A stretch of 64,000 nucleotides of DNA from an uncultured Nitrospira sp. (GTDB lineage Bacteria; Nitrospirota; Nitrospiria; Nitrospirales; Nitrospiraceae): NCBI GenBank assembly GCA_964465695.1, contig CAYXKP010000001.1, forward strand, positions 4,714 through 68,713. The letters run 5' to 3'. Both the position numbers and the translations under genes were made by a program. Positions 1 to 64,000 of this stretch are shown one piece after another. The notes under the pieces are model-generated. The model was given only the letters and a program-made list of their open reading frames with translations. It was not told the DNA's origin and did no database searches. Numbering within the stretch: position 1 is the stretch's first letter; every line of letters begins with the position of its first letter.

Positions 1-331
1 TCGTTTGGCTCAAGATGGAGCGGTAAACTCATGATCTTTCCTTCCCGCTCGAGGCATGGTCAAGCGGGTGCTGTACGTTGAAAACGACCTGCCGAAAACA
101 CTGAAATCAGCCCCCAAAATGATGGCGGCCCCAACGATCGGGGCATATGCCCTCGCCTCTCAAAGCCAACCGAGCGTCACCGCAATATAGGTACTTCCAT
201 AGACAATGTAAGCGAGACAACCTAAGCGCCCTGCACAGTTTGCAGGGCTCGGGGCTCCCGTACTTTCTGGATGCGGCACAGACGCAGCTGTGCTATCACC
301 CTTCAGAAACAAGAACGCAAAGGACCTACCG

Positions 332-715
332 ATGCATACTCTCGCCAGTTATATGATTGTCTTCGTCGGAGCCGGGATCGGTGGTGCGCTTCGTCACGGC
401 GTGAATGTTGCTTTTCGAGCGCTCGACTCCGAGTTTCCTTATGGAACGCTGTTCATCAATGTCGTGGGCGCACTCGTGATGGGTCTGCTGGCCGGTCTGT
501 TTGCCGTCAAGTTCGATCTCGGTCAGTCCTGGCGGCTGTTTTTAACCACGGGAATCCTCGGTGGATTCACCACGTTTTCCACATTTTCGCTCGAGGCGGC
601 GGTGCTCTACGAGCGTGGAGAGTTGGGGGCGATGGCTGTGTACGTCATAGCCTCCGTTATCTTCTCCATAGGGGCCTTATTCGCCGGACTTTTCATCGTG
701 CGCCAGTTCGGATAG
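332..715 (+). CDS. crcB: Fluoride ion channel CrcB/FluC
   Basis: ORF 290..715. From ATG332 the ~127-aa product is a 4-TM protein with family-typical VGAGIGGALRHG and GGFTTFSTF motifs. aaagga lies upstream of the ATG. Confidence 0.85.
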   Translation: MHTLASYMIVFVGAGIGGALRHGVNVAFRALDSEFPYGTLFINVVGALVMGLLAGLFAVKFDLGQSWRLFLTTGILGGFTTFSTFSLEAAVLYERGELGAMAVYVIASVIFSIGALFAGLFIVRQFG

Positions 716-813
716 GACCAATAACCCTCAGCGTCGCCGGACGCGTTCGCCACCGCCAGTCGAAACAATTCTCTCAGCGGCTATTGAGAGCAGCGAATGT
801 CCTGCAGTGAATA

Positions 814-918
814 TCAACCCGGGCCCTTATAACCAGTATTCATCATCGCCCAGACAATGATGGCCAGGGCAAACGCTCCCAGGATTACGTACGTGATGAT
901 ATCGGCTTTTCCGGGCAT
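814..918 (-). CDS. 34-aa single-pass membrane peptide, unknown function (MPGKADIITYVILGAFALAIIVWAMMNTGYKGPG)
   Basis: Internal ATG of ORF 814..999 is preceded by a strong SD (gaaggaggtcacacc-ATG on the minus strand). It has one hydrophobic helix. I recognise no homology. Confidence 0.4.
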   Translation of the reverse strand: MPGKADIITYVILGAFALAIIVWAMMNTGYKGPG

Positions 919-1219
919 GGTGTGACCTCCTTCGTGCATGACGTGAAAGGACCGTCGCCTACAACCCGTACATTCGACAGGAAAAGATAGCATGTCCATA
1001 CCTGCTTCAAACTGCTTACACGACTAGGGAGCCCCCTAGTACAAGTGATTGTACGGTGTCTCTACTGTGCGGTGGTTCTTATTACGTTCACTGACTCGGA
1101 TGTCGAGCCTGTAATAAACCCTGGCGATTCAGTTCTCGCTTTCACCCGGCCTGCCGATCATGTGGTGAGGGAGGCCACGGCCATTGTTTTCCTCGCAGAA
1201 GATCGCTGTTGACCGGGGC

Positions 1220-4200
1220 ATGTCCGCAAGGCCGGGACACGACACCGCTATGTCCATACCGGCCAAGTCCGGCCTCACAAGAGCAAAAGAATACGGCCTG
1301 GCCGTCGTGGTGACGCTGCTGGCGCTGCTCGCCCGCTTTCTCCTGGACCCTTACCTTGGCGACCGCCTTCCGTATGAAACCTTCTTTATCGCCGTCGCCG
1401 TGACGGCGTGGTACGGCGGGCTGGGGGCGTCATTGACCGCCGTGTTGCTGGGGGCGGTCCTATCAAACTGGTTCTTCACGACACCGAGAGAAGCCTTTGG
1501 CTTGATCGATGTGAGTGCGCAGGTCGGCTACGTGGCCTACTTTATGGTCGCGTTGGCATTCGTCAGTGTCGAACAGTCATTGGGACGGGCTCGGCGGCTC
1601 ACGGGAGCCGCGATGCGAGACTTGCAGCGTGAACTCATCGAGCGTCGACGGGCTGAGGACGCCTTACACGAGACCGAGGGACGATACCAGGCGACGTTCG
1701 CCAATGCGGCGGTCGGCATCGCCCATGTCGGCTTAGACGGCCGGTGGCTCCGCGCAAATGACGCGGCCTGCGCCATCGTCGGCTATTCTCCCGGGGAACT
1801 CGTCACCAAGACGTGCGCCGATATCACCCATCCGGACGACATCGGGCCCAGCACGACTAATGCCGGGCGACTGCTCGCCGGAGAAATCGCCACCTATTCG
1901 ATGGAGAAGCGCTATGTCAAGAAAAGCGGCGAGACCATCTGGGTCCATGTCACCGTTTCGCTTCTGCGCGACGGCGACGGAGCACCGCAACATTTCATAG
2001 CCATCATCCAAGACATCGATAAACGTAAGAGTACGGAAGAGGCGCTCAGCCTCCTGTACGATCTTGCCAGCACCGTCAACCGCGCAGACGACCTCGGCCT
2101 CATCTATGACAAGGCGCTCGATGCCATTCTGACTTCGATGCAGGCGGACCGGGCGTCCATTCTCTTGTTCGACGATCAGGGAACGATGCAATTTCAAGCC
2201 TGGAAAGGCCTGTCGGACAACTATCGCCGTGCAGTGGCCGGACATTCGCCGTGGAAGCGGGATGACACGGACGCGACGCCGATCGTCGTGGAGGACGTGG
2301 CCGGTGCCGACATAGACTCGGCGCTGAAGGCGCGGATACTGGAGGAAGGCATCCGGGCATTGGCCTTTGTCCCGCTGATATCCTCCGGTCAGATCATCGG
2401 CAAGTTCATGGTGTACTTCGACCGTCCTTGGAGGGTCGGCGAGGAAGACCTCGGGGTGGCGCAAGGCATCGCCGGCACGCTGACCACCGGCATCCAACGC
2501 AAGCGCAATGAGCAGGCGTTGCGGGAGAGCGCCGAGCGGCTGCGACTCGCGGTAGAATCGGCGGAGATCGGGACGTGGGACCTGAATTGGATCACCGGGG
2601 AAAACCGTTGGGACCGGCGGTGTAAAGCATTGTTCGGTCTCGCGCCCGAGGCGGACGTGCCGTACGAAGCGTTCCTTGCGATGCTCCACCCGGAGGACCG
2701 CGCGAGGGTCTTGGCGACGATACAACGTTCCGTCCATCCTTCGTCCGACGGATCGTACGACGTGGAGTATCGCATCGTGACGGCGGATGGACGGGAGCGA
2801 TGGATCAGAGCCATGGGCCGCGCCTTCTTCGAGGAGCGCCAAGGCGAGCGGCGGCCCGTGCGCTTCATGGGGACGGCCCTCGATGTGACGCAGCGCAAGC
2901 AATCGGAGACGGAGCTGCGGGAGAGTGAACAGCGACTCCAAATGGCGTTACAAGTCGGCGAGGCCGGAACCTGGGACTTGAACCTTCGCACAGGACGTAA
3001 CCTCTGGTCGGACAGCCACTTCCGCCTCGTCGGCCGAGAGCCGACGCCGACGCGCGAAGCGACGTCCGACATGTGGCAAACCGCCATTCTCGACGAGGAC
3101 AGGGACCGAGTCATGGCCGAATGGCGGCGTGCCGAGGCCGCGCGGGATCTGTTCCGTTCGCAACATCGCATCCGCCGTCATGACGACGGCCACGTCATCT
3201 GGGTGAGGGCGTTCGGGCAATTTCACTACGAGCAGGACAGGGCCGTCCGATTCGTCGGCGCAGTTCAGAATATCAACGATCTGAAACAGGCCGAGCAGGC
3301 CCTGCGTGAAAGCGAGGAGCGTTTACGTCTCGCCACCGAGGCGGCGGAAGTCGGTATCTGGGAATGGAACGTGGCCACGAATCACATTCGTTGGGACAGC
3401 CAGATGTTTCGAATCTATGGCATGGCTCCCACCGGCAATGGGATGGTGCCCTACGAGACGTGGAGTGCCGCCGTGCTTCCTGAGGATTTGCCGGAGCAGG
3501 AGCGCCTGTTACAGGAGACGATGACCCGGCGCGGGCGCGGCGTCCGTGTCTTTCGGATCACGCGCGCGAAGGACGGCATGGTTCGCCACATCGAAGCGAT
3601 CGAGGCGGTGCGGACGAACGCCCAAGGACAAGCCGAATGGGTGGTCGGCACCAACCTCGACGTCACGGAGCGGCACCTGGCGGAGCAGACGATCTTGGAA
3701 GCCCAAGGGCGGCTGCAGCAATGGAATGTGGAGCTGGAACAGGCCGTGAATGTGAAAACCGCCGAACTGCTGCACTCGCAGGCCCGTCTGCGCGCGATGG
3801 CGACGGAGTTGAATTTGGCGGAACAACGCGAGCGTAAACGACTCGCCACGGAATTGCACGATCATCTCCAGCAGACCTTGGTGCTCGGCAAGATCACCGT
3901 AGGCCAAGGCAAGCAGTTGACCGCCGCCGTGCCCGCCTGTCTGGACCTGATGATGAAGATGGACGACATCTTTTCGGAGGCGCTCACGTACACGCGAACC
4001 TTGGTGGCGGAACTGAGCCCGCCCGTGTTACGCGAGCACGGGTTGTCGGCGGCGTTGAAATGGCTGGCCGAGTACATGATGAAGTATCACATCGCCGTGA
4101 CGGTGACCGTCCCCGAGAAAGACGATCTCAAACTGCCGGAAGATCAAGCCGTCCTCCTCTTCCAGTCCGTTCGGGAGCTCCTTATCAACTCCTCTAAATA

Positions 4201-4993
4201 TGCGGGGACCGGAGAGGCCCAGGTCATACTCGAGCAAGGCGAGGAGATGGTGCGGATCGAGGTCCGGGATCATGGGGCGGGTTTCGATGTTGAGACAGCC
4301 GCAGCAGCGGGGACATCCAGCGGAGGCATTTCATCCAAGTTCGGACTCTTCAGCATTCAGGAACGCATGACGGCGCTCGGGGGCTCCTTCGATCTCCGAT
4401 CTTCGCCGGGACAGGGCACGACGGCCGCGCTCTGCTTGCCGTTCGCGAACAGTGGAGAGTGGACGGTGAAGTGCGAGGAGCACATACCGCGCGGAGGCGG
4501 TACTGCTCCACCTTCCGGCTATTCGCTGCCCATCGCCCACTCCACGCGCATTCGCGTGCTGTTGGTCGATGATCACATCATGGTCCGGCAGGGCCTTCGG
4601 TCGGTGCTTGACGCCTATGCCGATGTGCAACTGGTCGGCGAAGCCGGCAACGGGGAGGAGGCGATCAGATTGGTGGATCGGCTCCGGCCGGCCGTGGTGG
4701 TGATGGACGTCAACATGCCGATGATGGACGGTATTGAGGCCACGGCGCAGATCAAGATGCGCCATCCGGAGACCGTCGTTATCGGGATCTCGGTCAACGC
4801 CGCGGGGGAGAATCAGGAGGCGATGAAGCGGGCAGGGGCTGCGGAGCTCATGACCAAAGAGGCGGCGGTCGAACAGCTCTATGATGTCATCCAGGCAGCG
4901 TGCAGAAACGATAACGCGCAAGCTCGTCGGTACTTGAATACGAAAACCAACCTGCATCAATATGGTCGCGGTGAATCGCCAAGCGGCGGATGA
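1220..4993 (+). CDS. Hybrid sensor histidine kinase: DUF4118-like membrane domain, PAS, GAF, several PAS, HisKA_3 (ELHDHLQQ), HATPase_c, C-terminal NarL-type REC
   Basis: ORF 1184..4993 (start uncertain; ATG1220 chosen). KdpD-like TM N-terminus, repeated PAS signatures, H-box ELHDHLQQTLV, N/G boxes, then VLLVDDH...VVVMDVNMP...IGISV...LMTKEA receiver. No HTH output domain. Confidence 0.9.
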   Translation: MSARPGHDTAMSIPAKSGLTRAKEYGLAVVVTLLALLARFLLDPYLGDRLPYETFFIAVAVTAWYGGLGASLTAVLLGAVLSNWFFTTPREAFGLIDVSAQVGYVAYFMVALAFVSVEQSLGRARRLTGAAMRDLQRELIERRRAEDALHETEGRYQATFANAAVGIAHVGLDGRWLRANDAACAIVGYSPGELVTKTCADITHPDDIGPSTTNAGRLLAGEIATYSMEKRYVKKSGETIWVHVTVSLLRDGDGAPQHFIAIIQDIDKRKSTEEALSLLYDLASTVNRADDLGLIYDKALDAILTSMQADRASILLFDDQGTMQFQAWKGLSDNYRRAVAGHSPWKRDDTDATPIVVEDVAGADIDSALKARILEEGIRALAFVPLISSGQIIGKFMVYFDRPWRVGEEDLGVAQGIAGTLTTGIQRKRNEQALRESAERLRLAVESAEIGTWDLNWITGENRWDRRCKALFGLAPEADVPYEAFLAMLHPEDRARVLATIQRSVHPSSDGSYDVEYRIVTADGRERWIRAMGRAFFEERQGERRPVRFMGTALDVTQRKQSETELRESEQRLQMALQVGEAGTWDLNLRTGRNLWSDSHFRLVGREPTPTREATSDMWQTAILDEDRDRVMAEWRRAEAARDLFRSQHRIRRHDDGHVIWVRAFGQFHYEQDRAVRFVGAVQNINDLKQAEQALRESEERLRLATEAAEVGIWEWNVATNHIRWDSQMFRIYGMAPTGNGMVPYETWSAAVLPEDLPEQERLLQETMTRRGRGVRVFRITRAKDGMVRHIEAIEAVRTNAQGQAEWVVGTNLDVTERHLAEQTILEAQGRLQQWNVELEQAVNVKTAELLHSQARLRAMATELNLAEQRERKRLATELHDHLQQTLVLGKITVGQGKQLTAAVPACLDLMMKMDDIFSEALTYTRTLVAELSPPVLREHGLSAALKWLAEYMMKYHIAVTVTVPEKDDLKLPEDQAVLLFQSVRELLINSSKYAGTGEAQVILEQGEEMVRIEVRDHGAGFDVETAAAAGTSSGGISSKFGLFSIQERMTALGGSFDLRSSPGQGTTAALCLPFANSGEWTVKCEEHIPRGGGTAPPSGYSLPIAHSTRIRVLLVDDHIMVRQGLRSVLDAYADVQLVGEAGNGEEAIRLVDRLRPAVVVMDVNMPMMDGIEATAQIKMRHPETVVIGISVNAAGENQEAMKRAGAAELMTKEAAVEQLYDVIQAACRNDNAQARRYLNTKTNLHQYGRGESPSGG

Positions 4994-5015
4994 ACGAAAG
5001 GAGAGCAAATCGAGC

Positions 5016-6737
5016 ATGCCGGCAGTGAAAAAACGGAGATCTGGCCATTCCGCCTCAGCCGACGGACTCCCTGGGATCGTGAAATGTCCGACCGGCATCC
5101 GAGGGCTGGACGATATTCTCGGCGGCGGGCTGCCGAAGGGGCGACCGACGCTGGTTGCCGGCGCGGCGGGATGCGGGAAGACCTTGCTGGCGATGGAATT
5201 CATCGTCCGGGGCATCCGCGAGTTCGGCGAGCCCGGCGCCTTTATGGCGTTCGAGGAAGACGAGAAGGAATTGATCCAGAACGTCGCGTCTCTCGGCTTC
5301 GACCTACCGGCGTTGATGCGCCGCAAGCAGTTGGCGATCGACTACGTACGGGTCGAGCGCAGCGAAATACAGGAGACCGGCGAATACGACCTCGAAGGCT
5401 TGTTCGTCCGGCTCAACAGCATGATCGAGCAGGTGGGCGCGAAGCGCGTCGCGCTCGATTCACTGGAAGCGCTGTTCGCGGGACTGCAGAACGAGGCCAT
5501 TTTACGCGCCGAGTTGCGGCGACTCTTCCGATGGCTGAAAGACAAGGGGGTCACCGCCGTCATCACCGGCGAGCAGGGCTCGAATCAATTGACCCGTCAC
5601 GGGCTCGAGGAATACGTGAGCGACTGCGTGCTCTTTCTCGATCATCGGATTCGAAATCAGGTCGGCACGCGGCGGCTCCGGGTGGTGAAGTATCGGGGTT
5701 CGGCGCACGGCACGAACGAATACCCGACCATGATCGACGAACAAGGTCTCGGCGTCCTGCCCATCACGTCCTTGGGATTGGACTATGCGGTGCGGCAAGA
5801 ACGGGTTTCCAGCGGTGTCCCCAGGCTGGATGCGATGCTCGGCGGCGAGGGCTACTACCGCGGCAGCAGCATTCTGGTGAGCGGCTCCGCCGGAACCGGC
5901 AAAACCAGCCTGGCCGCCACGTTCGCCGACGCCGCATGTCGGCGTGGAGAGCGGTGCTTGTATATCGCGTACGAAGAATCGCCCCGGCAGATCGTACGGA
6001 ACATGGCGTCGCTGGGGCTCGACCTCGGCCGATGGGAGCGGAAGGGCCTGCTGGCATTCCGTGCCGCCCGGTCCACGTTGTACGGGTTGGAACAGCACTT
6101 GGTCTCTATCCATAAATCTGTGGAAGAGTTCCAGCCGGCCGTCGTGGTGATCGATCCGATTACGACGATGCGTTCGATCGGAGATGAGGGCGAGATACAA
6201 ATCATGCTGACGCGCGTGGTGGATTTGTTGAAGCGCAAAGGGATCACCGGCTTGTTCACGAGTCTGTCCGAAACGGGGTGGAGTGAACACAGCGACGCCG
6301 GCATTTCCTCGCTGATGGATACATGGATCATCGTGCGCAACGTCGAATCGGGCAACGAGCGGAACCGGTTGCTGTCCGTCCTCAAGAGTCGGGGGATGGC
6401 ACATTCCAATCAACTGCGGGAGTTCGCGTTGACGGATCGAGGGATCCAGCTCACCGACGTGTATGCCGGTCAAGGAGAGGTGTTGACCGGCTCGGCGAGG
6501 ATGATCCAAGAGGCCCGAGACAGGGCCCAAGAGATTGTCGAGCGGGACAAGGCGGCCCAGCGGCGCCGTGAGCTGGAACAGGCGCAACGGCGGCTGCAAG
6601 CTCAAATGAACGACTTGATGGCCCAATTGGAACTGCTGGAGGAGGAGCGTGAGCGTTTGAAGGAAAGAGAGCAAGCACGAACCGACGCGGACGCGACCGA
6701 TCGGGAGCGCATCGCTCGGATGCGCGGCGCCGATTAA
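5016..6737 (+). CDS. kaiC: Circadian clock protein KaiC homologue (double RecA/KaiC domains) with long C-terminal coiled-coil extension
   Basis: [14 protein letters not shown]; Walker A GAAGCGKT (CI) and GSAGTGKT (CII); catalytic EE pairs ([18 protein letters not shown]); ISSLMDTWI at the CII phosphosite position. ATG5016 follows ggag and lies 22 nt after the upstream kinase stop. Confidence 0.92.
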
Positions 6738-6757
6738 ACGAACAAAAAGGAGAAGCT

Positions 6758-7087
6758 ATGCCGACCATCCCCAAAGCCGGCCGTTCCACACGACGACCCA
6801 AGACCGTATCCTCGGAACGATGGAATTTGCGGCTATACGTGGCTGGCCAAACGCCCCGTTCACTCGCCGCCCTCGACAATTTGAAACGAATCTGCGAGGC
6901 CCACATGGCCGACCGTTATGAAATCGAGGTCGTCGACTTGATCCAAAACCCGCGGCTGGCCGCAGGCGATCAGATCGTGGCCATTCCGACGCTCGTCCGC
7001 AAATTGCCGCCGCCGATGAAAAAAATCATCGGCGATTTGGCCAACGAAGAGCGGGTCCTGGTGGGCTTAGACCTCCGCCAAGAATGA
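6758..7087 (+). CDS. kaiB: KaiB homologue, copy 1
   Basis: [12 protein letters not shown]...[11 protein letters not shown]...LVGLDL, the canonical KaiB thioredoxin-like signature. SD aaggag; starts 20 nt after the kaiC stop. Confidence 0.9.
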
Positions 7088-7097
7088 CGGAGCCATC

Positions 7098-7439
7098 ATG
7101 CCGAAAAAACATGCACCGGCCAAGGCGACCGGTGGAAGACGATCCGTCGATACACAGGAACATCGCTATGAATTGCGACTGTACGTCGCGGGCGTGACGC
7201 CGCGTTCGCAAAGGGCGATCAAGAGCGTGACGGAGGTCTGCCGCCGAAACCTGGACGGCCGCTATACATTGCAGGTCATCGACATTTATCAGCAACCCGC
7301 CTTGGCCAAGGGAGAGCAGATCATCGCGGCTCCGACGCTGATCAAACACTTGCCGCCTCCCTTGCGCAAGCTGATCGGCAGCATGGCGGATACCGAGAAG
7401 CTGTTGGTCGGGCTCGATCTTCGGTCAAAGGTGGAATGA
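7098..7439 (+). CDS. kaiB: KaiB homologue, copy 2 (diverged paralogue)
   Basis: LRLYVAGVTPRS...APTLIKHLPPP...LVGLDL. Starts 10 nt after kaiB copy 1. About half the residues match copy 1 by eye. Confidence 0.9.
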   Translation: MPKKHAPAKATGGRRSVDTQEHRYELRLYVAGVTPRSQRAIKSVTEVCRRNLDGRYTLQVIDIYQQPALAKGEQIIAAPTLIKHLPPPLRKLIGSMADTEKLLVGLDLRSKVE

Positions 7440-7448
7440 GGGTGGTCC

Positions 7449-9287
<1,839 letters not shown>

Positions 9288-9356
9288 ATCGGCGCATGAG
9301 GTAGAGCTGAGTCACGCGATGTCTGAGTCCGTCGAGACACCGATGTCCGAAGCCCT

Positions 9357-12300
9357 ATGAAGAAACATGCGCCCGATGAGTCGGCGGGGTTATCCCAAAT
9401 GGATTCGGCAAACGTCTTCTTCGCCGGTCCCGGTGAGATGCGGACACTTATGCGCCAAACCGATTGGGCTGCGACGCCGTTCGGCTCGGTCGCCGACTGG
9501 CCTCAAAGCCTCATCACTGCCGCCGGTATTTGCTTGAACTCACGCTTTCCCATGGTTCTCTGGTGGGGGCCTGAGCAATTGATGCTCTACAACGATGCAT
9601 GGCGCCCTGTGCTGGGCCGGACGAAACACCCGGCCGTTGGAAAGCGGGGGCGGGATGTGTGGCCGGAAATTTGGCACATCATCGGACCGATGTTGCGCAG
9701 TGTGCTGGAGACGGGCCAAGCGACGTGGCAGGACGACCAATTGCTCATGGTTGACCGAAACGGGTATTTGGAAGAAGCGTATTTCACGTACTCCTATAGC
9801 CCCATCCATCTGGCCGACGGCCGTGTCGGGGGTGCCTTTTCAGCAGTCAGTGAAACAACCGCCCGTTTCCTTGGAGAGCGGCGCCTTCGCACGCTTCGAG
9901 ATCTCGGCGCTCAGGCGGCGATGGCGAAAACCGTTGAAGATGCGATCTCCAACGCACTGCGTACCCTCACCGCCAATCAGGCCGATGTGCCCTTTGCGCT
10001 CCTGTATTTGACCTCGCAGGATGAAACCCAAATGATCTGTAGAGGCATGGCCCCGCTTGAGTCTGTCGTGCAGGAGGCCGCACGAACCGTTCCGCTCGTC
10101 ACGAGCGAGACAAATTTCTGGGCGAAGCTGCGCCAAGCCTTCAGAACCGGTGAAACCATCCTGATGGAAGACGCACAGAAGCATGCAGGGCCGCTCCCGA
10201 GCGGGCCGTGGCCGGTGTCCGCAGACCGTGCGGTGGCGATTCCATTGAATACGCCCGGTCACGATCGCTCGGTCGGTGTGTTGCTGGTGGGGATCAATCC
10301 ATGTCGCGCGATGGACGCTGAGTACGAGACGTTCCTCCAATTACTCGGAGGGCATATCGCCACCGCGATCACCAATGCGCGGGCGTACGAGGAGGAGAAG
10401 GAACGCGCCGAAGCGCTGGCCGAACTGGACCGGGCGAAGACCGCCTTCTTCTCGAACGTGAGTCATGAGTTCCGCACGCCGCTCACCTTGATGCTGAGCC
10501 CGGTGGAAGAGCTGCTGGCAAAGAGCCATACCGATCTCCCGCCCGCCGCCAAAAGCCAACTCGAGCTCGTCAACCGAAACGGCTTGCGGCTCTTGCGGCT
10601 CGTCAACAGTCTGTTGGACTTTTCCCGTATCGAGGCCGGACGCATGCGGGCGGCGTATGAAGCGACGGATTTGTCGGCCGTGACCGCCGAGCTCGCCAGC
10701 AATTTCCGGTCCGCCTGCGAAAGGGCCGGTCTGCGACTCGTCGTGGATTGCCCGCCGTTGTCCGAACCGGTGTATGTCGATCGCGACATGTGGGAGAAGA
10801 TCGTGCTCAATCTTGTTTCGAACGCGTTCAAATTCACCTTCGAGGGTGAAATCGAAGTCAGTTTGAGAGAGGAGAGCGGTCGATCTCGCCACGTGATCCT
10901 AACGGTCCGCGATACCGGTGTCGGAATTCCGGCGGACGAGTTGCCGCGGATGTTCGAGCGGTTTCATCGCATCGAGGGCAGTCGCGGGCGCACTCATGAA
11001 GGCACGGGCATCGGTCTGGCCCTCGTGCAGGAACTCGTGAAACTCCACGGCGGCGTCGTGCGCGCAGACAGCACCTACGGCGAGGGAAGCGAATTCACGG
11101 TGACCATACCGCTCGGCACCGCGCATCTCGATCCGGATCGCATCAGCCCAGCATCCAAGCCGGCCTCAGCGGTTATCGGTGCGTCCGCCTTCGTCGAAGA
11201 AGCGTTGCGCTGGTTGCCGCAGAACGGTCTATCAGATCTTTCCGGTCTAGCTCGTCTATCCGATGACCGGACAGACCAAATAGACCAGACAGACCGAATA
11301 GACCAATCCGATTCCCGCACTACCCGTCCCCGCATCTTAGTCGTCGATGACAACGCCGACATGCGGGAATACGTGAGCCGCTTGCTCTCCCGGTCTTATC
11401 AGGTCGAGAGCGTCGTGGACGGGGAAGCCGCGCTGCAACGCATCATGATCCATCCCCCCGATCTGGTGATCGCCGACGTCATGATGCCGCGATTGGACGG
11501 CTTCGGTTTGCTGCGAGCGCTGCGCAGCCGTCCCGAAACGAACACGATTCAAATCATTCTGTTGTCCGCGAGGGCAGGCGAGGAGTCGCGCATCGAAGGC
11601 CTCGAACGGGGTGCGGACGACTACCTGATCAAGCCGTTCAGCGCCAAGGAATTATTGGCCCGCGTGGCCGGGCGCCTTGATCTCGCACGGGTCCGGCGCG
11701 ACGCCGAACAAGCCCGGCTCCGGTTGCAAGACGAATTGCAGCTGATCTTCGACAGCGCACCGGTCATGATCTGGTACAAGGACACGCAGAATCACATTCT
11801 TCGGGTGAACCGGATGGCGGCCGATTCCATCAACCTGCCCAAGGATCAGATCGAAGGCCGCGATACGGCTGAATTGTATCCCGAAGAGGCGGACCGCTAT
11901 TACCAGGACGATCTCATCGTCATGCGGACCGGGAGACCGCGGCTGGGCATCGTTGAACCGTATCGCTTGCCGGGAGGCGAACAACGGTGGGTCCAGACCG
12001 ACAAGGTTCCGATGAAAAACGAGGCCGGCGATGTGGTCGGCATTCTGGTCCTCGCACAAGACATCACCGAACGCAAGCGGGCGGAAGAGGCGCTGACGGC
12101 AAGCGAACGGCGCTTCTCGCTGTTCATGCAGAACCTGCCGGGTCTGGCTTGGTTGAAAGACGCGCAGGGCCGATATTGCTATGTGAATGAAGCAGCCCAA
12201 CGGGTGTTCCGCAGAAGCACGCAGGATCTGTACGGCAAGACCGATAGAGAGGTATTTTCTGCTGAGACGGCCGAACAGTTCATCCGGCATGACCAAGAAG

Positions 12301-13712
12301 CCGTGGCCCGGGCGAGCGGCATCCATACGGTGGAAACCTTGGAACATCCGGACGGCGTCCATTTTTCTCTTGTGGCGAAGTTTCCCATTCATACGGACTG
12401 CGGAGAGACGCCCTTCATCGGAGGCATCGGGATCGATATTACGGATCGCATCCGAATGGAACAGCAATTGAAGGCCAGCCAGGAGCGGTTGCAGGTTTTG
12501 ACCGACAAGCTGGAACAACTCGTGGAAGAGCGGACACACGAACTCGTGCAATCCCGCGACGAACTGCGTGGTCTGGCGACCGAATTGAATCTGACGGAAC
12601 AACGGGAGCGCAGGAAGCTGGCGACCGAATTGCACGATCACCTGCAACAGACGCTGGTGCTTGGAAAATTGAAAATGGGGCAGAGTAAGCGGTTTGCGGC
12701 CGAGATGCCGGCGCTGGCCAAGATCATCGAGGAAACGGACGCCGTCTTATCCGACGCGCTGCAGTATACCAGAACCCTCGTGGCCGAATTGAGCCCGCCG
12801 GTGCTGCGCGATCATGGCCTCGCCGCCGGATTGAAATGGCTCGCCGAGTACATGAAGAAGCACGAGATGTCCGTCGCCGTGACCGTGCCTGACGGGGATG
12901 ACTTGCGGTTGCCGGAAGATCAGGCGGTGTTGCTCTTTCAATGCGTCCGGGAGCTGCTCATCAACTCATCCAAACACGCCGGGACCGGAAACGCGAGAGT
13001 CACCATGGAGCGCGGCGACGGGAACGTCAGAATCGTCGTAGGCGATGACGGAGCGGGCTTCGATCTTGCCGCCGCGGCGATAGCGACGCCCGGAGCTTCC
13101 GGCGGCACAACCGCCTCGAAGTTCGGACTCTTCAGCATCCGCGAGCGCATGCGGGCCCTTGGAGGCTCATTCCACATCGAATCCTCGCCGGGCCGGGGGA
13201 CAACCGCGACCCTGCTCTTGCCGTTGGCAGCCAAGCCATCGGCGGCGAAAGAACCGTGGATAGGGGAGCATGAACGTAGAAGAGGGGCAGCGGTTTCAGG
13301 CAAGTCGCCGCTCTCCACCGTCCATTCATCGTTCATCCGCGTGCTGCTTGTCGACGACCATGCGATGGTGCGGCAGGGATTGCGATCAGTACTGGATGCC
13401 TATGCGGATATGCAGGTCGTCGGAGAGGCCCGCGATGGAATAGAAGCGGTGAAACTCGTGGAGGAACTCCGGCCTCGGGTGGTGGTGATGGACATCAACA
13501 TGCCGAACATGAACGGGATCGAGGCCACGACGCGCATCAAGGCTCGGTGGCCGGAGACCGCCATCATCGGCATCTCCGTGAACAGCGGAGGAGACAACAG
13601 CGCCGCGATGCAGCGAGCCGGAGCGGTCACGCTTTTGACCAAGGAGGCGGCGGTGGAGCAACTCCACGATACCATCACGGAGGCGGTGAAGAAGAGCAAA
13701 ACGGCGGGATGA
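9357..13712 (+). CDS. 1451-aa double hybrid kinase: N-terminal sensor (PAS-like + GAF), HisKA (SHEFRTPL), HATPase_c, REC, PAS, PAS, HisKA_3, HATPase_c, REC
   Basis: Two complete kinase cores and two receivers are readable in one ORF. The first is a classical HisKA core plus a DLVIADVMMPRLDG receiver. The second is the same HisKA_3/REC cassette as the two neighbouring kinases. Confidence 0.9.
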   Translation: MKKHAPDESAGLSQMDSANVFFAGPGEMRTLMRQTDWAATPFGSVADWPQSLITAAGICLNSRFPMVLWWGPEQLMLYNDAWRPVLGRTKHPAVGKRGRDVWPEIWHIIGPMLRSVLETGQATWQDDQLLMVDRNGYLEEAYFTYSYSPIHLADGRVGGAFSAVSETTARFLGERRLRTLRDLGAQAAMAKTVEDAISNALRTLTANQADVPFALLYLTSQDETQMICRGMAPLESVVQEAARTVPLVTSETNFWAKLRQAFRTGETILMEDAQKHAGPLPSGPWPVSADRAVAIPLNTPGHDRSVGVLLVGINPCRAMDAEYETFLQLLGGHIATAITNARAYEEEKERAEALAELDRAKTAFFSNVSHEFRTPLTLMLSPVEELLAKSHTDLPPAAKSQLELVNRNGLRLLRLVNSLLDFSRIEAGRMRAAYEATDLSAVTAELASNFRSACERAGLRLVVDCPPLSEPVYVDRDMWEKIVLNLVSNAFKFTFEGEIEVSLREESGRSRHVILTVRDTGVGIPADELPRMFERFHRIEGSRGRTHEGTGIGLALVQELVKLHGGVVRADSTYGEGSEFTVTIPLGTAHLDPDRISPASKPASAVIGASAFVEEALRWLPQNGLSDLSGLARLSDDRTDQIDQTDRIDQSDSRTTRPRILVVDDNADMREYVSRLLSRSYQVESVVDGEAALQRIMIHPPDLVIADVMMPRLDGFGLLRALRSRPETNTIQIILLSARAGEESRIEGLERGADDYLIKPFSAKELLARVAGRLDLARVRRDAEQARLRLQDELQLIFDSAPVMIWYKDTQNHILRVNRMAADSINLPKDQIEGRDTAELYPEEADRYYQDDLIVMRTGRPRLGIVEPYRLPGGEQRWVQTDKVPMKNEAGDVVGILVLAQDITERKRAEEALTASERRFSLFMQNLPGLAWLKDAQGRYCYVNEAAQRVFRRSTQDLYGKTDREVFSAETAEQFIRHDQEAVARASGIHTVETLEHPDGVHFSLVAKFPIHTDCGETPFIGGIGIDITDRIRMEQQLKASQERLQVLTDKLEQLVEERTHELVQSRDELRGLATELNLTEQRERRKLATELHDHLQQTLVLGKLKMGQSKRFAAEMPALAKIIEETDAVLSDALQYTRTLVAELSPPVLRDHGLAAGLKWLAEYMKKHEMSVAVTVPDGDDLRLPEDQAVLLFQCVRELLINSSKHAGTGNARVTMERGDGNVRIVVGDDGAGFDLAAAAIATPGASGGTTASKFGLFSIRERMRALGGSFHIESSPGRGTTATLLLPLAAKPSAAKEPWIGEHERRRGAAVSGKSPLSTVHSSFIRVLLVDDHAMVRQGLRSVLDAYADMQVVGEARDGIEAVKLVEELRPRVVVMDINMPNMNGIEATTRIKARWPETAIIGISVNSGGDNSAAMQRAGAVTLLTKEAAVEQLHDTITEAVKKSKTAG
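11271..11306 (+). repeat. Two tandem copies of an 18-nt unit (acagaccRaatagaccaR) encoding TDQIDQ/TDRIDQ in the linker before REC1
   Basis: Read directly from the sequence; one mismatch per unit. Confidence 0.8.
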
Positions 13713-13906
13713 CGGTCGCTGTGCCGTCACGTCGCGATCGACGATGAGCGCCTGAATCGACACGAGCCCGCTCCTCTGCATCGGACGGACGGTGCAAACT
13801 GGCTTTTCGAACACAGCGAGAAACGGTATTCCGTTAACGTATGGTAGCGCCACCTAGGATATCCCCTAGCTGCGTTTATGCTTATTCAGGCCGATTCTCG
13901 GTGCCC

Positions 13907-15394
13907 ATGCGCTTCTTCCTCGTCTTGGTTCTTTTGATCGCCGGATGTTTTAAGCTCTCTCCTTCCGACGGCGGCAGCCAAACGCACTTCCAAGGCCCGC
14001 GGACCTTCAACGTCGAGGATATTGCGCTCCCTCCTCCCTATCGCATCGAACTGGTCGCCTCGGGGCTGACCTTTCCGACGGGTGTGACGTTCGACGGCGA
14101 GGGCACTCCTTACGTCACTGAATCAGGTTACTCCTACGGGGAAGTGTGGGATACGCCAAGGCTGTTGCGCATCGATCGGCAGGATAGGCGGACGGTGATA
14201 GCGGTCGGCGAAAACAATGGGCCCTGGACCGGCGTGACCTACTTGGAGGGATCGTTCTACATCGCCGAGGGCGGTACTCACCGTGGTGGACGCGTGCTGC
14301 GCGTGGAACGAGACGGCAACATCAGGCCGATCGTCGATGACTTGCCCAGCTTCGGTGATCACCACGTGAATGGCCCGGTCATTGGGCCTGATGGCCGGCT
14401 CTACTTCGGCATCGGCACGTTCACGAACAGCGGCGTGGTAGGGGAAGACAACTATCGGTATGGATGGTTGCAGCGCAATCCCCATGCGCACGATATCCCC
14501 TGCCGTGATGTGACGTTGCGGGGCGTCAACTTTACCTCGATGAATCCGTTCACCCCCCAGGCGGACGATGAAGCCGTGACGGGGGCCTTTGTTCCTTTCG
14601 GCACCACCACACAGTCGCGGCAAGTGATTCCCGGCCGTATTCCGTGCAACGGCGCAATTTTCAAGATGCCGATCGGCGGCGGCGCGCCTCTATTGGTCGC
14701 GTGGGGGTTCCGCAATCCCTTTGGGCTGGCCTTTTCCCCAGACAAGCACCTGTATGTGACCGATAACAGCTACGACGACCGTGGGAGCCGCCCGGTGCAT
14801 GGGGCGGGCGATCTCCTCTGGCTGGTTCACCAGGACACCTGGTACGGATGGCCGGATTTCCACGGCCGGTTGCCGCTCGACCATCACGATCATTTCATCC
14901 CGCCGGGCAAGCCGCAGCCGCCCTTGCTCTTGGCGGAGCATCCCAATCAACCGTCCAAACCCGTTGCCGTGTTGGGAGTGCACTCCTCTTCCAACATGTT
15001 CGATTTTTCCAGGAGCCCGCTGTTCGGCTACGTCGGGGAGGCGTTTATCGCACAATTCGGAGACCTGTCTCCGGCGGTCGGCAAAGTGCTGGCTCCGGTC
15101 GGCTTCAAAGTGGTGCGAGTGAACGTGGAGAGCGGGATAGTAGAGGACTTTGCGGTCAATCGTGGCCGGATCAACGGACCAGCCTCCAAAATCGGCGGGG
15201 GTGGGTTGGAGCGGCCAGTCGCCGCACGTTTTTCTCCGGACGGCTCGGCGTTGTATGTCGTCGATTTCGGCGTCATGACCGTGGGGCAAGGAGGCAAGGT
15301 ACGGTTACCCTGGGCCCAAAACAAGCCGACGTCGGAGCCCCGTCGCGGCACCGGGGCACTCTGGAAAATTACACGGTCGAGCACGGCCCCTTGA
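13907..15394 (+). CDS. PQQ-dependent sugar (sorbosone/glucose) dehydrogenase-like beta-propeller lipoprotein
   Basis: Lipobox LLIAGC at the internal start MRFFLV. Motifs LVASGLTFPTGVTFDGEG and NPFGLAFSPD..LYVTDN are typical of the soluble GDH/sorbosone dehydrogenase family. Confidence 0.7.
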   Translation: MRFFLVLVLLIAGCFKLSPSDGGSQTHFQGPRTFNVEDIALPPPYRIELVASGLTFPTGVTFDGEGTPYVTESGYSYGEVWDTPRLLRIDRQDRRTVIAVGENNGPWTGVTYLEGSFYIAEGGTHRGGRVLRVERDGNIRPIVDDLPSFGDHHVNGPVIGPDGRLYFGIGTFTNSGVVGEDNYRYGWLQRNPHAHDIPCRDVTLRGVNFTSMNPFTPQADDEAVTGAFVPFGTTTQSRQVIPGRIPCNGAIFKMPIGGGAPLLVAWGFRNPFGLAFSPDKHLYVTDNSYDDRGSRPVHGAGDLLWLVHQDTWYGWPDFHGRLPLDHHDHFIPPGKPQPPLLLAEHPNQPSKPVAVLGVHSSSNMFDFSRSPLFGYVGEAFIAQFGDLSPAVGKVLAPVGFKVVRVNVESGIVEDFAVNRGRINGPASKIGGGGLERPVAARFSPDGSALYVVDFGVMTVGQGGKVRLPWAQNKPTSEPRRGTGALWKITRSSTAP

Positions 15395-15400
15395 AGGTTT

Positions 15401-15742
15401 ATGATGCGACCCACCCTATGGCTCAGCGTCGTCATGATCGCCGCATTCACACTGAGCTGCTCCGCGCGCCGCAGTGAGCCCATCGTCGGCTCTATGCCGC
15501 TGTCCTCGGCCGGCCTCGCAGAAGGCCGGAACATATTCATGATTCATTGTCACCAGTGCCATCCCGGGGGAGAAGCAGGTCTCGGTCCCGCCATCAACAA
15601 CAAGCCGCTCCCGGCCTTTGCCGTTCGCATGCAAGTCAGGCATGGGTTCGGGGCCATGCCGGCATTTTACGAGAATGAAATCAGCGAGACGGAATTGGAT
15701 TCTCTCATCTCCTACCTGAAAGCGCTCCGCCGCCATGGGTAA
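15401..15742 (+). CDS. Monoheme c-type cytochrome (lipoprotein)
   Basis: One CHQCH heme motif, lipobox FTLSC. Starts 6 nt after the dehydrogenase, so it is a likely electron acceptor. Confidence 0.8.
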   Translation: MMRPTLWLSVVMIAAFTLSCSARRSEPIVGSMPLSSAGLAEGRNIFMIHCHQCHPGGEAGLGPAINNKPLPAFAVRMQVRHGFGAMPAFYENEISETELDSLISYLKALRRHG

Positions 15743-15778
15743 CCCCCATACCTTCTCCCGTTCGTTATTTCCTGCCGA

Positions 15779-17827
15779 GTGATGGACGCGTCCTTCGAGC
15801 GGCGACTCCATCGATATGCCGCCGTGCTGGTCATGCTCGGTTCGTGCTGTATCATGACGCCTCATCGATCGTACGGCGAGGACGACACGGTGGTCGCGCA
15901 GGAGGTCGTCGTGGCCGCGACCAGAATCCCGACGGCTCCTTCGAGGATCGCCGCCGCTGCGACCGTCTTGACGCAAGACGACATCCGCCGGACTCCTTTT
16001 CATAGCGGAGCACAAATCGACGACCTCTTGCGCTACGTGCCGAGCGTCCAGCCCGGTCTCCTCGGCAGTCGGTACAACCATCCCACCGCTCAATTCGTCA
16101 GCGTCCGCGGCTTGGGAACCAGGCGTGCGCTCGTGTTGCTGGACGGGGTGCTGTTGAACGACGGCTTCGGCGGTTGGATCAACTGGGGGTTGGTGCCGGA
16201 TCGAATCGAGCGCGTCGAAGTAATCCCCGGTGGAGGATCCAACCTCTACGGTACCTGGGCGATGGGCGGAGTCATCAACATCATCTCGCAGTCCGAGCGA
16301 CCCAAGACCGGCATGAGCAGTGACCTGAGCGGAGGGTCGTTTGGGACGAACATCCAGTCGATCCGCGCGCACTATGGAAACGACCGAACGGGATGGACGC
16401 TCGGCTACCGTCGTTTCGATGCGGATGGATTCCTGACGGTTCCGTCGTACCAACGGGGCCCCGCCGATGTACCGGTCGGGTCGGAACACCATCAATTTAC
16501 CGGGAGGGTCTCTCATGCGCTGACCTCGACGACGACCGCGACCATATCGGGCACGTACTACACGGAAGACCGGTCTTTCGGGACTGCGTCCAGTCACGGC
16601 ACCCGCGTCATCGGCACAGTGTCGCTCGGGTTGAAGGGGGATCAGGGGATATGGGGCACCTGGGAAGCCAAGACCTATGCTCAATGGCAAACGTTCCGTA
16701 ATCAAAGCGGCTTGGTCTTGCCCTCGCCGTTTCTTCGCCAATTCGATCAACTCGATCGTGTGCAGACGATTCCTTCCAACGATGTGGGCGGCATGGCGCA
16801 ATGGAGCGCCCCGTTCCTTTCGTTCTCACGAATAGTGATCGGCGGCGATGCCCGTGCGATCCTCGCCCAATCGGAGGAACTGCTCGTCTCCTCTCAGACG
16901 CGGTCAGTGACGCGAGGCAAACAAGTCGGCATAGGCACATTCGGCGAATGGATTGTCGAGCCCATCGATGCCTTGGTGCTCACGGCCGGCGCGCGCTGGG
17001 ATTGGTGGAAAAACTTTGGTGGATCGCGTACCGCAGGACCGGGAACAACCGCAGAAACGCAGGATAACGTCGCCAGCATCATCAATCCGAAGTTCAGCCT
17101 GCTGTATCGGATCCATGAGCGCGTGCGTGTCGGAGCGTCAGTGTACCAAGCGTTTCGCGCGCCGACCCTGAATGAATTGTACCGGGACTTCAGTTCCTCG
17201 GGGTTTGCGTTTTTGAGGAACGAGCGCCTGGAGCCGGAGCGGCTTACCGGCGGCGACATGAAGGTCGAGCTGGAACTGCTGCCACGCGGTCTTCTCGACT
17301 TCCGCGCAACCGGCCATTACGACGTCATCAAGGATCAAATCCTGTTCGTGACCCAAGGGTTCACATCTGCGATGAGGCAGAATATCGGAGAAGGTCGGTC
17401 CATCGGGACGGACGTCGAGCTGCGGAGCCGACCGGACGAGCGACTGTCCATGGCTGTCGGTTATTCGTTCGTGGATTCGATCATCACGAGTTTCCCGGGC
17501 AATCCGTCACGCGAGGGCCTGCGTATTCCGAATGTCTCCCGGCACCAAGTCACGGCGGCGGTCACCGTCGGACGGCCGGATACGGCGCAGCTGACGCTTC
17601 AAGCCCGGTACTTGTCCCGTCAGTTTGCCGATGATCTGAATCGACAACCGATCGCGGATTTCATCGTCCTCGATGCGTCGCTGCGCAAACGCATCGCCTC
17701 ATGGGCCGAGCTCTTTATCAACGGCGAGAACCTCACCGACCGTCACTACATCGCCACGCAGACGGGAGGCATCAAAACCTTGGGCCAACCGCTGCTTATC
17801 CTGGGAGGCCTGCGGGTCGATCTGTAG
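15779..17827 (+). CDS. TonB-dependent outer-membrane receptor
   Basis: Signal peptide, plug-domain signature (VVVAATRIP...VLTQDDIRR), long beta-barrel with NLTDRHY near the C-terminus. Confidence 0.85.
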   Translation: MMDASFERRLHRYAAVLVMLGSCCIMTPHRSYGEDDTVVAQEVVVAATRIPTAPSRIAAAATVLTQDDIRRTPFHSGAQIDDLLRYVPSVQPGLLGSRYNHPTAQFVSVRGLGTRRALVLLDGVLLNDGFGGWINWGLVPDRIERVEVIPGGGSNLYGTWAMGGVINIISQSERPKTGMSSDLSGGSFGTNIQSIRAHYGNDRTGWTLGYRRFDADGFLTVPSYQRGPADVPVGSEHHQFTGRVSHALTSTTTATISGTYYTEDRSFGTASSHGTRVIGTVSLGLKGDQGIWGTWEAKTYAQWQTFRNQSGLVLPSPFLRQFDQLDRVQTIPSNDVGGMAQWSAPFLSFSRIVIGGDARAILAQSEELLVSSQTRSVTRGKQVGIGTFGEWIVEPIDALVLTAGARWDWWKNFGGSRTAGPGTTAETQDNVASIINPKFSLLYRIHERVRVGASVYQAFRAPTLNELYRDFSSSGFAFLRNERLEPERLTGGDMKVELELLPRGLLDFRATGHYDVIKDQILFVTQGFTSAMRQNIGEGRSIGTDVELRSRPDERLSMAVGYSFVDSIITSFPGNPSREGLRIPNVSRHQVTAAVTVGRPDTAQLTLQARYLSRQFADDLNRQPIADFIVLDASLRKRIASWAELFINGENLTDRHYIATQTGGIKTLGQPLLILGGLRVDL

Positions 17828-18183
17828 CAGCGCGCTTCTCCATAAACCTCAGGACAATCGCAGCGGTGTGAGTGCAATCTGTTAAAAATAGTCGGATCTC
17901 TTCCCCAGTGAAGACCGGCCGCTTCCGCCGAGCACGACCACGCCGGCCAACTCATCAAGCATGGGTAAATGGCCCGGCGAAGTTACCGCCTGCTGAACGC
18001 CACCGAGACCCTGGCGAGCCTTGCGGGCCCTTCCGAAGGAAACGTACCACGTTAGAACGTGTCGCTTTTGTCCGGCAGCATGAACGCGATGTTCAAGTGA
18101 AGCGTTTTACGAAGCAGTCCACGTGTAGCTGACCGTTTAACCCTACCTGCCGCACACGATGGAGTAGCTAGGTTGGGAGGGAT

Positions 18184-18202
18184 GGGGAGGGTTCGCCTCC
18201 CC
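18184..18202. terminator. GC hairpin (ggggagg-gttcg-cctcccc) between convergent genes
   Basis: Perfect 7-bp stem with a 5-nt loop, followed by a T-rich stretch (gttttattttat). Confidence 0.35.
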
Positions 18203-18248
18203 GCGTGTGAGAAGTTTTATTTTATATTGTGTGAGATTTATATTGAGG

Positions 18249-18557
18249 TTACTTGTGGCTGCCGCCGCCCGCTTCTTTCTCATCCCGGGCATCGCGGGAA
18301 TCCCCACTGTCCTGATGTTTTGACACTTCCTGCTGATGAGCAGTGTCCTTGAGGCCGGACGTATCCCGTGACGGTTTGGTGCTTTTGTCCTGGGCAGTAA
18401 CTTCCTTGTCGTCCCTCGCGTCCCGTGTCTCTTTATTGCCCTCTTGGTGAGAACTGCCCTGCTTTGCCCGCTGCTCTCCCGCCTGCGCCGGAACAGAGGG
18501 CAGGCCCCATGCCCACAGCACCGCCGAAATCATCAACGCACTTGAAATGGTTCTCAT
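18249..18557 (-). CDS. Secreted low-complexity charged protein (Asp/Lys/Ser/His-rich), unknown function
   Basis: Internal start MRTISSALMISAVLWAWG... with SD aaggagg. Signal peptide, then a repetitive RDARD.KE motif. Confidence 0.5.
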   Translation of the reverse strand: MRTISSALMISAVLWAWGLPSVPAQAGEQRAKQGSSHQEGNKETRDARDDKEVTAQDKSTKPSRDTSGLKDTAHQQEVSKHQDSGDSRDARDEKEAGGGSHK

Positions 18558-18598
18558 GTCGGCCCCTCCTTTTCTGTTGATTGCATAGGCGCCAGCCG

Positions 18599-18736
18599 TT
18601 ATCTGGGACAGCCCGGATGTTTGCAGAGGCAAGCATTTCCCAGCCTATCGGCGGCGCGGCATTCGTCAGAGCAGAATTCTTGTCCCGCTGGAGCGGAACA
18701 TCGACATCGAGGATGGGCGCATTTCTTCTCAGCCAT
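18599..18736 (-). CDS. 45-aa Cys-rich peptide, bacterial metallothionein-like (8 Cys, 2 His)
   Basis: MAEKKCAHPRCRCSAPAGQEFCSDECRAADRLGNACLCKHPGCPR. SD aggagg lies 5 nt upstream of the internal ATG. The CxHxxCxC...CSxxC...CxCxHxxC pattern resembles SmtA/BmtA-type metallothioneins. Confidence 0.55.
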   Translation of the reverse strand: MAEKKCAHPRCRCSAPAGQEFCSDECRAADRLGNACLCKHPGCPR

Positions 18737-18816
18737 GGTTGCCTCCTGGACGACTGTGGCCCGCATTGCATAGCGTGCCACAGCTCCTCCCATCAATCAG
18801 CATTCATCACACCGCT

Positions 18817-19128
18817 TCACTTATCACGCTGCAACGTCGTCGTATGGCCCTGGTCCGTCACATAGGCTTTCACCATGTCGCCCGGCAACACCTTATCCAG
18901 CTTGGTGCTCTTATCAACATGAATCCTATGCTGTTTTCCGTCGTCGTCCTTTATGGAGTAATACTCCCCCTCAATATTCATCAAGGTGCCCTTGATGGTG
19001 TCTTTCGTCAGGCGCTCCTTGATGGTCGGGCTGGCTTCTTTCTCAGTCATCGCATCCGTGGCATAGGTCACACCGATTCCTGAACCCAGTAGTCCCACCA
19101 CGAGCATCGATATAAATCTTATTTTCAT
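18817..19128 (-). CDS. Secreted ~100-aa protein, unknown function
   Basis: Internal start MKIRFISMLVVGLLGSG with SD aaggaggg and a signal peptide. First gene of a three-gene minus-strand unit. Confidence 0.55.
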   Translation of the reverse strand: MKIRFISMLVVGLLGSGIGVTYATDAMTEKEASPTIKERLTKDTIKGTLMNIEGEYYSIKDDDGKQHRIHVDKSTKLDKVLPGDMVKAYVTDQGHTTTLQRDK

Positions 19129-19299
19129 ACTGTCCCTCCTTTCATTTTCAGTTAGTGTCGCGTGGGAGCGTCGAACCTTCAACTGGGGAAAGTCCTAGAG
19201 ATAGTTAGCTATGGCAATAAACGGGGGGCCGCGCGCGTGAAGTCATGGCAACTGTTGCATCCCTCCATCGTCCTGACCCGGCGAAACCGTTTTCCCGGC

Positions 19300-19940
19300 C
19301 GCTGTTTCTCTCTGTCGCCTCGATCTCAAACGCGCCGACCCAAAGGTAATCCGCAGCCGGATGACGGTTGTGGGAGAGCGGATTGTGTCAGAACTCAATG
19401 GCGAATCGTGCCTTGGCCTGGCGGTCGTTCGGCAGGCAGCTCACCGACCGAGAAGCAATCCGGCAGGCACTGCTACAGTTCGTGGGACGGGCAGGCGAAA
19501 AATTGCGCCGTCAGAATCTCCAGGCCAACCGCCTGACCGTATTTCTGATGACCAGCCCGTTTGCGAAAGACCGACCGTTCTATTCGAATTCAATGACAAG
19601 GGAAGCTGCTGTTCCCGATCGACTACACGCCGGATCTTATAGAGGCAGCCCCCTCAATCCTGGAGAAGATTTACCGGCACGGCCACGGCTACCAGAAATG
19701 CGGCGTCATGCTGACCGATCTGGCTCCGCCTCAAGGGAGGCGCATGATCTATTTGATGACCCGGATCGGCACAGGGAGTCCCGCCTGATGAAGGCACTCG
19801 ACGCCATCAATTCCGGGTATGGAGCTCGCACCATCCATTTCGGCAACCTGGGCGGCCCACAACCGCAGTGGGCCATGCGAGCGGCTTTCCGCAGCCCACG
19901 CTACACCACGCGCTGTGAAGAGATTCCACTGGTGCACTAG
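19300..19940 (+). pseudogene. umuC: 5'-truncated, multiply frameshifted umuC (Y-family DNA polymerase V) remnant
   Basis: UmuC-like segments occur in three different frames: ADPKVIRSRMTVVGERIVSELNGESC; RSFGRQLTD...AGEKLRRQ; DLIEAAPSILEKIYRHGHGYQKCGVMLTDL; LMKALDAINSGYG...WAMRAAFRSPRYTTR. There is no N-terminal catalytic half and no umuD. Confidence 0.75.
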
Positions 19941-20280
19941 CGGACTGTCACGCAATTGTCACTGTACTTAAGAAGCTGCGAGCCGCACGAGCCCAAGGGG
20001 TGATTCCTGCTCAGAGTGGACCTTCTACGACTTAGCCCGTACTCCGTTTGCAACACCCCGGTATATCTACGAGGGCGTATTCCCCCTAGTGTGCGGCGGA
20101 TAACCTTGGAGATGTCCCTAGTAGGCAATCCTTCGCGTTCATCTTATCTCAGATGAAGCCCGGAACCCGCTCGTGAAGCCGCCACGAGCAGAATCACAGG
20201 GCATTGTCGTATGTATTTGGATCACCGATGTGGGCCTGCCGTGGCAACGCCAGGAAGCAGGGTATCAGGGTATAGGGTAT

Positions 20281-20661
20281 ATGGAGGATGAACGGGCGTT
20301 GCAGGTCCTGATTGTGGATGACCATATCCCCGTCCGTAAGGGGATTCGGTCGATATTGGAACACCATGCAGATATTCAAATCGTCGGAGAAGCCGGTAAT
20401 GGCATCGAGGCGATGCTCCTGGTGGAACGACTTCGACCTCACATTGTCCTGATGGATATCAACATGCCGCAGATGAACGGTGTGGAGGCAACGGGACAAA
20501 TTAAGTTGCGCTATCCGGAGACCCTCGTCATCGGGCTGTCGGTGAATGCGAGCACGGAGAATCAGCAGACCATGAAGCGAGCCGGTGCCGTACGACTGAT
20601 CCCGAAGGAAGCGGCACCCGAACTGCTGTATGACGCCATTCAGGAAGCCATGAAGGGCTGA
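20281..20661 (+). CDS. Stand-alone NarL-type receiver (REC-only response regulator)
   Basis: VLIVDDHIPVRKG...IVLMDINMPQMNGVEAT...IGLSV...IPKEA. Paralogous to the REC domains of the three hybrid kinases. No output domain. Confidence 0.85.
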   Translation: MEDERALQVLIVDDHIPVRKGIRSILEHHADIQIVGEAGNGIEAMLLVERLRPHIVLMDINMPQMNGVEATGQIKLRYPETLVIGLSVNASTENQQTMKRAGAVRLIPKEAAPELLYDAIQEAMKG

Positions 20662-20702
20662 GAAGTTGATGGACATCCCGTGATCTGCTGCTGTCAGACG
20701 TC

Positions 20703-21227
20703 ATGAATGGTAGCCTGGCCCAGGACATTTTCATACAAGTGGGGCTCGCCGTTGCCTATTATGCGATCCTCGTGGTGATCATGCGGCTCGCGGGCAAACG
20801 GCTGGCGGGGCAGACCACGACTTTCGATCTGGTCATCCTCATCACCATCAGCGTCGTGCTGCAGACAACAGCGCTCCGCGAGGGAGTCCTTAACGCGCTC
20901 GTGTTCATTGCCACGGTCTTCTGTGCGCACCAGCTCCTCGCCCTGGTGTGCGCCCGTTCAAGCCGCATTCGTCGACTCGTGCGCAGCTGCCCCCGTCCTC
21001 TAATCCAGAATGCCCGCGTGGATTACCAAGCGCTGGAAAGCGAGGGGCTCTCCTATGAAGAACTGCTCGCCGGATTGCGGAAGCTCGGCTATTCCTCTCC
21101 GGAAGGGATACGAATAGCCACGCTTGAAGAGACAGGTCACATCAGCGCCATTGCCATGGAGCGCGAGGAAGCGGGTGATCACAGGAATACAGCCTCATCT
21201 CCCTTTCCTGCCAAGGGAGAGTCCTAG
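20703..21227 (+). CDS. DUF421/YetF-like membrane protein
   Basis: N-terminal TM helices with MRLAGKRLAGQTTTFDLV and a C-terminal soluble domain, typical of the family. Confidence 0.7.
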   Translation: MNGSLAQDIFIQVGLAVAYYAILVVIMRLAGKRLAGQTTTFDLVILITISVVLQTTALREGVLNALVFIATVFCAHQLLALVCARSSRIRRLVRSCPRPLIQNARVDYQALESEGLSYEELLAGLRKLGYSSPEGIRIATLEETGHISAIAMEREEAGDHRNTASSPFPAKGES

Positions 21228-21310
21228 TGGATTGCCACCCCCGCTTGTCGATATGACGTACGAGGTTAGATCCTGAGTCATCCTACCCAATATCCACAAG
21301 GAGGTTTCTT

Positions 21311-21793
21311 ATGGCGGCTATGGCAACAGTAGGGTCCAGTGTCATTGAGATGTTGAAAGAAGACCACGAGAAGGTGAAAGGCCTCTTCGAAGATTTCGAA
21401 TCAGCCGAAGGGAGAGAGCAAGCAGAGATCGCCGCCACGACGATCATGGCGCTGGAGGTCCACGCCGATTTGGAGGAAAAGCTGATTTACCCGGCGATCC
21501 GAAAAGAAATCGACGAGGACGAGATGATGAACGAGGCGGTGGAGGAGCATCATCTGGTTCATGTCCTCATCAAGGAGCTCAAGAGGCTTAAACCCAAGGA
21601 TGAAGTGTTCCAGGCGAAGTTCAAAGTCTTGGGTGAGCTCGTGAAGCACCATATCGAGGAAGAAGAAGGGGAGATGTTGCCCAAGGCGCAAGAGAGCGAC
21701 ATCGACTGGGAAAACCTGGAGACGGCGGTAATGAAGCGCCGGGAAACGATGATCAGCAAGCTTTCAGGACAGAAGAAGACATCAAAGCGATAG
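21311..21793 (+). CDS. Hemerythrin HHE cation-binding domain protein
   Basis: ML.EDHEKVKGLF, EEHHLVH and HHIEEEE motifs spaced as in the hemerythrin-like four-helix bundle. Confidence 0.8.
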   Translation: MAAMATVGSSVIEMLKEDHEKVKGLFEDFESAEGREQAEIAATTIMALEVHADLEEKLIYPAIRKEIDEDEMMNEAVEEHHLVHVLIKELKRLKPKDEVFQAKFKVLGELVKHHIEEEEGEMLPKAQESDIDWENLETAVMKRRETMISKLSGQKKTSKR

Positions 21794-21881
21794 ATCGCGG
21801 TATCGGCGGGCTAGGTCTTTTGCGACAGTGGAAAGATCGGCCCGCCACTTTTCCTGAGGAAGTACCCATGACTGAGTCAAG

Positions 21882-22140
21882 CTATGAGGGACGGTCCTTA
21901 CTACGCTCCGGCCGGCAGGAAATGTTCCAAGTCCTGATCCTTTGCACACGAAGTGCTGACTGAATAGCTGAATAGATAGTTAGAAGCACCCGTTCCTGCC
22001 TGAAGCCCCACCAAGCCATCCCATAAGCAAGGTAGCTGTCGATCAACCGCTGGGCTTGCGCGTGCGCCGGCACAAAGCGGATCTTCCCGCGCCTGATATG
22101 CCGTTCCTTGTCGATATCATCGTCCTTGATCGGCTTTTTC
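21882..22140 (-). pseudogene. Possible tyrosine recombinase (integrase) fragment
   Basis: The minus-strand frame reads ...DDDIDKERHIRRGKIRFVPAHAQAQRLIDSYLA, which resembles the integrase core segment. There is no start and no catalytic C-terminus. Weak call. Confidence 0.3.
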
Positions 22141-22141
22141 G

Positions 22142-22336
22142 TTGCTCTTCGGTGTCGGGGCTTCGACGTTGCTGACTCTCGTCGTGATCCCGGTGCTGTA
22201 CTACTATGCCGCAGAAAGACCGGTGGAGTTGAGACAGGTCGAAACGAAACCAGAAAACCGGGAGGACATCCCTGACGGTCAACATTCAGGTGTGGAGGCT
22301 CTCTCGGCCTTGGTCTCGAATGATCCGAAGCCGTAA
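22142..22336 (+). pseudogene. 3'-terminal remnant of an RND (AcrB/CzcA-type) efflux pump gene
   Basis: GASTLLTLVVIPVLYYY resembles the last TM helix of RND pumps. The upstream ~1000 codons are absent. Confidence 0.45.
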
Positions 22337-22374
22337 GAGGGACGTAATATCATTCGCTGCCGATTAACCAACTG

Positions 22375-23613
22375 CTAAGGGGTCTTTGCGCAACGGAACC
22401 CATAGCCGAACTTCCGACTGGACGGCTCGGCATTGAAGCGAAAGGACGAACGGAGAAATTCCTGAATGTAGCGCCAGTTGCCGCCGCGGACTACTTTAGA
22501 CTTGCCGGTGGTCGGCCCTTGAGGATTTTTGGTCGGGCTCTTCTTGTAGTAGTCATGGTCATACCAGTCGTTGACCCATTCCCAAGCATTGCCCGCCATG
22601 TCGTAGATACCGTAGGGGCTCTTGCCCATTTCAAACATCCCCACCGGAACCAACGCCATATGGTTCGCCCATTGCTTCTTGCCGAAATTCGCGTGGAGTC
22701 TGGTGGGAGCCTCATTGCCCCATGGGTAGAGGCGGCCATCCGTCCCTCGCGCCGCCTTTTCCCATTCCGCCTCGGTGGGCAGACGCTTGCCGGCCCATTT
22801 GCAATACGTGACGGCATCAAACCAACTGACATTGACGACGGGGCGTTTCTGATGCCGAGGCTGGTTCATGATGTCCCACTCCGGCGGCGCCTCCTTGTCG
22901 GTCGCCTCCAGATACTTGGCATATTCACCCACCGTCACGTGGTACTTGTCCATGTAGAACGCATTGAGGTAGACGCGATGCACCGGCATTTCGTCGGGGC
23001 TCATGGTGCTTCCCATGGTGAACTCTCCCGCCGGCACCAGCGCCATCGGCTGGTCGCCCGGTTTGAGATCATCCAGCGGGGTGGTCGGACGCCGCCCGGG
23101 AAGTTTCGCTGCCAACTGTTGATAGACGATCTGCTGCTCATTATTGAGGCCCAGCTCATTCGCGCCGTCCAGAGCCTCTTCCGCCTTGGTTATCTGGTCG
23201 ACATGAGCCTGCCCATCGCCGATCAAGCTCTTCGCCTCCTCCAGCAACCGCCACGCCGTCACTTCCTCTAGCGACCGCCACACCTCCATTTTACGCAACC
23301 GTAGTTCCTTGGTTCCCGCTGTCCTGGATTTCGCGTCCAGATGCAACGCGGCCTCGTAATGTTCTTCCGCACAAGCCCAGGCCGACAGAGCTCGACAGGC
23401 CTCCGCCAAGTTGAAATGAGCCCGCACGTTGGAGGAGTTCTTCGTGATGCCGGATTCTAAAGCGGCCCGTGCCTCCACATACTGTTTCTTCTTCAATAGA
23501 GACTCTCCTTTGGCAAAGTCTTCCTCGCCGGTCTCGGCTGCCGACGCCGTCAGGGAGGCGGCGGCCAGCTTCAAGCAGATGACAAAACCCAGCATCTTAA
23601 GGGACTGCCTCAT
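22375..23613 (-). CDS. Secreted TPR + formylglycine-generating-enzyme (SUMF1/EgtB/PvdO) family protein
   Basis: Signal peptide at the internal start MRQSLKMLGF (SD gggaggg). C-terminal FGE-sulfatase signature RLPTEAEWEKAARG...YDMAGNAWEWVNDWY...RGGNW. Confidence 0.85.
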   Translation of the reverse strand: MRQSLKMLGFVICLKLAAASLTASAAETGEEDFAKGESLLKKKQYVEARAALESGITKNSSNVRAHFNLAEACRALSAWACAEEHYEAALHLDAKSRTAGTKELRLRKMEVWRSLEEVTAWRLLEEAKSLIGDGQAHVDQITKAEEALDGANELGLNNEQQIVYQQLAAKLPGRRPTTPLDDLKPGDQPMALVPAGEFTMGSTMSPDEMPVHRVYLNAFYMDKYHVTVGEYAKYLEATDKEAPPEWDIMNQPRHQKRPVVNVSWFDAVTYCKWAGKRLPTEAEWEKAARGTDGRLYPWGNEAPTRLHANFGKKQWANHMALVPVGMFEMGKSPYGIYDMAGNAWEWVNDWYDHDYYKKSPTKNPQGPTTGKSKVVRGGNWRYIQEFLRSSFRFNAEPSSRKFGYGFRCAKTP

Positions 23614-23949
23614 AAAGCTCCCCTCCCGAATGGTGGCCGTAACAACAGATCTCGCTTCCCCGTACAGAGCGTCGGTTGCCGTCGGGCATGCGGTCTTTAC
23701 GGGAGGCAAGATAGCATAATGCATCTCAAGCATAAAGACGCTTGAATGATGATCGAACTTTTCCCATTGTGGAAGGCGGAGTTTAAGCCGCGCGACTAGG
23801 AGGCGGCACGTTGCACACACCCGCCAGGGCGCGAGCTAATGCAGCGAGTTTCGGCCGTGAGTGAGCGGTGTCCCATGAGCATCCAGGGGCTTAGACTCAA
23901 CCGTCACGAGACTGGAAGGTATCCGGAAGGCTGTTGGCAAATCCTGATT

Positions 23950-24417
23950 CTAGGGTTTTGGCTTCTCCTTATAGGTATCGTGCTCCGCCGGCTTCTTCGC
24001 CAGGTTGTCGCCGGCGACTCGTGTGACGGAGATCTCTCGGGGGCTTCCCTCACCTTCGCGCTTGATCTGCAGCTTTACTGCGCTCCCGGCTTCTCCACGA
24101 ACCATCTTCACAACCTGTTCGTAAGTCTTTCCCGAGACCGCCGAACCATCGACGCTGATCAACTCGTCTCCGTGCCGAAGCCCGGCCTTATGAGCCGGTC
24201 CTTCACGATACACTCTTCCGACGTACAGTGACGCCGGATCTCCGACGCGCTCTGCCCCGATATGAAGGGAAATACCGATCACCCCGTCCGGCCCCGTGGT
24301 TCCGTCCACGCCTGTAGGATTCTGTCCGGGTTGATCAGCAGCGTGGACCGGACCGCTCAGCAGAAGACCCAACATCATCGTGATCATCGCGCCCATCATC
24401 GCCATTGTGTTCCGCAT
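23950..24417 (-). CDS. Secreted PDZ-domain protein
   Basis: Signal peptide at the internal start MRNTMAMMG (SD ggagg). PDZ signature GISL...VYREGPAHKAGLRHGDELISVDG. Confidence 0.7.
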   Translation of the reverse strand: MRNTMAMMGAMITMMLGLLLSGPVHAADQPGQNPTGVDGTTGPDGVIGISLHIGAERVGDPASLYVGRVYREGPAHKAGLRHGDELISVDGSAVSGKTYEQVVKMVRGEAGSAVKLQIKREGEGSPREISVTRVAGDNLAKKPAEHDTYKEKPKP

Positions 24418-24910
24418 AAAATGCCTCCAAATGAAACAATAAGTTATGAAAACCGGCTGGCTAATCGTTCGCATTATCTGGTCTTGGTCCCGTCACGTCT
24501 ACTGGCGGGAATCCTAGTATACTTATTCATTTCCCCGGATCGATTATGATTATGTGGCCATCTGTATCGATTTAGATAAGCTGTATCCCCACCGATACGC
24601 TAGTACATTAGCTTCGGTGTCTCACAAAGCTGGGTCAAAGACTAAATGTCTAAATAAGTTACCTTTATGATCGATCAGACCGATGATGCATCAAAGGTAT
24701 ATCTATTGCACATGCCATATGTTGTTCGAAGCAAGGTCGTCCTTTTATCGCATTCCGTCCGGTCCAACGACAGGTGGAATTACGAAAAGAGCGGATAGGC
24801 TGTCCATGTTCCCGGGAACGTTCCGTATCGAGACCTAGGACATTAACTAGTTCATCAGGAGTCCTCTTTTTTCTAGGCTCTAACTGCCAAAAAACAAAGG
24901 AGGGACATCC

Positions 24911-25144
24911 ATGGACACAACAACGCTCAGTAATCGGGTCAAAACCACATTGGAGCAAGTTGGTACGGATTGTCCGCTGGAAGCGATGATGGATCTCTGT
25001 CCTGAATTGACATGGAATCAGATGTTTCTCGCTATCGATGACTTGAGCAGAAGGGGGGAAGTCCTGCTGACGATGGAATCCGACAGGACTTACCGGGTGC
25101 AGATGCGTCGTGTGGAGGCGAACTCGAGTTCGTCCGTTCTCTAG
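24911..25144 (+). CDS. 77-aa hypothetical protein (possibly winged-helix-like)
   Basis: Good SD (aaaggaggga). Lies 46 nt upstream of and co-oriented with a REC-only gene. I recognise no family. Confidence 0.5.
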   Translation: MDTTTLSNRVKTTLEQVGTDCPLEAMMDLCPELTWNQMFLAIDDLSRRGEVLLTMESDRTYRVQMRRVEANSSSSVL

Positions 25145-25190
25145 CGAGAACCGAGAGAGTTTCAGAACTTGAAACCGAACAGGAGTGCGT

Positions 25191-25628
25191 ATGTCGATCT
25201 GTATGGTTTCTCACGCTCAGAATTCCCAACACGACCGACAGGAGACGAAGTGCATTCGTGTGCTGCTGGTGGACGACCACTTCCTCGTCCGGCAAGGGTT
25301 ACGTAAGTATCTCAGCCATCATATCGACATTGAATTGGTGGGTGAGGCAACGGACGGGGAGGAAGCGGTGAAACTGACCGACCTGCTGAAGCCCGACGTC
25401 GTGGTCATGGACATCAACATGCCGAAAATGAACGGCATCGAAGCGACAGGCTCCATCATGCGAAAACATCCGCATCTGCCTATCATTGGTCTTTCGTTTT
25501 ACGCCGGAAACGGCAATGGAGAGGCCTTATTGAATGCCGGTGCCTGCCTGTTGCTCGAAAAGGACACGGCATTTCAACACTTGCCTCAAGCGATTTATCA
25601 GGCGGTCGACAAGCGCAGCGACGCGTGA
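25191..25628 (+). CDS. Stand-alone NarL-type receiver (REC-only response regulator), second orphan copy
   Basis: VLLVDDHFLVRQGLR...VVVMDINMPKMNGIEAT...IGLSF...LEKD. SD aggag lies 5 nt upstream of ATG25191. Confidence 0.85.
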   Translation: MSICMVSHAQNSQHDRQETKCIRVLLVDDHFLVRQGLRKYLSHHIDIELVGEATDGEEAVKLTDLLKPDVVVMDINMPKMNGIEATGSIMRKHPHLPIIGLSFYAGNGNGEALLNAGACLLLEKDTAFQHLPQAIYQAVDKRSDA

Positions 25629-25673
25629 TCCGATATCCATCGGTGATTGCGCACACTCTCGTGGATATGGCGA

Positions 25674-25691
25674 GGGCGGCGCGCGCCGCCC
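25674..25691. terminator. Perfect 18-nt GC palindrome gggcggcgcgcgccgccc downstream of the REC gene
   Basis: Read directly. No U-tract follows, so its function (terminator or protein site) is uncertain. Confidence 0.3.
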
Positions 25692-26070
25692 GCCTCTGAT
25701 CCACAAAGCTTTCCATATCCCACTCTGTCATGTCGCATTGCGCGACATTGGTGATTTCCTTCTGTCGCAAATATCCTCAGCACTGGATTCTACACTGTCT
25801 AGATCATCACGCCTGTGGATTCTGAATGAAAAACTAGAAAGTCACAAAACCCTCCGATTTACGCCTTCGGCGCGCTTAAGGGGGGCGGATATGCTTCTGA
25901 AACTATTCCATTTATCCGTTCGGTGAGCCATCGAACCAGATGACGGCGTTCTGAAACGACTTCTAGTCAGAGGCTTCTTCTTTGCAGTTCAGGCCCTCGG
26001 GATATGACTCTTGATGTGATAGTAGATGCCTGGGCCATGATGGCACCGGCCACGACGGAACCCCAGAGGA

Positions 26071-27192
26071 GTGTGGAACGATGATATGACGACCCGGACC
26101 TCTATCTTCGCGGCCATCGCCGGAGCTGCGGGGCTGCTTATTGGTTATACGACAGTGAGCCAACTCTTCTGGAACGCAGGGTTACCGGAGGGGCTCATAC
26201 AGGCCAACGGCCGCATCGAAGGCGACCATGTGACGATCGCGAGCAAGTTTCCGGGCAGGGTGGTGGAGTTGCCGGCGCGCGAAGGCGATACCGTGATCAA
26301 AGACCAGAAATTGGTTCAATTGGACGATGTGCAGACGCGCGCCAGAGTTGAACAGGCGCGACGGCTGGTGGAGATGCTGGGCGCACAGGTGGAGGCGGCG
26401 CACTCAATGTTGGCCGTGCTCAATCTTGAGGTGCCGCTCGCGATCGAAGCCGCTCAGGCGAAAGTCGACAGCGTCGTCGCCGCGTTGGAGAAGACCAACG
26501 CGGTCGAGCAGGAGGCTCGACGGGATCTTGCGCGCATACGGGCCCTCTTGCCGGAGCAGGCGGTCTCGCACCAATTGGTCGAGCAGACCGAAGCCAGATG
26601 GAGGGCCGCGGCCAGCGACCAAATCTCCGCGAAAGGCTCCGTAGCCCAGACTCGCAAAGAACTCTCGCAAGCGGAATTGGGCTGGAGGCGCATCCAGACG
26701 AAAGAAAAGGAGGTCGCAGCCCTGGAGCAACAGCGCGACCAAGCCGAGGCAGCCTTGGCCGAAGCCGAGAGTATTCTGAGCGACCTTACCATCACGGCTC
26801 CGACGAGCGGGACGATTACCACCCGCATGATCAACGTCGGTGAAGTGGTGTCGGCCGGGACGCCGCTGCTCGAACTCGTCGACCTCGATCGGCTCTATCT
26901 TCAAGTGTTCGTTCCTGAGGTCCAGATCGGGAAACTCCGCCACGGTTTGCCGGCGCGGATCTACACCGATGCATTTCCGGAACGGCCGTACGATGCGACC
27001 GTGAAGTACATCTCATCAAAAGCTGAGTTCACGCCGAAAGAAGTACAAACGCGCGACGAACGGGTGAAACTCATTTATGCCGTGCGGCTGTACCTTGCCG
27101 AGAATCCGGAGCATCGGCTCACGCCGGGATTGCCGGCCGACGCCATCATTCGATGGAAAGAGGATGTGGCGTGGGTGAAGCCGAGGGGTTAG
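26071..27192 (+). CDS. HlyD-family membrane fusion protein (YbhG-like)
   Basis: N-terminal TM helix, long coiled-coil middle, lipoyl/beta-barrel signatures (ITAPTSGTIT, VSAGTPLLELVDLDRLYL). Confidence 0.85.
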   Translation: MWNDDMTTRTSIFAAIAGAAGLLIGYTTVSQLFWNAGLPEGLIQANGRIEGDHVTIASKFPGRVVELPAREGDTVIKDQKLVQLDDVQTRARVEQARRLVEMLGAQVEAAHSMLAVLNLEVPLAIEAAQAKVDSVVAALEKTNAVEQEARRDLARIRALLPEQAVSHQLVEQTEARWRAAASDQISAKGSVAQTRKELSQAELGWRRIQTKEKEVAALEQQRDQAEAALAEAESILSDLTITAPTSGTITTRMINVGEVVSAGTPLLELVDLDRLYLQVFVPEVQIGKLRHGLPARIYTDAFPERPYDATVKYISSKAEFTPKEVQTRDERVKLIYAVRLYLAENPEHRLTPGLPADAIIRWKEDVAWVKPRG

Positions 27193-27270
27193 GGCGAGCA
27201 GGGGACCTTTGTGCGCGCTCAATGCGAGCAGTAAAAGCCCCTCCACTCGCCCTAAGGGGGAGAGAAAGAA

Positions 27271-29253
27271 ATGGGAATAGAACATTCGTCTCAGCACTTA
27301 GCACTCGGATGTCAGCACTTGGACAACGTCGTGCGCGTGTCCGGATTTGTGAAGCGCTACAAGAAGCAGACGGCGGTCGGCGGAGTCGACCTTGAAATCA
27401 GGAAAGGCGAGATCTACGGGTTGATCGGGCCGGATGGCTCAGGGAAGAGCAGCCTCATGAAAGCGATTGCCGGTGTGCTGACCTATGATGAAGGCACGGT
27501 CGAAGTATTCGGGACGTTGGTCGATTCGGAACGAGCCGCGGAGCGGGTGAAGCAACGAATCGGCTTTCTGCCGCAAGGTCTGGGGTTGAATTTGTACCCC
27601 GATCTCTCCGTCGAGGAGAACATCGACTTCTTTGCGCGACTCAGGCTTGTGCCGGAGCGTGACCTCATTGAGCGGAAGACCAGGCTGCTGGCCATGACCC
27701 GCCTCGACAAATTCCGCGATCGGGCGATGAAGAATCTGTCCGGCGGTATGAAGCAGAAGCTGGGACTGATCTGCACCCTTATCCATGAACCGGAGCTGGC
27801 AATTCTCGATGAGCCGACGACCGGGGTGGATCCTGTGTCGCGCCGGGAATTTTGGGCCATTCTGGGGGAGTTGCTCCGGGAGAAAGGAATGACCGCCCTG
27901 GTCTCCACGGCTTACATGGATGAGGCGGCTCGGTTTCACCGGCTCTCGTTTTTTTCAGGTGGAAGGGTGATGGTATCCGGGACTCCTGCGGAAATACGCG
28001 CTCTGGTTCCCGGGTCGATGGTGACCTTCGAAGCCACACCGCAGCCGGATGCAATCGCTCGGCTCAAGGAAACGTACCAACAGGTGGAGGCGTTGGGTTC
28101 AAGGCTCCATGTGTTTACCGCAGACCTCGACCACGCACAGGCCGTGCAGCATGTTGAGACAAGCCTCGGCGACATCAAGCCCGATCAAGTGCGGGTGGAT
28201 GATCCTGAATTGGAGGATGTTTTCGTCTCCCTCCTCCTCCGACAGGCTGAGAACACACAGGGAACGGCCATTCCTTCTGTGGCGAAACGGGCTGAGAACC
28301 AGGGGCTCGCGATCGAGGCTCGCAAACTCGTGCGCGATTTCGGGGCGTTCCGGGCCGTCGATCATGTGACCTTTCAGGTCAAACAAGGTGAGATCTTCGG
28401 ACTGTTGGGTGCCAACGGGGCAGGCAAGACGACGGTCATTAAAATGTTGAACGGCATCTTGCCGCCGACCGGTGGAGAAGGGTGGGTGGCAGGGGCGGAG
28501 ATAAAGACCGCGGGCAGCCTCATCAAGGAACGAATCGGCTACATGTCCCAAGCTTTCTCCCTCTATCTGGATCTGACGGTCGTAGAGAACGTTCGTCTGT
28601 TTGCCGGGATCTATGGACTCGATAGGAGAACGACAGACCAACGACAGAATTGGGTCATGTCAATGGCCGGCTTAAGGGGGTACGAGTCGAACCTCACCGG
28701 TCGCTTGCCGATGGGTGTCCGCCAGCGGTTGGCCCTTGGTTGCGCGCTGGTGCATCAGCCGCGCGTCCTATTCCTGGATGAACCGACCTCCGGCGTCGAT
28801 CCCATCGGCCGTCGGCACTTCTGGGACATCCTGTCGAAGCTGGCAGGGGAGGAAGGAGTCGCGATCCTTGTGACCACCCATTACATGAGCGAAGCCGAAC
28901 ACTGCGATCACCTGGCGCTGATGTATGCGGGCCGAATCGTGGCGGATGGTTCCCCCGCCGACATGAAGCGAAGTGTGGAGAAAGAGGCCGGCTACCTCTT
29001 CGAGGTCGTCGCCGATGACCCGGGCAAGGCTGTGTGGGAATTGCGACGGGCAGGCTTTGCCGATGCCGCTCTGTACGGGACGCGCATTCATCTGTTCTGT
29101 CGAGATCCGGTACGCGACAGAAACGGTGCTTGCGGGGCGCTCGAATCCAGCGGCGTGAAGGTCACATCGGTCACCATGCGTCCTCTCAGCTTGGAAGACG
29201 TGTTCGTATACAAAGTCATGGCCTTGGAGCAGCAGGACAGAGCGGCGGCATGA
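27271..29253 (+). CDS. Tandem-ATPase ABC transporter protein (YbhF-like)
   Basis: Two Walker A motifs (GPDGSGKSS, GANGAGKTT), two signature motifs (LSGGMKQKL, LPMGVRQRL) and two Walker B motifs. Confidence 0.9.
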   Translation: MGIEHSSQHLALGCQHLDNVVRVSGFVKRYKKQTAVGGVDLEIRKGEIYGLIGPDGSGKSSLMKAIAGVLTYDEGTVEVFGTLVDSERAAERVKQRIGFLPQGLGLNLYPDLSVEENIDFFARLRLVPERDLIERKTRLLAMTRLDKFRDRAMKNLSGGMKQKLGLICTLIHEPELAILDEPTTGVDPVSRREFWAILGELLREKGMTALVSTAYMDEAARFHRLSFFSGGRVMVSGTPAEIRALVPGSMVTFEATPQPDAIARLKETYQQVEALGSRLHVFTADLDHAQAVQHVETSLGDIKPDQVRVDDPELEDVFVSLLLRQAENTQGTAIPSVAKRAENQGLAIEARKLVRDFGAFRAVDHVTFQVKQGEIFGLLGANGAGKTTVIKMLNGILPPTGGEGWVAGAEIKTAGSLIKERIGYMSQAFSLYLDLTVVENVRLFAGIYGLDRRTTDQRQNWVMSMAGLRGYESNLTGRLPMGVRQRLALGCALVHQPRVLFLDEPTSGVDPIGRRHFWDILSKLAGEEGVAILVTTHYMSEAEHCDHLALMYAGRIVADGSPADMKRSVEKEAGYLFEVVADDPGKAVWELRRAGFADAALYGTRIHLFCRDPVRDRNGACGALESSGVKVTSVTMRPLSLEDVFVYKVMALEQQDRAAA

Positions 29254-30404
29254 ATCTCCGGCGTATCGCGGCAGTGGCCTCAAAAGAATGGCGCGAGACG
29301 GTCAGGGACCGGATGTTCTTCTCGCTGGCCTTTTTGCTGCCGATCCTCTGGATGCTCGTCTTCGGCTACGGGCTGGTGCTCGACGTTGAGAACATCCCTT
29401 ATGCAGCTCTGGATCGGGATCAGAGTTCGCTCAGCCGCGATTACCTGTATCGCTTTCAGCAGTCGCGGTATTTTGATTTCAAAGGAGCATTGAAGGATGA
29501 ACGAGAGGTGGAGCCATTGCTCGCTTCAGGCCGCATACGAGCCGCAATCATCGTTCCCGAGAAGTTTCAGGAACGGTTGAAGGCCGGCCGGACGGTCGGC
29601 GTTCAAACGTTGATCGATGGAACGTTCCCGCTCCGGACGGACATTACCAAAGGGTATGTGATTGCCGTCAACAGCGCCTTCAACGAAGAGCGGCTCACCG
29701 AATACATCTCCCGCCGGATGGGAATTTCTCCCGCACAGGCCGCGTACCGGGCACGGCCCATCACGCTCGAGGTGCGTTATCTCTATAACGAAGAGGTTCG
29801 GAGCACCTGGTCCATGGTGCCGGCGCTTGTGATGTTCAGCTTGATGCTGTCGTGTCCCTTGTTGACCGCGCTGGGGATCGTCCGAGAGAAAGAGACCGGC
29901 TCCATCTACAACATTTATAGCTCGACGGTGACCAAGATCGAATTCCTCGCCGGCAAGCTGCTCCCCTATGTGCTGATTTCCTCGATGAATGCCGTGGTCC
30001 TCTGGATCATGGCGACCTTGTGGTTCGGCGTACCGTTCAAAGGTAATCTCCTGTTTTTCCTCATGGCCTCCTTCGTGTTCGTGCTCAGCGCCACCGGCGT
30101 CGGCTTGCTCGTGTCGCTGCTGGTCCGCACGCAGATCGCCGCCCTCATCGTCACGATCATTATCGCGATGGTGCCGACCATCCTGTTCTCCGGGCTCATC
30201 GTTCCGGTCTCTTCCCTGAGTCCCGGTTCACAGTTCCAGGCCCACCTGTTTCCCGGCATGTATTACACCAACATCGTCCGCGGGACCTTTCTGAAGGGCA
30301 TAGGGCCGGAGGTGTTATGGACGGATGTCCTTGCCCTGGCCCTATACGCCGCCATCCTGCGACTCGTGGGGTACCGACTCTTTACGAAGAGGCCTCGATC
30401 ATGA
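29250..30404 (+). CDS. ABC-2 type permease (YbhS-like)
   Basis: ATGA start/stop overlap with the ATPase gene. MNLRRIAAVASKEWRETVRDRMFF N-terminus, large periplasmic loop, 5 C-terminal TM helices. Confidence 0.85.
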   Translation: MNLRRIAAVASKEWRETVRDRMFFSLAFLLPILWMLVFGYGLVLDVENIPYAALDRDQSSLSRDYLYRFQQSRYFDFKGALKDEREVEPLLASGRIRAAIIVPEKFQERLKAGRTVGVQTLIDGTFPLRTDITKGYVIAVNSAFNEERLTEYISRRMGISPAQAAYRARPITLEVRYLYNEEVRSTWSMVPALVMFSLMLSCPLLTALGIVREKETGSIYNIYSSTVTKIEFLAGKLLPYVLISSMNAVVLWIMATLWFGVPFKGNLLFFLMASFVFVLSATGVGLLVSLLVRTQIAALIVTIIIAMVPTILFSGLIVPVSSLSPGSQFQAHLFPGMYYTNIVRGTFLKGIGPEVLWTDVLALALYAAILRLVGYRLFTKRPRS

Positions 30405-31573
30405 GTGTTGTGGTCGGGCCCCGTTCGCAACGCGCCGCCATTTGGTGGCATCGTTTGGCGGTCATGACTCGAAAGGAGATGCTGCAGTTGTTTCGCGATG
30501 TGCCGATCGTCGCCTTCCTCGTCTACTCCTTCACCTTGGCGATCTACATTACGGGTAACGGCATCCGATCGCAACTGCATGATGCCAGCTTACTGGTTCA
30601 TGATGCCGATCACAGCATTTCCTCGCGTGAGCTCATATATCGGTTCCAGGCTCCCTTTTTCCGGTTGAGCGGCGAGGTCCTCGATTCGCGGGAAGGCCTT
30701 CGCCTGATGGATCGGGGGATCGCCGTCGCGTTTTTGGAGATTCCTCCCCGGTTTCACGAGCAGCTCGTCACCGGGGAACCCACCGCCGTTCAACTGTTGG
30801 TGGACACCACCAACTCCCCAAACGGGCTCTCGGCTGCCAGTTATGCCGCCCGGATTGTCGCGCGGTTCGGCCAGGAAACGGCGTTCGGAAAAGTCGGGAG
30901 CGTCGGAGACTCGACACAAGACGTGCCTCTCGTCGTGAGCGACCATCGAGTCTGGTACAACCCGGACCAGAATGAGGCTTGGTTCGAGTGCATCTCACAC
31001 CTCCTTCGGCAAATTACGATCTTCGCGCTGCTGCTTCCCGCGGCGGCCCTCGTGCGGGAGAAAGAGCGGGGTACGGTGGAACAACTATTAGTCTCGCCGT
31101 TGACGCCGTTTCAGATCATGGCCTCCAAGGCTCTTGCGATGACGGTGGTGATTCTCGGCGCGACGGCGGTCGGTCTGTTCGGCATCATGCAGCCGGTTTT
31201 CGGGGTGCCAATTAAAGGAAGCGTCTGGCTGTTTTTTACCCTCACGGCGCTGTTCGTCATCACCACAGCCTGCATGGGACTGGCCGGCGCAACACTCGCG
31301 AGGAATCAGGGGCAGGTGGGGATGATGACCCTGCTGGTGGCCGCTCCGATGTTGATGCTGTCGGGTATCACAGCGCCGATGGAGGCCATGCCGACTTGGG
31401 TTCGCTATCTGATGGCGCTGTCGCCCCTGCGCTATTTCATCGAGATCGCGAACGGCATTCTGTTGAAAGGTGCCGGCCTGAACATTCTCTGGGATTCCGT
31501 GCTTGCGATGACGGCGCTCGGGGCGGCGCTGTTCGGCTTCGGCCTGTGGCGATTCAGGAGACAGTTCCGATGA
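30401..31573 (+). CDS. ABC-2 type permease (YbhR-like)
   Basis: ATGA overlap with the previous permease gene. Same architecture (RKEMLQLFRDVPIV...). Confidence 0.85.
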   Translation: MSVVVGPRSQRAAIWWHRLAVMTRKEMLQLFRDVPIVAFLVYSFTLAIYITGNGIRSQLHDASLLVHDADHSISSRELIYRFQAPFFRLSGEVLDSREGLRLMDRGIAVAFLEIPPRFHEQLVTGEPTAVQLLVDTTNSPNGLSAASYAARIVARFGQETAFGKVGSVGDSTQDVPLVVSDHRVWYNPDQNEAWFECISHLLRQITIFALLLPAAALVREKERGTVEQLLVSPLTPFQIMASKALAMTVVILGATAVGLFGIMQPVFGVPIKGSVWLFFTLTALFVITTACMGLAGATLARNQGQVGMMTLLVAAPMLMLSGITAPMEAMPTWVRYLMALSPLRYFIEIANGILLKGAGLNILWDSVLAMTALGAALFGFGLWRFRRQFR

Positions 31574-32075
31574 GAATTATTATTGTCCTGTTCGCTAATG
31601 TAGTGGCATGGTCCCCGCTCTCATCGTCGATGACGGCTCACCTCAAGAATTCTACTAGGGCGCGCGGCCCAGACCTCTCTCACTCAAAACGGTATGGGAA
31701 GAGTGACCGTGACGATTCACGAGTGATTTGATTCTGTGGCGTTGACATTTCCATATGAATGAAGAGCACTCGGAGTTTCCTGGCTCGCCTCGTGCAGCCT
31801 GACGCAGGGCCGGGCCATATATATCGTGTGCTCCGCGTACTGGCTCGTCTTCGGGCATTTGTCTTGCCTGTAAAAACTCTGTATCGTGTTTGCAGACGCT
31901 CGTAGCGACATGGAGGGATCTAGGGCGCCGGTCCTCCGTTTGCCGGTTGATATATAAATGGCATGGCCCGATTGGATCGGCGATGGCAAGCAATGTGGCA
32001 TTGTGCGCATAGGTCCCCGAATCATGCATCGATCCACTTCTTCATACGAAAGTGTACCTGAGACGCACTGCCGAG

Positions 32076-33314
32076 ATGACCGACAACAGACATCGACTGG
32101 ATCCCAGCCTCTTCATTCTCACGATCAACGGCGGATCGTCCAGTATCAAATTCGCCCTGTTTCGAGATGCGGATTCTCCGACCGCGATTGCACGCGGCAT
32201 GGTCGATCGAATCGGCCTCGCGCACAGCGAAATGCTCGTTACCGATGTGGCCGCGCAACAGTCGATCCGTCGGGCCGTTCACGCGCCGGACCATCGGACC
32301 TGCGTGGGGTTTATCACCGAATGGTTGAGCCGGCAGATCGATAAGAAACGTCTCTGTGCCATCGGGCATCGTGTTGTCCATGGCGGAAAGACCTATAGAA
32401 AGCCCCAGCGAGTGACGACTGAGTTGTTGGCGGAGCTTCATCGACTATGCCCGTATAGCCCCGAGCATCTCCCGGCGGAAATCGCCTTAATCGAATCGTT
32501 CCGTCGGTATGATGAGGCTCTTCCGCAAGTCGCGTGTTTCGATACGGCATTTCACCGGGACATGCCGCGGGTCGCGCAACTACTGCCGATTCCAAGACGA
32601 TACGAAAAGCTGGGTATTCAACGCTATGGGTTTCACGGGTTGTCGTACGCGTTTCTCATGCGAGAATTGCGGAGAATCGGAGGACCGGGCGAGGACGAAG
32701 GCCGCGTCATCCTTGCGCATCTGGGAAACGGCGCCAGCATGGCGGCAGTCAAAAACGGACAGGCCGTCGATACGACTATGGGATTCACTCCCGCCTCCGG
32801 CTTGCCGATGAGCCGGCGATCCGGTGATCTGGATCCAGGGCTCGTTTCCTATCTGGTCCGAACCGAGGGCATGACCGTGGAGCGGTTCCACCGGATGGTC
32901 AATGTCGAATCGGGCTTGTTGGGTCTCTCCGAGACCAGTTCCGACATGCGGGATTTGCTCATGCAAGAGGAGAGTGATCCGCGTGCGGCTGAAGCGATCA
33001 CGTTGTTCTGTTATCAGGCTCGCAAATGGATCGGTGCGCTGGCTGCCGTATTGGGCGGGTTGGATACCTTGGTCTTCAGTGCGGGGATCGGGGAGAATGC
33101 CCCAACCATCCGTGCCCGTATCTGCGCCGGGTTGGAATTTCTCGGCGTCGTCCTCGACGAATCGGCCAATGCAGTCAATGAGCCGCTTATTTCACGTGGC
33201 GACAGTCGAGTCAGGATACGCGTCATTCGCACTGATGAAGAGCGCGAGATTGCCGAGTCCGTCGCTCAGTTGCTGAGACGACAAACAGGGATCACCGAGG
33301 AATCACCACCATGA
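32076..33314 (+). CDS. ackA: Acetate kinase
   Basis: [23 protein letters not shown], ..HLGNGAS.., SAGIGEN motifs. Confidence 0.9.
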
Positions 33315-35695
33315 AGAAGAGCACGACACCGTTGAATGCCGCCTTACTGAAGCAGATGGATGCCTATTGGAGGGCGGCCAATTATCTCTCAGTCGGTCAG
33401 ATCTACCTTTACGACAATCCGCTGCTGCGGCAACCTTTGAAGCTCGAGCACATCAAACCGCGCTTGCTGGGGCATTGGGGCACCACGCCGGGGCTGAATT
33501 TCATCTATGTCCACCTGAACCGAGTCATCACACGGGACGATCTCGACATGATTTTCATCTGCGGGCCGGGCCACGGCGGCCCCGCGGCTGTGGCGAACGT
33601 CTACCTCGAAGGCACATACAGCGAGGTGTATCCGGACATCAGCCGGGACGCGGAAGGCATGAAGCGTTTGTTCCGGCAGTTTTCCTTCCCCGGCGGGATC
33701 CCGAGCCATGTCGCCCCGGAAACGCCCGGTTCGATTCACGAAGGCGGCGAATTGGGATACGCCCTGTCCCATGCCTATGGGGCGGCCTTCGACAATCCCG
33801 ATCTGATCGTGGCCTGTGTGATCGGCGACGGAGAGGCGGAGACGGGGCCGCTGGCCGCATCCTGGCATTCGAACAAATTTCTCAATCCCGTCACCGACGG
33901 CGCCGTGCTGCCGATTCTACACTTGAACGGTTACAAAATTGCCAACCCGACCATTCTGGCGCGGATCAGTCCGGACGAACTGCGCAGCCTCCTCATCGGA
34001 TACGGTTACGAACCCTACTACGTCGAGGGCTCCGAGCCGGAGCCGATGCATCAGGCGATGGCGGGCGCGTTGGATGCCGCACTGACGCAGATCAAGGCGA
34101 TTCAGCGGGAGGCTCGACAAGCAGCGGCGGAAGGCAAGGGGCTCCCCGCTCGGCCTCGATGGCCGGTGATCGTCCTGCGCAGTCCGAAAGGATGGACCGG
34201 CCCCAAGGAAGTGGACGGCAAGAAGACCGAAGGCTCGTGGGGATCGCACCAGGTGCCGATGGCGGAGATGGCATCCAAGCCGGCTCATATCGGGCTCTTG
34301 GAATCTTGGATGAAGAGCTATCGACCCGACGAATTGTTCGATGCCGACGGCGCGTTGATCCCCGAGCTGGCCGCCCTCGCACCGACGGGCGGGCGGAGGA
34401 TGGGGGCCAACCCGCATGCCAACGGCGGCTTGCTGCTGCGCGACCTTCGTCTTCCCAATTTCCGTGACTATGCGGTGGACGTTTCGAAGCCGGGGACGGT
34501 GATGTCGGAGGGGACCAAGGTCTTAGGAGCGTTCCTCCGCGACACGATCACCCAAAGCTTGCGCCATAGGAACTTCAGAATTATGGCGCCGGATGAATTG
34601 ACGTCGAACCGACTCGGCGCCGTGCTGGATGCCGCGGATCGGGTGTGGATGGCGGAGCGGGAGCAGGACGATGACCATCTCTCCCCGGACGGGCGCTCGA
34701 TGGAGATTTTGAGCGAACATACCTGTCAGGGCTGGCTTGAAGGCTACTTGCTCACGGGCCGGCACGGATTGTTTACGACCTACGAAGCTTTCGTCCATAT
34801 CGTCGATTCCATGTTCAACCAGCACGCCAAGTGGCTCAAGACCACGCAGGAGATTCCATGGCGGCGGCCGATCGCATCGCTGAACTATCTGTTGACCTCC
34901 CACGTCTGGCGGCAGGACCACAACGGCTTCTCGCACCAGGATCCGGGCTTCATCGACCATGTGGTGAACAAGAAGGCGGACGTGATCCGGATTTACCTGC
35001 CGCCGGACGCCAATTGTCTGTTGTCGGTCATGGATCACTGCCTGCGCAGCCGCGATTACGTGAACGTGATCGTCGCCGGCAAGCAGCCGGCCCTCCAGTA
35101 TCTCGACATGGACGCGGCGGTGAAACATTGCACGGCGGGCATCGGGATTTGGGAATGGGCGAGTAATGACAAAGGCGGGGAGCCGGATGTGGTGATGGGC
35201 TGCGCCGGCGACGTGCCCACGTTGGAGACGCTGGCGGCCGTGCAGCTGTTGCGGGAATACGTGCCGTCGTTGAAGATCCGTGTCGTCAACGTGGTCGATC
35301 TGATGAAATTGCAGGACAAAAACGAGCATCCGCACGGGCTGCCGGACAAGCATTTCGATACGTTTTTCACCACCGACAAGCCGATCATCTTCGCCTATCA
35401 CGGCTATCCGTGGTTGATCCACCGGCTGACGTACCGGAGGACCAATCATAAGAACCTGCACGTGCGCGGGTATAAAGAAGAGGGGACGACCACCACGCCG
35501 TTCGACATGGTGTTCCTCAACGACATGGATCGGTATCACCTGGCCGCCGACGTGATCGAACGCGTCGGATTGGGTTCGGCCGCGGCCTATGCCAAGCAGG
35601 CCATTCGGGACAAGCGGATCGAGCACAAAGAGTACATCAGACGGTACGGCGAGGACATGCCTGAGATCAGCCGATGGAAATGGTCGGCGAGCTAA
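33311..35695 (+). CDS. xfp: Xylulose-5-phosphate/fructose-6-phosphate phosphoketolase
   Basis: 794 aa. [41 protein letters not shown] signature blocks. ATGA overlap with ackA. Confidence 0.93.
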
Positions 35696-35901
35696 GACCA
35701 CTGTCGAGAACTCTGACTTCGACAGTTTACCGGCTAGTCCTCTTTCTTCGCATGCCCGTGTAGACGCCAACTCAGCATAGAGATTTCATGCAATGTGGAA
35801 CAAGGGCCCGCGACAAAACCATGTGAATTTCCCATCGAAAATATGTTATTGGAAGCGCGTTCAAGCTGCGCCGCACAAGAACTTCGGATGGGAGGAAATA
35901 C

Positions 35902-36879
35902 ATGGGTCGGAGAGTGCCTCAGGAACGATGGATTGTCGGAGGAATGGCGATTATCTGCATGCTCGCAGGTCAGGTGTACGCGGCCGATTCGAGCGACAAG
36001 AAGCCGGATGATGCGACGATAAAAGAAGTGTTGGATTGTCGGTACCAACAGATTGCTCAATCACCCGATAAGGAAACAGTCAGTGAAATGTTCCCATCGG
36101 ACGATCTTTTCCGTCCCCTCCTGGCCGACCCGAAGCAGCCGCAGTTCTTTGCCCTCTGGCAATCAACCCAGTCGCGACTTGAACGGACCAATGCGAACAT
36201 CGGATCCATTGGCATCGGTGAGAATTTTGGGTTTTATACCAGGCGCAACGGATGCAACGGATGGCAGATCAGCCTGCTGACGGGAATTTTCGCGCAATTC
36301 GACTTGGATGCATCGAATGCAGCGCTCATCAATGTCGACTTCAATGTGGGGGTGCCGCTGACCTGGCGTCACGGAAACTGGTCTGCGCGCCTGCGTTTTT
36401 ATCATCAGAGCAGTCACATCGGGGATGAGTTTTTGGGGGCCAATCCGGGTTTTCAATCGATCGGCCTGCAATTTGAAGAAGTCGACATGATTGCGTCTTA
36501 TGATGTCCGGAGATGGCTGCGATTGTATGGAGGGGGAGCGGTGCTGGTCAATCGCCAACCCTCCACGATCGACCGCTTGACAGGACAATGGGGATTCGAA
36601 ACACGGACGCCGACCCCACTGGGAAGATCTTACCTGTTTGGTCTGCTCTCCAATCCGATTCTCTTCACGCCCGTCCTGACGGCGGACTTTAAGTCGGTCG
36701 AGGAGCAAAACTGGTATATCAATACGAACCTCTTGATGGGCTTCGATATGTCGCGGGCCGGTTTCTTGAAGCGTCTACGGATTCTCTTCAACTACTATCA
36801 TGGATATAATCCCTATGGACAATTCTTCTATTCGCAGAAGACTGAATCGTTCGGAGCCGGCGCGTATTTCACGTTCTAA
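35902..36879 (+). CDS. DUF1207-family outer-membrane/periplasmic protein
   Basis: Signal peptide, LFRPLLADPKQPQFF motif and a beta-rich remainder ending in F. Confidence 0.6.
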   Translation: MGRRVPQERWIVGGMAIICMLAGQVYAADSSDKKPDDATIKEVLDCRYQQIAQSPDKETVSEMFPSDDLFRPLLADPKQPQFFALWQSTQSRLERTNANIGSIGIGENFGFYTRRNGCNGWQISLLTGIFAQFDLDASNAALINVDFNVGVPLTWRHGNWSARLRFYHQSSHIGDEFLGANPGFQSIGLQFEEVDMIASYDVRRWLRLYGGGAVLVNRQPSTIDRLTGQWGFETRTPTPLGRSYLFGLLSNPILFTPVLTADFKSVEEQNWYINTNLLMGFDMSRAGFLKRLRILFNYYHGYNPYGQFFYSQKTESFGAGAYFTF

Positions 36880-36965
36880 CGTGGTGCGGGGACGCCGGCC
36901 TTGGCCGATGCAACACTGCCGGCGCCGGGACGAGTGCCTCTTTAGCGCCGTGGAAGTCAACGCCG

Positions 36966-38774
36966 ATGAATAACAAGGTCTCATTCTCCATCTGGTACAT
37001 CCTCCTCGCGATCATGGCGGTAGTGATGGTGCATGATCTCATTATCGCCCTCAATAAGGTTGAAGAACTCCCCTACAGTGAGTTCAAGAAGCTGGTTGCG
37101 GACGGCAAGGTGGCGGAAGTCGCGGTGACCAGCCAAGTGTTGACCGGGAAATTGAAGCCTGAAGGCGAATCGAAAGAGCAAAAAGCCTTTGCGACAGTGC
37201 GGGTCGAGGATCCGGACCTGGTCCGGGAGCTCAACCAACGTGGAGTGACGTTTGCCGGCGTCATTGAGTCCACCTTTTGGCGGGATCTTCTGTCGTGGAT
37301 CATCCCGGTCGCCCTGTTTGTCGGCATCTGGTTTTTCATCTTTCGTCGATTGGGCCAAGCCCAGGGCGGTTTCATGCAGGTCGGCCAGTCCAAGGCGAAG
37401 ATCTACATGGAGAAAGACGTCAAGGTGACGTTCGCGGATGTGGCCGGAGTAGATGAAGCCAAAGACGAGCTGCGGGAAGTCATCGAGTTCCTGAAGACAC
37501 CGGAAAAATTCACCAAATTGGGCGGAAAGATTCCGAAGGGTATCCTGCTTGTCGGTCCCCCGGGGACCGGTAAGACGCTGCTGGCGCGTGCCGTGGCCGG
37601 CGAAGCCGGAGTGCCGTTTTTCAGCATCAGCGGGTCGGAATTCGTGGAGATGTTTGTGGGGGTCGGCGCGGCGCGGGTTCGTGACCTGTTCGAACAAGCG
37701 AAGGGCAAGGCTCCCTGCATCATTTTCATCGATGAGCTGGACGCTCTCGGGAAGGCCCGAGGTATGGGACCCATGGCGCACGAGGAACGAGAGCAGACTC
37801 TCAACCAGCTGCTGGTCGAGATGGATGGGTTCGATCCTCGAGTCGGGGTCATTCTCATGGCGGCGACCAATCGCCCTGAAATTCTCGATCCCGCGCTGCT
37901 TCGCGCGGGGCGATTCGATCGGCACGTGACGGTGGATCGTCCGGATAAAAAGGGCCGTCTTGACGTGCTTCGGGTCCATGCCAAGAAGGTGGCGTTGAGC
38001 CCGGAGGCCGACCTCGAGCAGATTGCCGCGATGACTCCGGGATTCTCCGGTGCGGATTTGGCCAATGTCATCAACGAAGCGGCGTTGCTGGCGGTACGCC
38101 GAGGCAAAGATCAAGTCGGCCTCTCGGAACTGCAGGAGGCGGTGGAGCGGGTCATTGCCGGGTTGGAAAAGAAAAATCGCGTCCTGAACAAAATGGAAAA
38201 AGAGCGGGTTGCGTTTCACGAAACCGGCCACGCCCTCGTCGCTCTGTCCATACCGGGCTCGGATCAGGTGCAGAAGATCTCCATCATCCCTCGCGGCGTG
38301 GCGGCGCTCGGCTACACGTTGCAGCTACCGACGGAAGACCGGTTTCTGATGACGAAATCGGAATTGGAGAATAAAGTGGCGGTGTTGCTCGGCGGGAGGA
38401 TCGCCGAAGAAACGATTTTTGGGGAGGCTTCCACGGGGGCTCAAAACGATCTCGTCAAGGCGACGGACATCGCCAAAAGCATGGTGAAGGCGTACGGAAT
38501 GAGCGAAAAACTGGGCACCATCACCTTGGAACGCGAGCGACAGCCCCAGTTTCTTCAGCTTCCGGTGGCGTCTGAAAAAGGCGATTATTCGGAAGAGACC
38601 GCGCGTGAAATCGATTGCGAAGTGCGGCGGATCGTCGACGAGCAGTACGGACGAGTGAGGCGATTGCTGGAAGACAGGAAAACCGCGCTGCAACAGGGAG
38701 CACGGCTCTTGTTGGAGCGGGAAGTGATTACCGGCGCCGAGCTCAAGGCCATTCTGGAGGGGCCCCGATCCTAG
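36966..38774 (+). CDS. ftsH: ATP-dependent zinc metalloprotease FtsH
   Basis: Two TM helices, AAA+ Walker [12 protein letters not shown], zinc motif HETGHAL. Confidence 0.95.
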
Positions 38775-38852
38775 CATGCCGTCCGTCGGAGATCATCATG
38801 ATGGAAGAACGTTCGTCGCGTGAAGAATTAACGCGACGACGGAGTACACCCG

Positions 38853-39962
38853 ATGGAACAGGCAACCATCTCTGTCAAAGATAATGTGATTCACTGCCGG
38901 GGGGCATGGACCCTCCCACATCTTTCCCAGCTGGAACGGAGAGGGCGAGCGCTTCGATGGCCTGATGCTCCTACCGTCCTCTACGACGCGGGCGAAGTGA
39001 CCGCCATGGACACAGGCGGCGCGCTCGTCCTGCAGCGTTGCATCGACGGCGTTCGCCGTAAGGGGCAGCAGGCTGCTCTCCAGGGCTTGAAACCTGAATT
39101 TGCCGAACTGCTCCAAAAAGTCGAAGCTCAGTGGTCTCGGCCCGAGCGGAGAGTCCCGGCGAGCGGGACGGGGTGGACGGACGATTTCATGCGTGCGGTG
39201 CAGTCCCGGCAAATGTCAGCGATTCGCGCTCTCGCATTCGTCGGGGAAAGCACCATCGCCCTGGGCCGAGCGCTGATACGGCCGCGTTCCATTCGGTGGC
39301 GGGCGATGTTGCGCATCGTGGAATTGGACGGCGTGCGGGCCCTGCCGATCACCGGCCTGTTGACGTTTTTGGTCGGCGTCGTGATCGCCTATCAGGGCGC
39401 GGAACAGCTCCGCAAATTTGGCACGAATATTTTTATCGTGGACCTCGTCGGTATCTCGCTGTTGCGCGAAATCGCCCCGTTGATCGTGGCCATCCTCATC
39501 GCCGGTCGTTCGGGATCCGCCTATGCCGCTGAGATCGGCACCATGAAGGTGACCGAAGAATTGGACGCGGTGCGGACATTGGGCATCTCGCCCATGAATC
39601 TGCTCGTCTTGCCTCGGGCGCTGGCTCTCGTCATCGCTCTTCCGCTGTTGACGGTGTACGCGGACGTGGTAGGCGTGTTCGGCGGCATGCTGATCGCCTT
39701 GGGAGAACTGAACGTGAGTTTCGTCGAGTTTGTCACTCGATTCGAAGAAGCCGTACCCGTGCGGCATTTTCTCATCGGCTTAGGAAAGGCGCCGTTCTTC
39801 GCGGCGATCATCGCGTTGGTGGGCTGTTATCAAGGATTCCAGATCCGAGGCGGTGTGGATGACGTGGGGCGACACACCACGATCAGCGTCGTGCAGGGGA
39901 TTTTTTTGGTCATCGTGTTCGACGCGATCTGCAGCATTCTCCTCAATTGGTGGGATCTTTAA
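38853..39962 (+). CDS. mlaE: MlaE-family ABC permease with N-terminal STAS-like domain
   Basis: The C-terminal ~260 aa match the MlaE/YrbE pattern (REIAPLIVAILIAGRSGSAYAAEIGTMKVTEE.DA). The extra ~110-aa N-terminus resembles an anti-sigma antagonist (STAS) fold. Confidence 0.85.
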   Translation: MEQATISVKDNVIHCRGAWTLPHLSQLERRGRALRWPDAPTVLYDAGEVTAMDTGGALVLQRCIDGVRRKGQQAALQGLKPEFAELLQKVEAQWSRPERRVPASGTGWTDDFMRAVQSRQMSAIRALAFVGESTIALGRALIRPRSIRWRAMLRIVELDGVRALPITGLLTFLVGVVIAYQGAEQLRKFGTNIFIVDLVGISLLREIAPLIVAILIAGRSGSAYAAEIGTMKVTEELDAVRTLGISPMNLLVLPRALALVIALPLLTVYADVVGVFGGMLIALGELNVSFVEFVTRFEEAVPVRHFLIGLGKAPFFAAIIALVGCYQGFQIRGGVDDVGRHTTISVVQGIFLVIVFDAICSILLNWWDL

Positions 39963-40061
39963 CAAGATGAATTGGCAACCTGAGGCTCAAGGTCAAGGTC
40001 GAGATAGTCTCCGGAGATCCCTTGACCTTCACTTTAGCCTCACCTTGCACGAGAGTGTACC

Positions 40062-40871
40062 ATGATATCGGTGACAGAAACCGCGACGCCGATCATTGAA
40101 GTGAGTCACGTCGCGACGAAGTTTGGGCAGGCGGTCGTGCACGAGGACGTCAGCTTGACTATTCGGCGGGGCGAAATCTTCGCTATTGCGGGCGGCAACG
40201 GGTGCGGCAAGACCACGTTGTTACGGGAGATCATCGGCCTCATCACACCTTCGGCGGGAACGATCCGGCTATTCGGAATGGACAGCCGACGATTGGAAAC
40301 AAATGACGGACTTCCCATCCACCGCCGGTTCGGTGTGATGTTCCAGCATGGCGCATTATTCAGCTCCTTTACGCTCGCGGAGAACGTCGCCGTGCCGCTG
40401 CGCGAACATACGAAGCTGAGTGCGGGATTGATTCACGACATCGTCGCCGCCAAAATTGCCATGGTAGGATTGCCGCCGGACAGTGCCGCAAAATATCCCA
40501 ATGAGCTCAGCGGAGGGATGCGGAGAAGGGCCGCGCTCGCCCGGGCGATCGTCATGGACCCGGAGTTGTTGTTTCTCGACGAGCCGACCGCCGGGCTCGA
40601 TCCGATCATCGCTGCAGGATTCGATGATCTCGTCCTGGCGCTGAAGAGTCTGTTGGGACTGACGGTGGTGATGGTGACACATGACTTGGATTCGCTGTGG
40701 CGGATCGCAAACCGTGTGGCGGTGCTCGGTGGCGGAAAAGTGTTGGGCATCGGCACTATGCAGGAGTTGGCTCGATCGGACGATCCTGTCATCCGCGAAT
40801 ACTTTCAAGGCCCACGGGGAAGGGCGGCGAGCGAGCAGGCGGCATGGAACCACGAAAGACGTGAAACGTGA
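40062..40871 (+). CDS. mlaF: MlaF-like ABC ATPase
   Basis: Walker A GGNGCGKTT, signature LSGGMRRR, Walker B LLFLDEP. Confidence 0.85.
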   Translation: MISVTETATPIIEVSHVATKFGQAVVHEDVSLTIRRGEIFAIAGGNGCGKTTLLREIIGLITPSAGTIRLFGMDSRRLETNDGLPIHRRFGVMFQHGALFSSFTLAENVAVPLREHTKLSAGLIHDIVAAKIAMVGLPPDSAAKYPNELSGGMRRRAALARAIVMDPELLFLDEPTAGLDPIIAAGFDDLVLALKSLLGLTVVMVTHDLDSLWRIANRVAVLGGGKVLGIGTMQELARSDDPVIREYFQGPRGRAASEQAAWNHERRET

Positions 40872-41001
40872 CGCGTCGTCCTTGCAGACGGATCGTGGCT
40901 TATGGCTGGATAGCCGAACGAGGGATAGGAACTATTGTCCGACTTCGCCTTGCTCTAAGCCATACGCCATAAACGACTGGCTCTTCTGAACGAGATTACA
41001 C

Positions 41002-41964
41002 ATGGAACCAAAAGTCAATTATATTCTGGTCGGCTCGTTCATGGTGTTTCTTGGAGCGGCGGTCTTAATGGGAATTTTATGGTTGGGGAAGACCGACTAT
41101 CGGGGCTCGTATGACCGATATGAGGCCTACATGAAGGAATCGGTCGCGGGATTGAGCGTCGACTCCACTGTCAAATATCGTGGTGTCGACGTGGGACGGG
41201 TCAAGACCATTGCCTTGAATCCGAATAACCCGGAGGAAGTTCTCCTTACCATGGATATTGTGCGTGGGACACCGGTTAAAACGGACACGATTGCCGTACT
41301 CGAAACACAGGGGCTCACTGGCCTGGCAACCGTCAATTTGACGGGAGGGAGCAGGGATGCCCCTGCGTTGCAGGCCGGGGAGGGGCAAGCGTATCCGGTG
41401 ATCAAGACGGGTCCTTCCCTCTTCTACCGGTTGGATGAAGCAGTCACCCGTTTGCTTTCAGAGGAAGGGCTGGCGCAATTGTTGGCCGATCTTGATACAG
41501 CGGCAAAAGGTGCGGCCAAGGTCCTGGATGACGACAATCGCACCATGTTGAAACGAACGATCAAGGACCTCTCGGATGTGGCCCAGACCATTGCGGCCCA
41601 CAAGGCTCAGATTGAACTCACCTTGAACGGTGCGGCCAGAAGCGCCGACAATCTTGTCAAGCTCACGTCGTCGTTGAATGCTGAAGTTCCTATCCTTATC
41701 GCCGGAATCAACAAGAGCGTTGCAGCCTTGGGCGCGGCGACGGAGGAACTGGCTCGCACCAGCAAGACCGTCGGAGCGGTCGTCAATGAAGCCAGACCCG
41801 AATTACAACAGTTCACGGGAAGAACTCTCCCCGAAGCCGGCTTGTTGGTGACGGAGCTGCGGCAGCTTACGGGGACGTTGACTCGCGTGGCGCGGGAGTT
41901 GGAGCGGGAGCCGAGCTCGCTGGTGTTTGGACGAAAGGCTCCGCCACGCGGACCGGGGGAATAA
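41002..41964 (+). CDS. mlaD: MlaD/MCE-domain protein
   Basis: N-terminal TM anchor, MCE core (GLSVDSTVKYRGVDVGRV), helical C-terminal extension. Confidence 0.8.
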   Translation: MEPKVNYILVGSFMVFLGAAVLMGILWLGKTDYRGSYDRYEAYMKESVAGLSVDSTVKYRGVDVGRVKTIALNPNNPEEVLLTMDIVRGTPVKTDTIAVLETQGLTGLATVNLTGGSRDAPALQAGEGQAYPVIKTGPSLFYRLDEAVTRLLSEEGLAQLLADLDTAAKGAAKVLDDDNRTMLKRTIKDLSDVAQTIAAHKAQIELTLNGAARSADNLVKLTSSLNAEVPILIAGINKSVAALGAATEELARTSKTVGAVVNEARPELQQFTGRTLPEAGLLVTELRQLTGTLTRVARELEREPSSLVFGRKAPPRGPGE

Positions 41965-42092
41965 TCTAGAAAAGTGTGAGTCGTGAAGCGTATATCGCAT
42001 CAGAGAAATCCCATGAAGCCGCCGTTACGATCTGACTTTGCGAGATACGAGCGATGCTTCCCCCGATACAACTAGGGTTGGAAGGAAAGTAG

Positions 42093-42725
42093 ATGAAGTA
42101 TCGCTTGGTATACATGGCATTTGCGGTGTTCGTCATGACGACGGCCGGTTGCCTGTCACCCCGCACGGATTCTTCTGAAATCCATACATACCAGTTGAGC
42201 CTCGATGGATGGTCCGGCGAGGCGCGACCCGGCAAGCGTGAGGGGCCGGTGCTGTTGGTGAGTCAGCCTCAAGCCGAACCAGGATTTGAGACGCATCGCA
42301 TGGTGTATGTCAAACGGCCGTACGAACTCGAGTATTATGCGGTGAATCAATGGGCCGATACGCCGGTGCGCATGTTCGCTCAGCTGATGGTCCAGGCGCT
42401 GAATCAGCATGATGGGTGGCGTGCCGTGATTCCACTGCCGAGCTCGATCCCCGGAGACTATCGTCTTGATACGCACGGGTTTCTGTTGCAGCAGGAGTTT
42501 CTGCAACAACCCAGTCGCGTGAGGGTGGTGGTCCGGACGCAGTTGATCGACCTGAGGGAGTCCACGATCATCAGCGCACGGGCTTTTGAGGCGGTGGAGA
42601 ACGCCACCAGCGAAAATCCCTATGGGGGCGTTGAGGCCGCGAACCGAGCGGTTGCCGAGTTGCTCGGTCAAATCGGTTCTTGGCTCCGGCAATGCGTACA
42701 GCATACGCCCGAGTGCAGTCGTTAA
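42093..42725 (+). CDS. ABC-type transport auxiliary lipoprotein (DUF330-like) of the MCE system
   Basis: Lipobox TTAGC, appropriate size, and a position directly after the MCE gene. Confidence 0.65.
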   Translation: MKYRLVYMAFAVFVMTTAGCLSPRTDSSEIHTYQLSLDGWSGEARPGKREGPVLLVSQPQAEPGFETHRMVYVKRPYELEYYAVNQWADTPVRMFAQLMVQALNQHDGWRAVIPLPSSIPGDYRLDTHGFLLQQEFLQQPSRVRVVVRTQLIDLRESTIISARAFEAVENATSENPYGGVEAANRAVAELLGQIGSWLRQCVQHTPECSR

Positions 42726-42823
42726 TGGACCGGTGAAAGCAAGTAGTGAACGGCAGCGATCTGTCTATCCTGTGTGCGTTCTCCTCCATCTGTTGGCTCG
42801 TCGTGTCTCTACCGAGCCTCGCT

Positions 42824-42845
42824 GCCGCTGACCGGAATCAGCGGC
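42824..42845. terminator. Hairpin gccgctga-ccggaa-tcagcggc between convergent genes
   Basis: 8-bp perfect stem, 6-nt loop, no U-tract. Confidence 0.25.
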
Positions 42846-42874
42846 GCGAGGAAACGACTCTATCAGAAAAACGG

Positions 42875-43699
42875 TTATTGCTGCTCGATGCTGCACTGCT
42901 TAACCGAATCTAAGCTTTGGGCGGCTACCGCCGCTTCCCATCCCGGTTCACAAGCGAGAAGGCGAACCCGCAGCGTATTATGAAACTGTGGACCCAGTCG
43001 TGCCCGAGCTTCCGTATCGATTCCGTCCGCCCCAAGGAGGACCTCGCAGTCCGACAATCCCCGGAGGCCGATGCCTTGAGCCTTGAGCAGCGCCTCCTTC
43101 GCAACCCAATGGCGGAAGAATCTCGTGGCGCGCTGCTCTTCCGTAGCCTGCATGATTGCCGTATGTTCGGCGCGGGTAAAATAACGCTCGGATAGGTTTG
43201 CAGCCTCGATATCCGCGCGAACGCATTCAAGATCGACTCCGACCTCCTGCGTTTTTGAGACTGCAATGAGCGCACGGTCTTGGGCATGGGACAAATTGAA
43301 TGTGATCGCCGACCGATCTCGTAGCTCCCTCGTCAGGAACGGCTTACCTGTTTCACTGCGATCCAGCATTATCACATCCGGGTCCACTCCGAGGTACGCA
43401 CTCAGCACCGCCCTGAGGCCTCCGTGAGCCAGAATATAGCGCTGTCTGGTATTCTCCCGAACAAGGCGAGCCGCTCGTTGGCGCTCGAACTCATCCAACC
43501 AGCCCATGCATCGCTCCAAGCAACGTTGCGAGCCGTCGAGTTTCATGCCCCAGAGGTGAACAGCGTAAGGTTCAAGGCTGATATGGTTCTGCCGATTTGT
43601 ATCGGTGAGGCGCTCTATTGATTGGAACGAGATCAACACGTCGTTACCATAAGTCCAGACGGCGTCTGGTCGTCCGGCAAAGGACGGTGATGTACACAT
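42875..43699 (-). CDS. Sfp-type 4'-phosphopantetheinyl transferase
   Basis: GKPFL, FNLSH, GVDLE and WVAKEALLKA motifs. The first ATG downstream of the NRPS stop is at 43699, 5 nt away; the start is uncertain. Confidence 0.85.
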   Translation of the reverse strand: MCTSPSFAGRPDAVWTYGNDVLISFQSIERLTDTNRQNHISLEPYAVHLWGMKLDGSQRCLERCMGWLDEFERQRAARLVRENTRQRYILAHGGLRAVLSAYLGVDPDVIMLDRSETGKPFLTRELRDRSAITFNLSHAQDRALIAVSKTQEVGVDLECVRADIEAANLSERYFTRAEHTAIMQATEEQRATRFFRHWVAKEALLKAQGIGLRGLSDCEVLLGADGIDTEARARLGPQFHNTLRVRLLACEPGWEAAVAAQSLDSVKQCSIEQQ

Positions 43700-43703
43700 G
43701 CAG

Positions 43704-46700
43704 TTATATTGTCGGGACGGATCGCCGGCTCTCGGCATGTTCGGCGATATAGCGCTGAATGTGTGAGGATACCTCTTGGACGTGAGGTGACACCACAAGT
43801 TCTGCTGTTCGAAGGGCTGCCATATCTATGGTCTGGCAGCCGCGGCTTGCCAGTTCTCTCCATACATACCTGGTATCGTCGGGTTCGATTTGTTGCGCCG
43901 CCACGATGTTGAGAATGTGTCCCGGATAGGGACGCATCGTATACCGGGCGGCCGCATGGAACATCGCCTGTCGGACACGCTTGATCTGATGTTGCCTCAG
44001 CGCGGTTCCGTTCGGACGCCGAAGAACGGACATGAATGATTTATATTTTCGCCGTATGATCGACCACCGGTCTTTCATGCGGATGCGCCGGAGTTCGCCG
44101 ATGCTGTGCAGGATCGCCAAGAGTATTCCGAGCGGCAATGCGAGCCTTCTTCGTCGAGCGATATGATAGTGCTGGTGATACGAGCGCGGATGCCAGCTGT
44201 TTATTATGCAGAGGATGACCGATGCACCGTGAGCGGTCAATTGTTGCGCCACCTCATAGGCGACCAGCCCGCCGGTGCAGGCACCAACGATGACGTATGG
44301 TCCTTGGGGGAAGCATGTACGGATCTCACTCATATACTGTTGTGCCATCTCCGGCACCGAGCCGAATGGTGTCGCGTTGCCATCCAATCCACGCGCTTGC
44401 AGGCCGTACACCGGGTGGGTCTCGCTCAGCAGTCTTCCCAATTGAGCGAGCCATAACACATTGCCCATGACGCCCGGAACCAAAAAAATGGGAAGGGTCG
44501 ACCCGCTGGGCTGCATGGCGACCAGTGATTGCCAGGGCGAGGTCCAGTGCTCCTGTGTAAGAACCGACGTGAGACCGGCGATCGTCGGTGCCTGAAACAG
44601 GGTGGAAAGCGGAAGATGGCGGCCGTAGACCTGTTCAATCAGATAGAAAAGTTGAGCCGCTTTGAGCGAATGGCCCCCCAGATCGAAAAAGTTCTCGTGA
44701 ATCCCGATTTTGTCGATTCCGAACACCTGTTGCCACAAGGCCGCCATTTGTATTTCTATGCGATCGCGCGGCGCAACATACACAGCGTCGCTCGCAAGGA
44801 TGGATGTCGGAGCCGGTAACGCGTTCCTATCGACTTTATTATTGGCGGTCAACGGCATCGCCTTCAGAAAGACAAAAAGTGACGGAACCATATAATCTGG
44901 AATCTGCGATTGTAGAAACAAGCGAAGCTCCAGCTGGCTGGGAGCGGGCCCATCCTGGCAGACTACATACGCCACTAACTGTTTCACCCCTTGATGATCG
45001 GCTCGGGCCATGACCACGGCCTGCCGGACTGTTTGATGGCGGATGAGCGCGGTTTCGATCTCGCCCAATTCGATCCGGTACCCCCTGATTTTGACTTGGT
45101 GATCCAGCCGACCGAGATGCACGGTGCGACCATCCGGTCGATACCGCGCCAAATCTCCCGTGCGATACAGTTTTGAGAGAGGATTTGAGGAAAATGGGTG
45201 AGGCAGGAACCGCTCCTGAGTCAAGTCAGGCCGCCCTCGATAGCCTCGGGCTAACCCATGGCCTCCGATATAGAGCTCTCCGGCAACACCGATCGGAACC
45301 GGATGGAGGAATTGATCCAAGATGTACAGTTCTGTATTCGCAATCGGCCTTCCAATGGTGATCTCCCGATCACTCCGCTCGATTTTCTCGATCGTGGACC
45401 AAATCGTGGTTTCGGTCGGACCATACATATTCCACAAAGCGGTGCTGCGATCCAGCAAGGATGCGGCAAGGTCCGGGGGCAGGGCTTCCCCTCCGCACAG
45501 GACCGTCAAGTTCTGACTGCCTAGCCATCCAGCTTCGATCAACATTCGCCATGTCGCCGGCGTCGCTTGCATGATCGTCGGCTGAACCGCTTCACAGAGA
45601 GCCCGCAGTTGCCGTCCGTCCATTGCCACCGTTCGACCGGCGATCTCGACGCGGGCCCCGACCAATAACGGCACATATAATTCCAATCCGGCGATATCGA
45701 AGGACAGTGTCGTGACGGACAGCATGACATCTTGAGCGGAACATCCCGGTTGTTGTCGTATCGACCACAAGAAGTTCACCAGCGCTCGGTGCGGAATCTC
45801 CACACCTTTGGGCTGTCCCGTCGAGCCGGATGTGTACAAAATGTACGCCAAATCTTGAGGCGTGGCGGTCGGTGGGAGGTTATGGTGCGGCTCCTGAGCG
45901 ATCCGTTCTTGCTCTTGGCCGAGACACAGCCTGCGGCAGACCTGAGTATCAAACAGCTCGGCCAGGGGCTCGGATGTGAGTACGACGGTGAGCGAGGCGT
46001 TCTCCGACATAAACCGAAGTCGATCCCGCGGATAGTCAGGGTCCAGAGGCACGTAGGCCGCGCCGGTTTTAAGCACGGCCATCAGTGCAATGACCATCTC
46101 GAAGGATCGTTCCAGGCCGATACCCACGGCGGCCCCGGGTCGAGCGCCCAGCGTTTGGAGATAGCGTGCCAACTGATTGGCCTTGGCATTGAGCTCACCG
46201 TACCGCAGCGACTGACGTCCCATCGACAACGCCACGGCGTCAGGCGTCCGCTCGGCCTGTGCTTCAAACAGTTGTGGAAAACACTCGGACTCCGGATAGT
46301 CTCTGTTCGTAAGGTTCCAATCCTGCAACATCTGCCGGCGCTCCGGCGCCGTCAGTGTCGGGAGCTCGGACAGCTTGCTCTGAGGATTTGCCAAGGCGCT
46401 CTGAAGGAGAGTCTTATACTGCCCCAACATCCGTTCAGCCGTCTGCGGCTCGAAGAGATCGGTATTGAACGTCAAGTAGGCCTTTCGTGCAAACTCCGTC
46501 TCGATCGTCAAGCTCAAGTCGAATTGCGCTGCTTGGGTCTCCACCTCGAACGGCACCCAACTCAATCCTTGGACGGTAATCTCTCCGATGGGAGCGTTCG
46601 GGACATTGAAGAGGACCTGCACCAGCGGGGCGGAACTATGGTCGCGAGCGGAGTGCATCGTTTCGACCAACTTATCGAACGGGAAGTCCTGATTGGCGTA

Positions 46701-49700
46701 GGCCTCTAACGCCGTTTCGCGCACCTGTCCCATCAACTCGATGAATGTCGGATTGCCGGAGAGATCCGCACGCAAGACGAGTGTATTGACGAACGAGCCG
46801 ATGATCGACTCGATGGAGGATTGGGTTCGGTTGGCGATAGGAGTACCCACGGCGATGTCCGTTTGGCCGGAATAGCGATGCAAGAGAATCTGGAAACAGG
46901 CCAAGAGAGTCATGAACATCGTCGCATTGTGCTCTGCGCTGAACTGTTTCAGTCGCTCGATCAACGACGAGGGCAGCTCCAGCGTGCGATGTGACCCGTT
47001 GAACGTTTGCACCCCGGGCCGTGGATGATCGGTCGGCAACGACAGCTTGGAAAGCCCGGCCAACTTCTTCTGCCAATAATCCGATTGCGTGCGGAGCCAA
47101 TCATCGGTCAGGCTCCGACGCTGCCACACCGCATAGTCGGCATACTGAAGGCGGATCGGCTTCGGTGACGGAACGTCTCCTCGGCAAAATGCGTTGTAGA
47201 AAGACGCAAACTCTTGACCGATGATGCCGAACGACCATTGATCTCCGATGATGTGATGCATCGTGAGCACCAACACATGGTCCTCGGGCTCAATTGCAAT
47301 CAATAAGAATCGTGCCAGGGGGCCCTTTTCAAGATCGAACGGCTGGTTGGCTTCATGTTCTACGAGCCGAGCCGCTTGCTGTCGGCCCTGTTCGCGAGGC
47401 AGTTCCTGAAGATCCACTTCCACCCAATGAGGAGGGCGAAAAGGGTGGATGATTTGGACCGGTCCCTCTTCCTTCATCAGGAACGTCGTTCTAAACGCCT
47501 CATGGCGGCTACAGATGGCATCGATCGTATTCCGGAGGGCTGTCTTATCAAGTCGTCCCATCTGCCGGGAAGCAAACGGCATGTTATACGCCGTGCTTTG
47601 AGGAGCCAGGCGATGCATCAACCACATGCGTTGCTGAGAATAGGAAAGCGGAAGCGGCTGATCTCGGGGCACCGGAACGATGGGCGGCACGGAAGCCCGC
47701 TGTTCCCTCCGGCGTGACCGCGCCACTTCTTCCGCCAGCGACGCGATAGTCGGCCGCTCGAAAAGCGCTTGTAGCGGGATATCGACCTCAAAAAGCTCGC
47801 GTATCCGGGACACGAGCTGCGTCGCCAGCAGTGAGTGGCCTCCATGCTCGAAGAAGTGGTCGTGGATGCCCGCCTCAGGTACCTGAAGCAGGGATTTCCA
47901 CAGTTCAGCCAAGGCTTCTTCAACCTGATTTCTTGGGGCTATCCTGGCTGTGGTTCGACCAGTCGAGTCTTCCGGAGCGGGAAGGGCATGTCGATTCACT
48001 TTTCCGGCGGTACTGAGCGGCATCGAGTCGAGCCACAGGACGACGGACGGCACCATGTACTGCGGCAGCCGAGCGGCGAGATGGCTGCGCACCTGTTCGA
48101 GTCTATTTTTGACCGACGACTCGCCGGCAACATACCCGATCAAACGGTGCTGACCGGGCGCATCTTCTCGAAGCAGCACCGCCGCGTGATGCACGCCCTG
48201 GAAATTACTCAATACATATTCGATTTCTCCCAGCTCGATCCGATATCCGCGCAGTTTGACCTGCTGGTCCATCCGCCCAAGGAACTCCACATTGCCGTCG
48301 CCCCGATACCGAGCCTGATCACCGGTCCGATACAGTCTGGTGCCGGGTACGTAGGGATTCGGGGGAAATCGCTCATGAGTCAACTGCGGCTGGTTGACAT
48401 AGCCGCGCGCCAGACACTTTCCCCCGATGTAGAGTTCTCCCGGTACACCGATAGGCATCGGCTGGAGATTAGGATCCAGCACGTAGAGTTGCATATGCGG
48501 GATGGGTTTGCCGATGGGTACGCGGGCCCCGTTTTCCTCACGAGTCGTTTGATACAGGCTGCACCACACCGTGGCTTCCGTCGGTCCATATTCGTTGCAC
48601 AGTGCGGCATGGGGCAGCAGCTGGTAATGTCGTCGCACGAGTTCAAGTGGGAGGCTTTCCCCGGCCGTAATGACGACGCGAAGCGATTCGAGCTGGGCTT
48701 GTAACGCCTCACCGAGCACGGCATGGTACAAAGACGGTACCCACACGATGTGTGAGATGCGATGATGCTCGATGAGCGAAGCTAGCTCCGTTGGGTCACG
48801 ATGGGCCGTCTCTGATGGGATGACCAACTCCCCTCCCTGCAGTAGGGTCCAGAATATGCCCGTCACAGATCCATCAAAGGCCAGAGAGAAGGTGAGCAAG
48901 AATCGGGAGACCGGTTCCGGATAGGACTGAAGTCTGGCATGAAAAGAAGTCACCACACTACCGTGGGTCACGGCCACACCCTTGGGCCGCCCTGTCGACC
49001 CCGACGTGTATATGATGTAAGCGAGCTGATCAGGGGAAACGGGAAGCGCCAGGTTGTCATCCTCCGCTCCGCTTCCGGTGGGCCTGTACAGGGTCTCCAC
49101 GTCACAGATTTGGCCGCCGTAGCCCTTTAAATGGTCCCGGAGGTGCGTCTGTGTGACCACGATGGACACTTGCGCGTCTTCCAACATGAGCTGGAGGCGG
49201 TGAGCCGGGAAGGACGGATCCAGGGGAACATAACCGCCACCGGCTTTGAGAATACTCAAGAGACCCACAAGAGCATCGACGGAGCGCTCAACACAGAGAC
49301 CCACCGGGAGATCTGCATCGACCCCTAATTTCCGTAGCGCGCGAGCGGCTCGATTCGCTCGTCGATTGAGCTCTTGGTAGCTGATGGACTGGTCGCCACA
49401 CGTGACAGCGAGCGCATGGGGAGTCCGCTCAACCTGCGCCTCGATGAGTGCATGGATGCCGGAAGCTTGAGGAGGTGGCTCCTTCCACGTCAGTTGAATG
49501 TTCCGTCTGTCCTCGGCGGTCAGCAATGAAAGTTGGTCAAGACGGGCCTCGGGTCTTTTGAGAAAGTCTTCCAGAAGGATCTCGAGCTGTCCCAACATGC
49601 GGTCGATCGTCGAGTCGTCGAAAATCGTCGCGTCATGAAGAAACGCCAAGTCCAAGCCGTCCACTTTGTTGACCACCATCAACACGAGGTCGAACTCAGA

Positions 49701-52700
49701 CGCCGTCGGCTCCCAGGGGAGATGAGCCACCTCAAGATTCCTGACGGTGAATGCAGACAAAGGATCGTCTTCCCACACCATCATCACGTTGAACAGGGGG
49801 GACAGCAGACGCGCTCGCTGTAACGACAGCGCCTCGATCACTTCTTCGAACGGGAGGTCCTGATGGTCATAGGCGTCCACCACCACCTGGCGTACTTGCT
49901 GCAAGAGCCCGTGTCCTGTCAGCCCGTCCGATAGCTTGGACCGCAACGCCACCGTATTCACGCAATAGCCCATCACGTTTTCGAGCTCTTTCCGCCGCCT
50001 GCCCGCCACGATCGACCCGATCACCAGATCCGTCTCTTGAGTGTAGCGATGCAGCCACGTGGCGAAGACGGCGTACAGCACCATGAACGCCGTGACGTTC
50101 CAGCGTTGACAGAAACGATCCAGGCCGGCCGAAAGTTCCGGAGGAAGCGGTCGTGACCGCACGCCTCCCTCGAACGTGCGTGCCCGCGGCCGCTGACGAT
50201 CGATAGGTAATTCAGCGGGAGGGCGCGCGCCGCTCAACTGTCTGGTCCAATAGGTTTGATGGACTTCACGAAGGCCTTGGTTCAGTCTGGTCCTCTGCCA
50301 ATCGGCATAGTCCGCATACTGGACCGTCAACGTGGGAAGTCCAGCCTTTCGAGCATCACCATCGGCCTTCCATAGAAGAGCCAATTCCTTCCAGAAGACA
50401 CGGATAGACCACCCGTCGGCGATGAGACGGTGGAATGTCAGCGTCAAGACATGTACATCCTGTTCGAGCGTCAGCAGGGTAAGTCTGAATAGTGGTCCTT
50501 GACGTAAGTCGAACGGTCGGCTACTCTCCGCCCGTAGGAATTGCTGCATCTGAAGGCCTTGCTCTGCTGCGGTCAATGCTTGCAAATCTCGCCGGCCGAT
50601 CGTACCGATCACCTTATCTGATATTTCAGCGAATCCCTCCCCTCGCTCCGATCCGAAACGGGTTCGAAGAATCTGGTGGCGACGGGCAATTTCCCGCACC
50701 GAGCGCTCCAATACCTCGGGATTGACGGATCCCCGTAGACGTACCGCCATGGAAATATGGTTGATGGCGCTTCCAGGATGGACCTGCTCCAAGAACCACA
50801 GGCGTTGCTGCGAAGGACTGAGTGGAATCTTGCCTTGCCTGATGGATATCGAAGGAATCGGAACGGGTTGTATCCGTGTCCTGCCGTCACCGCCTGCGTT
50901 TCCATCTTTGTCCGCGGCTCGGTCCCCGCCATCCGGACCGGTGGTCAGTTCGCCGATCCGGGCGGCCAGTGCGGACAATGTCGGAGACTCGAACAGCGTA
51001 CTGAGAGGGAGCTCAACGTGAAATACGTCGAGAATGTGCGCAACGACCTGCGCTGCAAGGAGCGAATTGCCTCCAAGTGCGAAGAAGTTCGCATGGCGAT
51101 GCGGATGGGGTTCTCCCAGCACCTCTTGCCAGATATCGGCCAGCTGTTTCTCGATAGCGGTTTGTGGAGGCTCGCGGAGCAACTCATCGGATTCTTCCAG
51201 CTCCAGCGTGCTCGCCGCGACGACGGCGAGTTGGCCGGACTCAAAGGCGGCTTTGCAGGCGCTCCGCTGAATCTTTCCGCTGGAGGTCCGCGGGATCGTG
51301 CCGGGCTTGATCAATACCACACTATGGAGTTCGAGCTCATATTCGTCGGCCAACGCGCGACGGATGGCACCCACGACTTCCGCAAAATCGGATTCAGACA
51401 CCTGCTTGTCTATCTCATGGACCAGCACCACCAACTCGCCGGTTTTGCCCTCCACGGAAAAGGCCGCCCCGTATCCCCGCCGCAGACCGGGATGCGCCTG
51501 TTGGGCCGTCCACTCCAGATCATGGGGATAGTAGTTCCGCCCTCGCACGATGATCAGATCTTTGAGACGTCCCGTCAGGAACAGTTCACCGCGGTGGAGG
51601 AATCCCAGATCGCCGGTCCGCAAATAGGGACCCTCTCCTGACACCGCGAGAGCGGCGTGAAACACGGCGTTGGTTTCCTCCGGTTTGCCCCAGTATCCGG
51701 CGCCGATTCCAGCTCCGGCCAGCCACACTTCCCCGACAACGCCCGGCGGGCATTCGCCGAGCGTCGTAGGATTCACAATGCGGACACGCGTCTCATCGAG
51801 AGGCTCTCCGCATCCGACTAAGGTACGCGTTCCACGTTGAGATGCGGCGAACTCTTTGACGATCGAGTCGGCCAACGCATCGGCCTCCACGTGCAAGAAG
51901 GTGGGATCCGCGTCGGCGCGCTTCATCGTCACTAATAGTGTGGCTTCCGCAAGACCGTATCCCGGGACAAACGCCGTTCGCCGAAAACCATGTGCGCCAA
52001 AGGTGTAGATGAACTGCACAACCGTGTCCGGATGAATGGGTTCGGCACCGCAACTGGCGACCACCCACCTGCTTAAGTCAGCCCGCCATTCGCTCTGTTG
52101 CCGCACGGCTCTGAGGCAAGCCTCATAGCAGAAATTCGGTCCCCCGCTGTGGGTGATCGCAAATCGAGACACCGCTTCAAGCCAACGTAATGGCCGCCGG
52201 AGAAACGTGACGGGAGACATCAGATAGGCGGGGATACCGGCATAGAACGGAGCAATAATGCCGTGCACCAACCCATAGTCATGGAAATAGGGCAACCAGC
52301 AGAGCGACCGGCTGTGGCGCGACACCATCCCGGCCATACTCAAAGCTCGGCAGTGAGATAGCACGTTGCCATGGCCGATCATGACGCCGCGAGGGGTCGC
52401 CGTCGACCCAGAGGTGTATTGCAGGTAAGCAAGAGCGCTGCTGTGAGGCCGTGGCAATTCGGCCGATTCGAAGGAATCGCCAAGTTCATCCGTCGCCATC
52501 CAATTGATCTGCCCCGCCTCCTTGACGCTGAGCTCTGAAGAGAGAGCCGCCACACTTGAAGTCGTAAGTACCAGCGATACGCGAGCATCCTCGATGATGC
52601 CGCGCAACCTGATCAGACCGGATTTTCCTTTGATGGGATCGGGCGCGGGAGCCGGAACGGGCACGAGGCCGGCACAGGCACATGCCCAGAAAGCACATGC

Positions 52701-52934
52701 GGCATCGAGTCCCTGTGGATAGAGCAAGAGGGCTTTGGCTCCTGCCGGGACCTCGCGCGAAAGACGGCGGGCAAGCGAATTCACCCTCTGTTCAAGCTGG
52801 CCGTAGGTGAGCCGGCGCTCAATTTCCAGGTTATCGCGAACCAAGGCGTAGGCAAGGTCCTCCGGCTGCTGCCGGCATCGAAGCACGAAGAGATCGAATA
52901 AGTTGGGAATAGCCGGAGGAGGAAGTGCAGACAT
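43704..52934 (-). CDS. 3076-aa nonribosomal peptide synthetase: FAAL - T - C - A - T - C - A(Gly-like) - T - TE-like
   Basis: N-terminal fatty acyl-AMP ligase (LQYTSGSTATPRGV, WLPYFHDYGL). Three carrier domains (GGNSL, GGHSL, GGHSL). Two C domains (HRLIADG, HHIIGDQ). Two A domains (SGSTGRPKG / SGSTGQPKG ... GKVNR / NKVDR). C-terminal alpha/beta-hydrolase domain with GACTG. Confidence 0.95.
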   Translation of the reverse strand: MSALPPPAIPNLFDLFVLRCRQQPEDLAYALVRDNLEIERRLTYGQLEQRVNSLARRLSREVPAGAKALLLYPQGLDAACAFWACACAGLVPVPAPAPDPIKGKSGLIRLRGIIEDARVSLVLTTSSVAALSSELSVKEAGQINWMATDELGDSFESAELPRPHSSALAYLQYTSGSTATPRGVMIGHGNVLSHCRALSMAGMVSRHSRSLCWLPYFHDYGLVHGIIAPFYAGIPAYLMSPVTFLRRPLRWLEAVSRFAITHSGGPNFCYEACLRAVRQQSEWRADLSRWVVASCGAEPIHPDTVVQFIYTFGAHGFRRTAFVPGYGLAEATLLVTMKRADADPTFLHVEADALADSIVKEFAASQRGTRTLVGCGEPLDETRVRIVNPTTLGECPPGVVGEVWLAGAGIGAGYWGKPEETNAVFHAALAVSGEGPYLRTGDLGFLHRGELFLTGRLKDLIIVRGRNYYPHDLEWTAQQAHPGLRRGYGAAFSVEGKTGELVVLVHEIDKQVSESDFAEVVGAIRRALADEYELELHSVVLIKPGTIPRTSSGKIQRSACKAAFESGQLAVVAASTLELEESDELLREPPQTAIEKQLADIWQEVLGEPHPHRHANFFALGGNSLLAAQVVAHILDVFHVELPLSTLFESPTLSALAARIGELTTGPDGGDRAADKDGNAGGDGRTRIQPVPIPSISIRQGKIPLSPSQQRLWFLEQVHPGSAINHISMAVRLRGSVNPEVLERSVREIARRHQILRTRFGSERGEGFAEISDKVIGTIGRRDLQALTAAEQGLQMQQFLRAESSRPFDLRQGPLFRLTLLTLEQDVHVLTLTFHRLIADGWSIRVFWKELALLWKADGDARKAGLPTLTVQYADYADWQRTRLNQGLREVHQTYWTRQLSGARPPAELPIDRQRPRARTFEGGVRSRPLPPELSAGLDRFCQRWNVTAFMVLYAVFATWLHRYTQETDLVIGSIVAGRRRKELENVMGYCVNTVALRSKLSDGLTGHGLLQQVRQVVVDAYDHQDLPFEEVIEALSLQRARLLSPLFNVMMVWEDDPLSAFTVRNLEVAHLPWEPTASEFDLVLMVVNKVDGLDLAFLHDATIFDDSTIDRMLGQLEILLEDFLKRPEARLDQLSLLTAEDRRNIQLTWKEPPPQASGIHALIEAQVERTPHALAVTCGDQSISYQELNRRANRAARALRKLGVDADLPVGLCVERSVDALVGLLSILKAGGGYVPLDPSFPAHRLQLMLEDAQVSIVVTQTHLRDHLKGYGGQICDVETLYRPTGSGAEDDNLALPVSPDQLAYIIYTSGSTGRPKGVAVTHGSVVTSFHARLQSYPEPVSRFLLTFSLAFDGSVTGIFWTLLQGGELVIPSETAHRDPTELASLIEHHRISHIVWVPSLYHAVLGEALQAQLESLRVVITAGESLPLELVRRHYQLLPHAALCNEYGPTEATVWCSLYQTTREENGARVPIGKPIPHMQLYVLDPNLQPMPIGVPGELYIGGKCLARGYVNQPQLTHERFPPNPYVPGTRLYRTGDQARYRGDGNVEFLGRMDQQVKLRGYRIELGEIEYVLSNFQGVHHAAVLLREDAPGQHRLIGYVAGESSVKNRLEQVRSHLAARLPQYMVPSVVLWLDSMPLSTAGKVNRHALPAPEDSTGRTTARIAPRNQVEEALAELWKSLLQVPEAGIHDHFFEHGGHSLLATQLVSRIRELFEVDIPLQALFERPTIASLAEEVARSRRREQRASVPPIVPVPRDQPLPLSYSQQRMWLMHRLAPQSTAYNMPFASRQMGRLDKTALRNTIDAICSRHEAFRTTFLMKEEGPVQIIHPFRPPHWVEVDLQELPREQGRQQAARLVEHEANQPFDLEKGPLARFLLIAIEPEDHVLVLTMHHIIGDQWSFGIIGQEFASFYNAFCRGDVPSPKPIRLQYADYAVWQRRSLTDDWLRTQSDYWQKKLAGLSKLSLPTDHPRPGVQTFNGSHRTLELPSSLIERLKQFSAEHNATMFMTLLACFQILLHRYSGQTDIAVGTPIANRTQSSIESIIGSFVNTLVLRADLSGNPTFIELMGQVRETALEAYANQDFPFDKLVETMHSARDHSSAPLVQVLFNVPNAPIGEITVQGLSWVPFEVETQAAQFDLSLTIETEFARKAYLTFNTDLFEPQTAERMLGQYKTLLQSALANPQSKLSELPTLTAPERRQMLQDWNLTNRDYPESECFPQLFEAQAERTPDAVALSMGRQSLRYGELNAKANQLARYLQTLGARPGAAVGIGLERSFEMVIALMAVLKTGAAYVPLDPDYPRDRLRFMSENASLTVVLTSEPLAELFDTQVCRRLCLGQEQERIAQEPHHNLPPTATPQDLAYILYTSGSTGQPKGVEIPHRALVNFLWSIRQQPGCSAQDVMLSVTTLSFDIAGLELYVPLLVGARVEIAGRTVAMDGRQLRALCEAVQPTIMQATPATWRMLIEAGWLGSQNLTVLCGGEALPPDLAASLLDRSTALWNMYGPTETTIWSTIEKIERSDREITIGRPIANTELYILDQFLHPVPIGVAGELYIGGHGLARGYRGRPDLTQERFLPHPFSSNPLSKLYRTGDLARYRPDGRTVHLGRLDHQVKIRGYRIELGEIETALIRHQTVRQAVVMARADHQGVKQLVAYVVCQDGPAPSQLELRLFLQSQIPDYMVPSLFVFLKAMPLTANNKVDRNALPAPTSILASDAVYVAPRDRIEIQMAALWQQVFGIDKIGIHENFFDLGGHSLKAAQLFYLIEQVYGRHLPLSTLFQAPTIAGLTSVLTQEHWTSPWQSLVAMQPSGSTLPIFLVPGVMGNVLWLAQLGRLLSETHPVYGLQARGLDGNATPFGSVPEMAQQYMSEIRTCFPQGPYVIVGACTGGLVAYEVAQQLTAHGASVILCIINSWHPRSYHQHYHIARRRRLALPLGILLAILHSIGELRRIRMKDRWSIIRRKYKSFMSVLRRPNGTALRQHQIKRVRQAMFHAAARYTMRPYPGHILNIVAAQQIEPDDTRYVWRELASRGCQTIDMAALRTAELVVSPHVQEVSSHIQRYIAEHAESRRSVPTI

Positions 52935-53379
52935 GGACGCGAGACACCCCGAGAGCTTCGATTCGGATCTACTTGACTGCTGGCCGCTATCCGGTCACCG
53001 ATGACTAGAGTAGTGTGCTTGATAACAAATTCAAAGAATTTATCGGTTTCAAACCGGGAAGTAATTCCTCTTGAACGTTTGGCGCGCGATTGAAGCAGCG
53101 TCTTTCTCTTGTGAGAATTGGTGCTGAGGGAAAGAGCAAGAAGTCTCGGGGGATGCTGTTAGCCGTTTGCACTAACTTCTCCGCACAGTGAAGGACTGTA
53201 GCCTTCTGCATCATCAGGGTGAAGAAGCTCTGGGGTATTTTACGTCATTTGTTCATTATCCCAGGCGCGCGATTGTAACAAAACCCCTTAAGCCATTGAC
53301 AGGTATAGACAAATATCCCTCTGGGCGCTGAAGGTTATGGCACACTGCTCGCACTGGATGACGCAGTAAGGAGATGAAG

Positions 53380-53769
53380 ATGCATATGATCGAAGGAAGG
53401 GCGGTATTGTACGCGCTACTGATGGGTTTGTCAGGATTGGGGTTCAGTAATATCGGAGTAAAAGATCTCACCGAATTCACAAAGGGCGGCGATCCGGTCA
53501 GTGGACGAGAAATATATGTGAATACCTGCATGCGATGCCATGGAATCGACGGCAAAGGCGCGCTCGGAATCAAACTTGTTCCGCCTCCGGCCGACCTCAC
53601 TTCGGCTGTCGTCCAAAAGCGCCTCGACGGCACATTGTTTCGTCGCATCCATGAAGGCAAGCCGAATACCGCCATGGGTGCGTGGAAACACAGTCTCTCT
53701 GATGAAGAGATTTGGGATGTTTTGGCCTATGTGCGCACACTCGGCGCTGAGTCGGGTGAACAACCATGA
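53380..53769 (+). CDS. Monoheme c-type cytochrome
   Basis: Signal-like N-terminus, CMRCHGIDGKG heme motif, distal Met region (NTAMGAW). ATG53380 is better spaced from the SD aaggag than ATG53374. Confidence 0.8.
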   Translation: MHMIEGRAVLYALLMGLSGLGFSNIGVKDLTEFTKGGDPVSGREIYVNTCMRCHGIDGKGALGIKLVPPPADLTSAVVQKRLDGTLFRRIHEGKPNTAMGAWKHSLSDEEIWDVLAYVRTLGAESGEQP

Positions 53770-53856
53770 AGATGAATCCTGCGGGCCTGCACCGTCTCTT
53801 ACTCCCGTAAGGGCGGATCAACGACGCGGACTTGTAGAAAAAGAGAGGTCCAATTC

Positions 53857-54711
53857 ATGAGCCGACAGATCATTGCAGGTGCCTTGCTGGCAAGCACGCT
53901 GTTGGGGGTGATGAGTTGTGTCCCGCCTCCACGAGTGACCAGCAGTACCGAGCCGGCGGGTGGACAGAGCAGGCAGGCGCCCATCGATGCGTTGTTTGTC
54001 CCCCCATCGCCTGAAACGATTCCAGGTGATCTGAGAGGCGAGCAGATTCGGCTGGGCTACAAGATGATCGTCGACACGCAGGAGTATGGCAAGCGGTATG
54101 TTGGAAACGCGCTCAACTGCACCAATTGTCATTTGGACGCGGGGCTCAACCCGAATGCCGCGTCCTTCGTCGGTATCAGTACGCTTTATCCGCAGTATCG
54201 TGAACGAGCGGGCCGACAGATGACGCTGGCCGATCGAATCAACGAGTGTTTCGAGCGCAGCATGAACGGAAAACCTCTGCCGCCGGACAGTGTGAAGCTC
54301 ACGGCCATCGTCGCGTATATCGAATGGTTGTCCCAGAATATGCCGCCCGGCTTCGAGGTCCCCTGGCGGGGAATTCCGCGTCTGACCTCGGCCCATGAGC
54401 CCGACCCCCTCAACGGTAAAAAGGTCTTTGAGAAAAAGTGTCTGTTCTGCCACGGCTCGGACGGACAAGGCACCATGACGGCCCCGCCCGTATGGGGGCC
54501 TCGTTCGTACAATATCGGGGCAGGAATGGCCCGGGTCGGCGTCGCCGCCTCTTTTATTAAGGCCAACATGCCGCGAGGCTGGGGATGGTCGGTGACGGAC
54601 GATGAAGCCATCGATGTTGCAGCCTATATCAATACTCAACCCCGGCCCGACTTTCCCGGCAAGATTCACGATTGGCCGAAGGGCGGCAAGCCGGCGGATG
54701 CGCCCTATTGA
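53857..54711 (+). CDS. tsdA: TsdA-like diheme cytochrome c (thiosulfate dehydrogenase family), lipoprotein
   Basis: Lipobox GVMSC. Two CxxCH motifs (CTNCH, CLFCH). Collinear with TsdA as I remember it: FVG...YPQY..R.G...TL..RI.ECFERS.NG, PPVWGPRSYN.GAGM, FIKANMP. Confidence 0.75.
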   Translation: MSRQIIAGALLASTLLGVMSCVPPPRVTSSTEPAGGQSRQAPIDALFVPPSPETIPGDLRGEQIRLGYKMIVDTQEYGKRYVGNALNCTNCHLDAGLNPNAASFVGISTLYPQYRERAGRQMTLADRINECFERSMNGKPLPPDSVKLTAIVAYIEWLSQNMPPGFEVPWRGIPRLTSAHEPDPLNGKKVFEKKCLFCHGSDGQGTMTAPPVWGPRSYNIGAGMARVGVAASFIKANMPRGWGWSVTDDEAIDVAAYINTQPRPDFPGKIHDWPKGGKPADAPY

Positions 54712-54783
54712 GACACCAATAGGCGTCGATTTTTGTCGGTTTCGCGTGTTGGCAGCGGTGAAGCTTGGGGGACAAGGAGCGGA

Positions 54784-55203
54784 ATGAAACTCACGGCCAC
54801 CTTTCACGGCGGAACGCGCTATGACATTGTCAGCGGACAGCATCGTGTCATCACCGATCAGACGGTCGAGGACGGAGGGCAGGATGCCGGAATGGGTCCG
54901 GTTGAGCTCTTCGTCGGGTCCGTCGCGAGTTGTGTCGCGTATTTCGTCGGGCAATTCTGCGGGCGGCACGGCATTTCCCGAGACGGCTTGGCGGTCGATG
55001 CGGAGTGGACCATGGCCGAAGCTCCTCATCGAGTGGGTCGTATCGACATCGGAATCCATCTTCCCCATCGAATCACCCCAGAGCAAAAAGAGCGTCTATT
55101 AAAGGTGGCGCATGGCTGCACGGTGCATCAGTCCATCGCCGTGACGCCGAACATCGGTATCAAGTTGAATCCGCCCGTGCATCAGAAAGCCGATGGATCA
55201 TAG
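54784..55203 (+). CDS. OsmC/Ohr-family peroxiredoxin-like protein
   Basis: GPVELFVGSVASC...VAHGCTVHQS, the two conserved Cys contexts of the OsmC family. Confidence 0.8.
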   Translation: MKLTATFHGGTRYDIVSGQHRVITDQTVEDGGQDAGMGPVELFVGSVASCVAYFVGQFCGRHGISRDGLAVDAEWTMAEAPHRVGRIDIGIHLPHRITPEQKERLLKVAHGCTVHQSIAVTPNIGIKLNPPVHQKADGS

Positions 55204-55249
55204 AGTCGCACGCAAGACATCGCCGTGCGGGCCAACGCTTCATCAACCA

Positions 55250-56668
55250 ATGGAGAGCAAGATGGGTGTGGAAGGAATCAGGAGTGTGACGGTAGCGATC
55301 CTGACTTTGGCGGCAGCAACGGTTCTCTTTCAGGACCCATCCTTCGCGCGCGATCAGGCGCGCGCAAAGGAGCTTCTCCAGCAGACCTGTGTGCAATGTC
55401 ACCGGTTGGAGGGGACAGCTGAATCGCGGTTCAAGCTTCATGCTCCAGACTTGATCTGGGCCGGCAGCAAGTACCAGCGGTCGTGGCTCATTCGTTGGCT
55501 GACCGGTAAGGAGGCTCCACTCTATGCGAAGGGATATCTATGGGATTTGACGAACGTTCCTTCCAAACATCCCCTTGTCACGGACTCGGAGGCGAATGCC
55601 CTCGCAGATTATTTTGCCGAGCACAACAAAGATCCACGCGTGACGGTCGGAGCTTTTGATGTCGCCAAAGTGACGAAGTTCGATGTGACGTTCGGCAGAA
55701 TAGCCTATAAAGCTCATGCCTGCCTCGGTTGTCATACCATCGAGGAGAACGGCAAGCTTATCGGTGGCCCGCAGAGCGCCGCGTTGCAGAATGCCGGTCA
55801 GCGGTACAACGTGGACTGGCTCTATCGTTTTGGGCAGAACCCGCAGGACTTCACCGTTCACAATGGGGAATTTTTGGCCGATGCGACCGATCCACAATTG
55901 CGAGCCGTGATCGGATTCCTAGCCGTGCAAGGCGTCAACGACTTTAAATACTATGAGCCCTGGACAAGCCCGGAGTTTGCCAATGGGAGCATCGATCGGG
56001 GGAAGACGCTGTACAAGGAATATTGCGCCCAGTGCCACGGCTTTACCGGCAAGGGCGACGGCCCTGCTGCATCGGGATTGGAACCCAAGCCCGCCATTCA
56101 CGCCAACATACCGTTTGAGAAGCTTCCGATGGAGTATCTCTATAACGTGATCAATCATGGCGGCCCGGCTGTCGGCAAATCGCCGAACATGCCCTACTGG
56201 GGGCTCACGATCGGCCAGCAGGGTGTGGCGGATGTGATCGCCTATTTGAAAGTGACATTCAAAGGTATACCGGATGTCGCCGCCGCGGGAGGCACTGAAG
56301 GCAGTCCCTGCGTGCAGCCGCGCAAGACCGCCAAGGCGCCGGAAGACTTCCTCACAAAGACCAATCCGCTTCCATCCTCTGCAGGGGAGATCCAAGCAGG
56401 GAAAGAGTTGTTTCTGAAGACCGCGCAGCCGGCCCCCTGTGCCATGTGTCATGGCGAGCAAGGCGACGGCAAGGGATTTATGGGCGCTGCCTTGCTGCCG
56501 CCGCCGCGAAATTTCACGTGTGGCGCGATGATGCGGGAGATTCCGGATGGTCAGCTGTTCTGGATCATCAAGAACGGCTCTTCTGGAACCGGCATGATGT
56601 CGTTTGCCTCGCTGGGGGATGAACAGGTGTGGCAGCTGGTTCATTACATCAGAAGCCTGGCGAAGTGA
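55250..56668 (+). CDS. Tetraheme c-type cytochrome
   Basis: Four CxxCH motifs (CVQCH, CLGCH, CAQCH, CAMCH) after a signal peptide. The start is ATG55250 or ATG55262. Confidence 0.8.
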   Translation: MESKMGVEGIRSVTVAILTLAAATVLFQDPSFARDQARAKELLQQTCVQCHRLEGTAESRFKLHAPDLIWAGSKYQRSWLIRWLTGKEAPLYAKGYLWDLTNVPSKHPLVTDSEANALADYFAEHNKDPRVTVGAFDVAKVTKFDVTFGRIAYKAHACLGCHTIEENGKLIGGPQSAALQNAGQRYNVDWLYRFGQNPQDFTVHNGEFLADATDPQLRAVIGFLAVQGVNDFKYYEPWTSPEFANGSIDRGKTLYKEYCAQCHGFTGKGDGPAASGLEPKPAIHANIPFEKLPMEYLYNVINHGGPAVGKSPNMPYWGLTIGQQGVADVIAYLKVTFKGIPDVAAAGGTEGSPCVQPRKTAKAPEDFLTKTNPLPSSAGEIQAGKELFLKTAQPAPCAMCHGEQGDGKGFMGAALLPPPRNFTCGAMMREIPDGQLFWIIKNGSSGTGMMSFASLGDEQVWQLVHYIRSLAK

Positions 56669-56791
56669 CGGAGTTTCAAGCTCCACGCTGCTGTCATGAG
56701 TGTGACTTCCGTAGGAGGAGGTGTTCGGGCGGATGGACGGGAAGCAGTTATGAAAATGAGAACATAAACGTACCTGAATAAGGAGGAAAGA

Positions 56792-57286
56792 ATGAGTGTC
56801 CGACGATACGGAACAACTTTGTTAATCGTTCCGCTCGCCATGGCGACGTTGATGATCTGGAATGATGGTCCCGACATCGCGTATGCACAAACCAAGGGAA
56901 TGGAGGCGCCGCCGTCAAAGGTGGAGATCACCATCAAGGATCGTCAGCACGGATATGAGACGGTCGGGATGACGATGCCGTCGCAGGACACGATCATCGT
57001 CGTTAGGAACCAGGATTCCGTGACGCATGGATTGGCGTCTGCGTTGTTCAAAAACCTTCCCGTGAAGGTGGAAGGTGGGACTGAGGTGCGAGGTAAACGG
57101 TTCAAATCGTTTCATGTCGATGCGGGAAAGACCATGACGCTTCGTTTCGCTACCGCACCCTCGAACTTCGATCCGGCAACTGGTGGGGCTGAAAGTGTGC
57201 GGCACGCACTGTGGTGCGACATCCATCCTGAAGTGAAAGGAGAACTGTTTATCATTGAAACCCGAGGGGATATAGGGGGCGGGTGA
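56792..57286 (+). CDS. Cupredoxin-like periplasmic protein with non-canonical copper site
   Basis: SD aaggagg and a signal peptide. His (VTHGL) plus a C-terminal WCDIHPEVKGELFI loop (Cys-x2-His) with no Met at the usual axial position. Confidence 0.55.
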   Translation: MSVRRYGTTLLIVPLAMATLMIWNDGPDIAYAQTKGMEAPPSKVEITIKDRQHGYETVGMTMPSQDTIIVVRNQDSVTHGLASALFKNLPVKVEGGTEVRGKRFKSFHVDAGKTMTLRFATAPSNFDPATGGAESVRHALWCDIHPEVKGELFIIETRGDIGGG

Positions 57287-57487
57287 GTGCCCTCCGATCG
57301 CAGTCTTAACATGTCCGCCATGGTGCAGAATCTGCTCTCTTCCTTACTAAGGAAGGAGCTGAAGGTAAGGGTTCCGGTCCTGACCAGCGAGAATCCTACC
57401 GGAGCCAGGACCGGCGAATCTGTCCCTGTGATGGGTGACGCTGGGATGAGCAGCAGCGCATGTCGTGTAGTGGATGAAGGAACACGC

Positions 57488-57955
57488 ATGAAAGGGTTCA
57501 AGAGACGTCTTGCTCCTGCTGGGGGCGTATGGCTTGGAGTCATGATCGGCGTCGGAGTGCTTGCCTTACCGTCTTTCGGATGGGGGAAGGAGATTGCGTT
57601 TGTCGCACGTGAGGTCGAAGATCAGCAAGCCGTTTGGCTTCCAAGGGAAATCGTTATTCACCCGAGCACGGATTTCACGGAGCCGTTGATTTTTCGGCTT
57701 GACAATCCGACCGCCCGGACCCATGTATTCGAAGCCCCAGCGTTGTTCGAGTCTGTAGAGGAGGATGGGGTTCAGATCATGAGGCCGCTTCGGATTACCA
57801 TTCCGCCTGAGGGGACCGAACAGACTGTGATCGACAGAGACCGAATGGCGAGCGATGCGATCGCTGCCGAGGGGAAGACGGTGACCTATCGATTCTACTG
57901 CCCCCTTCATCGAGCAGATGCAGACATGGGTGGCAGAATCGTCGTCGGGCAATAA
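57488..57955 (+). CDS. Cupredoxin (blue-copper-like) protein
   Basis: Signal/TM anchor, THVFE His, and a C-terminal YCPLHRADADMGGRIVV loop (Cys-x2-His-x5-Met). Confidence 0.65.
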   Translation: MKGFKRRLAPAGGVWLGVMIGVGVLALPSFGWGKEIAFVAREVEDQQAVWLPREIVIHPSTDFTEPLIFRLDNPTARTHVFEAPALFESVEEDGVQIMRPLRITIPPEGTEQTVIDRDRMASDAIAAEGKTVTYRFYCPLHRADADMGGRIVVGQ

Positions 57956-57986
57956 TCAAAAACCGCAGCTAGTCAAGGAGTCCATC

Positions 57987-58346
57987 ATGGCAACGTTCAT
58001 CATTTCAGGTAGTCGAGGAACCGATGACCCAACGATGGCGACTTTGCCGTTCATGGCCGCCAAGACGGCAAAAGAACAAGGGCATGATGTCGTGCTGTGG
58101 TTGTGGAACGAAGCCGTCACGCTGGGACGAAAAGGCGTGGCGGATCATGTGACGGGCGTGAACTTAACGCCGCTGAAAGAGCTGCTTGCCGCCGTACAAG
58201 CAGCCGGTGTGCCGATCTGGGTGTGCGGGGCCTGCGCCGTAGCGAGACAGATCAGCGGAGGAGACTTGGTGGCGGGTGCGGCCATCAAGGGCATGCCGGA
58301 TTACATCAAGGCCGTGGCTGAGCGCGACCGGAACGTGATGTTCTGA
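57987..58346 (+). CDS. DsrE/DsrF-like sulfur-relay family protein
   Basis: SD aaggag. ~119 aa; FIISGSRGTDDP...VWLWNEAV...VCGAC pattern typical of the DsrE/TusD fold. Confidence 0.7.
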   Translation: MATFIISGSRGTDDPTMATLPFMAAKTAKEQGHDVVLWLWNEAVTLGRKGVADHVTGVNLTPLKELLAAVQAAGVPIWVCGACAVARQISGGDLVAGAAIKGMPDYIKAVAERDRNVMF

Positions 58347-58444
58347 TTACCGGGGATCAAGAGATGCTTGGTATCGGCTGATGGCGAACGGCGTCACGGA
58401 TTCCCGGATGGTGGGGGTAGATCTCAGGGAGGGCATGAGCTGTT

Positions 58445-58804
58445 ATGACGATCACTTCGATCGCCTTTAGCGTATATCCTGTCAGGGATATGGAACGTGC
58501 CCGCCGCTTCTATGAAGGGATACTCGGCCTGAACCCGGAGCATGTCTTTGGAGATGCCTGGTGTGAATACGAAGTGGGCGGAGGAACGTTTGCCCTCACA
58601 ACAGCGGAAATGGGGCATGAGCCTGGGGCGAAAGGGGCAGTTGTTGGATTTGAGGTTGACGATCTTGACGCGTTCGTTGCTTTGTTGAAGAAGAAGGGCG
58701 TGCCTTTCGTCACGAATGTGTTGACGACGCCTGTGTGCCGAATGGCGGTGATTGAAGACCCTGACAGGAATCACGTCACAATTCATAGGAGAAATGCGTC
58801 ATGA
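58445..58804 (+). CDS. VOC/glyoxalase-bleomycin-resistance family protein
   Basis: FSVYPVRDMERARRFYEGILGL and a C-terminal IEDPDRNHVTI. Confidence 0.8.
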   Translation: MTITSIAFSVYPVRDMERARRFYEGILGLNPEHVFGDAWCEYEVGGGTFALTTAEMGHEPGAKGAVVGFEVDDLDAFVALLKKKGVPFVTNVLTTPVCRMAVIEDPDRNHVTIHRRNAS

Positions 58805-59358
58805 AACGGTTGATCGTCGTCTCGATCTTTGCAATATGGGTGATCGCCATGACTCCTCCCGCGGAAGCCGAACGCCACATGATGCAACCGATCGTGCCGG
58901 CCGATAAATTGGCGGAAGCAAGGGCGCTGAAGAGTCCCCTGTCGAATTCTACCGAAGTGATTGAGCAGGGCAAAGCGGTATACAAAGGCAAGGGTGGCTG
59001 TGTAACCTGTCATGGAATAGACGGAGACGGCAAAGGGCCGGCTGCTGCGAGTCTGAATCCTTCTCCGCGTAACTTTCAGCATCATGGTTTTTGGCGCCAT
59101 CGCACCGAGGGCGAAGTCTTCTGGGCCATCAAATATGGCTCGCCCGGCACAGCCATGATCGCTTTCGGTTCGGTCCTGTCAGACAACGAAATCTGGGCCC
59201 TCATTCAGTATGAGCGAACCTTCGCCGGCATGCACGGGCCTGGAATGACGGGGCGTGGAGAAGGTATGGGACCAATGATGGGAGGTAGAGGAGGGATGGA
59301 GCATCGCGGGGGAAGAGGTGGAATGAAGGAGTGTGAAGGGGAGGCGTGTGAACGATGA
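58801..59358 (+). CDS. Monoheme cytochrome c with C-terminal Gly/Met-rich tail
   Basis: ATGA overlap with the VOC gene. CVTCHGIDGDGKG heme motif. Tail GMHGPGMTGRGEGMGPMMGGRGGMEHRGGRGGMKECEGEAC. Confidence 0.8.
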   Translation: MKRLIVVSIFAIWVIAMTPPAEAERHMMQPIVPADKLAEARALKSPLSNSTEVIEQGKAVYKGKGGCVTCHGIDGDGKGPAAASLNPSPRNFQHHGFWRHRTEGEVFWAIKYGSPGTAMIAFGSVLSDNEIWALIQYERTFAGMHGPGMTGRGEGMGPMMGGRGGMEHRGGRGGMKECEGEACER

Positions 59359-59723
59359 TCGACTCATGCTCAGATCCTCCATACTGAGCTGTCGTACTCG
59401 GGTTAGCGATCGCGACAGCTCCTTCCCCCGCTACCCGTTGCTGCGCTTTTCCACATCTGACGATTTCCTCGTGAGTATTCCTGCGTCACATCGACACCGC
59501 TCTTGTCGGTCTCACTGCCTCAAGCCGCTGTTTCACCGAATTTCTATTACACCGATGTGAAATGTAATAACGGCACCGGAATCGCATCACATTATACGAA
59601 CCAAATCTTGTTGGAGCGGCTCACACTCGGCAGGAGAACACGAGTGTAGTACCGGAGGATCAGCATGCGTGAGACGAGTCAATATCAGTTGGGTGCCGAA
59701 AGTCTAACCCGGAGGTATTAGTC

Positions 59724-60364
59724 ATGACAAAGTGGAAGAGTCGGTGGATCCTTGGGTTGGGGGGAGCTGCGTTGCTCATAGTAATGACCGCCTACCCGAG
59801 TTTCGTCGCCGAAAGCCATGGGAAAATGATGCATGGAGGTCATGATCAGAATGAACAGGACCACCATGGTGGGCACTATCTAGAACATCTGCTGAGGCAT
59901 GCCAAAGACATTGGGCTGACACTGGAACAAATAGGCAAGCTGAAGGCCTTGCAGCTGGATTACAAACGAACCGAGGCTCGGTTGGAAGCCGACGCTAAGA
60001 TCGCAAAACTCGAGCTGCACGCGCTATTGGAAGACGAGCAGGCAGACCTCGATGCGATCCAAGCAAAAATCGACCAGCTGAAAAAGCAGAAAGCGCCAGC
60101 TTGGTTGCATCCATAAAAAGCAAGCGCACCGCCGTGGCCATGTTGACTCCCAATCAACGGGAAAAGGACCGTGCTCTTCAAGAACAGATGAAGGCGGGAG
60201 GGCAGCATGGAAGTGGAATTGGCGGGATGGGCGGTGGAATGATGGGAGGCATGGGCGGCATGATGGGTGGTATGGGGGGCGGAAGTATGGACAGTGGTGG
60301 GCATGGGCAGAGCAGTGGCGATCATGGAGGGGGATCCAGCGGAGGACAGCAACACCAGCACTGA
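59724..60364 (+). pseudogene. Spy/CpxP (LTxxQ) family periplasmic His/Met-rich protein, split into two frames (59724..60116 and the -1 frame to 60364)
   Basis: ORF1 has a signal peptide, a His-rich segment and the first helices. ORF2 (-1 frame, open from 59999) continues the family pattern (AMLTPNQREK) and ends in a Gly/Met/His-rich tail. The junction is at ctG AAA AAG c. This is a frameshift mutation, a sequencing indel or recoding. Confidence 0.6.
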
Positions 60365-60484
60365 AAAACGAGCGTCGCTGAAGTACGAAGAGCGGACTGA
60401 GGGTAGGCTAGAGCGGAGAGGGCGAAGCGATGGGGATTTTCCTGAGAGCTAGTGGGATGATACACTCCGACTCAATCAGGTGCA

Positions 60485-60507
60485 GGAGCATAGAATGGAG
60501 CATAGAA
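60485..60507 (+). promoter_or_regulatory. Two direct copies of ggagcatagaa (period 12) about 37 nt upstream of the His-rich ORF
   Basis: Read directly: ggagcatagaa-t-ggagcatagaa. Candidate response-regulator or metalloregulator site. Confidence 0.3.
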
Positions 60508-60543
60508 ATATGAAGGTTATGATGCTTTTCTCAGGGAGGAGTT

Positions 60544-60723
60544 ATGAAAGGTTCTCACCAACACACACATCAGCATAGTCATGCACACAAGCATGGAACG
60601 GAGAGCCATACCCATAGGCATGGGCACCGACATTCACATGGTCATTCCCATGCAAAGTCCGTCGACCATGAGCATGGACACACAGGCGACCATGGGGCCC
60701 ATGAGCATAGGCATCTCGAATGA
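60544..60723 (+). CDS. 59-aa histidine-rich peptide (22 His, HxH repeats), absent from the supplied ORF track
   Basis: Translated by hand: MKGSHQHTHQHSHAHKHGTESHTHRHGHRHSHGHSHAKSVDHEHGHTGDHGAHEHRHLE. SD gggagga lies 3-4 nt upstream. One codon below the 60-aa cutoff. Confidence 0.6.
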   Translation: MKGSHQHTHQHSHAHKHGTESHTHRHGHRHSHGHSHAKSVDHEHGHTGDHGAHEHRHLE

Positions 60724-60811
60724 GTGTCAGATCATCCCTTCTCGTTAGCCTGTCTGATTCGGGCGCGGAACACAAAGTCGGGAATAATGGATCATTCATG
60801 GGAGGACTCAA

Positions 60812-61291
60812 TTGAGCGAGCAGAAGACCATCACCGCATATTACGAGCAGGATCACGACCGACTGGATGAGTTGTTCAAGACGTTTCAAACATCGAAACG
60901 GTCGGACTTCGCGAGAGCGAAGGAGACGTTCAAGAACTTCAAGGTCGGCCTCCAGCGGCATATCGTGTGGGAAGAGGAACTGCTGTTTCCGATATGGGAG
61001 GAAAAAACCGGGATGATCGAGGACGGGCCGACCCCTGTGATGCGATTCGAGCATGACCAGATCAAGCAGCTGCTGGACGCGATTCACCGGAAGGTGGAAC
61101 GCCAGGATCTCAATACCGATCAGGATGAGCAGGCGCTGAGCAACCTCTTGAGCTCTCATAATCGGAAGGAAGAGCGGGCGCTCTACCCCGCGATCGATAA
61201 CGTGACCAATCCCGACGAGCGCGCCACGATCTTCAGCAACATGAACACGATTCCGGAAGACCGGTACAATAGCTGTTGCAGTCAGCACTGA
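60812..61291 (+). CDS. Hemerythrin HHE-domain protein
   Basis: TTG start after SD ggagga. YYEQDHDRLDELF, LQRHIVWEEELLFP, RFEHDQIKQLL, HNRKEERALYP motifs. Confidence 0.8.
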   Translation: MSEQKTITAYYEQDHDRLDELFKTFQTSKRSDFARAKETFKNFKVGLQRHIVWEEELLFPIWEEKTGMIEDGPTPVMRFEHDQIKQLLDAIHRKVERQDLNTDQDEQALSNLLSSHNRKEERALYPAIDNVTNPDERATIFSNMNTIPEDRYNSCCSQH

Positions 61292-61293
61292 CC

Positions 61294-61773
61294 ATGATCG
61301 ACTCTCAACCGTTTCTCAGCCTAAATCGGCTCATTGCTCTGGCGGCTTCGTGCGGTTTGCTCTTCGTGGGCGGCCTTGCGATGGGTCTGATGTTTCTACC
61401 CGATGGTGTCTGGGCCGAATCCTCGACTTCACAACAGGCCACGAAGTTAAAGGGCAATATCCTGCGAGGTCGGGACATCTTCAACGGCAAAGGGGCCTGT
61501 TACTACTGCCATGGGATCGACGGGTATATCGGGAGGCCGCCTCGGTTAGCGGCGGACACGGCTGCGCTCATCGCGAAACTGAATCCTCCTCCCTCCGATT
61601 TGCGGAATCCCGAGGAGCTGCGCCTGAAAACCGACAAGGAGCGAGCCCGCGCCATTCGCGAAGGCCATCCAGGCACCGGCATGTTTCCCGACACCACCAT
61701 GACCGATCAAGACCTCGCCGACACGCTTCTCTACCTGGCGCTCATCAGGAAAGACCCTCATCCGGAGCAGTAA
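61294..61773 (+). CDS. Monoheme c-type cytochrome (membrane-anchored)
   Basis: TM/signal helix, CYYCHGIDG heme motif, GTGMFP distal Met region. Starts 2 nt after the hemerythrin stop. Confidence 0.8.
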   Translation: MIDSQPFLSLNRLIALAASCGLLFVGGLAMGLMFLPDGVWAESSTSQQATKLKGNILRGRDIFNGKGACYYCHGIDGYIGRPPRLAADTAALIAKLNPPPSDLRNPEELRLKTDKERARAIREGHPGTGMFPDTTMTDQDLADTLLYLALIRKDPHPEQ

Positions 61774-61867
61774 ATTCGGTAACTAACGCGAGAACGCCCT
61801 CTTTCACGAGTCGTTTCGGTCCGCTGAGGCCGCTTGACAATATGTAGCCTCGTGGATACAGTGATTC

Positions 61868-62158
61868 ATGTTCGAGGTTCGCAAGACCGAAGCGTTCGCG
61901 GCCTGGCTGGATGGACTGCGCGATATGCAAGCCCGAGCGCGCATTCAGGCCAGGATTGAACGCCTAGCGATGGGGAATGCAGGAGATGTCAGGCCGGTCG
62001 GCGAAGCTGTTTCAGAAATGCGAATCGATTATGGGCCCGGGTATCGCGTGTATTACATAAGACGTGGGCGTAACCTGGTGATTTTGCTAGCCGGTGGTGA
62101 CAAGCGCACGCAGGCAGCTGATATCAAGACCGCTTTGCAGCTCGCCAGAAAACTGTAG
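61868..62158 (+). CDS. Type II toxin, RelE/HigB-like 'addiction module killer' family
   Basis: FAAWLDGLRD..ARARIQARIERLAMGN.GDV.PVGEAVSEMRIDYGPGYRVYY is the family-typical sequence. Confidence 0.8.
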   Translation: MFEVRKTEAFAAWLDGLRDMQARARIQARIERLAMGNAGDVRPVGEAVSEMRIDYGPGYRVYYIRRGRNLVILLAGGDKRTQAADIKTALQLARKL

Positions 62159-62164
62159 GAGCTC

Positions 62165-62509
62165 ATGATGGGCAAAACCACAACAACTCGGTACGACGTG
62201 GCCGAACATCTTCGCACCCAAGAGGAGATGGCGGCATACTTGGAGGCCTGTTTAGAAGAAGCCAATGGCGATGCCGCATTCATCGCCAAAGCGCTGGGCG
62301 ACATTGCCCGCGCAAAAGGTATGGCGCAAGTGGCGCGAGATTCGGGCCTGTCACGTGAAAGTTTGTATAAAGCGCTTTCCGGTGAGCGGAGCCCTGACTT
62401 TGCCACAATTCTCAAGGTTGTAGGGGCACTTGGACTGAAGTTGCATGCCCAGGTGCCTCACGGTAAGTCTCGTCGTTCATCGTCCCGCACAAGCAATCGT
62501 GCGGCCTAG
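62165..62509 (+). CDS. Type II antitoxin, HigA-like 'addiction module antidote' HTH protein
   Basis: YDVAEHLRT.EEMAAYLEA..E..D.AFIAKALGDIARAKGM..VAR.SGLSRESLYKALS. Starts 6 nt after the toxin. Confidence 0.8.
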   Translation: MMGKTTTTRYDVAEHLRTQEEMAAYLEACLEEANGDAAFIAKALGDIARAKGMAQVARDSGLSRESLYKALSGERSPDFATILKVVGALGLKLHAQVPHGKSRRSSSRTSNRAA

Positions 62510-62528
62510 TACCTGTTCATTTTTAACG

Positions 62529-62747
62529 ATGCGGAAGCGGTATGACTTCTCCAAGATGAAAGGGCGCAAGAATCCGTATATCAAGAATTTGAAACAGCCG
62601 GTCACGATGAGGCTCGACTGTGATACGGTCGCTTATTTCAAGTCCATAGCCGAGGAAATGGGAATCCCGTATCAGAGCCTAATCAATCTTTACCTTCGAG
62701 ACTGTGCGATGAACCATCGCAAGTTACATATGAAGTGGGCGTCCTAG
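62529..62747 (+). CDS. BrnA-like (CopG/RHH) antitoxin, orphan
   Basis: MRKRYDFSKMKGRKNPYIK...VTMRLD.D...YFK..AEE.GIPYQSLINLYLRDCA. No BrnT-like toxin is adjacent. Confidence 0.65.
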   Translation: MRKRYDFSKMKGRKNPYIKNLKQPVTMRLDCDTVAYFKSIAEEMGIPYQSLINLYLRDCAMNHRKLHMKWAS

Positions 62748-62780
62748 GCTAAGCAGCGAAGCGTTTGGTTATCCTCAGTT

Positions 62781-62889
62781 CCGCGTGTCCGACCTCGTGT
62801 GCGGCAAGTGGGACAAGTTCAGCCTGGAAATGCTCATCACGCTCGAGGCGAGGCTTGGGCGGAAAGTGCATGTCGAGTTTGCAGCGTGA
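62781..62889 (+). repeat. Direct repeat copy 1: 3' fragment of an XRE-type HTH antitoxin gene (..RVSDLVCGKWDKFSLEMLITLEARLGRKVHVEFAA*)
   Basis: Aligns base-for-base with 63629..63739 (a few substitutions, one 1-nt indel). It has no start codon or N-terminal HTH half. Confidence 0.7.
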
Positions 62890-63054
62890 TGGTTGGAAGA
62901 CTTCCCTATGAGAGTCGGAAATAGGGTCTCACCCTATCAATTTGTGGCAGGCAACAGCAGATGCAAGCAGTAAAAGCTTTCATTCGTTTCTGGAGCCAGC
63001 TATTTTCCCACACCCTTAAGTTGCGATATACTGAGATCCACAGTAGTTGCCCAT

Positions 63055-63294
63055 ATGGCTAAACAAATCCCTTCTCCTCCTCCAGGATTCGACGATCTCC
63101 CGGTCGAAGAACGTATCGATTTTGTGCAGTCACTTTGGGACCGCATCGCGGCGACCCCTGAGCAAGTTCCCGTCCCTGACTGGCATCGAAGAATCATTCG
63201 GGAACGACTAGAGGCATATCGAACCAATCCTACCGATGGTCGCCCATGGGCGGACGTCCGTACAGAAATCGCGGGCAAGTTGCGAGCTCGTTGA
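63055..63294 (+). CDS. Type II antitoxin, 'putative addiction module component' family
   Basis: LPVEERIDFVQSLWDRIA...VPVPDWHRRIIRERLEAY is family-typical. Followed 8 nt later by a ParE/RelE-like ORF. Confidence 0.7.
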   Translation: MAKQIPSPPPGFDDLPVEERIDFVQSLWDRIAATPEQVPVPDWHRRIIRERLEAYRTNPTDGRPWADVRTEIAGKLRAR

Positions 63295-63302
63295 TCTGAC
63301 GA

Positions 63303-63598
63303 ATGGCACGGCGGCTCGTCGTCCTACGTCAGTCAGACCTTGATATCCAAGCTGCCGCCGTGTGGTATGAAGACCAGCGGGCTGGCTTAGGCATGCGGTT
63401 CCTTGGCGAACTCGACGAAGTCTTCCGGCGCATGGAGAACAACCCGAGGCAGTTCCAAAGCTGGAAGGCGAAGTCCGTCGAGCGCTCCTCCGCCATTTTC
63501 CCTATGGAGTGTATTTCACCGAAGGCCCGGACGATGTCGTTGTTCTGGCGGTGCTCCATCTCCATCGGGAACCGGATATGTGGAAGAGTCGTAACTGA
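63303..63598 (+). pseudogene. ParE/RelE-family toxin with a 1-nt frameshift
   Basis: Frame 0 gives MARRLVVLRQSDLDIQAAAVWYEDQRAGLGMRFLGELDEVFRRMENNPRQ. The -1 frame continues (F)PKLEGEVRRALLRHFPYGVYFTEGPDDVVVLAVLHLHREPDMWKSRN*, the expected family C-terminus. The break is near 63450-63455. Confidence 0.7.
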
Positions 63599-63628
63599 AG
63601 GTAAAGATGAAAGCGAACATTGCACAAT

Positions 63629-63739
63629 CCCGCGTCTCTGACCTGCTGTGCGGCAAGTGGGACAAGTTCAGCCTGGAAATGCTTATCACGCTCGAAGGCG
63701 AGGCTTGGGCGGAAAGTGCGTGTCGAGTTTGCAGCGTGA
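63629..63739 (+). repeat. Direct repeat copy 2 of the XRE-antitoxin 3' fragment (extra 'a' in ctcgaAggcg shifts the frame)
   Basis: See copy 1. Here it is preceded by an ATG (63607), giving MKANIAQSRVSDLLCGKWDKFSLEMLITLE followed by an out-of-frame tail. Confidence 0.7.
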
Positions 63740-63827
63740 GGGACAAGACCTGATTAAAAAGCGTACACAAAGGAGTATAGTAACAAGCCCCTCTAAGTAA
63801 TTGAAAGCTTCGATATGAACCCTATAG

Positions 63828-64000
63828 TTACGAATTCCTCCAATGACCAATATGTTCTTTGGCAACAGCATCCAGGAAGCGGTCAGTTTGTACAAGGCTG
63901 TTCAGGCCTGTAAGTTTACCCACATGCTTAATCACTGCTGTCTCATTTTTGTAACGCTGACCAGGGGGAATGGATTTGGTTCGATCGAAGGTTATATTCA
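63828..64000 (-). CDS. 3' end of an unknown minus-strand gene running off the window (…YKNETAVIKHVGKLTGLNSLVQTDRFLDAVAKEHIGHWRNS*)
   Basis: Open minus-strand frame to the window edge with stop taa at 63828-63830. Visibly lower GC than the rest of the window. I recognise no family. Confidence 0.35.
   Translation of the reverse strand, partial: NITFDRTKSIPPGQRYKNETAVIKHVGKLTGLNSLVQTDRFLDAVAKEHIGHWRNS

Follow-up and report, generated by a model that had tools for sequence, protein, structure and literature searches.

A probable KaiA-independent KaiBC module with a candidate reader kinase in a six-gene block from an uncultured Nitrospira

A 64,000-nucleotide stretch of DNA from an uncultured Nitrospira sp. 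(hereafter, the window) encodes, in six consecutive plus-strand genes, a hybrid kinase (HK1), KaiC, two KaiB proteins (KaiB-a and KaiB-b), a second hybrid kinase (HK2) and a double kinase (HK3). Judging from comparison with related genomes, this block probably represents a KaiA-independent KaiBC module of the KaiC2 type in which HK2 is the cognate reader kinase. To the known Rhodobacter-type KaiA-free KaiBC hourglass it appears to add a second conserved KaiB and a conserved partner kinase, the N-terminal module of which is a testable candidate for the signal output of KaiA-free KaiBC timers.

Gene block and KaiC

The open reading frame calls match exactly the six-gene co-directional block described in a first-pass annotation of the same DNA, with intergenic gaps of 22, 20, 10, 9 and 69 nt from HK1 to HK3, and profile searches with all six proteins returned the Pfam domains listed in Table 1. 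No promoter or terminator signals exceeding chance were detected within the block. A gene-neighborhood survey, which the annotation had proposed, showed that the kaiC-kaiB(a)-kaiB(b)-kinase module recurs beyond the window, among 80 genome loci that span many phyla as well as Methanoperedens archaea; since dozens of unrelated genomes repeat this core order, chance falls far short of explaining the arrangement. The same annotation had described a KaiBC core lacking KaiA, and a SasA-type N-terminal domain, CikA and an RpaA-like output regulator had likewise been noted as missing; all four are indeed absent from the window ORFs scanned (all but a few of less than 120 aa). Neither an Hpt protein nor a DNA-binding response regulator was found in the window.

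Table 1. Features of the Kai block and nearby receivers (window coordinates)
Feature	Coordinates	Strand	Assignment or evidence
HK1	1220..4993	+	Pfam DUF4118-PAS-GAF-PAS_3 repeats-HisKA_3-HATPase-REC
KaiC, KaiC2 / R. sphaeroides type	5016..6737	+	PF06745 x2 (1.8e-111), 573 aa
KaiC C-terminal tail (about aa 490-573)	6483..6737	+	HMMER alignment to 8DBA/8FWI
KaiB-a	6758..7087	+	PF07689 (about 1e-25)
KaiB-b	7098..7439	+	PF07689 (about 1e-25)
HK2	7449..9287	+	Pfam PAS-HisKA_3-HATPase-REC
HK2 reader module, aa 1-215	7449..8093	+	AF2 model, BLAST, signature profile
HK3	9357..13712	+	Pfam GAF-HisKA-HATPase-REC-PAS-PAS-HisKA_3-HATPase-REC
Stand-alone receiver 1	20281..20661	+	Pfam, BLAST, alignment, NarL-family similarity
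Stand-alone receiver 2	25185..25628	+	Pfam, BLAST

The kaiC start is preceded by AGGAG, and the encoded protein has the same length as in the closest relative, a Nitrospira MAG locus (L094, 88.9% nucleotide identity). The Walker A motifs (G49-T56 and G290-T297), the catalytic EE pairs (80-81 and 320-321) and the Ser-Ser phosphosites S431/S432 (nt 6306-6311) are present and are invariant in the alignment (A1). KaiC passes the NCBIfam model NF006799 (716 bits, cut-off 408) but scores too low for the cyanobacterial TIGR02655 (342 bits, cut-off 546). Its best solved relative in HMMER searches is R. sphaeroides KaiC (8DBA; E-value 5.8e-197, residues 17-572 aligned), to which it is 55% identical over 552 aa, the match to S. 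elongatus KaiC being far weaker (about 1e-96). The first-pass annotation had allowed for a double-RecA protein outside the bona fide KaiC clades; the NF006799 and 8DBA matches place it instead in the KaiC2 / R. sphaeroides type. The C-terminal tail aligns to the coiled-coil extension of R. sphaeroides KaiC (8DBA/8FWI), and tblastn matches extend to query residue 560 at least in 76 of the 80 related loci. In R. sphaeroides, the C-terminal coiled-coil bundle ties two hexamers together, keeps the A-loop exposed and renders autophosphorylation constitutive without KaiA, and KaiBC takes its reset straight from the ATP/ADP ratio, with no sensor needed (PMC10076222).

Two KaiB clades

The top PDB match of KaiB-a is 8FWJ_M (110.7 bits) and, at 64% identity to R. 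sphaeroides KaiB (RsKaiB), it is the orthologue of that protein, which binds the ADP-bound CI ring, increases ATPase activity and promotes dephosphorylation once the ATP/ADP ratio drops (PMC10076222). KaiB-b is 46% identical to KaiB-a and shows a weak similarity to SasA-N that KaiB-a does not; both proteins score under the cut-offs of the NCBI KaiB equivalog models. At least two KaiB proteins are encoded in 56 of 79 loci in the survey of many phyla and Methanoperedens archaea, and the neighbor-joining tree separates two ancient clades, with KaiB-a in the a-clade and the faster-evolving paralogue KaiB-b in the b-clade. The gene order is fixed, an a-clade gene always being the first kaiB and a b-clade gene always the last one before the kinase gene, and the b-clade has residues of its own; 94% of its members, for example, carry a Tyr at the position equivalent to T. 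elongatus residue 48. KaiB-b is a second KaiB that has been retained since ancient times and probably has a role distinct from that of KaiB-a.

The putative reader module of HK2

HK2 combines a HisKA_3 phosphoacceptor domain (H246) with a NarL-family receiver, and its orthologues lie directly 3' of kaiB in the close relatives L081, L084, L086 and L094 and in genomes of other phyla. In the AF2 model (mean pLDDT 89.6), its N-terminal module consists of a helix (residues 3-41), a β-hairpin (46-59), a PAS domain (60-170) and a second helix (172-214), a fold for which Foldseek retrieves generic PAS domains such as those of FixL and LOV proteins. The module occupies the N-terminus of the post-kaiB gene in 64 of 80 loci (30-57% identity, BLAST E-values down to 1e-64). 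The HWE kinase that follows kaiB in R. sphaeroides KD131 (36% identity, E-value 4e-14) and a Pararhizobium hybrid kinase carry it as well.

A profile of the 48-residue signature ...EAEQTLHAIRTGDVDAILISGPQGERVFTL... (aa 15-62, nt 7491-7634) matches HK2 alone within the window. Across related loci totaling 1.43 Mb it has 91 matches, distributed over 89 of 96 loci, and 87 of them follow a same-strand kaiB at a distance of no more than 400 nt. Of the remaining four, two are repeats within reader kinases (L022, L025), one is located 533 nt beyond kaiB (L004), and the last is on a contig whose short length hides its neighbors (L096). The loci that supplied the proteins for the profile were also those used to test its specificity; the lack of matches elsewhere in them still carries information. 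Among reader-module proteins that were looked up, all five informative cases adjoin a kaiB-kaiB pair. At E ≤ 1e-30 the module occurs in 6,295 representative proteins, nearly always at the N-terminus, and it is followed in a sample of 55 by HisKA (24), HisKA_3 (24), HWE (3), sigma54 activators (3) and REC (19) domains, and in one protein (P0134) by a LuxR HTH. In a mirror-tree comparison, reader-module distances track those of KaiC (r 0.65) far better than those of either KaiB, a correlation that may reflect shared phylogeny alone. Comparative genomics thus shows a module position after the last kaiB that is conserved across many phyla, with a downstream output that is interchangeable; since the module is conserved and the outputs vary, HK2 is a candidate cognate reader of the Kai state. 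A precedent for such contact exists in Pseudomonas, where KaiC binds a neighboring kinase via the N-terminal PAS of the kinase (bioRxiv 10.1101/2022.01.26.477890).

Accessory kinases and alternative explanations

HK1 is a membrane-anchored hybrid sensor kinase with a NarL-family REC; its longest ORF begins at 1184, and the ATG at 1220 is backed by L094, where all that is left of the gene is its first 22 and last 31 codons, joined in frame into a 53-aa remnant. The first half of HK3 (aa 1 to about 790) is a complete hybrid kinase (N-domain, GAF, HisKA, HATPase, REC), and the second half (aa about 790-1451) is an HK2-like PAS-PAS-HisKA_3-HATPase-REC protein, 51% identical to HK2 residues 60-598. 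As the first-pass annotation had observed, all three kinases end in the same cassette without a DNA-binding domain: the C-terminal cassettes of HK1 and HK2 share 65% amino acid identity over 438 aa (74.6% at the DNA level), that of HK3 is about 51% identical to either over about 550 aa, and the RECs are nearest to NarL-family receivers, with no HTH following them in any of the three. That annotation went further and suggested an undescribed system with a dedicated multi-kinase phosphorelay as its readout, a model in which all three kinases would form one relay that is obligatory for KaiBC output. The single strand and tight spacing, the lack of internal promoter or terminator signals above chance, the identity among the three kinases (64-74% in DHp, 69-81% in REC) and two further REC paralogues nearby speak for this proposal, as do an orthologue (45-54%) of the HK3 first half immediately 5' of kaiC in L081 and, in L087, Kai genes flanked on both sides by DUF4118 sensors. 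We nevertheless consider it doubtful. The Kai-linked signature is confined to HK2, HK1 has been deleted in L094, L084 and L086 have no kinase upstream of kaiC, L081 and L086 have no HK3 after the HK2 orthologue, and a same-strand kinase precedes kaiC in only about a dozen of 80 loci; in addition, a kaiC-kaiB-PAS/HK operon had already been recorded in both R. palustris and R. sphaeroides (PMC4794148; PMC3164672). HK1 and HK3 are lineage-specific accessory kinases carrying copies of the HK2 DHp/CA/REC cassette. What survives of the multi-kinase idea is a shared relay fed by accessory kinases, which the position of the L081 orthologue and the DHp and REC identities make plausible.

It is slightly less probable that Kai serves here as a stress or stationary-phase regulator without a timing function, comparable to Legionella KaiBC or Pseudomonas KaiC, with the kinases as ordinary neighbors. 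The DNA probably comes from a non-phototrophic nitrite oxidizer, the related loci come mostly from non-phototrophs and anaerobic archaea, and phosphorylation of Pseudomonas KaiC tracks culture age (bioRxiv 10.1101/2022.01.26.477890). These points concern physiology rather than mechanism, however, and fit an ATP/ADP-driven switch, while for HK2 positional conservation contradicts an ordinary-neighbor status. Least probable, in our opinion, is that HK2 is an input sensor, the PAS domain of which detects oxygen, redox or light and entrains KaiBC. In its favor, the fold is similar to those of the FixL haem domain and of LOV domains, and the R. sphaeroides operon kinase figures as a proposed redox input, not an output, in literature cited in PMC5520375 and PMC10931921. 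Yet it is the N-terminal module that is conserved, and the variable C-terminal parts include DNA-binding outputs, namely a sigma54 activator with HTH_8 and a LuxR HTH, that are unable to act on KaiC; none of the near-invariant positions holds a His or Cys that would point to a FixL-type haem or a LOV adduct, the window protein having Ser where close relatives have Cys; and the R. sphaeroides reset by the ATP/ADP ratio involves no sensor (PMC10076222).

Proposed mechanism and relation to known Kai systems

Under the preferred reading of HK2 as the reader, the resemblance of KaiC and KaiB-a to R. sphaeroides KaiBC suggests that the core would operate, by analogy, as an energy-state-reset hourglass or switch and, in a non-phototroph that is probably a Nitrospira, would track energy status and not light. 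The reader module may sense the state of KaiC, or of KaiC-KaiB, and switch the attached output, a role that would resemble that of cyanobacterial SasA in the absence of homology. The HisKA_3 autokinase of HK2 would then phosphorylate its own NarL-family REC, the stand-alone REC paralogues, or both, and the membrane sensor HK1 and the double kinase HK3 would most likely supply this set of receivers with other signals. A KaiC dodecamer, the binding of HK2 to KaiC or KaiB and the direction of information flow are predictions from sequence and from characterized systems.

The closest of these systems is the Rhodobacter (Cereibacter) sphaeroides KaiBC hourglass with its kaiC-kaiB-HWE kinase operon (8DBA, 8FWI, 8FWJ; PMC10076222), which has the same coiled-coil-tailed KaiC (55% identity) with Ser-Ser sites, a KaiB orthologous to KaiB-a (64%), no KaiA, and the helix-hairpin-PAS signature at the start of the post-kaiB gene. 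R. sphaeroides has, however, one KaiB, whereas the window has an additional b-clade KaiB; its kinase uses an HWE/HisKA_2 transmitter and lacks a REC, whereas HK2 is a HisKA_3 hybrid; the window has two accessory kinases in addition; and R. sphaeroides is a phototroph, while the window host is probably a chemolithotroph. Rhodopseudomonas palustris has the same order of kaiC, kaiB and a PAS histidine kinase, predicted to be a single transcript, and its proto-circadian timer, which also lacks KaiA, affects fitness in day/night cycles (PMC4794148); it has a single KaiB in place of two. Cyanobacterial KaiABC also employs KaiB-family proteins, and its KaiC phosphorylation is read by a histidine kinase docked to KaiC or KaiB, to which HK2 may offer a parallel; unlike cyanobacteria, the scanned window ORFs include no KaiA, CikA, OmpR-type RpaA or kinase with a KaiB-like N-domain, and the putative reader domain is built on a PAS fold and shares no homology with SasA-N. 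Pseudomonas modules resemble the window in placing KaiC beside a (hybrid) kinase and receiver-only regulators (bioRxiv 10.1101/2022.01.26.477890), but they lack KaiB and belong to other KaiC groups. A NarL-type receiver also occurs in the non-canonical Synechocystis KaiA3-KaiB3-KaiC3 system (PMC11372060), where it is fused to a KaiA-like C-terminal domain in KaiA3 and accompanies a KaiC3, in contrast to the KaiC2-type KaiC of the window, the receivers of which are kinase C-termini or stand-alone proteins. The two stand-alone receivers, at 126-147 aa, have no space for a KaiA-like domain. Receiver 2 is about 54% identical to the cassette RECs and its tie to the Kai block is uncertain. Receiver 1 is a paralogue of those RECs (61-65% identity) and possibly a phosphotransfer partner or phosphate sink; a single REC with DNA similarity to the HK3 REC also lies a few kb downstream in L081.

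Gene block and affiliation of KaiC

Six open reading frames occupy positions 1220-13712 on the forward strand, with intergenic gaps of 22, 20, 10, 9 and 69 nt, and encode a hybrid histidine kinase (HK1), KaiC, two KaiB proteins (KaiB-a and KaiB-b) and two further hybrid kinases (HK2 and HK3). ORF calls and Pfam bore out the genes, gaps and domains described in the first-pass annotation, and Pfam together with alignment confirmed that all three kinases end in a paralogous HisKA_3/HATPase/NarL-type REC cassette devoid of a DNA-binding domain. Also in agreement with that annotation, Pfam scans of the window ORFs that were scanned found no KaiA, CikA or RpaA-like regulator and no SasA-type kinase with a KaiB-like N-terminal domain, nor did any scanned ORF match the KaiA family or KaiA3, which combines a receiver with a KaiA-like domain. 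Pattern scans for promoters and terminators inside the block gave counts not above the shuffled expectation, and Rfam found no RNA family across the window.

Genes of the kai block and receiver paralogues in the window
Feature	Position	Strand	Domains and matches
HK1	1220-4993	+	Pfam: DUF4118, PAS, GAF, PAS_3 repeats, HisKA_3, HATPase_c, REC
KaiC	5016-6737	+	Pfam: PF06745 x2, E 1.8e-111
KaiB-a	6758-7087	+	Pfam: PF07689, about 1e-25
KaiB-b	7098-7439	+	Pfam: PF07689, about 1e-25
HK2	7449-9287	+	Pfam: PAS, HisKA_3, HATPase_c, REC
HK3	9357-13712	+	Pfam: GAF, HisKA, HATPase_c, REC, PAS, PAS, HisKA_3, HATPase_c, REC
Stand-alone receiver	20281-20661		REC paralogue, 61-65% identical to cassette RECs
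Second stand-alone receiver	25185-25628		REC paralogue, 54% identical to cassette RECs

The Walker A motifs of KaiC (G49-T56 and G290-T297), together with E80/E81 and E320/E321, respectively, are invariant in an alignment of its relatives (A1). The protein passes the general NCBI model NF006799 (716 bits, cut-off 408); a cyanobacterial KaiC1-type KaiC is ruled out, as the score against the cyanobacterial model TIGR02655 is below the cut-off (342 bits versus 546) and the phosphosite pair, located in the motif GISSLMD, is Ser-Ser (S431/S432) and not Ser-Thr. Among solved structures, the closest is the full-length KaiC of Rhodobacter sphaeroides (RsKaiC, 8DBA; E 5.8e-197, 659 bits), with an alignment that spans residues 17-572 and includes the C-terminal tail, compared with about 1e-96 and 327 bits for the Synechococcus elongatus KaiC; with the KaiC of R. 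sphaeroides KD131, the window protein shares 55% identity over 552 residues. The KaiC2 subgroup is recognised by a Ser-Ser pair together with a tail of at least about 50 residues (PMC10076222). The tail, the Ser-Ser pair and the closeness to RsKaiC place the window protein, as judged from its sequence, in this subgroup or R. sphaeroides type. In RsKaiC, two hexamers are linked through a coiled-coil bundle made by the tail, which also holds the A-loop out, resulting in KaiA-independent autophosphorylation, and RsKaiB docks on the ADP-bound CI ring, raising the ATPase activity and promoting dephosphorylation as ATP/ADP falls (PMC10076222; PMC11372060). Since the window KaiC is of the KaiC2 type, the lack of KaiA at the locus is to be expected.

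Comparison with known systems and distribution

The kaiC-kaiB-PAS/HK operon of purple bacteria has the same one-strand order of kaiC, kaiB and PAS kinase that is seen in the window (PMC3164672; PMC4794148), and the kinase of the R. sphaeroides operon has an N-terminus homologous to that of HK2. Whereas R. sphaeroides KD131 has one KaiB and an HWE_HK transmitter, the window has two KaiBs and a HisKA_3 transmitter with a receiver; the differences from R. sphaeroides are thus the second KaiB clade, the HisKA_3 hybrid transmitter, the two extra kinases and the probable chemolithotrophic host. Neither the KaiABC/SasA/RpaA system nor the KaiA3B3C3 system (PMC11372060) is matched by the locus. The locus belongs to the KaiC2/KaiB family and to the known kaiC-kaiB-PAS kinase operon type, of which it is a variant, rather than being the undescribed system for which it had been put forward. 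Its wider interest arose from the comparison of loci, which brought out a reader module tied to kaiB and an ancient, ordered KaiB pair.

When genomes were scanned with an alignment built from close relatives of the KaiC, the 80 best loci (KaiC identity 56-71%) came from Planctomycetota, Acidobacteriota, Verrucomicrobiota, Nitrospirota, Desulfobacterota, Gamma- and Alphaproteobacteria, Bacteroidota, Chloroflexota and others, as well as several Candidatus Methanoperedens archaea; the KaiC match extends into the tail in 76 of the 80. The nearest relative, a Nitrospira sp. metagenome-assembled genome (L094; contig DATIGP010000089.1, assembly GCA_035454625.1), was reached via a profile hit and shows 88.9% DNA identity to window positions 4819-9252, with equal gene lengths (573, 109 and 113 aa). 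The order kaiC-kaiB-kaiB-hybrid kinase is also found on a plasmid of a cultured Pararhizobium.

Several loci deserve separate mention. Seven loci of the anaerobic methane-oxidising Candidatus Methanoperedens (L009, L010, L011, L013, L018, L026 and L028) carry the whole bacterial-type module, with a tailed KaiC, two to three KaiBs and a reader kinase, which suggests transfer between domains as one unit. Two cyanobacterial metagenome-assembled genomes (L053, L071) have KaiC2-type loci with a single b-clade KaiB and no reader kinase after it, unlike nearly all non-cyanobacterial loci. On a long metagenome contig (L089:4285-6990), two SASA-domain (sialate O-acetylesterase) ORFs are followed by kaiB-kaiB-reader with no kaiC called; either a remnant lacking KaiC or a long-read assembly rich in errors may account for this, and the downstream kinase also looks fragmented.

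An ordered pair of KaiB paralogues

The number of kaiB copies 3' of kaiC is one in 23 loci, two in 52, three in 3 and four in 1, so that the two-KaiB form is the majority form in this sample. A neighbour-joining tree of the KaiBs from related loci splits into two clades: the a-clade comprises the first gene of each array, the window KaiB-a and RsKaiB, and the b-clade comprises the last gene before the kinase, including the window KaiB-b; surplus copies in longer arrays are a-type. Clade-specific residues occupy positions 8 (Trp/Tyr), 42 (Ile/Leu), 47 (Leu/Ile), 57 (Asp/Glu), 67 (Arg/Lys) and 75 (Lys/Arg) in Thermosynechococcus elongatus numbering, and Tyr 48 is present in 94% of the b-clade. 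The mean distance is 0.68 within the b-clade versus 0.40 within the a-clade, indicating faster evolution of the former. RsKaiB is the best match of KaiB-a (110.7 bits), while KaiB-b is roughly equidistant from RsKaiB and the cyanobacterial KaiBs. These comparisons point to a pair of ancient, ordered paralogues, and a limited literature search found no description of the two-KaiB form or of the second clade.

Each window protein contains the KaiB domain (PF07689, 88 bits, cut-off 27) and scores below the cut-offs of both the NF006798 equivalog (98 and 97 bits, cut-off 110) and TIGR02654 (95, cut-off 145), so that by NCBI rules both would be named 'KaiB family protein'. Gly89 and Asp91 are kept by both clades, which is permissive, and only permissive, for fold switching and CI-ring binding. 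KaiB-b, and not KaiB-a, has weak matches to the KaiB-like N-terminal domain of SasA (NCBIfam NF006800, E 1e-7; PDB 6X61_B, E 0.013; 1T4Y, E 0.064); these hint at a leaning of the b-clade towards the thioredoxin-like form, being too weak to count as evidence.

A dedicated adaptor role of KaiB-b for the reader module gained no support from a mirror-tree test on 49 loci, in which the partial correlation with the reader, controlled for KaiC, is 0.08 (0.02 for KaiB-a); KaiB-a and KaiB-b themselves co-vary (0.43). An apparent 'KaiB + PAS' protein (P0156) was dismissed as a Rosetta-stone fusion because its sequence crosses an apparent intergenic spacer, which makes a read-through or an artefact of gene calling the likelier explanation.

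A conserved module encoded directly after kaiB

In 64 of the 80 best loci, the gene after the last kaiB opens with an HK2-like region (residues about 10-200) at 30-57% identity and with E-values down to 1e-64. The AlphaFold model of HK2 residues 1-215, which we call the reader module (mean pLDDT 89.6), consists of a helix (3-41), a β-hairpin (46-59), a PAS core (60-170) and an exit helix (172-214), and a structure search with this model returned generic PAS domains only, for example FixL and LOV. With this helix-hairpin-PAS N-terminus on HK2, and with the KaiB domain absent from HK1, HK2 and HK3, a SasA-type output kinase is ruled out, as none of the three bears a KaiB-like (thioredoxin-fold) N-terminal domain. 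Haem (FixL) or LOV chemistry was also rejected for the HK2 PAS domain: no His or Cys is found among the nearly invariant positions, so that no cofactor can be assigned, and the window protein has Ser at a position held by Cys in relatives.

The 48-residue helix-hairpin part (residues 15-62) carries the signature …EAEETL-AIR-G-VDA-VV…G…V-TL…, which is also present at the start of the Pararhizobium hybrid kinase and of the HWE kinase encoded after kaiB in R. sphaeroides KD131; the alignment to the latter (36% identity over 87 residues, E 4e-14) covers the signature. Run against the whole window, a profile of this part matches HK2 alone (E 4e-23). Six-frame translations of 96 loci (1.43 Mb) gave 91 hits in 89 loci, a sensitivity that is inflated by the inclusion of proteins from some of the tested loci in the profile. 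Nearly all hits (87 of 91) follow a kaiB in the same orientation at a distance of 400 nt or less; the other four are two internal repeats in the same kinases, one hit 533 nt after kaiB and one on an 870-nt contig. Nothing else in the 96 loci is matched, although they also encode several PAS kinases at places other than directly after kaiB. How large the family is emerges from an exhaustive profile search (6,295 representative proteins at E≤1e-30, the match nearly always at the protein's own N-terminus), a word-indexed protein search with HK2 residues 1-215 having retrieved 45 short proteins only. Look-ups of reader-module proteins placed the gene directly after kaiB-kaiB in all five informative cases. 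The module thus appears, on these computational grounds, to be tied to kaiB across bacteria and archaea.

What follows the module is variable. Among 55 complete proteins, it precedes HisKA in 24, HisKA_3 in another 24, HWE/HisKA_2 in 3 and a sigma54-activator AAA+ domain with HTH_8 in 3, and 19 contain a receiver; in one relative the module is joined to a LuxR-type HTH, and a further one consists of the module and nothing else. The fusions to sigma54-activator AAA+/HTH_8 or LuxR-type HTH (L015:4249-6129, L027:2408-4384, L058:3008-5356 and the protein P0134) represent one-component versions that would couple the Kai state straight to transcription.

Accessory kinases and receivers

The first-pass annotation envisaged a readout through three kinases; the comparison reduces the conserved partner to one, HK2. 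The C-terminal cassettes of HK1 and HK2 share 65% amino acid identity over 438 residues (74.6% at the DNA level), and the HK3 cassette shares about 51% with each of them across about 550 residues; pairwise identity among the three kinases is 64-74% in the DHp regions and 69-81% in the receivers, making a common partner specificity or heterodimers a reasonable inference. The receivers are nearest to the NarL family and keep the acidic pocket, the phospho-Asp, Ser and Lys, with no HTH after them. A KaiA3-like protein was rejected, because the NarL-type receivers are either kinase tails or stand-alone domains of 126-147 aa with no KaiA-like part.

In close relatives (KaiC identity 70-77%), kaiC-kaiB-kaiB-(PAS-HisKA_3-HATPase-REC) is kept and the flanks differ. 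Loci L084 and L086 have a 296-aa protein without assigned function upstream, and the downstream genes of L086 are unrelated; L081 has a 1210-aa HisKA hybrid kinase upstream, which is orthologous to HK3 over the latter's first half (45-54% identity), and unrelated genes downstream. Sensors with DUF4118 lie on either side of the Kai genes in L087. In the nearest relative, L094, whose contig ends inside the HK2 orthologue, the place of HK1 is taken by a 53-aa ORF (L094:2191-2352) that is an exact in-frame fusion of its first 22 and last 31 codons, about 3.5 kb having been cleanly removed with no obvious direct repeat seen at the junction; HK1 was therefore ancestrally present and is dispensable there. 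Accessory sensor kinases thus recur near the Kai module in related lineages, at changing positions. Residues 1-190 of HK3 (window 9357-9930) match no Pfam family at E<0.01, show 45% identity to the upstream kinase of L081 and may form an unnamed sensor domain.

Direction of signalling

How KaiBC timers outside cyanobacteria connect to the cell is an open question, and the earlier remark that their input and output wiring is poorly understood was right: R. sphaeroides, the best-studied case, was reconstituted without any output component. The loci offer two widely conserved candidates, namely the N-terminal reader module encoded after kaiB in dozens of lineages, with swappable outputs, and the second KaiB clade, present in most surveyed loci. 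Nitrospira is a non-phototrophic nitrite oxidiser. Most of the surveyed loci belong to non-phototrophs (Nitrospira, Acidobacteriota, Planctomycetota, sulfate reducers) and Methanoperedens archaea, which argues for energy-state sensing in general rather than daylight.

An older suggestion regards the kinase of the R. sphaeroides operon as a redox input and still stands as a rival reading. A constant N-terminal module followed by interchangeable outputs, some of them DNA-binding, fits poorly with a sensor feeding KaiC and fits a domain that receives and relays the Kai state. Across 49 loci, pairwise distances of the reader module track those of KaiC (r 0.65) far more closely than those of KaiB-a (0.19) or KaiB-b (0.33), a pattern that fits direct reading of KaiC but may also stem from shared history. 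In Pseudomonas, a KaiB-less KaiC binds the adjoining kinase via the N-terminal PAS domain of the latter (bioRxiv 10.1101/2022.01.26.477890). On the basis of the variable outputs behind a constant module, the distance data and this precedent, HK2 is taken to be a functional analogue, not a homologue, of SasA.

Building on HK2 as the output kinase, the prevalent form of the KaiA-less KaiC2 timer could be a four-part one, made up of KaiC, KaiB-a, KaiB-b and the helix-hairpin-PAS reader. KaiB-b would then be a distinct regulator and not a spare copy, partnering or competing with KaiB-a on the CI ring and gating the reader; the outcome might be a delay, a phase-specific output or even self-sustained cycling, absent from the two-protein R. 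sphaeroides hourglass. Copying of the reader cassette onto two more sensors would have produced a branched relay in which timer state and environmental inputs are mixed. Taken jointly with all these steps, this proposal is tentative, and we consider it rather unlikely to hold in full.

Other features of the window

A 3,076-aa non-ribosomal peptide synthetase is encoded at 43704-52934 on the reverse strand, with three adenylation, two condensation and three carrier domains and a terminal thioesterase. At 32052-35695, the stop of an acetate kinase gene overlaps the start of a phosphoketolase (XFP) gene directly after it, a pair that one would not expect beside respiratory cytochrome c genes in what is presumed to be a nitrite oxidiser. 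Downstream of ftsH (36966-38774) lies an Mla/Mce-like lipid transport cluster (38853-42725) that encodes an MlaE permease, which has a STAS domain at its N-terminus, together with an ABC ATPase, MlaD and an auxiliary lipoprotein. A 190-aa ORF at 19368-19940 is probably a truncated gene remnant, since of a Y-family/UmuC-type polymerase it retains just the C-terminal IMS_C and DUF4113 parts. The GC content, 0.56-0.62 elsewhere, dips to about 0.52 at 62001-64000 and at 24001-26000, the latter segment containing the second stand-alone receiver along with small ORFs that lack annotation.

Follow-up and report, generated by a model that had tools for sequence, protein, structure and literature searches.

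A conserved FAAL-initiated bimodular NRPS locus in Nitrospira, predicted to build an N-acyl-X-Gly intermediate, with variant condensation and thioesterase-fold active sites

A stretch of 64,000 nucleotides of Nitrospira DNA (the window) was analysed and found to carry, on its reverse strand, a single uninterrupted nonribosomal peptide synthetase (NRPS) ORF of 9.2 kb (43704..52934), encoding 3076 amino acids. A length of 3076 codons rules out a chance feature. Matches to Pfam and NCBIfam placed its domains in the order FAAL-T-C-A-T-C-A-T-TE: an AMP-binding, FAAL-type domain with a DIP2-like C-terminal subdomain, PP-binding, Condensation, AMP-binding with AMP-binding_C and PP-binding, followed by Condensation, AMP-binding with AMP-binding_C, PP-binding and Thioesterase. 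This is the order, in one open frame, that had been read in an initial annotation of the sequence. The same annotation had put a phosphopantetheinyl transferase (PPTase) gene 5 nt further on; the two genes are indeed adjacent, but 4 nt (CTGC) separate the TAA of the NRPS gene from the ATG of the PPTase gene (43699), so that the distance was one base off. The features are collected in Table 1.

Table 1. Features of the NRPS locus, with positions counted in the window
Feature	Position	Strand	Basis
Mla-type lipid ABC transport genes (MlaE-STAS, MlaF, MlaD, auxiliary lipoprotein)	38853..42725	+	Pfam, NCBIfam; convergent with PPTase
Sfp-type 4'-phosphopantetheinyl transferase, 274 aa	42875..43699	-	ACPS and AASDHPPT_N; GVD and WVAKEALLK motifs
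NRPS gene, FAAL-T-C-A-T-C-A-T-TE, 3076 aa	43704..52934	-	single ORF; Pfam, NCBIfam; colinear full-length orthologues
FAAL domain, aa 17-573	51216..52886	-	FAAL-type PDB matches; PF23024 C-terminal subdomain
Carrier domain T1, Ser624 at 51063-51065	50955..51146	-	PP-binding match; GGNSL motif
Condensation domain C1, HRxxxDG, His835-Arg836 at 50427-50432	49515..50834	-	Condensation match; alignment to Txo2 C domain
Adenylation domain A1, code DGTVIAEVWK (His-like or Tyr-like)	47982..49445	-	code extraction
Carrier domain T2, Ser1701	47715..47921	-	GGHSL motif; one of three Pfam PP-binding stretches
Condensation domain C2, HHIIGDQWS	46326..47654	-	Pfam Condensation at 1761-2203; motif
Adenylation domain A2, code DILQLGMIWK (predicted Gly)	44814..46268	-	code equal to published Gly code; AB3403 score
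Carrier domain T3, Ser2756	44559..44759	-	PP-binding match; GGHSL motif
Thioesterase-fold domain, Cys2886 (44277-44279), Asn2912 (44199-44201), Thr3043 (43806-43808)	43740..44528	-	Pfam Thioesterase; AF2; Foldseek; profile and family alignments
Divergent intergenic region, NRPS start to TsdA-like gene; presumed promoter region	52935..53856		no Pfam-supported gene

All three carrier domains have the serine of the GGxS phosphopantetheine site (Ser624, Ser1701 and Ser2756). The core motifs YTSGSTGxPKG, NxYGPTE, YRTGD and GRxDxQVKxRG were found in both A1 and A2, whose codes also have Asp and Lys at the positions of Asp235 and Lys517. The HHxxxDG motif of modular (type I) NRPSs was present in full in neither condensation domain, C2 reading HHIIGDQ and C1 HRLIADG. 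The N-terminal domain had FAALs or FAAL-type loading domains as its top PDB matches (7r7g at 458 bits, 3kxw, FadD23, FadD32, FadD28 and 3pbk), and the T1 carrier comes directly after it in Pfam. Its YGLAE motif (A5-type) and GEP (GxP motif) are 45 residues apart, where the corresponding stretch of A1 has 21, and this fits the FAAL-specific insertion. The NCBIfam FAAL models scored 433-513 bits against the domain with cutoffs of 600-1100, hence an equivalog assignment is not possible. The neighbouring ORF matched ACPS and AASDHPPT_N, has the two-lobed make-up of Sfp-type enzymes and keeps the GVD (154) and WVAKEALLK (198) motifs intact, which bears out its earlier naming as an Sfp-type PPTase. 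Its best NCBIfam match, HetI, scored 155.8 bits and fell short of the equivalog cutoff (370), and it is orthologous to the PPTases of relatives (60-75% identity).

The Stachelhaus codes of A1 and A2 were re-extracted independently by motif anchoring, and came out exactly as they had first been read by hand. The A2 code, DILQLGMIWK, is identical to the published Gly code at 10/10 positions, and the glycine-bound AB3403 (4ZXI) scored 385 bits against A2 and 265 bits against A1. Both observations support the earlier prediction that A2 activates Gly. The A1 code, DGTVIAEVWK, had been called unassignable; its identity does remain tied, but the nearest published codes, His(1) DSALIAEVWK and Tyr(27) DGTITAEVAK, each match it at 7/10 positions. 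Set against the His code in the form DS[AP]LIAEVWK, the changes at 236, 239 and 278 are conservative, and the two have in common a small residue at 239, Glu322 and Trp331. By code identity, the assignment of A1 is a tie. No closer code was present in the Phe, Trp, Thr, Ser, Dab and Pro tables or in the partial Lys table, and the literature searched held no description of the A1 code, an absence which is no proof of novelty. In distant relatives the code found here resembles those for Lys and Orn, so a basic residue would fit the family pattern. As residue 1 we favour a polar aromatic or heteroaromatic alpha-amino acid, with His the more probable candidate over Tyr.

Pairwise alignment with the Txo2 C domain placed Arg836 of C1 on the second His of HHxxxDG, while the DG of the motif is retained. 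The HR pair was conserved only in the Nitrospira clade with the A1 code DGT[VI][IV]AEVWK, the two occurring strictly together; covariation with a single acceptor code points to adaptation, not decay. The possibility that C1 is a C-starter domain was rejected, since starter C domains scored 50-73 bits against it and elongation C domains 250-260 bits, and by this measure C1 is closer to the elongation type. HRxxxD-type motifs in the glycopeptide X domain, the LovB CON domain and the extra C domain of hypeptin, which have the Arg in common with C1, have been described as non-condensing or inactive. If C1 were likewise inert, the product would be a non-acylated dipeptide, or the acyl group would be added by another route. 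The exact position of Arg836 speaks for this, as does the treatment of HRxxxDD, HRxxxDR and HRxxxDG domains as non-condensing in the literature; we nevertheless think it quite improbable. Those C-like domains are extra or terminal and dispensable for chain elongation, whereas C1 is the only C domain whose position would let it couple the acyl chain with residue 1, keeps the DG and resembles ordinary elongation C domains. FAAL-T1-C1 is kept whole in relatives down to ~45% identity and evolves under purifying selection (dN/dS 0.13-0.18), and not every C domain loses its activity when the second His is mutated.

The AF2 model of the terminal domain (pLDDT 92) has the TE topology, with the Cys at the nucleophile elbow after strand 85-90 (after beta5) and three lid helices over ~80 residues. 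Its top Foldseek matches were NRPS and PKS TEs (probability 1.00), and Pks13 and FAS thioesterases were also among the matches. The Ser/Cys-Asp-His triad is incomplete: Cys2886 is present, Asn2912 stands at Asp position I and Thr3043 at the His position. In the profile alignment with AB3403, GACTGG/INS/LRT corresponds to GWCFGG/IDT/GDH. The nucleophile Cys was invariant in 65/65 TE sequences of the clade. All TEs of the Nitrospira clade keep this Cys but lack the canonical triad His, and so do at least 57 of the 146 relatives chosen as representatives. TEs of the relatives have D/E at the Asp position and Ser (DSG) at the His position. His-less TEs of this kind appear from these alignments to form a widespread family, and we found no description of them in the literature searched, which by itself does not prove novelty. 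The sub-branch nearest to the Nitrospira TE lies mostly downstream of Gly modules.

The variant motifs NSW.P and RT were conserved throughout a subclade that counts more than 20 members with identities as low as 54%, and for this reason the view that Asn and Thr are private degenerative changes of the window was rejected. His2915 (WHP motif) was rejected as a relocated base: despite its 92% conservation within the clade, other residues take its place in several close relatives and across most of the wider family. No support was obtained for a transmembrane anchor in the lid, whose hydrophobic stretch has a Kyte-Doolittle value of 1.54, no higher than that of several buried core segments of the NRPS.

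It is conceivable, though in our judgement unlikely, that the terminal domain is no hydrolase at all but a Cys-dependent station for acyl transfer or cyclisation. The acyl-dipeptide would then pass from T3 to Cys2886 and on to a nucleophile other than water, which could be residue 1 through its side chain, another chain, or an acceptor in the membrane or among small molecules, and what is finally released would differ from the free acid acyl-X-Gly-OH. The Cys that is kept where the canonical His is absent, the purifying selection on the domain, the three-helix lid with Pks13 and FAS thioesterases among the structural matches, a nearest sub-branch mostly after Gly modules, which would give an unhindered thioester, and the cyclic-peptide-type exporter of relatives (see below) are all consistent with it. 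However, a conserved acceptor-supplying gene was not found beside the cluster, cyclisation of a dipeptide through its side chain would yield only strained 8-10-membered rings, and hydrolysis by a differently placed base could also operate. The thioesterases ObiF and SulM, which form a beta-lactone and a beta-lactam, likewise use a Cys nucleophile in a terminal NRPS TE that acts on small products. Unlike the Nitrospira domain, both keep the His, and an Asp after beta7, and their chemistry requires a beta-hydroxy or beta-amino C-terminal residue, neither of which can be supplied by Gly.

NRPS orthologues were found in many Nitrospira MAGs, and are colinear and full-length in six Nitrospira loci (L001, L002, L003, L005, L013 and L019). 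An apparent two-gene split in L001 and L002 was rejected as real architecture, as the frame changes fall at differing sites of the T2 region in long-read contigs and the protein is colinear. By the Nei-Gojobori method, dN/dS was 0.07-0.37 over all NRPS domains, in a comparison set of relatives at 81% identity or less whose dS of 0.6-1.3 is partly saturated, and these values indicate purifying selection on the gene; for the TE, dN/dS was 0.18 against L085, the closest relative with DNA. At the protein level, a TE fragment (P0121) was 94% identical. In orthologous clusters (L001-L006, L013 and L019), a TIGR01194 cyclic-peptide ABC exporter lies between NRPS and PPTase, and L005 has NRPS, exporter and PPTase at the same TsdA/Mla chromosomal site as the NRPS of the window. 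No orthologue of this SyrD/PvdE-type exporter was present anywhere in the window. The locus had been called an orphan without a transport gene, which holds for this sublineage; compared with the clusters of relatives, it is a derived state.

The exporter loss also raises the question of whether the locus is a decaying, non-functional remnant, its ORF open by chance or recent history only. The TE is only 39-50% identical to that of clade-B relatives, as compared to 64-84% for the other domains, and the active-site motifs of C1 and TE are non-canonical, both of which would suit such a remnant. We consider it very unlikely, given a 9.2-kb ORF without a stop, dN/dS far under 1 in every domain including the TE, TE variants that are themselves kept across their subclade, and an NRPS-PPTase-Mla synteny repeated in three other assemblies. 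The arrangement of Mla genes and PPTase recurs in L083, L084, L085 and L005, and the Mla genes are a conserved neighbour whose part in a lipopeptide system is putative. The clusters of clade B have an ECF sigma/anti-sigma pair beside them. The ~135 bp immediately upstream of the NRPS start were 74% conserved with L005. Matches to sigma-70-like promoters and terminators in the intergenic region 52935..53856 were not above those in shuffles, and no Rfam families, tRNAs or MbtH-like ORFs were found at the locus.

The best solved-structure match for T3-TE is the termination module of AB3403 (A1S_0115) of Acinetobacter baumannii (PDB 4ZXH/4ZXI), with 294 bits over the whole TE by profile and a Foldseek TM of 0.67. 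It has the same C-A-T-TE arrangement, a Cys nucleophile in its TE and glycine bound in the A domain of the structure. Its cluster, A1S_0112-0119 (metabolite Ac-505), is a proposed nonribosomal lipopeptide maker with a putative efflux gene, and also codes for an acyl-activating enzyme, a carrier protein and a PPTase. AB3403 is however a single module served by a free-standing adenylating enzyme and carrier, whereas the Nitrospira NRPS has fused loading domains and an extra module; its TE has the full Cys-Asp-His triad, of which Asp and His are replaced here, and the product of its cluster is itself ill-defined. The top NCBIfam match of the Nitrospira protein was the PvdL-type PRK05691 (aa 17-2803, 2311 bits; family cutoff 4090). 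PvdL has the same N-terminal acyl-AMP ligase-T-C-A arrangement, and its C1 and A domains are detectable homologues. With four modules but without a TE, it makes the precursor of the pyoverdine chromophore; pyoverdine genes are absent at the Nitrospira locus. By description only, the locus can also be likened to the mycobacterial FadD10-ACP-Nrp system (Rv0099-Rv0101), in which a FAAL and a bimodular NRPS make a short lipopeptide. That pathway differs in that its FAAL and ACP stand alone, its product is released reductively by an R domain, and it includes isonitrile tailoring.

Taken as a whole, the data could be explained by a chromosomal, lineage-conserved Nitrospira biosynthetic locus for acyl-X-Gly with non-canonical release, an account to which we give an even chance. 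Gene integrity, domain order, motifs, the codes of A1 and A2, conservation, purifying selection and synteny are observed; each chemical step is deduced, as are the nature of residue 1 and of the acyl chain and the way in which the product is released. The PPTase would turn the three carrier domains into their holo forms, and the FAAL would adenylate a free fatty acid and load it onto T1. A1 would place residue 1 on T2, and C1, as an elongation-type domain with Arg for the second His, would couple the acyl chain to it; A2 would put Gly on T3, and C2 would form acyl-X-Gly-S-T3. The chain would then move to Cys2886 and leave by a non-canonical route, either through hydrolysis that is slow or assisted by the substrate, or by being transferred onto a different nucleophile. 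The ancestral cluster would have included the cyclic-peptide-type ABC exporter, lost in this sublineage as the TE diverged sharply. The initial annotation had predicted an N-acyl dipeptide product, for which the membrane-active or signalling role suggested there is putative. Of this, an N-acyl-X-Gly intermediate is still the best reading of the sequence, but plain hydrolytic release assumes canonical catalysis, and with HRxxxDG in C1 and Cys-Asn-Thr in the TE, lipoinitiation and release both may be non-canonical.

A broader reading is that the terminal domain represents a large undescribed class of NRPS TEs with Cys but no His, acting in release or transfer without a triad, and that the logic of C1 and an acyl-His-Gly product belong to the same scheme; all of this together is doubtful at present. 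Members of the proposed class have DSG, or RT in the Nitrospira sublineage, in place of GDH. The covariation of the His-to-Arg change in C1 with a His-like acceptor suggests that catalysis may be assisted by the substrate, through the imidazole of acyl-His-Gly. If this is true, acyl-His-Gly would be a Nitrospira-specific lipodipeptide, with possible roles in metal binding, at the membrane or in signalling.

Nitrospira play a key part in nitrification, in soils and waters as well as in wastewater plants, and the host of this NRPS is a nitrite-oxidising member of the genus. A characterised Nitrospira NRPS product was not found in the literature, where genome mining counts NRPS clusters. With its two genes, the locus is compact enough for heterologous work and a starting point for reaching a predicted metabolite that is conserved across the genus. 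It also provides naturally occurring departures, maintained by selection, from two textbook active sites, a C domain with HRxxxDG in an essential position and a His-less Cys-TE, which can be used to test the real role of the second His in C domains and of the triad His in TEs. Since the His-less Cys-TE family is apparently widespread, rule-based annotation of biosynthetic gene clusters may label many of its members as ordinary hydrolytic TEs.

The NRPS was found to be encoded by a single uninterrupted ORF, whose domains follow the order FAAL-T-C-A-T-C-A-T-TE (T, carrier; C, condensation; A, adenylation; TE, thioesterase), and all three carrier serines (Ser624, Ser1701 and Ser2756) are in place. 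Its TAA is separated by 4 nt (CTGC) from the ATG of the PPTase, a two-lobed Sfp-type protein which matches ACPS and AASDHPPT_N, has HetI as its top NCBIfam match and retains intact GVD and WVAKEALLK motifs. The intact ORF, the domain order, the carrier serines and the PPTase therefore confirm the gene pair where the initial annotation had placed it. The top NCBIfam model for the NRPS was the PvdL-type PRK05691; since the score of 2311 bits lies under the cutoff of 4090, membership of this family was rejected.

Coordinates of the NRPS and PPTase, of other genes in the window and of features in related loci (NRPS domains from Pfam and NCBIfam)
Feature	Position	Remarks
NRPS	43704-52934 (-)	3076 aa
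FAAL-type AMP-binding	aa 17-573	with DIP2-like C-terminal subdomain PF23024
T1	after FAAL-type domain	PP-binding
C1	after T1	Condensation
A1	after C1	AMP-binding + AMP-binding_C
T2	after A1	PP-binding
C2	aa 1761-2203	Condensation
A2	aa 2223-2565 (AMP-binding)	followed by AMP-binding_C
T3	after A2	PP-binding
TE	from aa 2815	Thioesterase
PPTase	ATG at 43699	274 aa
Sensor kinases	1184-13712	three very large PAS/GAF hybrid kinases (1269, 612, 1451 aa)
KaiC-like double-ATPase gene	4962-6737	flanked by the PAS/GAF kinases
Receptor region	13841-17827	517-aa ORF with no Pfam match, then TonB-dependent receptor (Plug + barrel)
Y-family polymerase ORF	19368-19940	only C-terminal IMS_C + DUF4113 parts; may be a truncated gene
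Low-GC segment	24001-26000	lowest GC of the window (0.519); may be a small foreign or degraded segment
ABC exporter genes	26071-31573	complete exporter: HlyD-family adaptor, double-NBD ABC ATPase (DrrA-like C-terminus), two ABC-2 permeases; ~11 kb from PPTase
Acetate kinase, phosphoketolase (XFP)	32052-35695	tandem; phosphoketolase also kept past the Mla/FtsH block in L084
Cytochrome genes	53857-59358	divergent from NRPS; TsdA/SoxA-like dihaem cytochrome c, further multihaem cytochrome c (491 aa), DsrE-family protein, another cytochrome c; predicted sulfur (thiosulfate) oxidation-type set in a Nitrospira; likewise upstream of NRPS in L005 and L086
L001 NRPS frame shift	14989-14997	T2 region; long-read contig
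L002 NRPS frame shift	15123-15130	T2 region; long-read contig, ENA analysis accession adjacent to that of L001
L005 TsdA-NRPS interval	1127-3112	~2.5 kb between the genes; 250-aa hydrophobic ORF and putative transposase-like ORFs

Using the N-terminal 1128 aa as a query, we retrieved Nitrospira MAG proteins at 68-80% identity, and a next layer, at about 40%, in which the FAAL-T-C-A-T proteins come from Sorangium, cyanobacteria and other organisms. In a scan of GTDB species genomes, full-length colinear orthologues were observed only in Nitrospira/Nitrospirales (loci L003-L006, L013 and L019, besides L001 and L002); Acidobacteria, Verrucomicrobia, cyanobacteria and others have only the C-A(Gly)-T-TE end in common with the window NRPS. 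The NRPS of L001 and L002 is seemingly split in two. Since the frame changes lie at different sites, the contigs are long-read and the protein is still colinear, these are probably homopolymer assembly errors which make gene callers split the gene. Codon-level dN/dS (Nei-Gojobori) was determined for the window against L086, L085, L084, L083, L013 and L001, omitting the FAAL and C1 rows of L084, which are cross-domain matches at 26-33% identity on a truncated locus. The values were 0.08-0.18 for the FAAL, C and A domains (with one frameshift-affected outlier of 0.37), 0.14-0.33 for the TE and 0.16-0.27 for the PPTase; the locus is under purifying selection.

In seven relatives (L001, L002, L003, L004, L006, L013 and L019) the NRPS is followed by a 553-aa ABC transporter and then by the PPTase. 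The transporter belongs to TIGR01194, the cyclic peptide export ABC transporters (463 bits, cutoff 286). On the opposite strand past the PPTase, six of these seven loci (not L006) carry genes for a deaminase of the cytidine/deoxycytidylate family, for an anti-sigma factor of the RskA type and for an ECF sigma factor. This trio is kept beside the cluster in relatives with identities as low as 42%, and may represent a regulatory link. No orthologue of the TIGR01194 exporter was found anywhere in the 64-kb window, where the NRPS is followed directly by the PPTase, convergent with a conserved Mla neighbourhood (auxiliary lipoprotein, MlaD, MlaF, MlaE-STAS, FtsH, DUF1207 and phosphoketolase). Three further assemblies of Nitrospira (L083, L084 and L085) have their genes arranged in this way too. 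L005 occupies the same site as the window, with a TsdA-like gene upstream and Mla genes downstream, and has the exporter, after which no PPTase was detectable. Because the exporter is present in relatives, including L005, and absent from the window, the ancestral unit was NRPS-exporter-PPTase, with loss of the exporter in the window's sublineage. The earlier description of an orphan cluster with no transport gene thus holds for the window itself, but as a derived state. The ABC exporter at 26071-31573 may serve in place of the lost one.

Specificity codes were extracted by anchoring on the FDxx, xxxP, xxAGE/GGE, NxYGPTE and GK/NK motifs. The resulting strings, DGTVIAEVWK for A1 and DILQLGMIWK for A2, were identical to those extracted by hand in the initial annotation. 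Its assignment of A2 to glycine is supported by a survey published in 2025 and covering 2051 A domains (PMC12283262), which gives DILQLGMIWK verbatim as a Gly code, and by the glycine-bound structure of AB3403 (4ZXI), which scored 385 bits against A2 and 265 against A1; 5U89 scored 471 and 369, respectively. In the tables of the same survey, A1 is 7/10 identical both to His(1) DSALIAEVWK and to Tyr(27) DGTITAEVAK, and there is no closer code in its Phe, Trp, Thr, Ser, Dab/Dap and Pro tables or in part of the Lys table. A1 agrees with the His code at the deep-pocket residues Ile299, Ala301, Glu322, Val330 and Trp331, and with the Tyr code of Bacillus at Gly236 and Thr239; a His-like substrate would rank above a Tyr-like one. 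Some distant Nitrospirales orthologues carry DVGEVGSIDK at the A1 position, which we take to be an Orn-like code. Others carry DTEDIGTVAK, 8/10 identical to a Lys code, and with such codes in distant orthologues, a basic first residue would be in keeping with the family.

The C1 motif reads FHRLIADGWS, and on pairwise alignment Arg836 falls exactly on the second His of the Txo2 C domain (MHHIVSDGWS). HR was present in every Nitrospira sequence with the code DGT[VI][IV]AEVWK (L001, L002, L003, L005, L013, L019 and, where the motif region was covered, the homologous proteins P0001-P0018); L004, L006 and about 95 other FAAL-T-C-A-T homologues covering the motif have HH and other A1 codes. C1 is much closer to C domains of the elongation type, with 260 bits for Txo2 and 251 bits for Txo1, than to those of the starter type, with 73 bits for RzmA and 50 bits for CDA. 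HRxxxD motifs are described in the literature for the glycopeptide X domain, the LovB CON domain and the extra C domain in hypeptin, all considered non-condensing, and the role of the second His of C domains is debated, with acceptor amine positioning and acceptor specificity among the proposals. Adaptation of C1, rather than its inactivation, is favoured by the strict coupling of HR to a single acceptor code, taken with purifying selection (dN/dS 0.13-0.18).

An AF2 model of the TE, built from a 102-sequence alignment, showed standard type I TE topology (pLDDT 92), and Foldseek matched it to NRPS/PKS thioesterases with a probability of 1.00 (AB3403, TM 0.67). In the model, Cys2886 lies at the nucleophile elbow after beta5, Asn2912 after beta6 at the usual place of the NRPS TE triad Asp, and Thr3043 after beta8 at the usual place of His. 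This register was confirmed when the TE was aligned by profile with that of AB3403 over its full length: GACTGG of the window corresponds to GWCFGG at the nucleophile, INS to IDT at the Asp (position I) and LRT to GDH at the His position. The only solved NRPS TEs with Cys are ObiF, SulM and AB3403, and all three keep the His. Nitrospira TEs form two subclades: A, which includes the window and is found without the exporter, has CTGG, NSW(H)P and RT, and B, found with the exporter, has CTGG, [D/E]TWHP and [D/N]SG. Since the window TE is 39-50% identical to clade B, as against 64-84% for every other domain, and clade B TEs are 81% identical to each other (L001 vs L013), the TE diverged rapidly in the exporter-losing lineage and was then conserved; within subclade A, identity is 74-54% and dN/dS 0.18-0.29. 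Cys91, Thr92, Tyr98, Glu99, Trp119, Pro121, Tyr124, Asn214 and Asp225-Thr226-Arg227 (TE numbering) are invariant in 65 clade sequences, and His120 is only 92% conserved. That the locus is an inactive relic is disfavoured by the intact ORF, by the dN/dS values and by the conservation of the variant motifs in their own right.

When 1.84 billion cluster representatives were searched exhaustively with the TE by HMMER, 140 matches at E<1e-30 were obtained, and motifs were surveyed in those 146 proteins of the best 150 that were new (P0241-P0386). At least 57 of the 146 combine a Cys with Asp or Glu and have Ser where the His would be expected (DSG, replacing the His-bearing GDH); these proteins reach about 4,100 aa and usually have no His120. 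A Gly code nearly always precedes the CTGG branch, which is closest to the window TE, and codes for Val, Thr and Pro also occur ahead of the broader GxC[MI]GG branch. Terminal TE-fold domains of NRPSs with a Cys nucleophile and DSG form a large family, and we found no description of His-less Cys-TEs in the literature, which was covered incompletely.

We propose that acyl-X-Gly would be assembled on T3 by ordinary FAAL/NRPS logic and then transferred to Cys2886, from which the chain could leave by hydrolysis that relies on an unconventional base or on one supplied by the substrate, by intramolecular attack or by transfer to another nucleophile. If residue 1 were His, the imidazole of the substrate might stand in for the His residues that C1 and the TE lack; this is only a hypothesis, because His is likewise missing from the TE of relatives in which C1 is normal and the code is Lys-like or Orn-like. 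For the terminal module, the closest relative to have been characterised is AB3403, from the A. baumannii A1S_0112-0119 cluster; the product of this cluster, Ac-505, is not well defined. A published study has counted NRPS clusters in MAGs of Nitrospira (PMC9765116), and we found no characterised product of a Nitrospira NRPS in the literature. At the gene level the locus is ordinary genome-mining material. Its NRPS has an ordinary FAAL-primed layout in which two conserved active sites are non-canonical, and comes from a host group for which the literature yielded no known nonribosomal peptide; its specialist interest lies in the C1 and TE anomalies and in the size of the His-less Cys-TE family.
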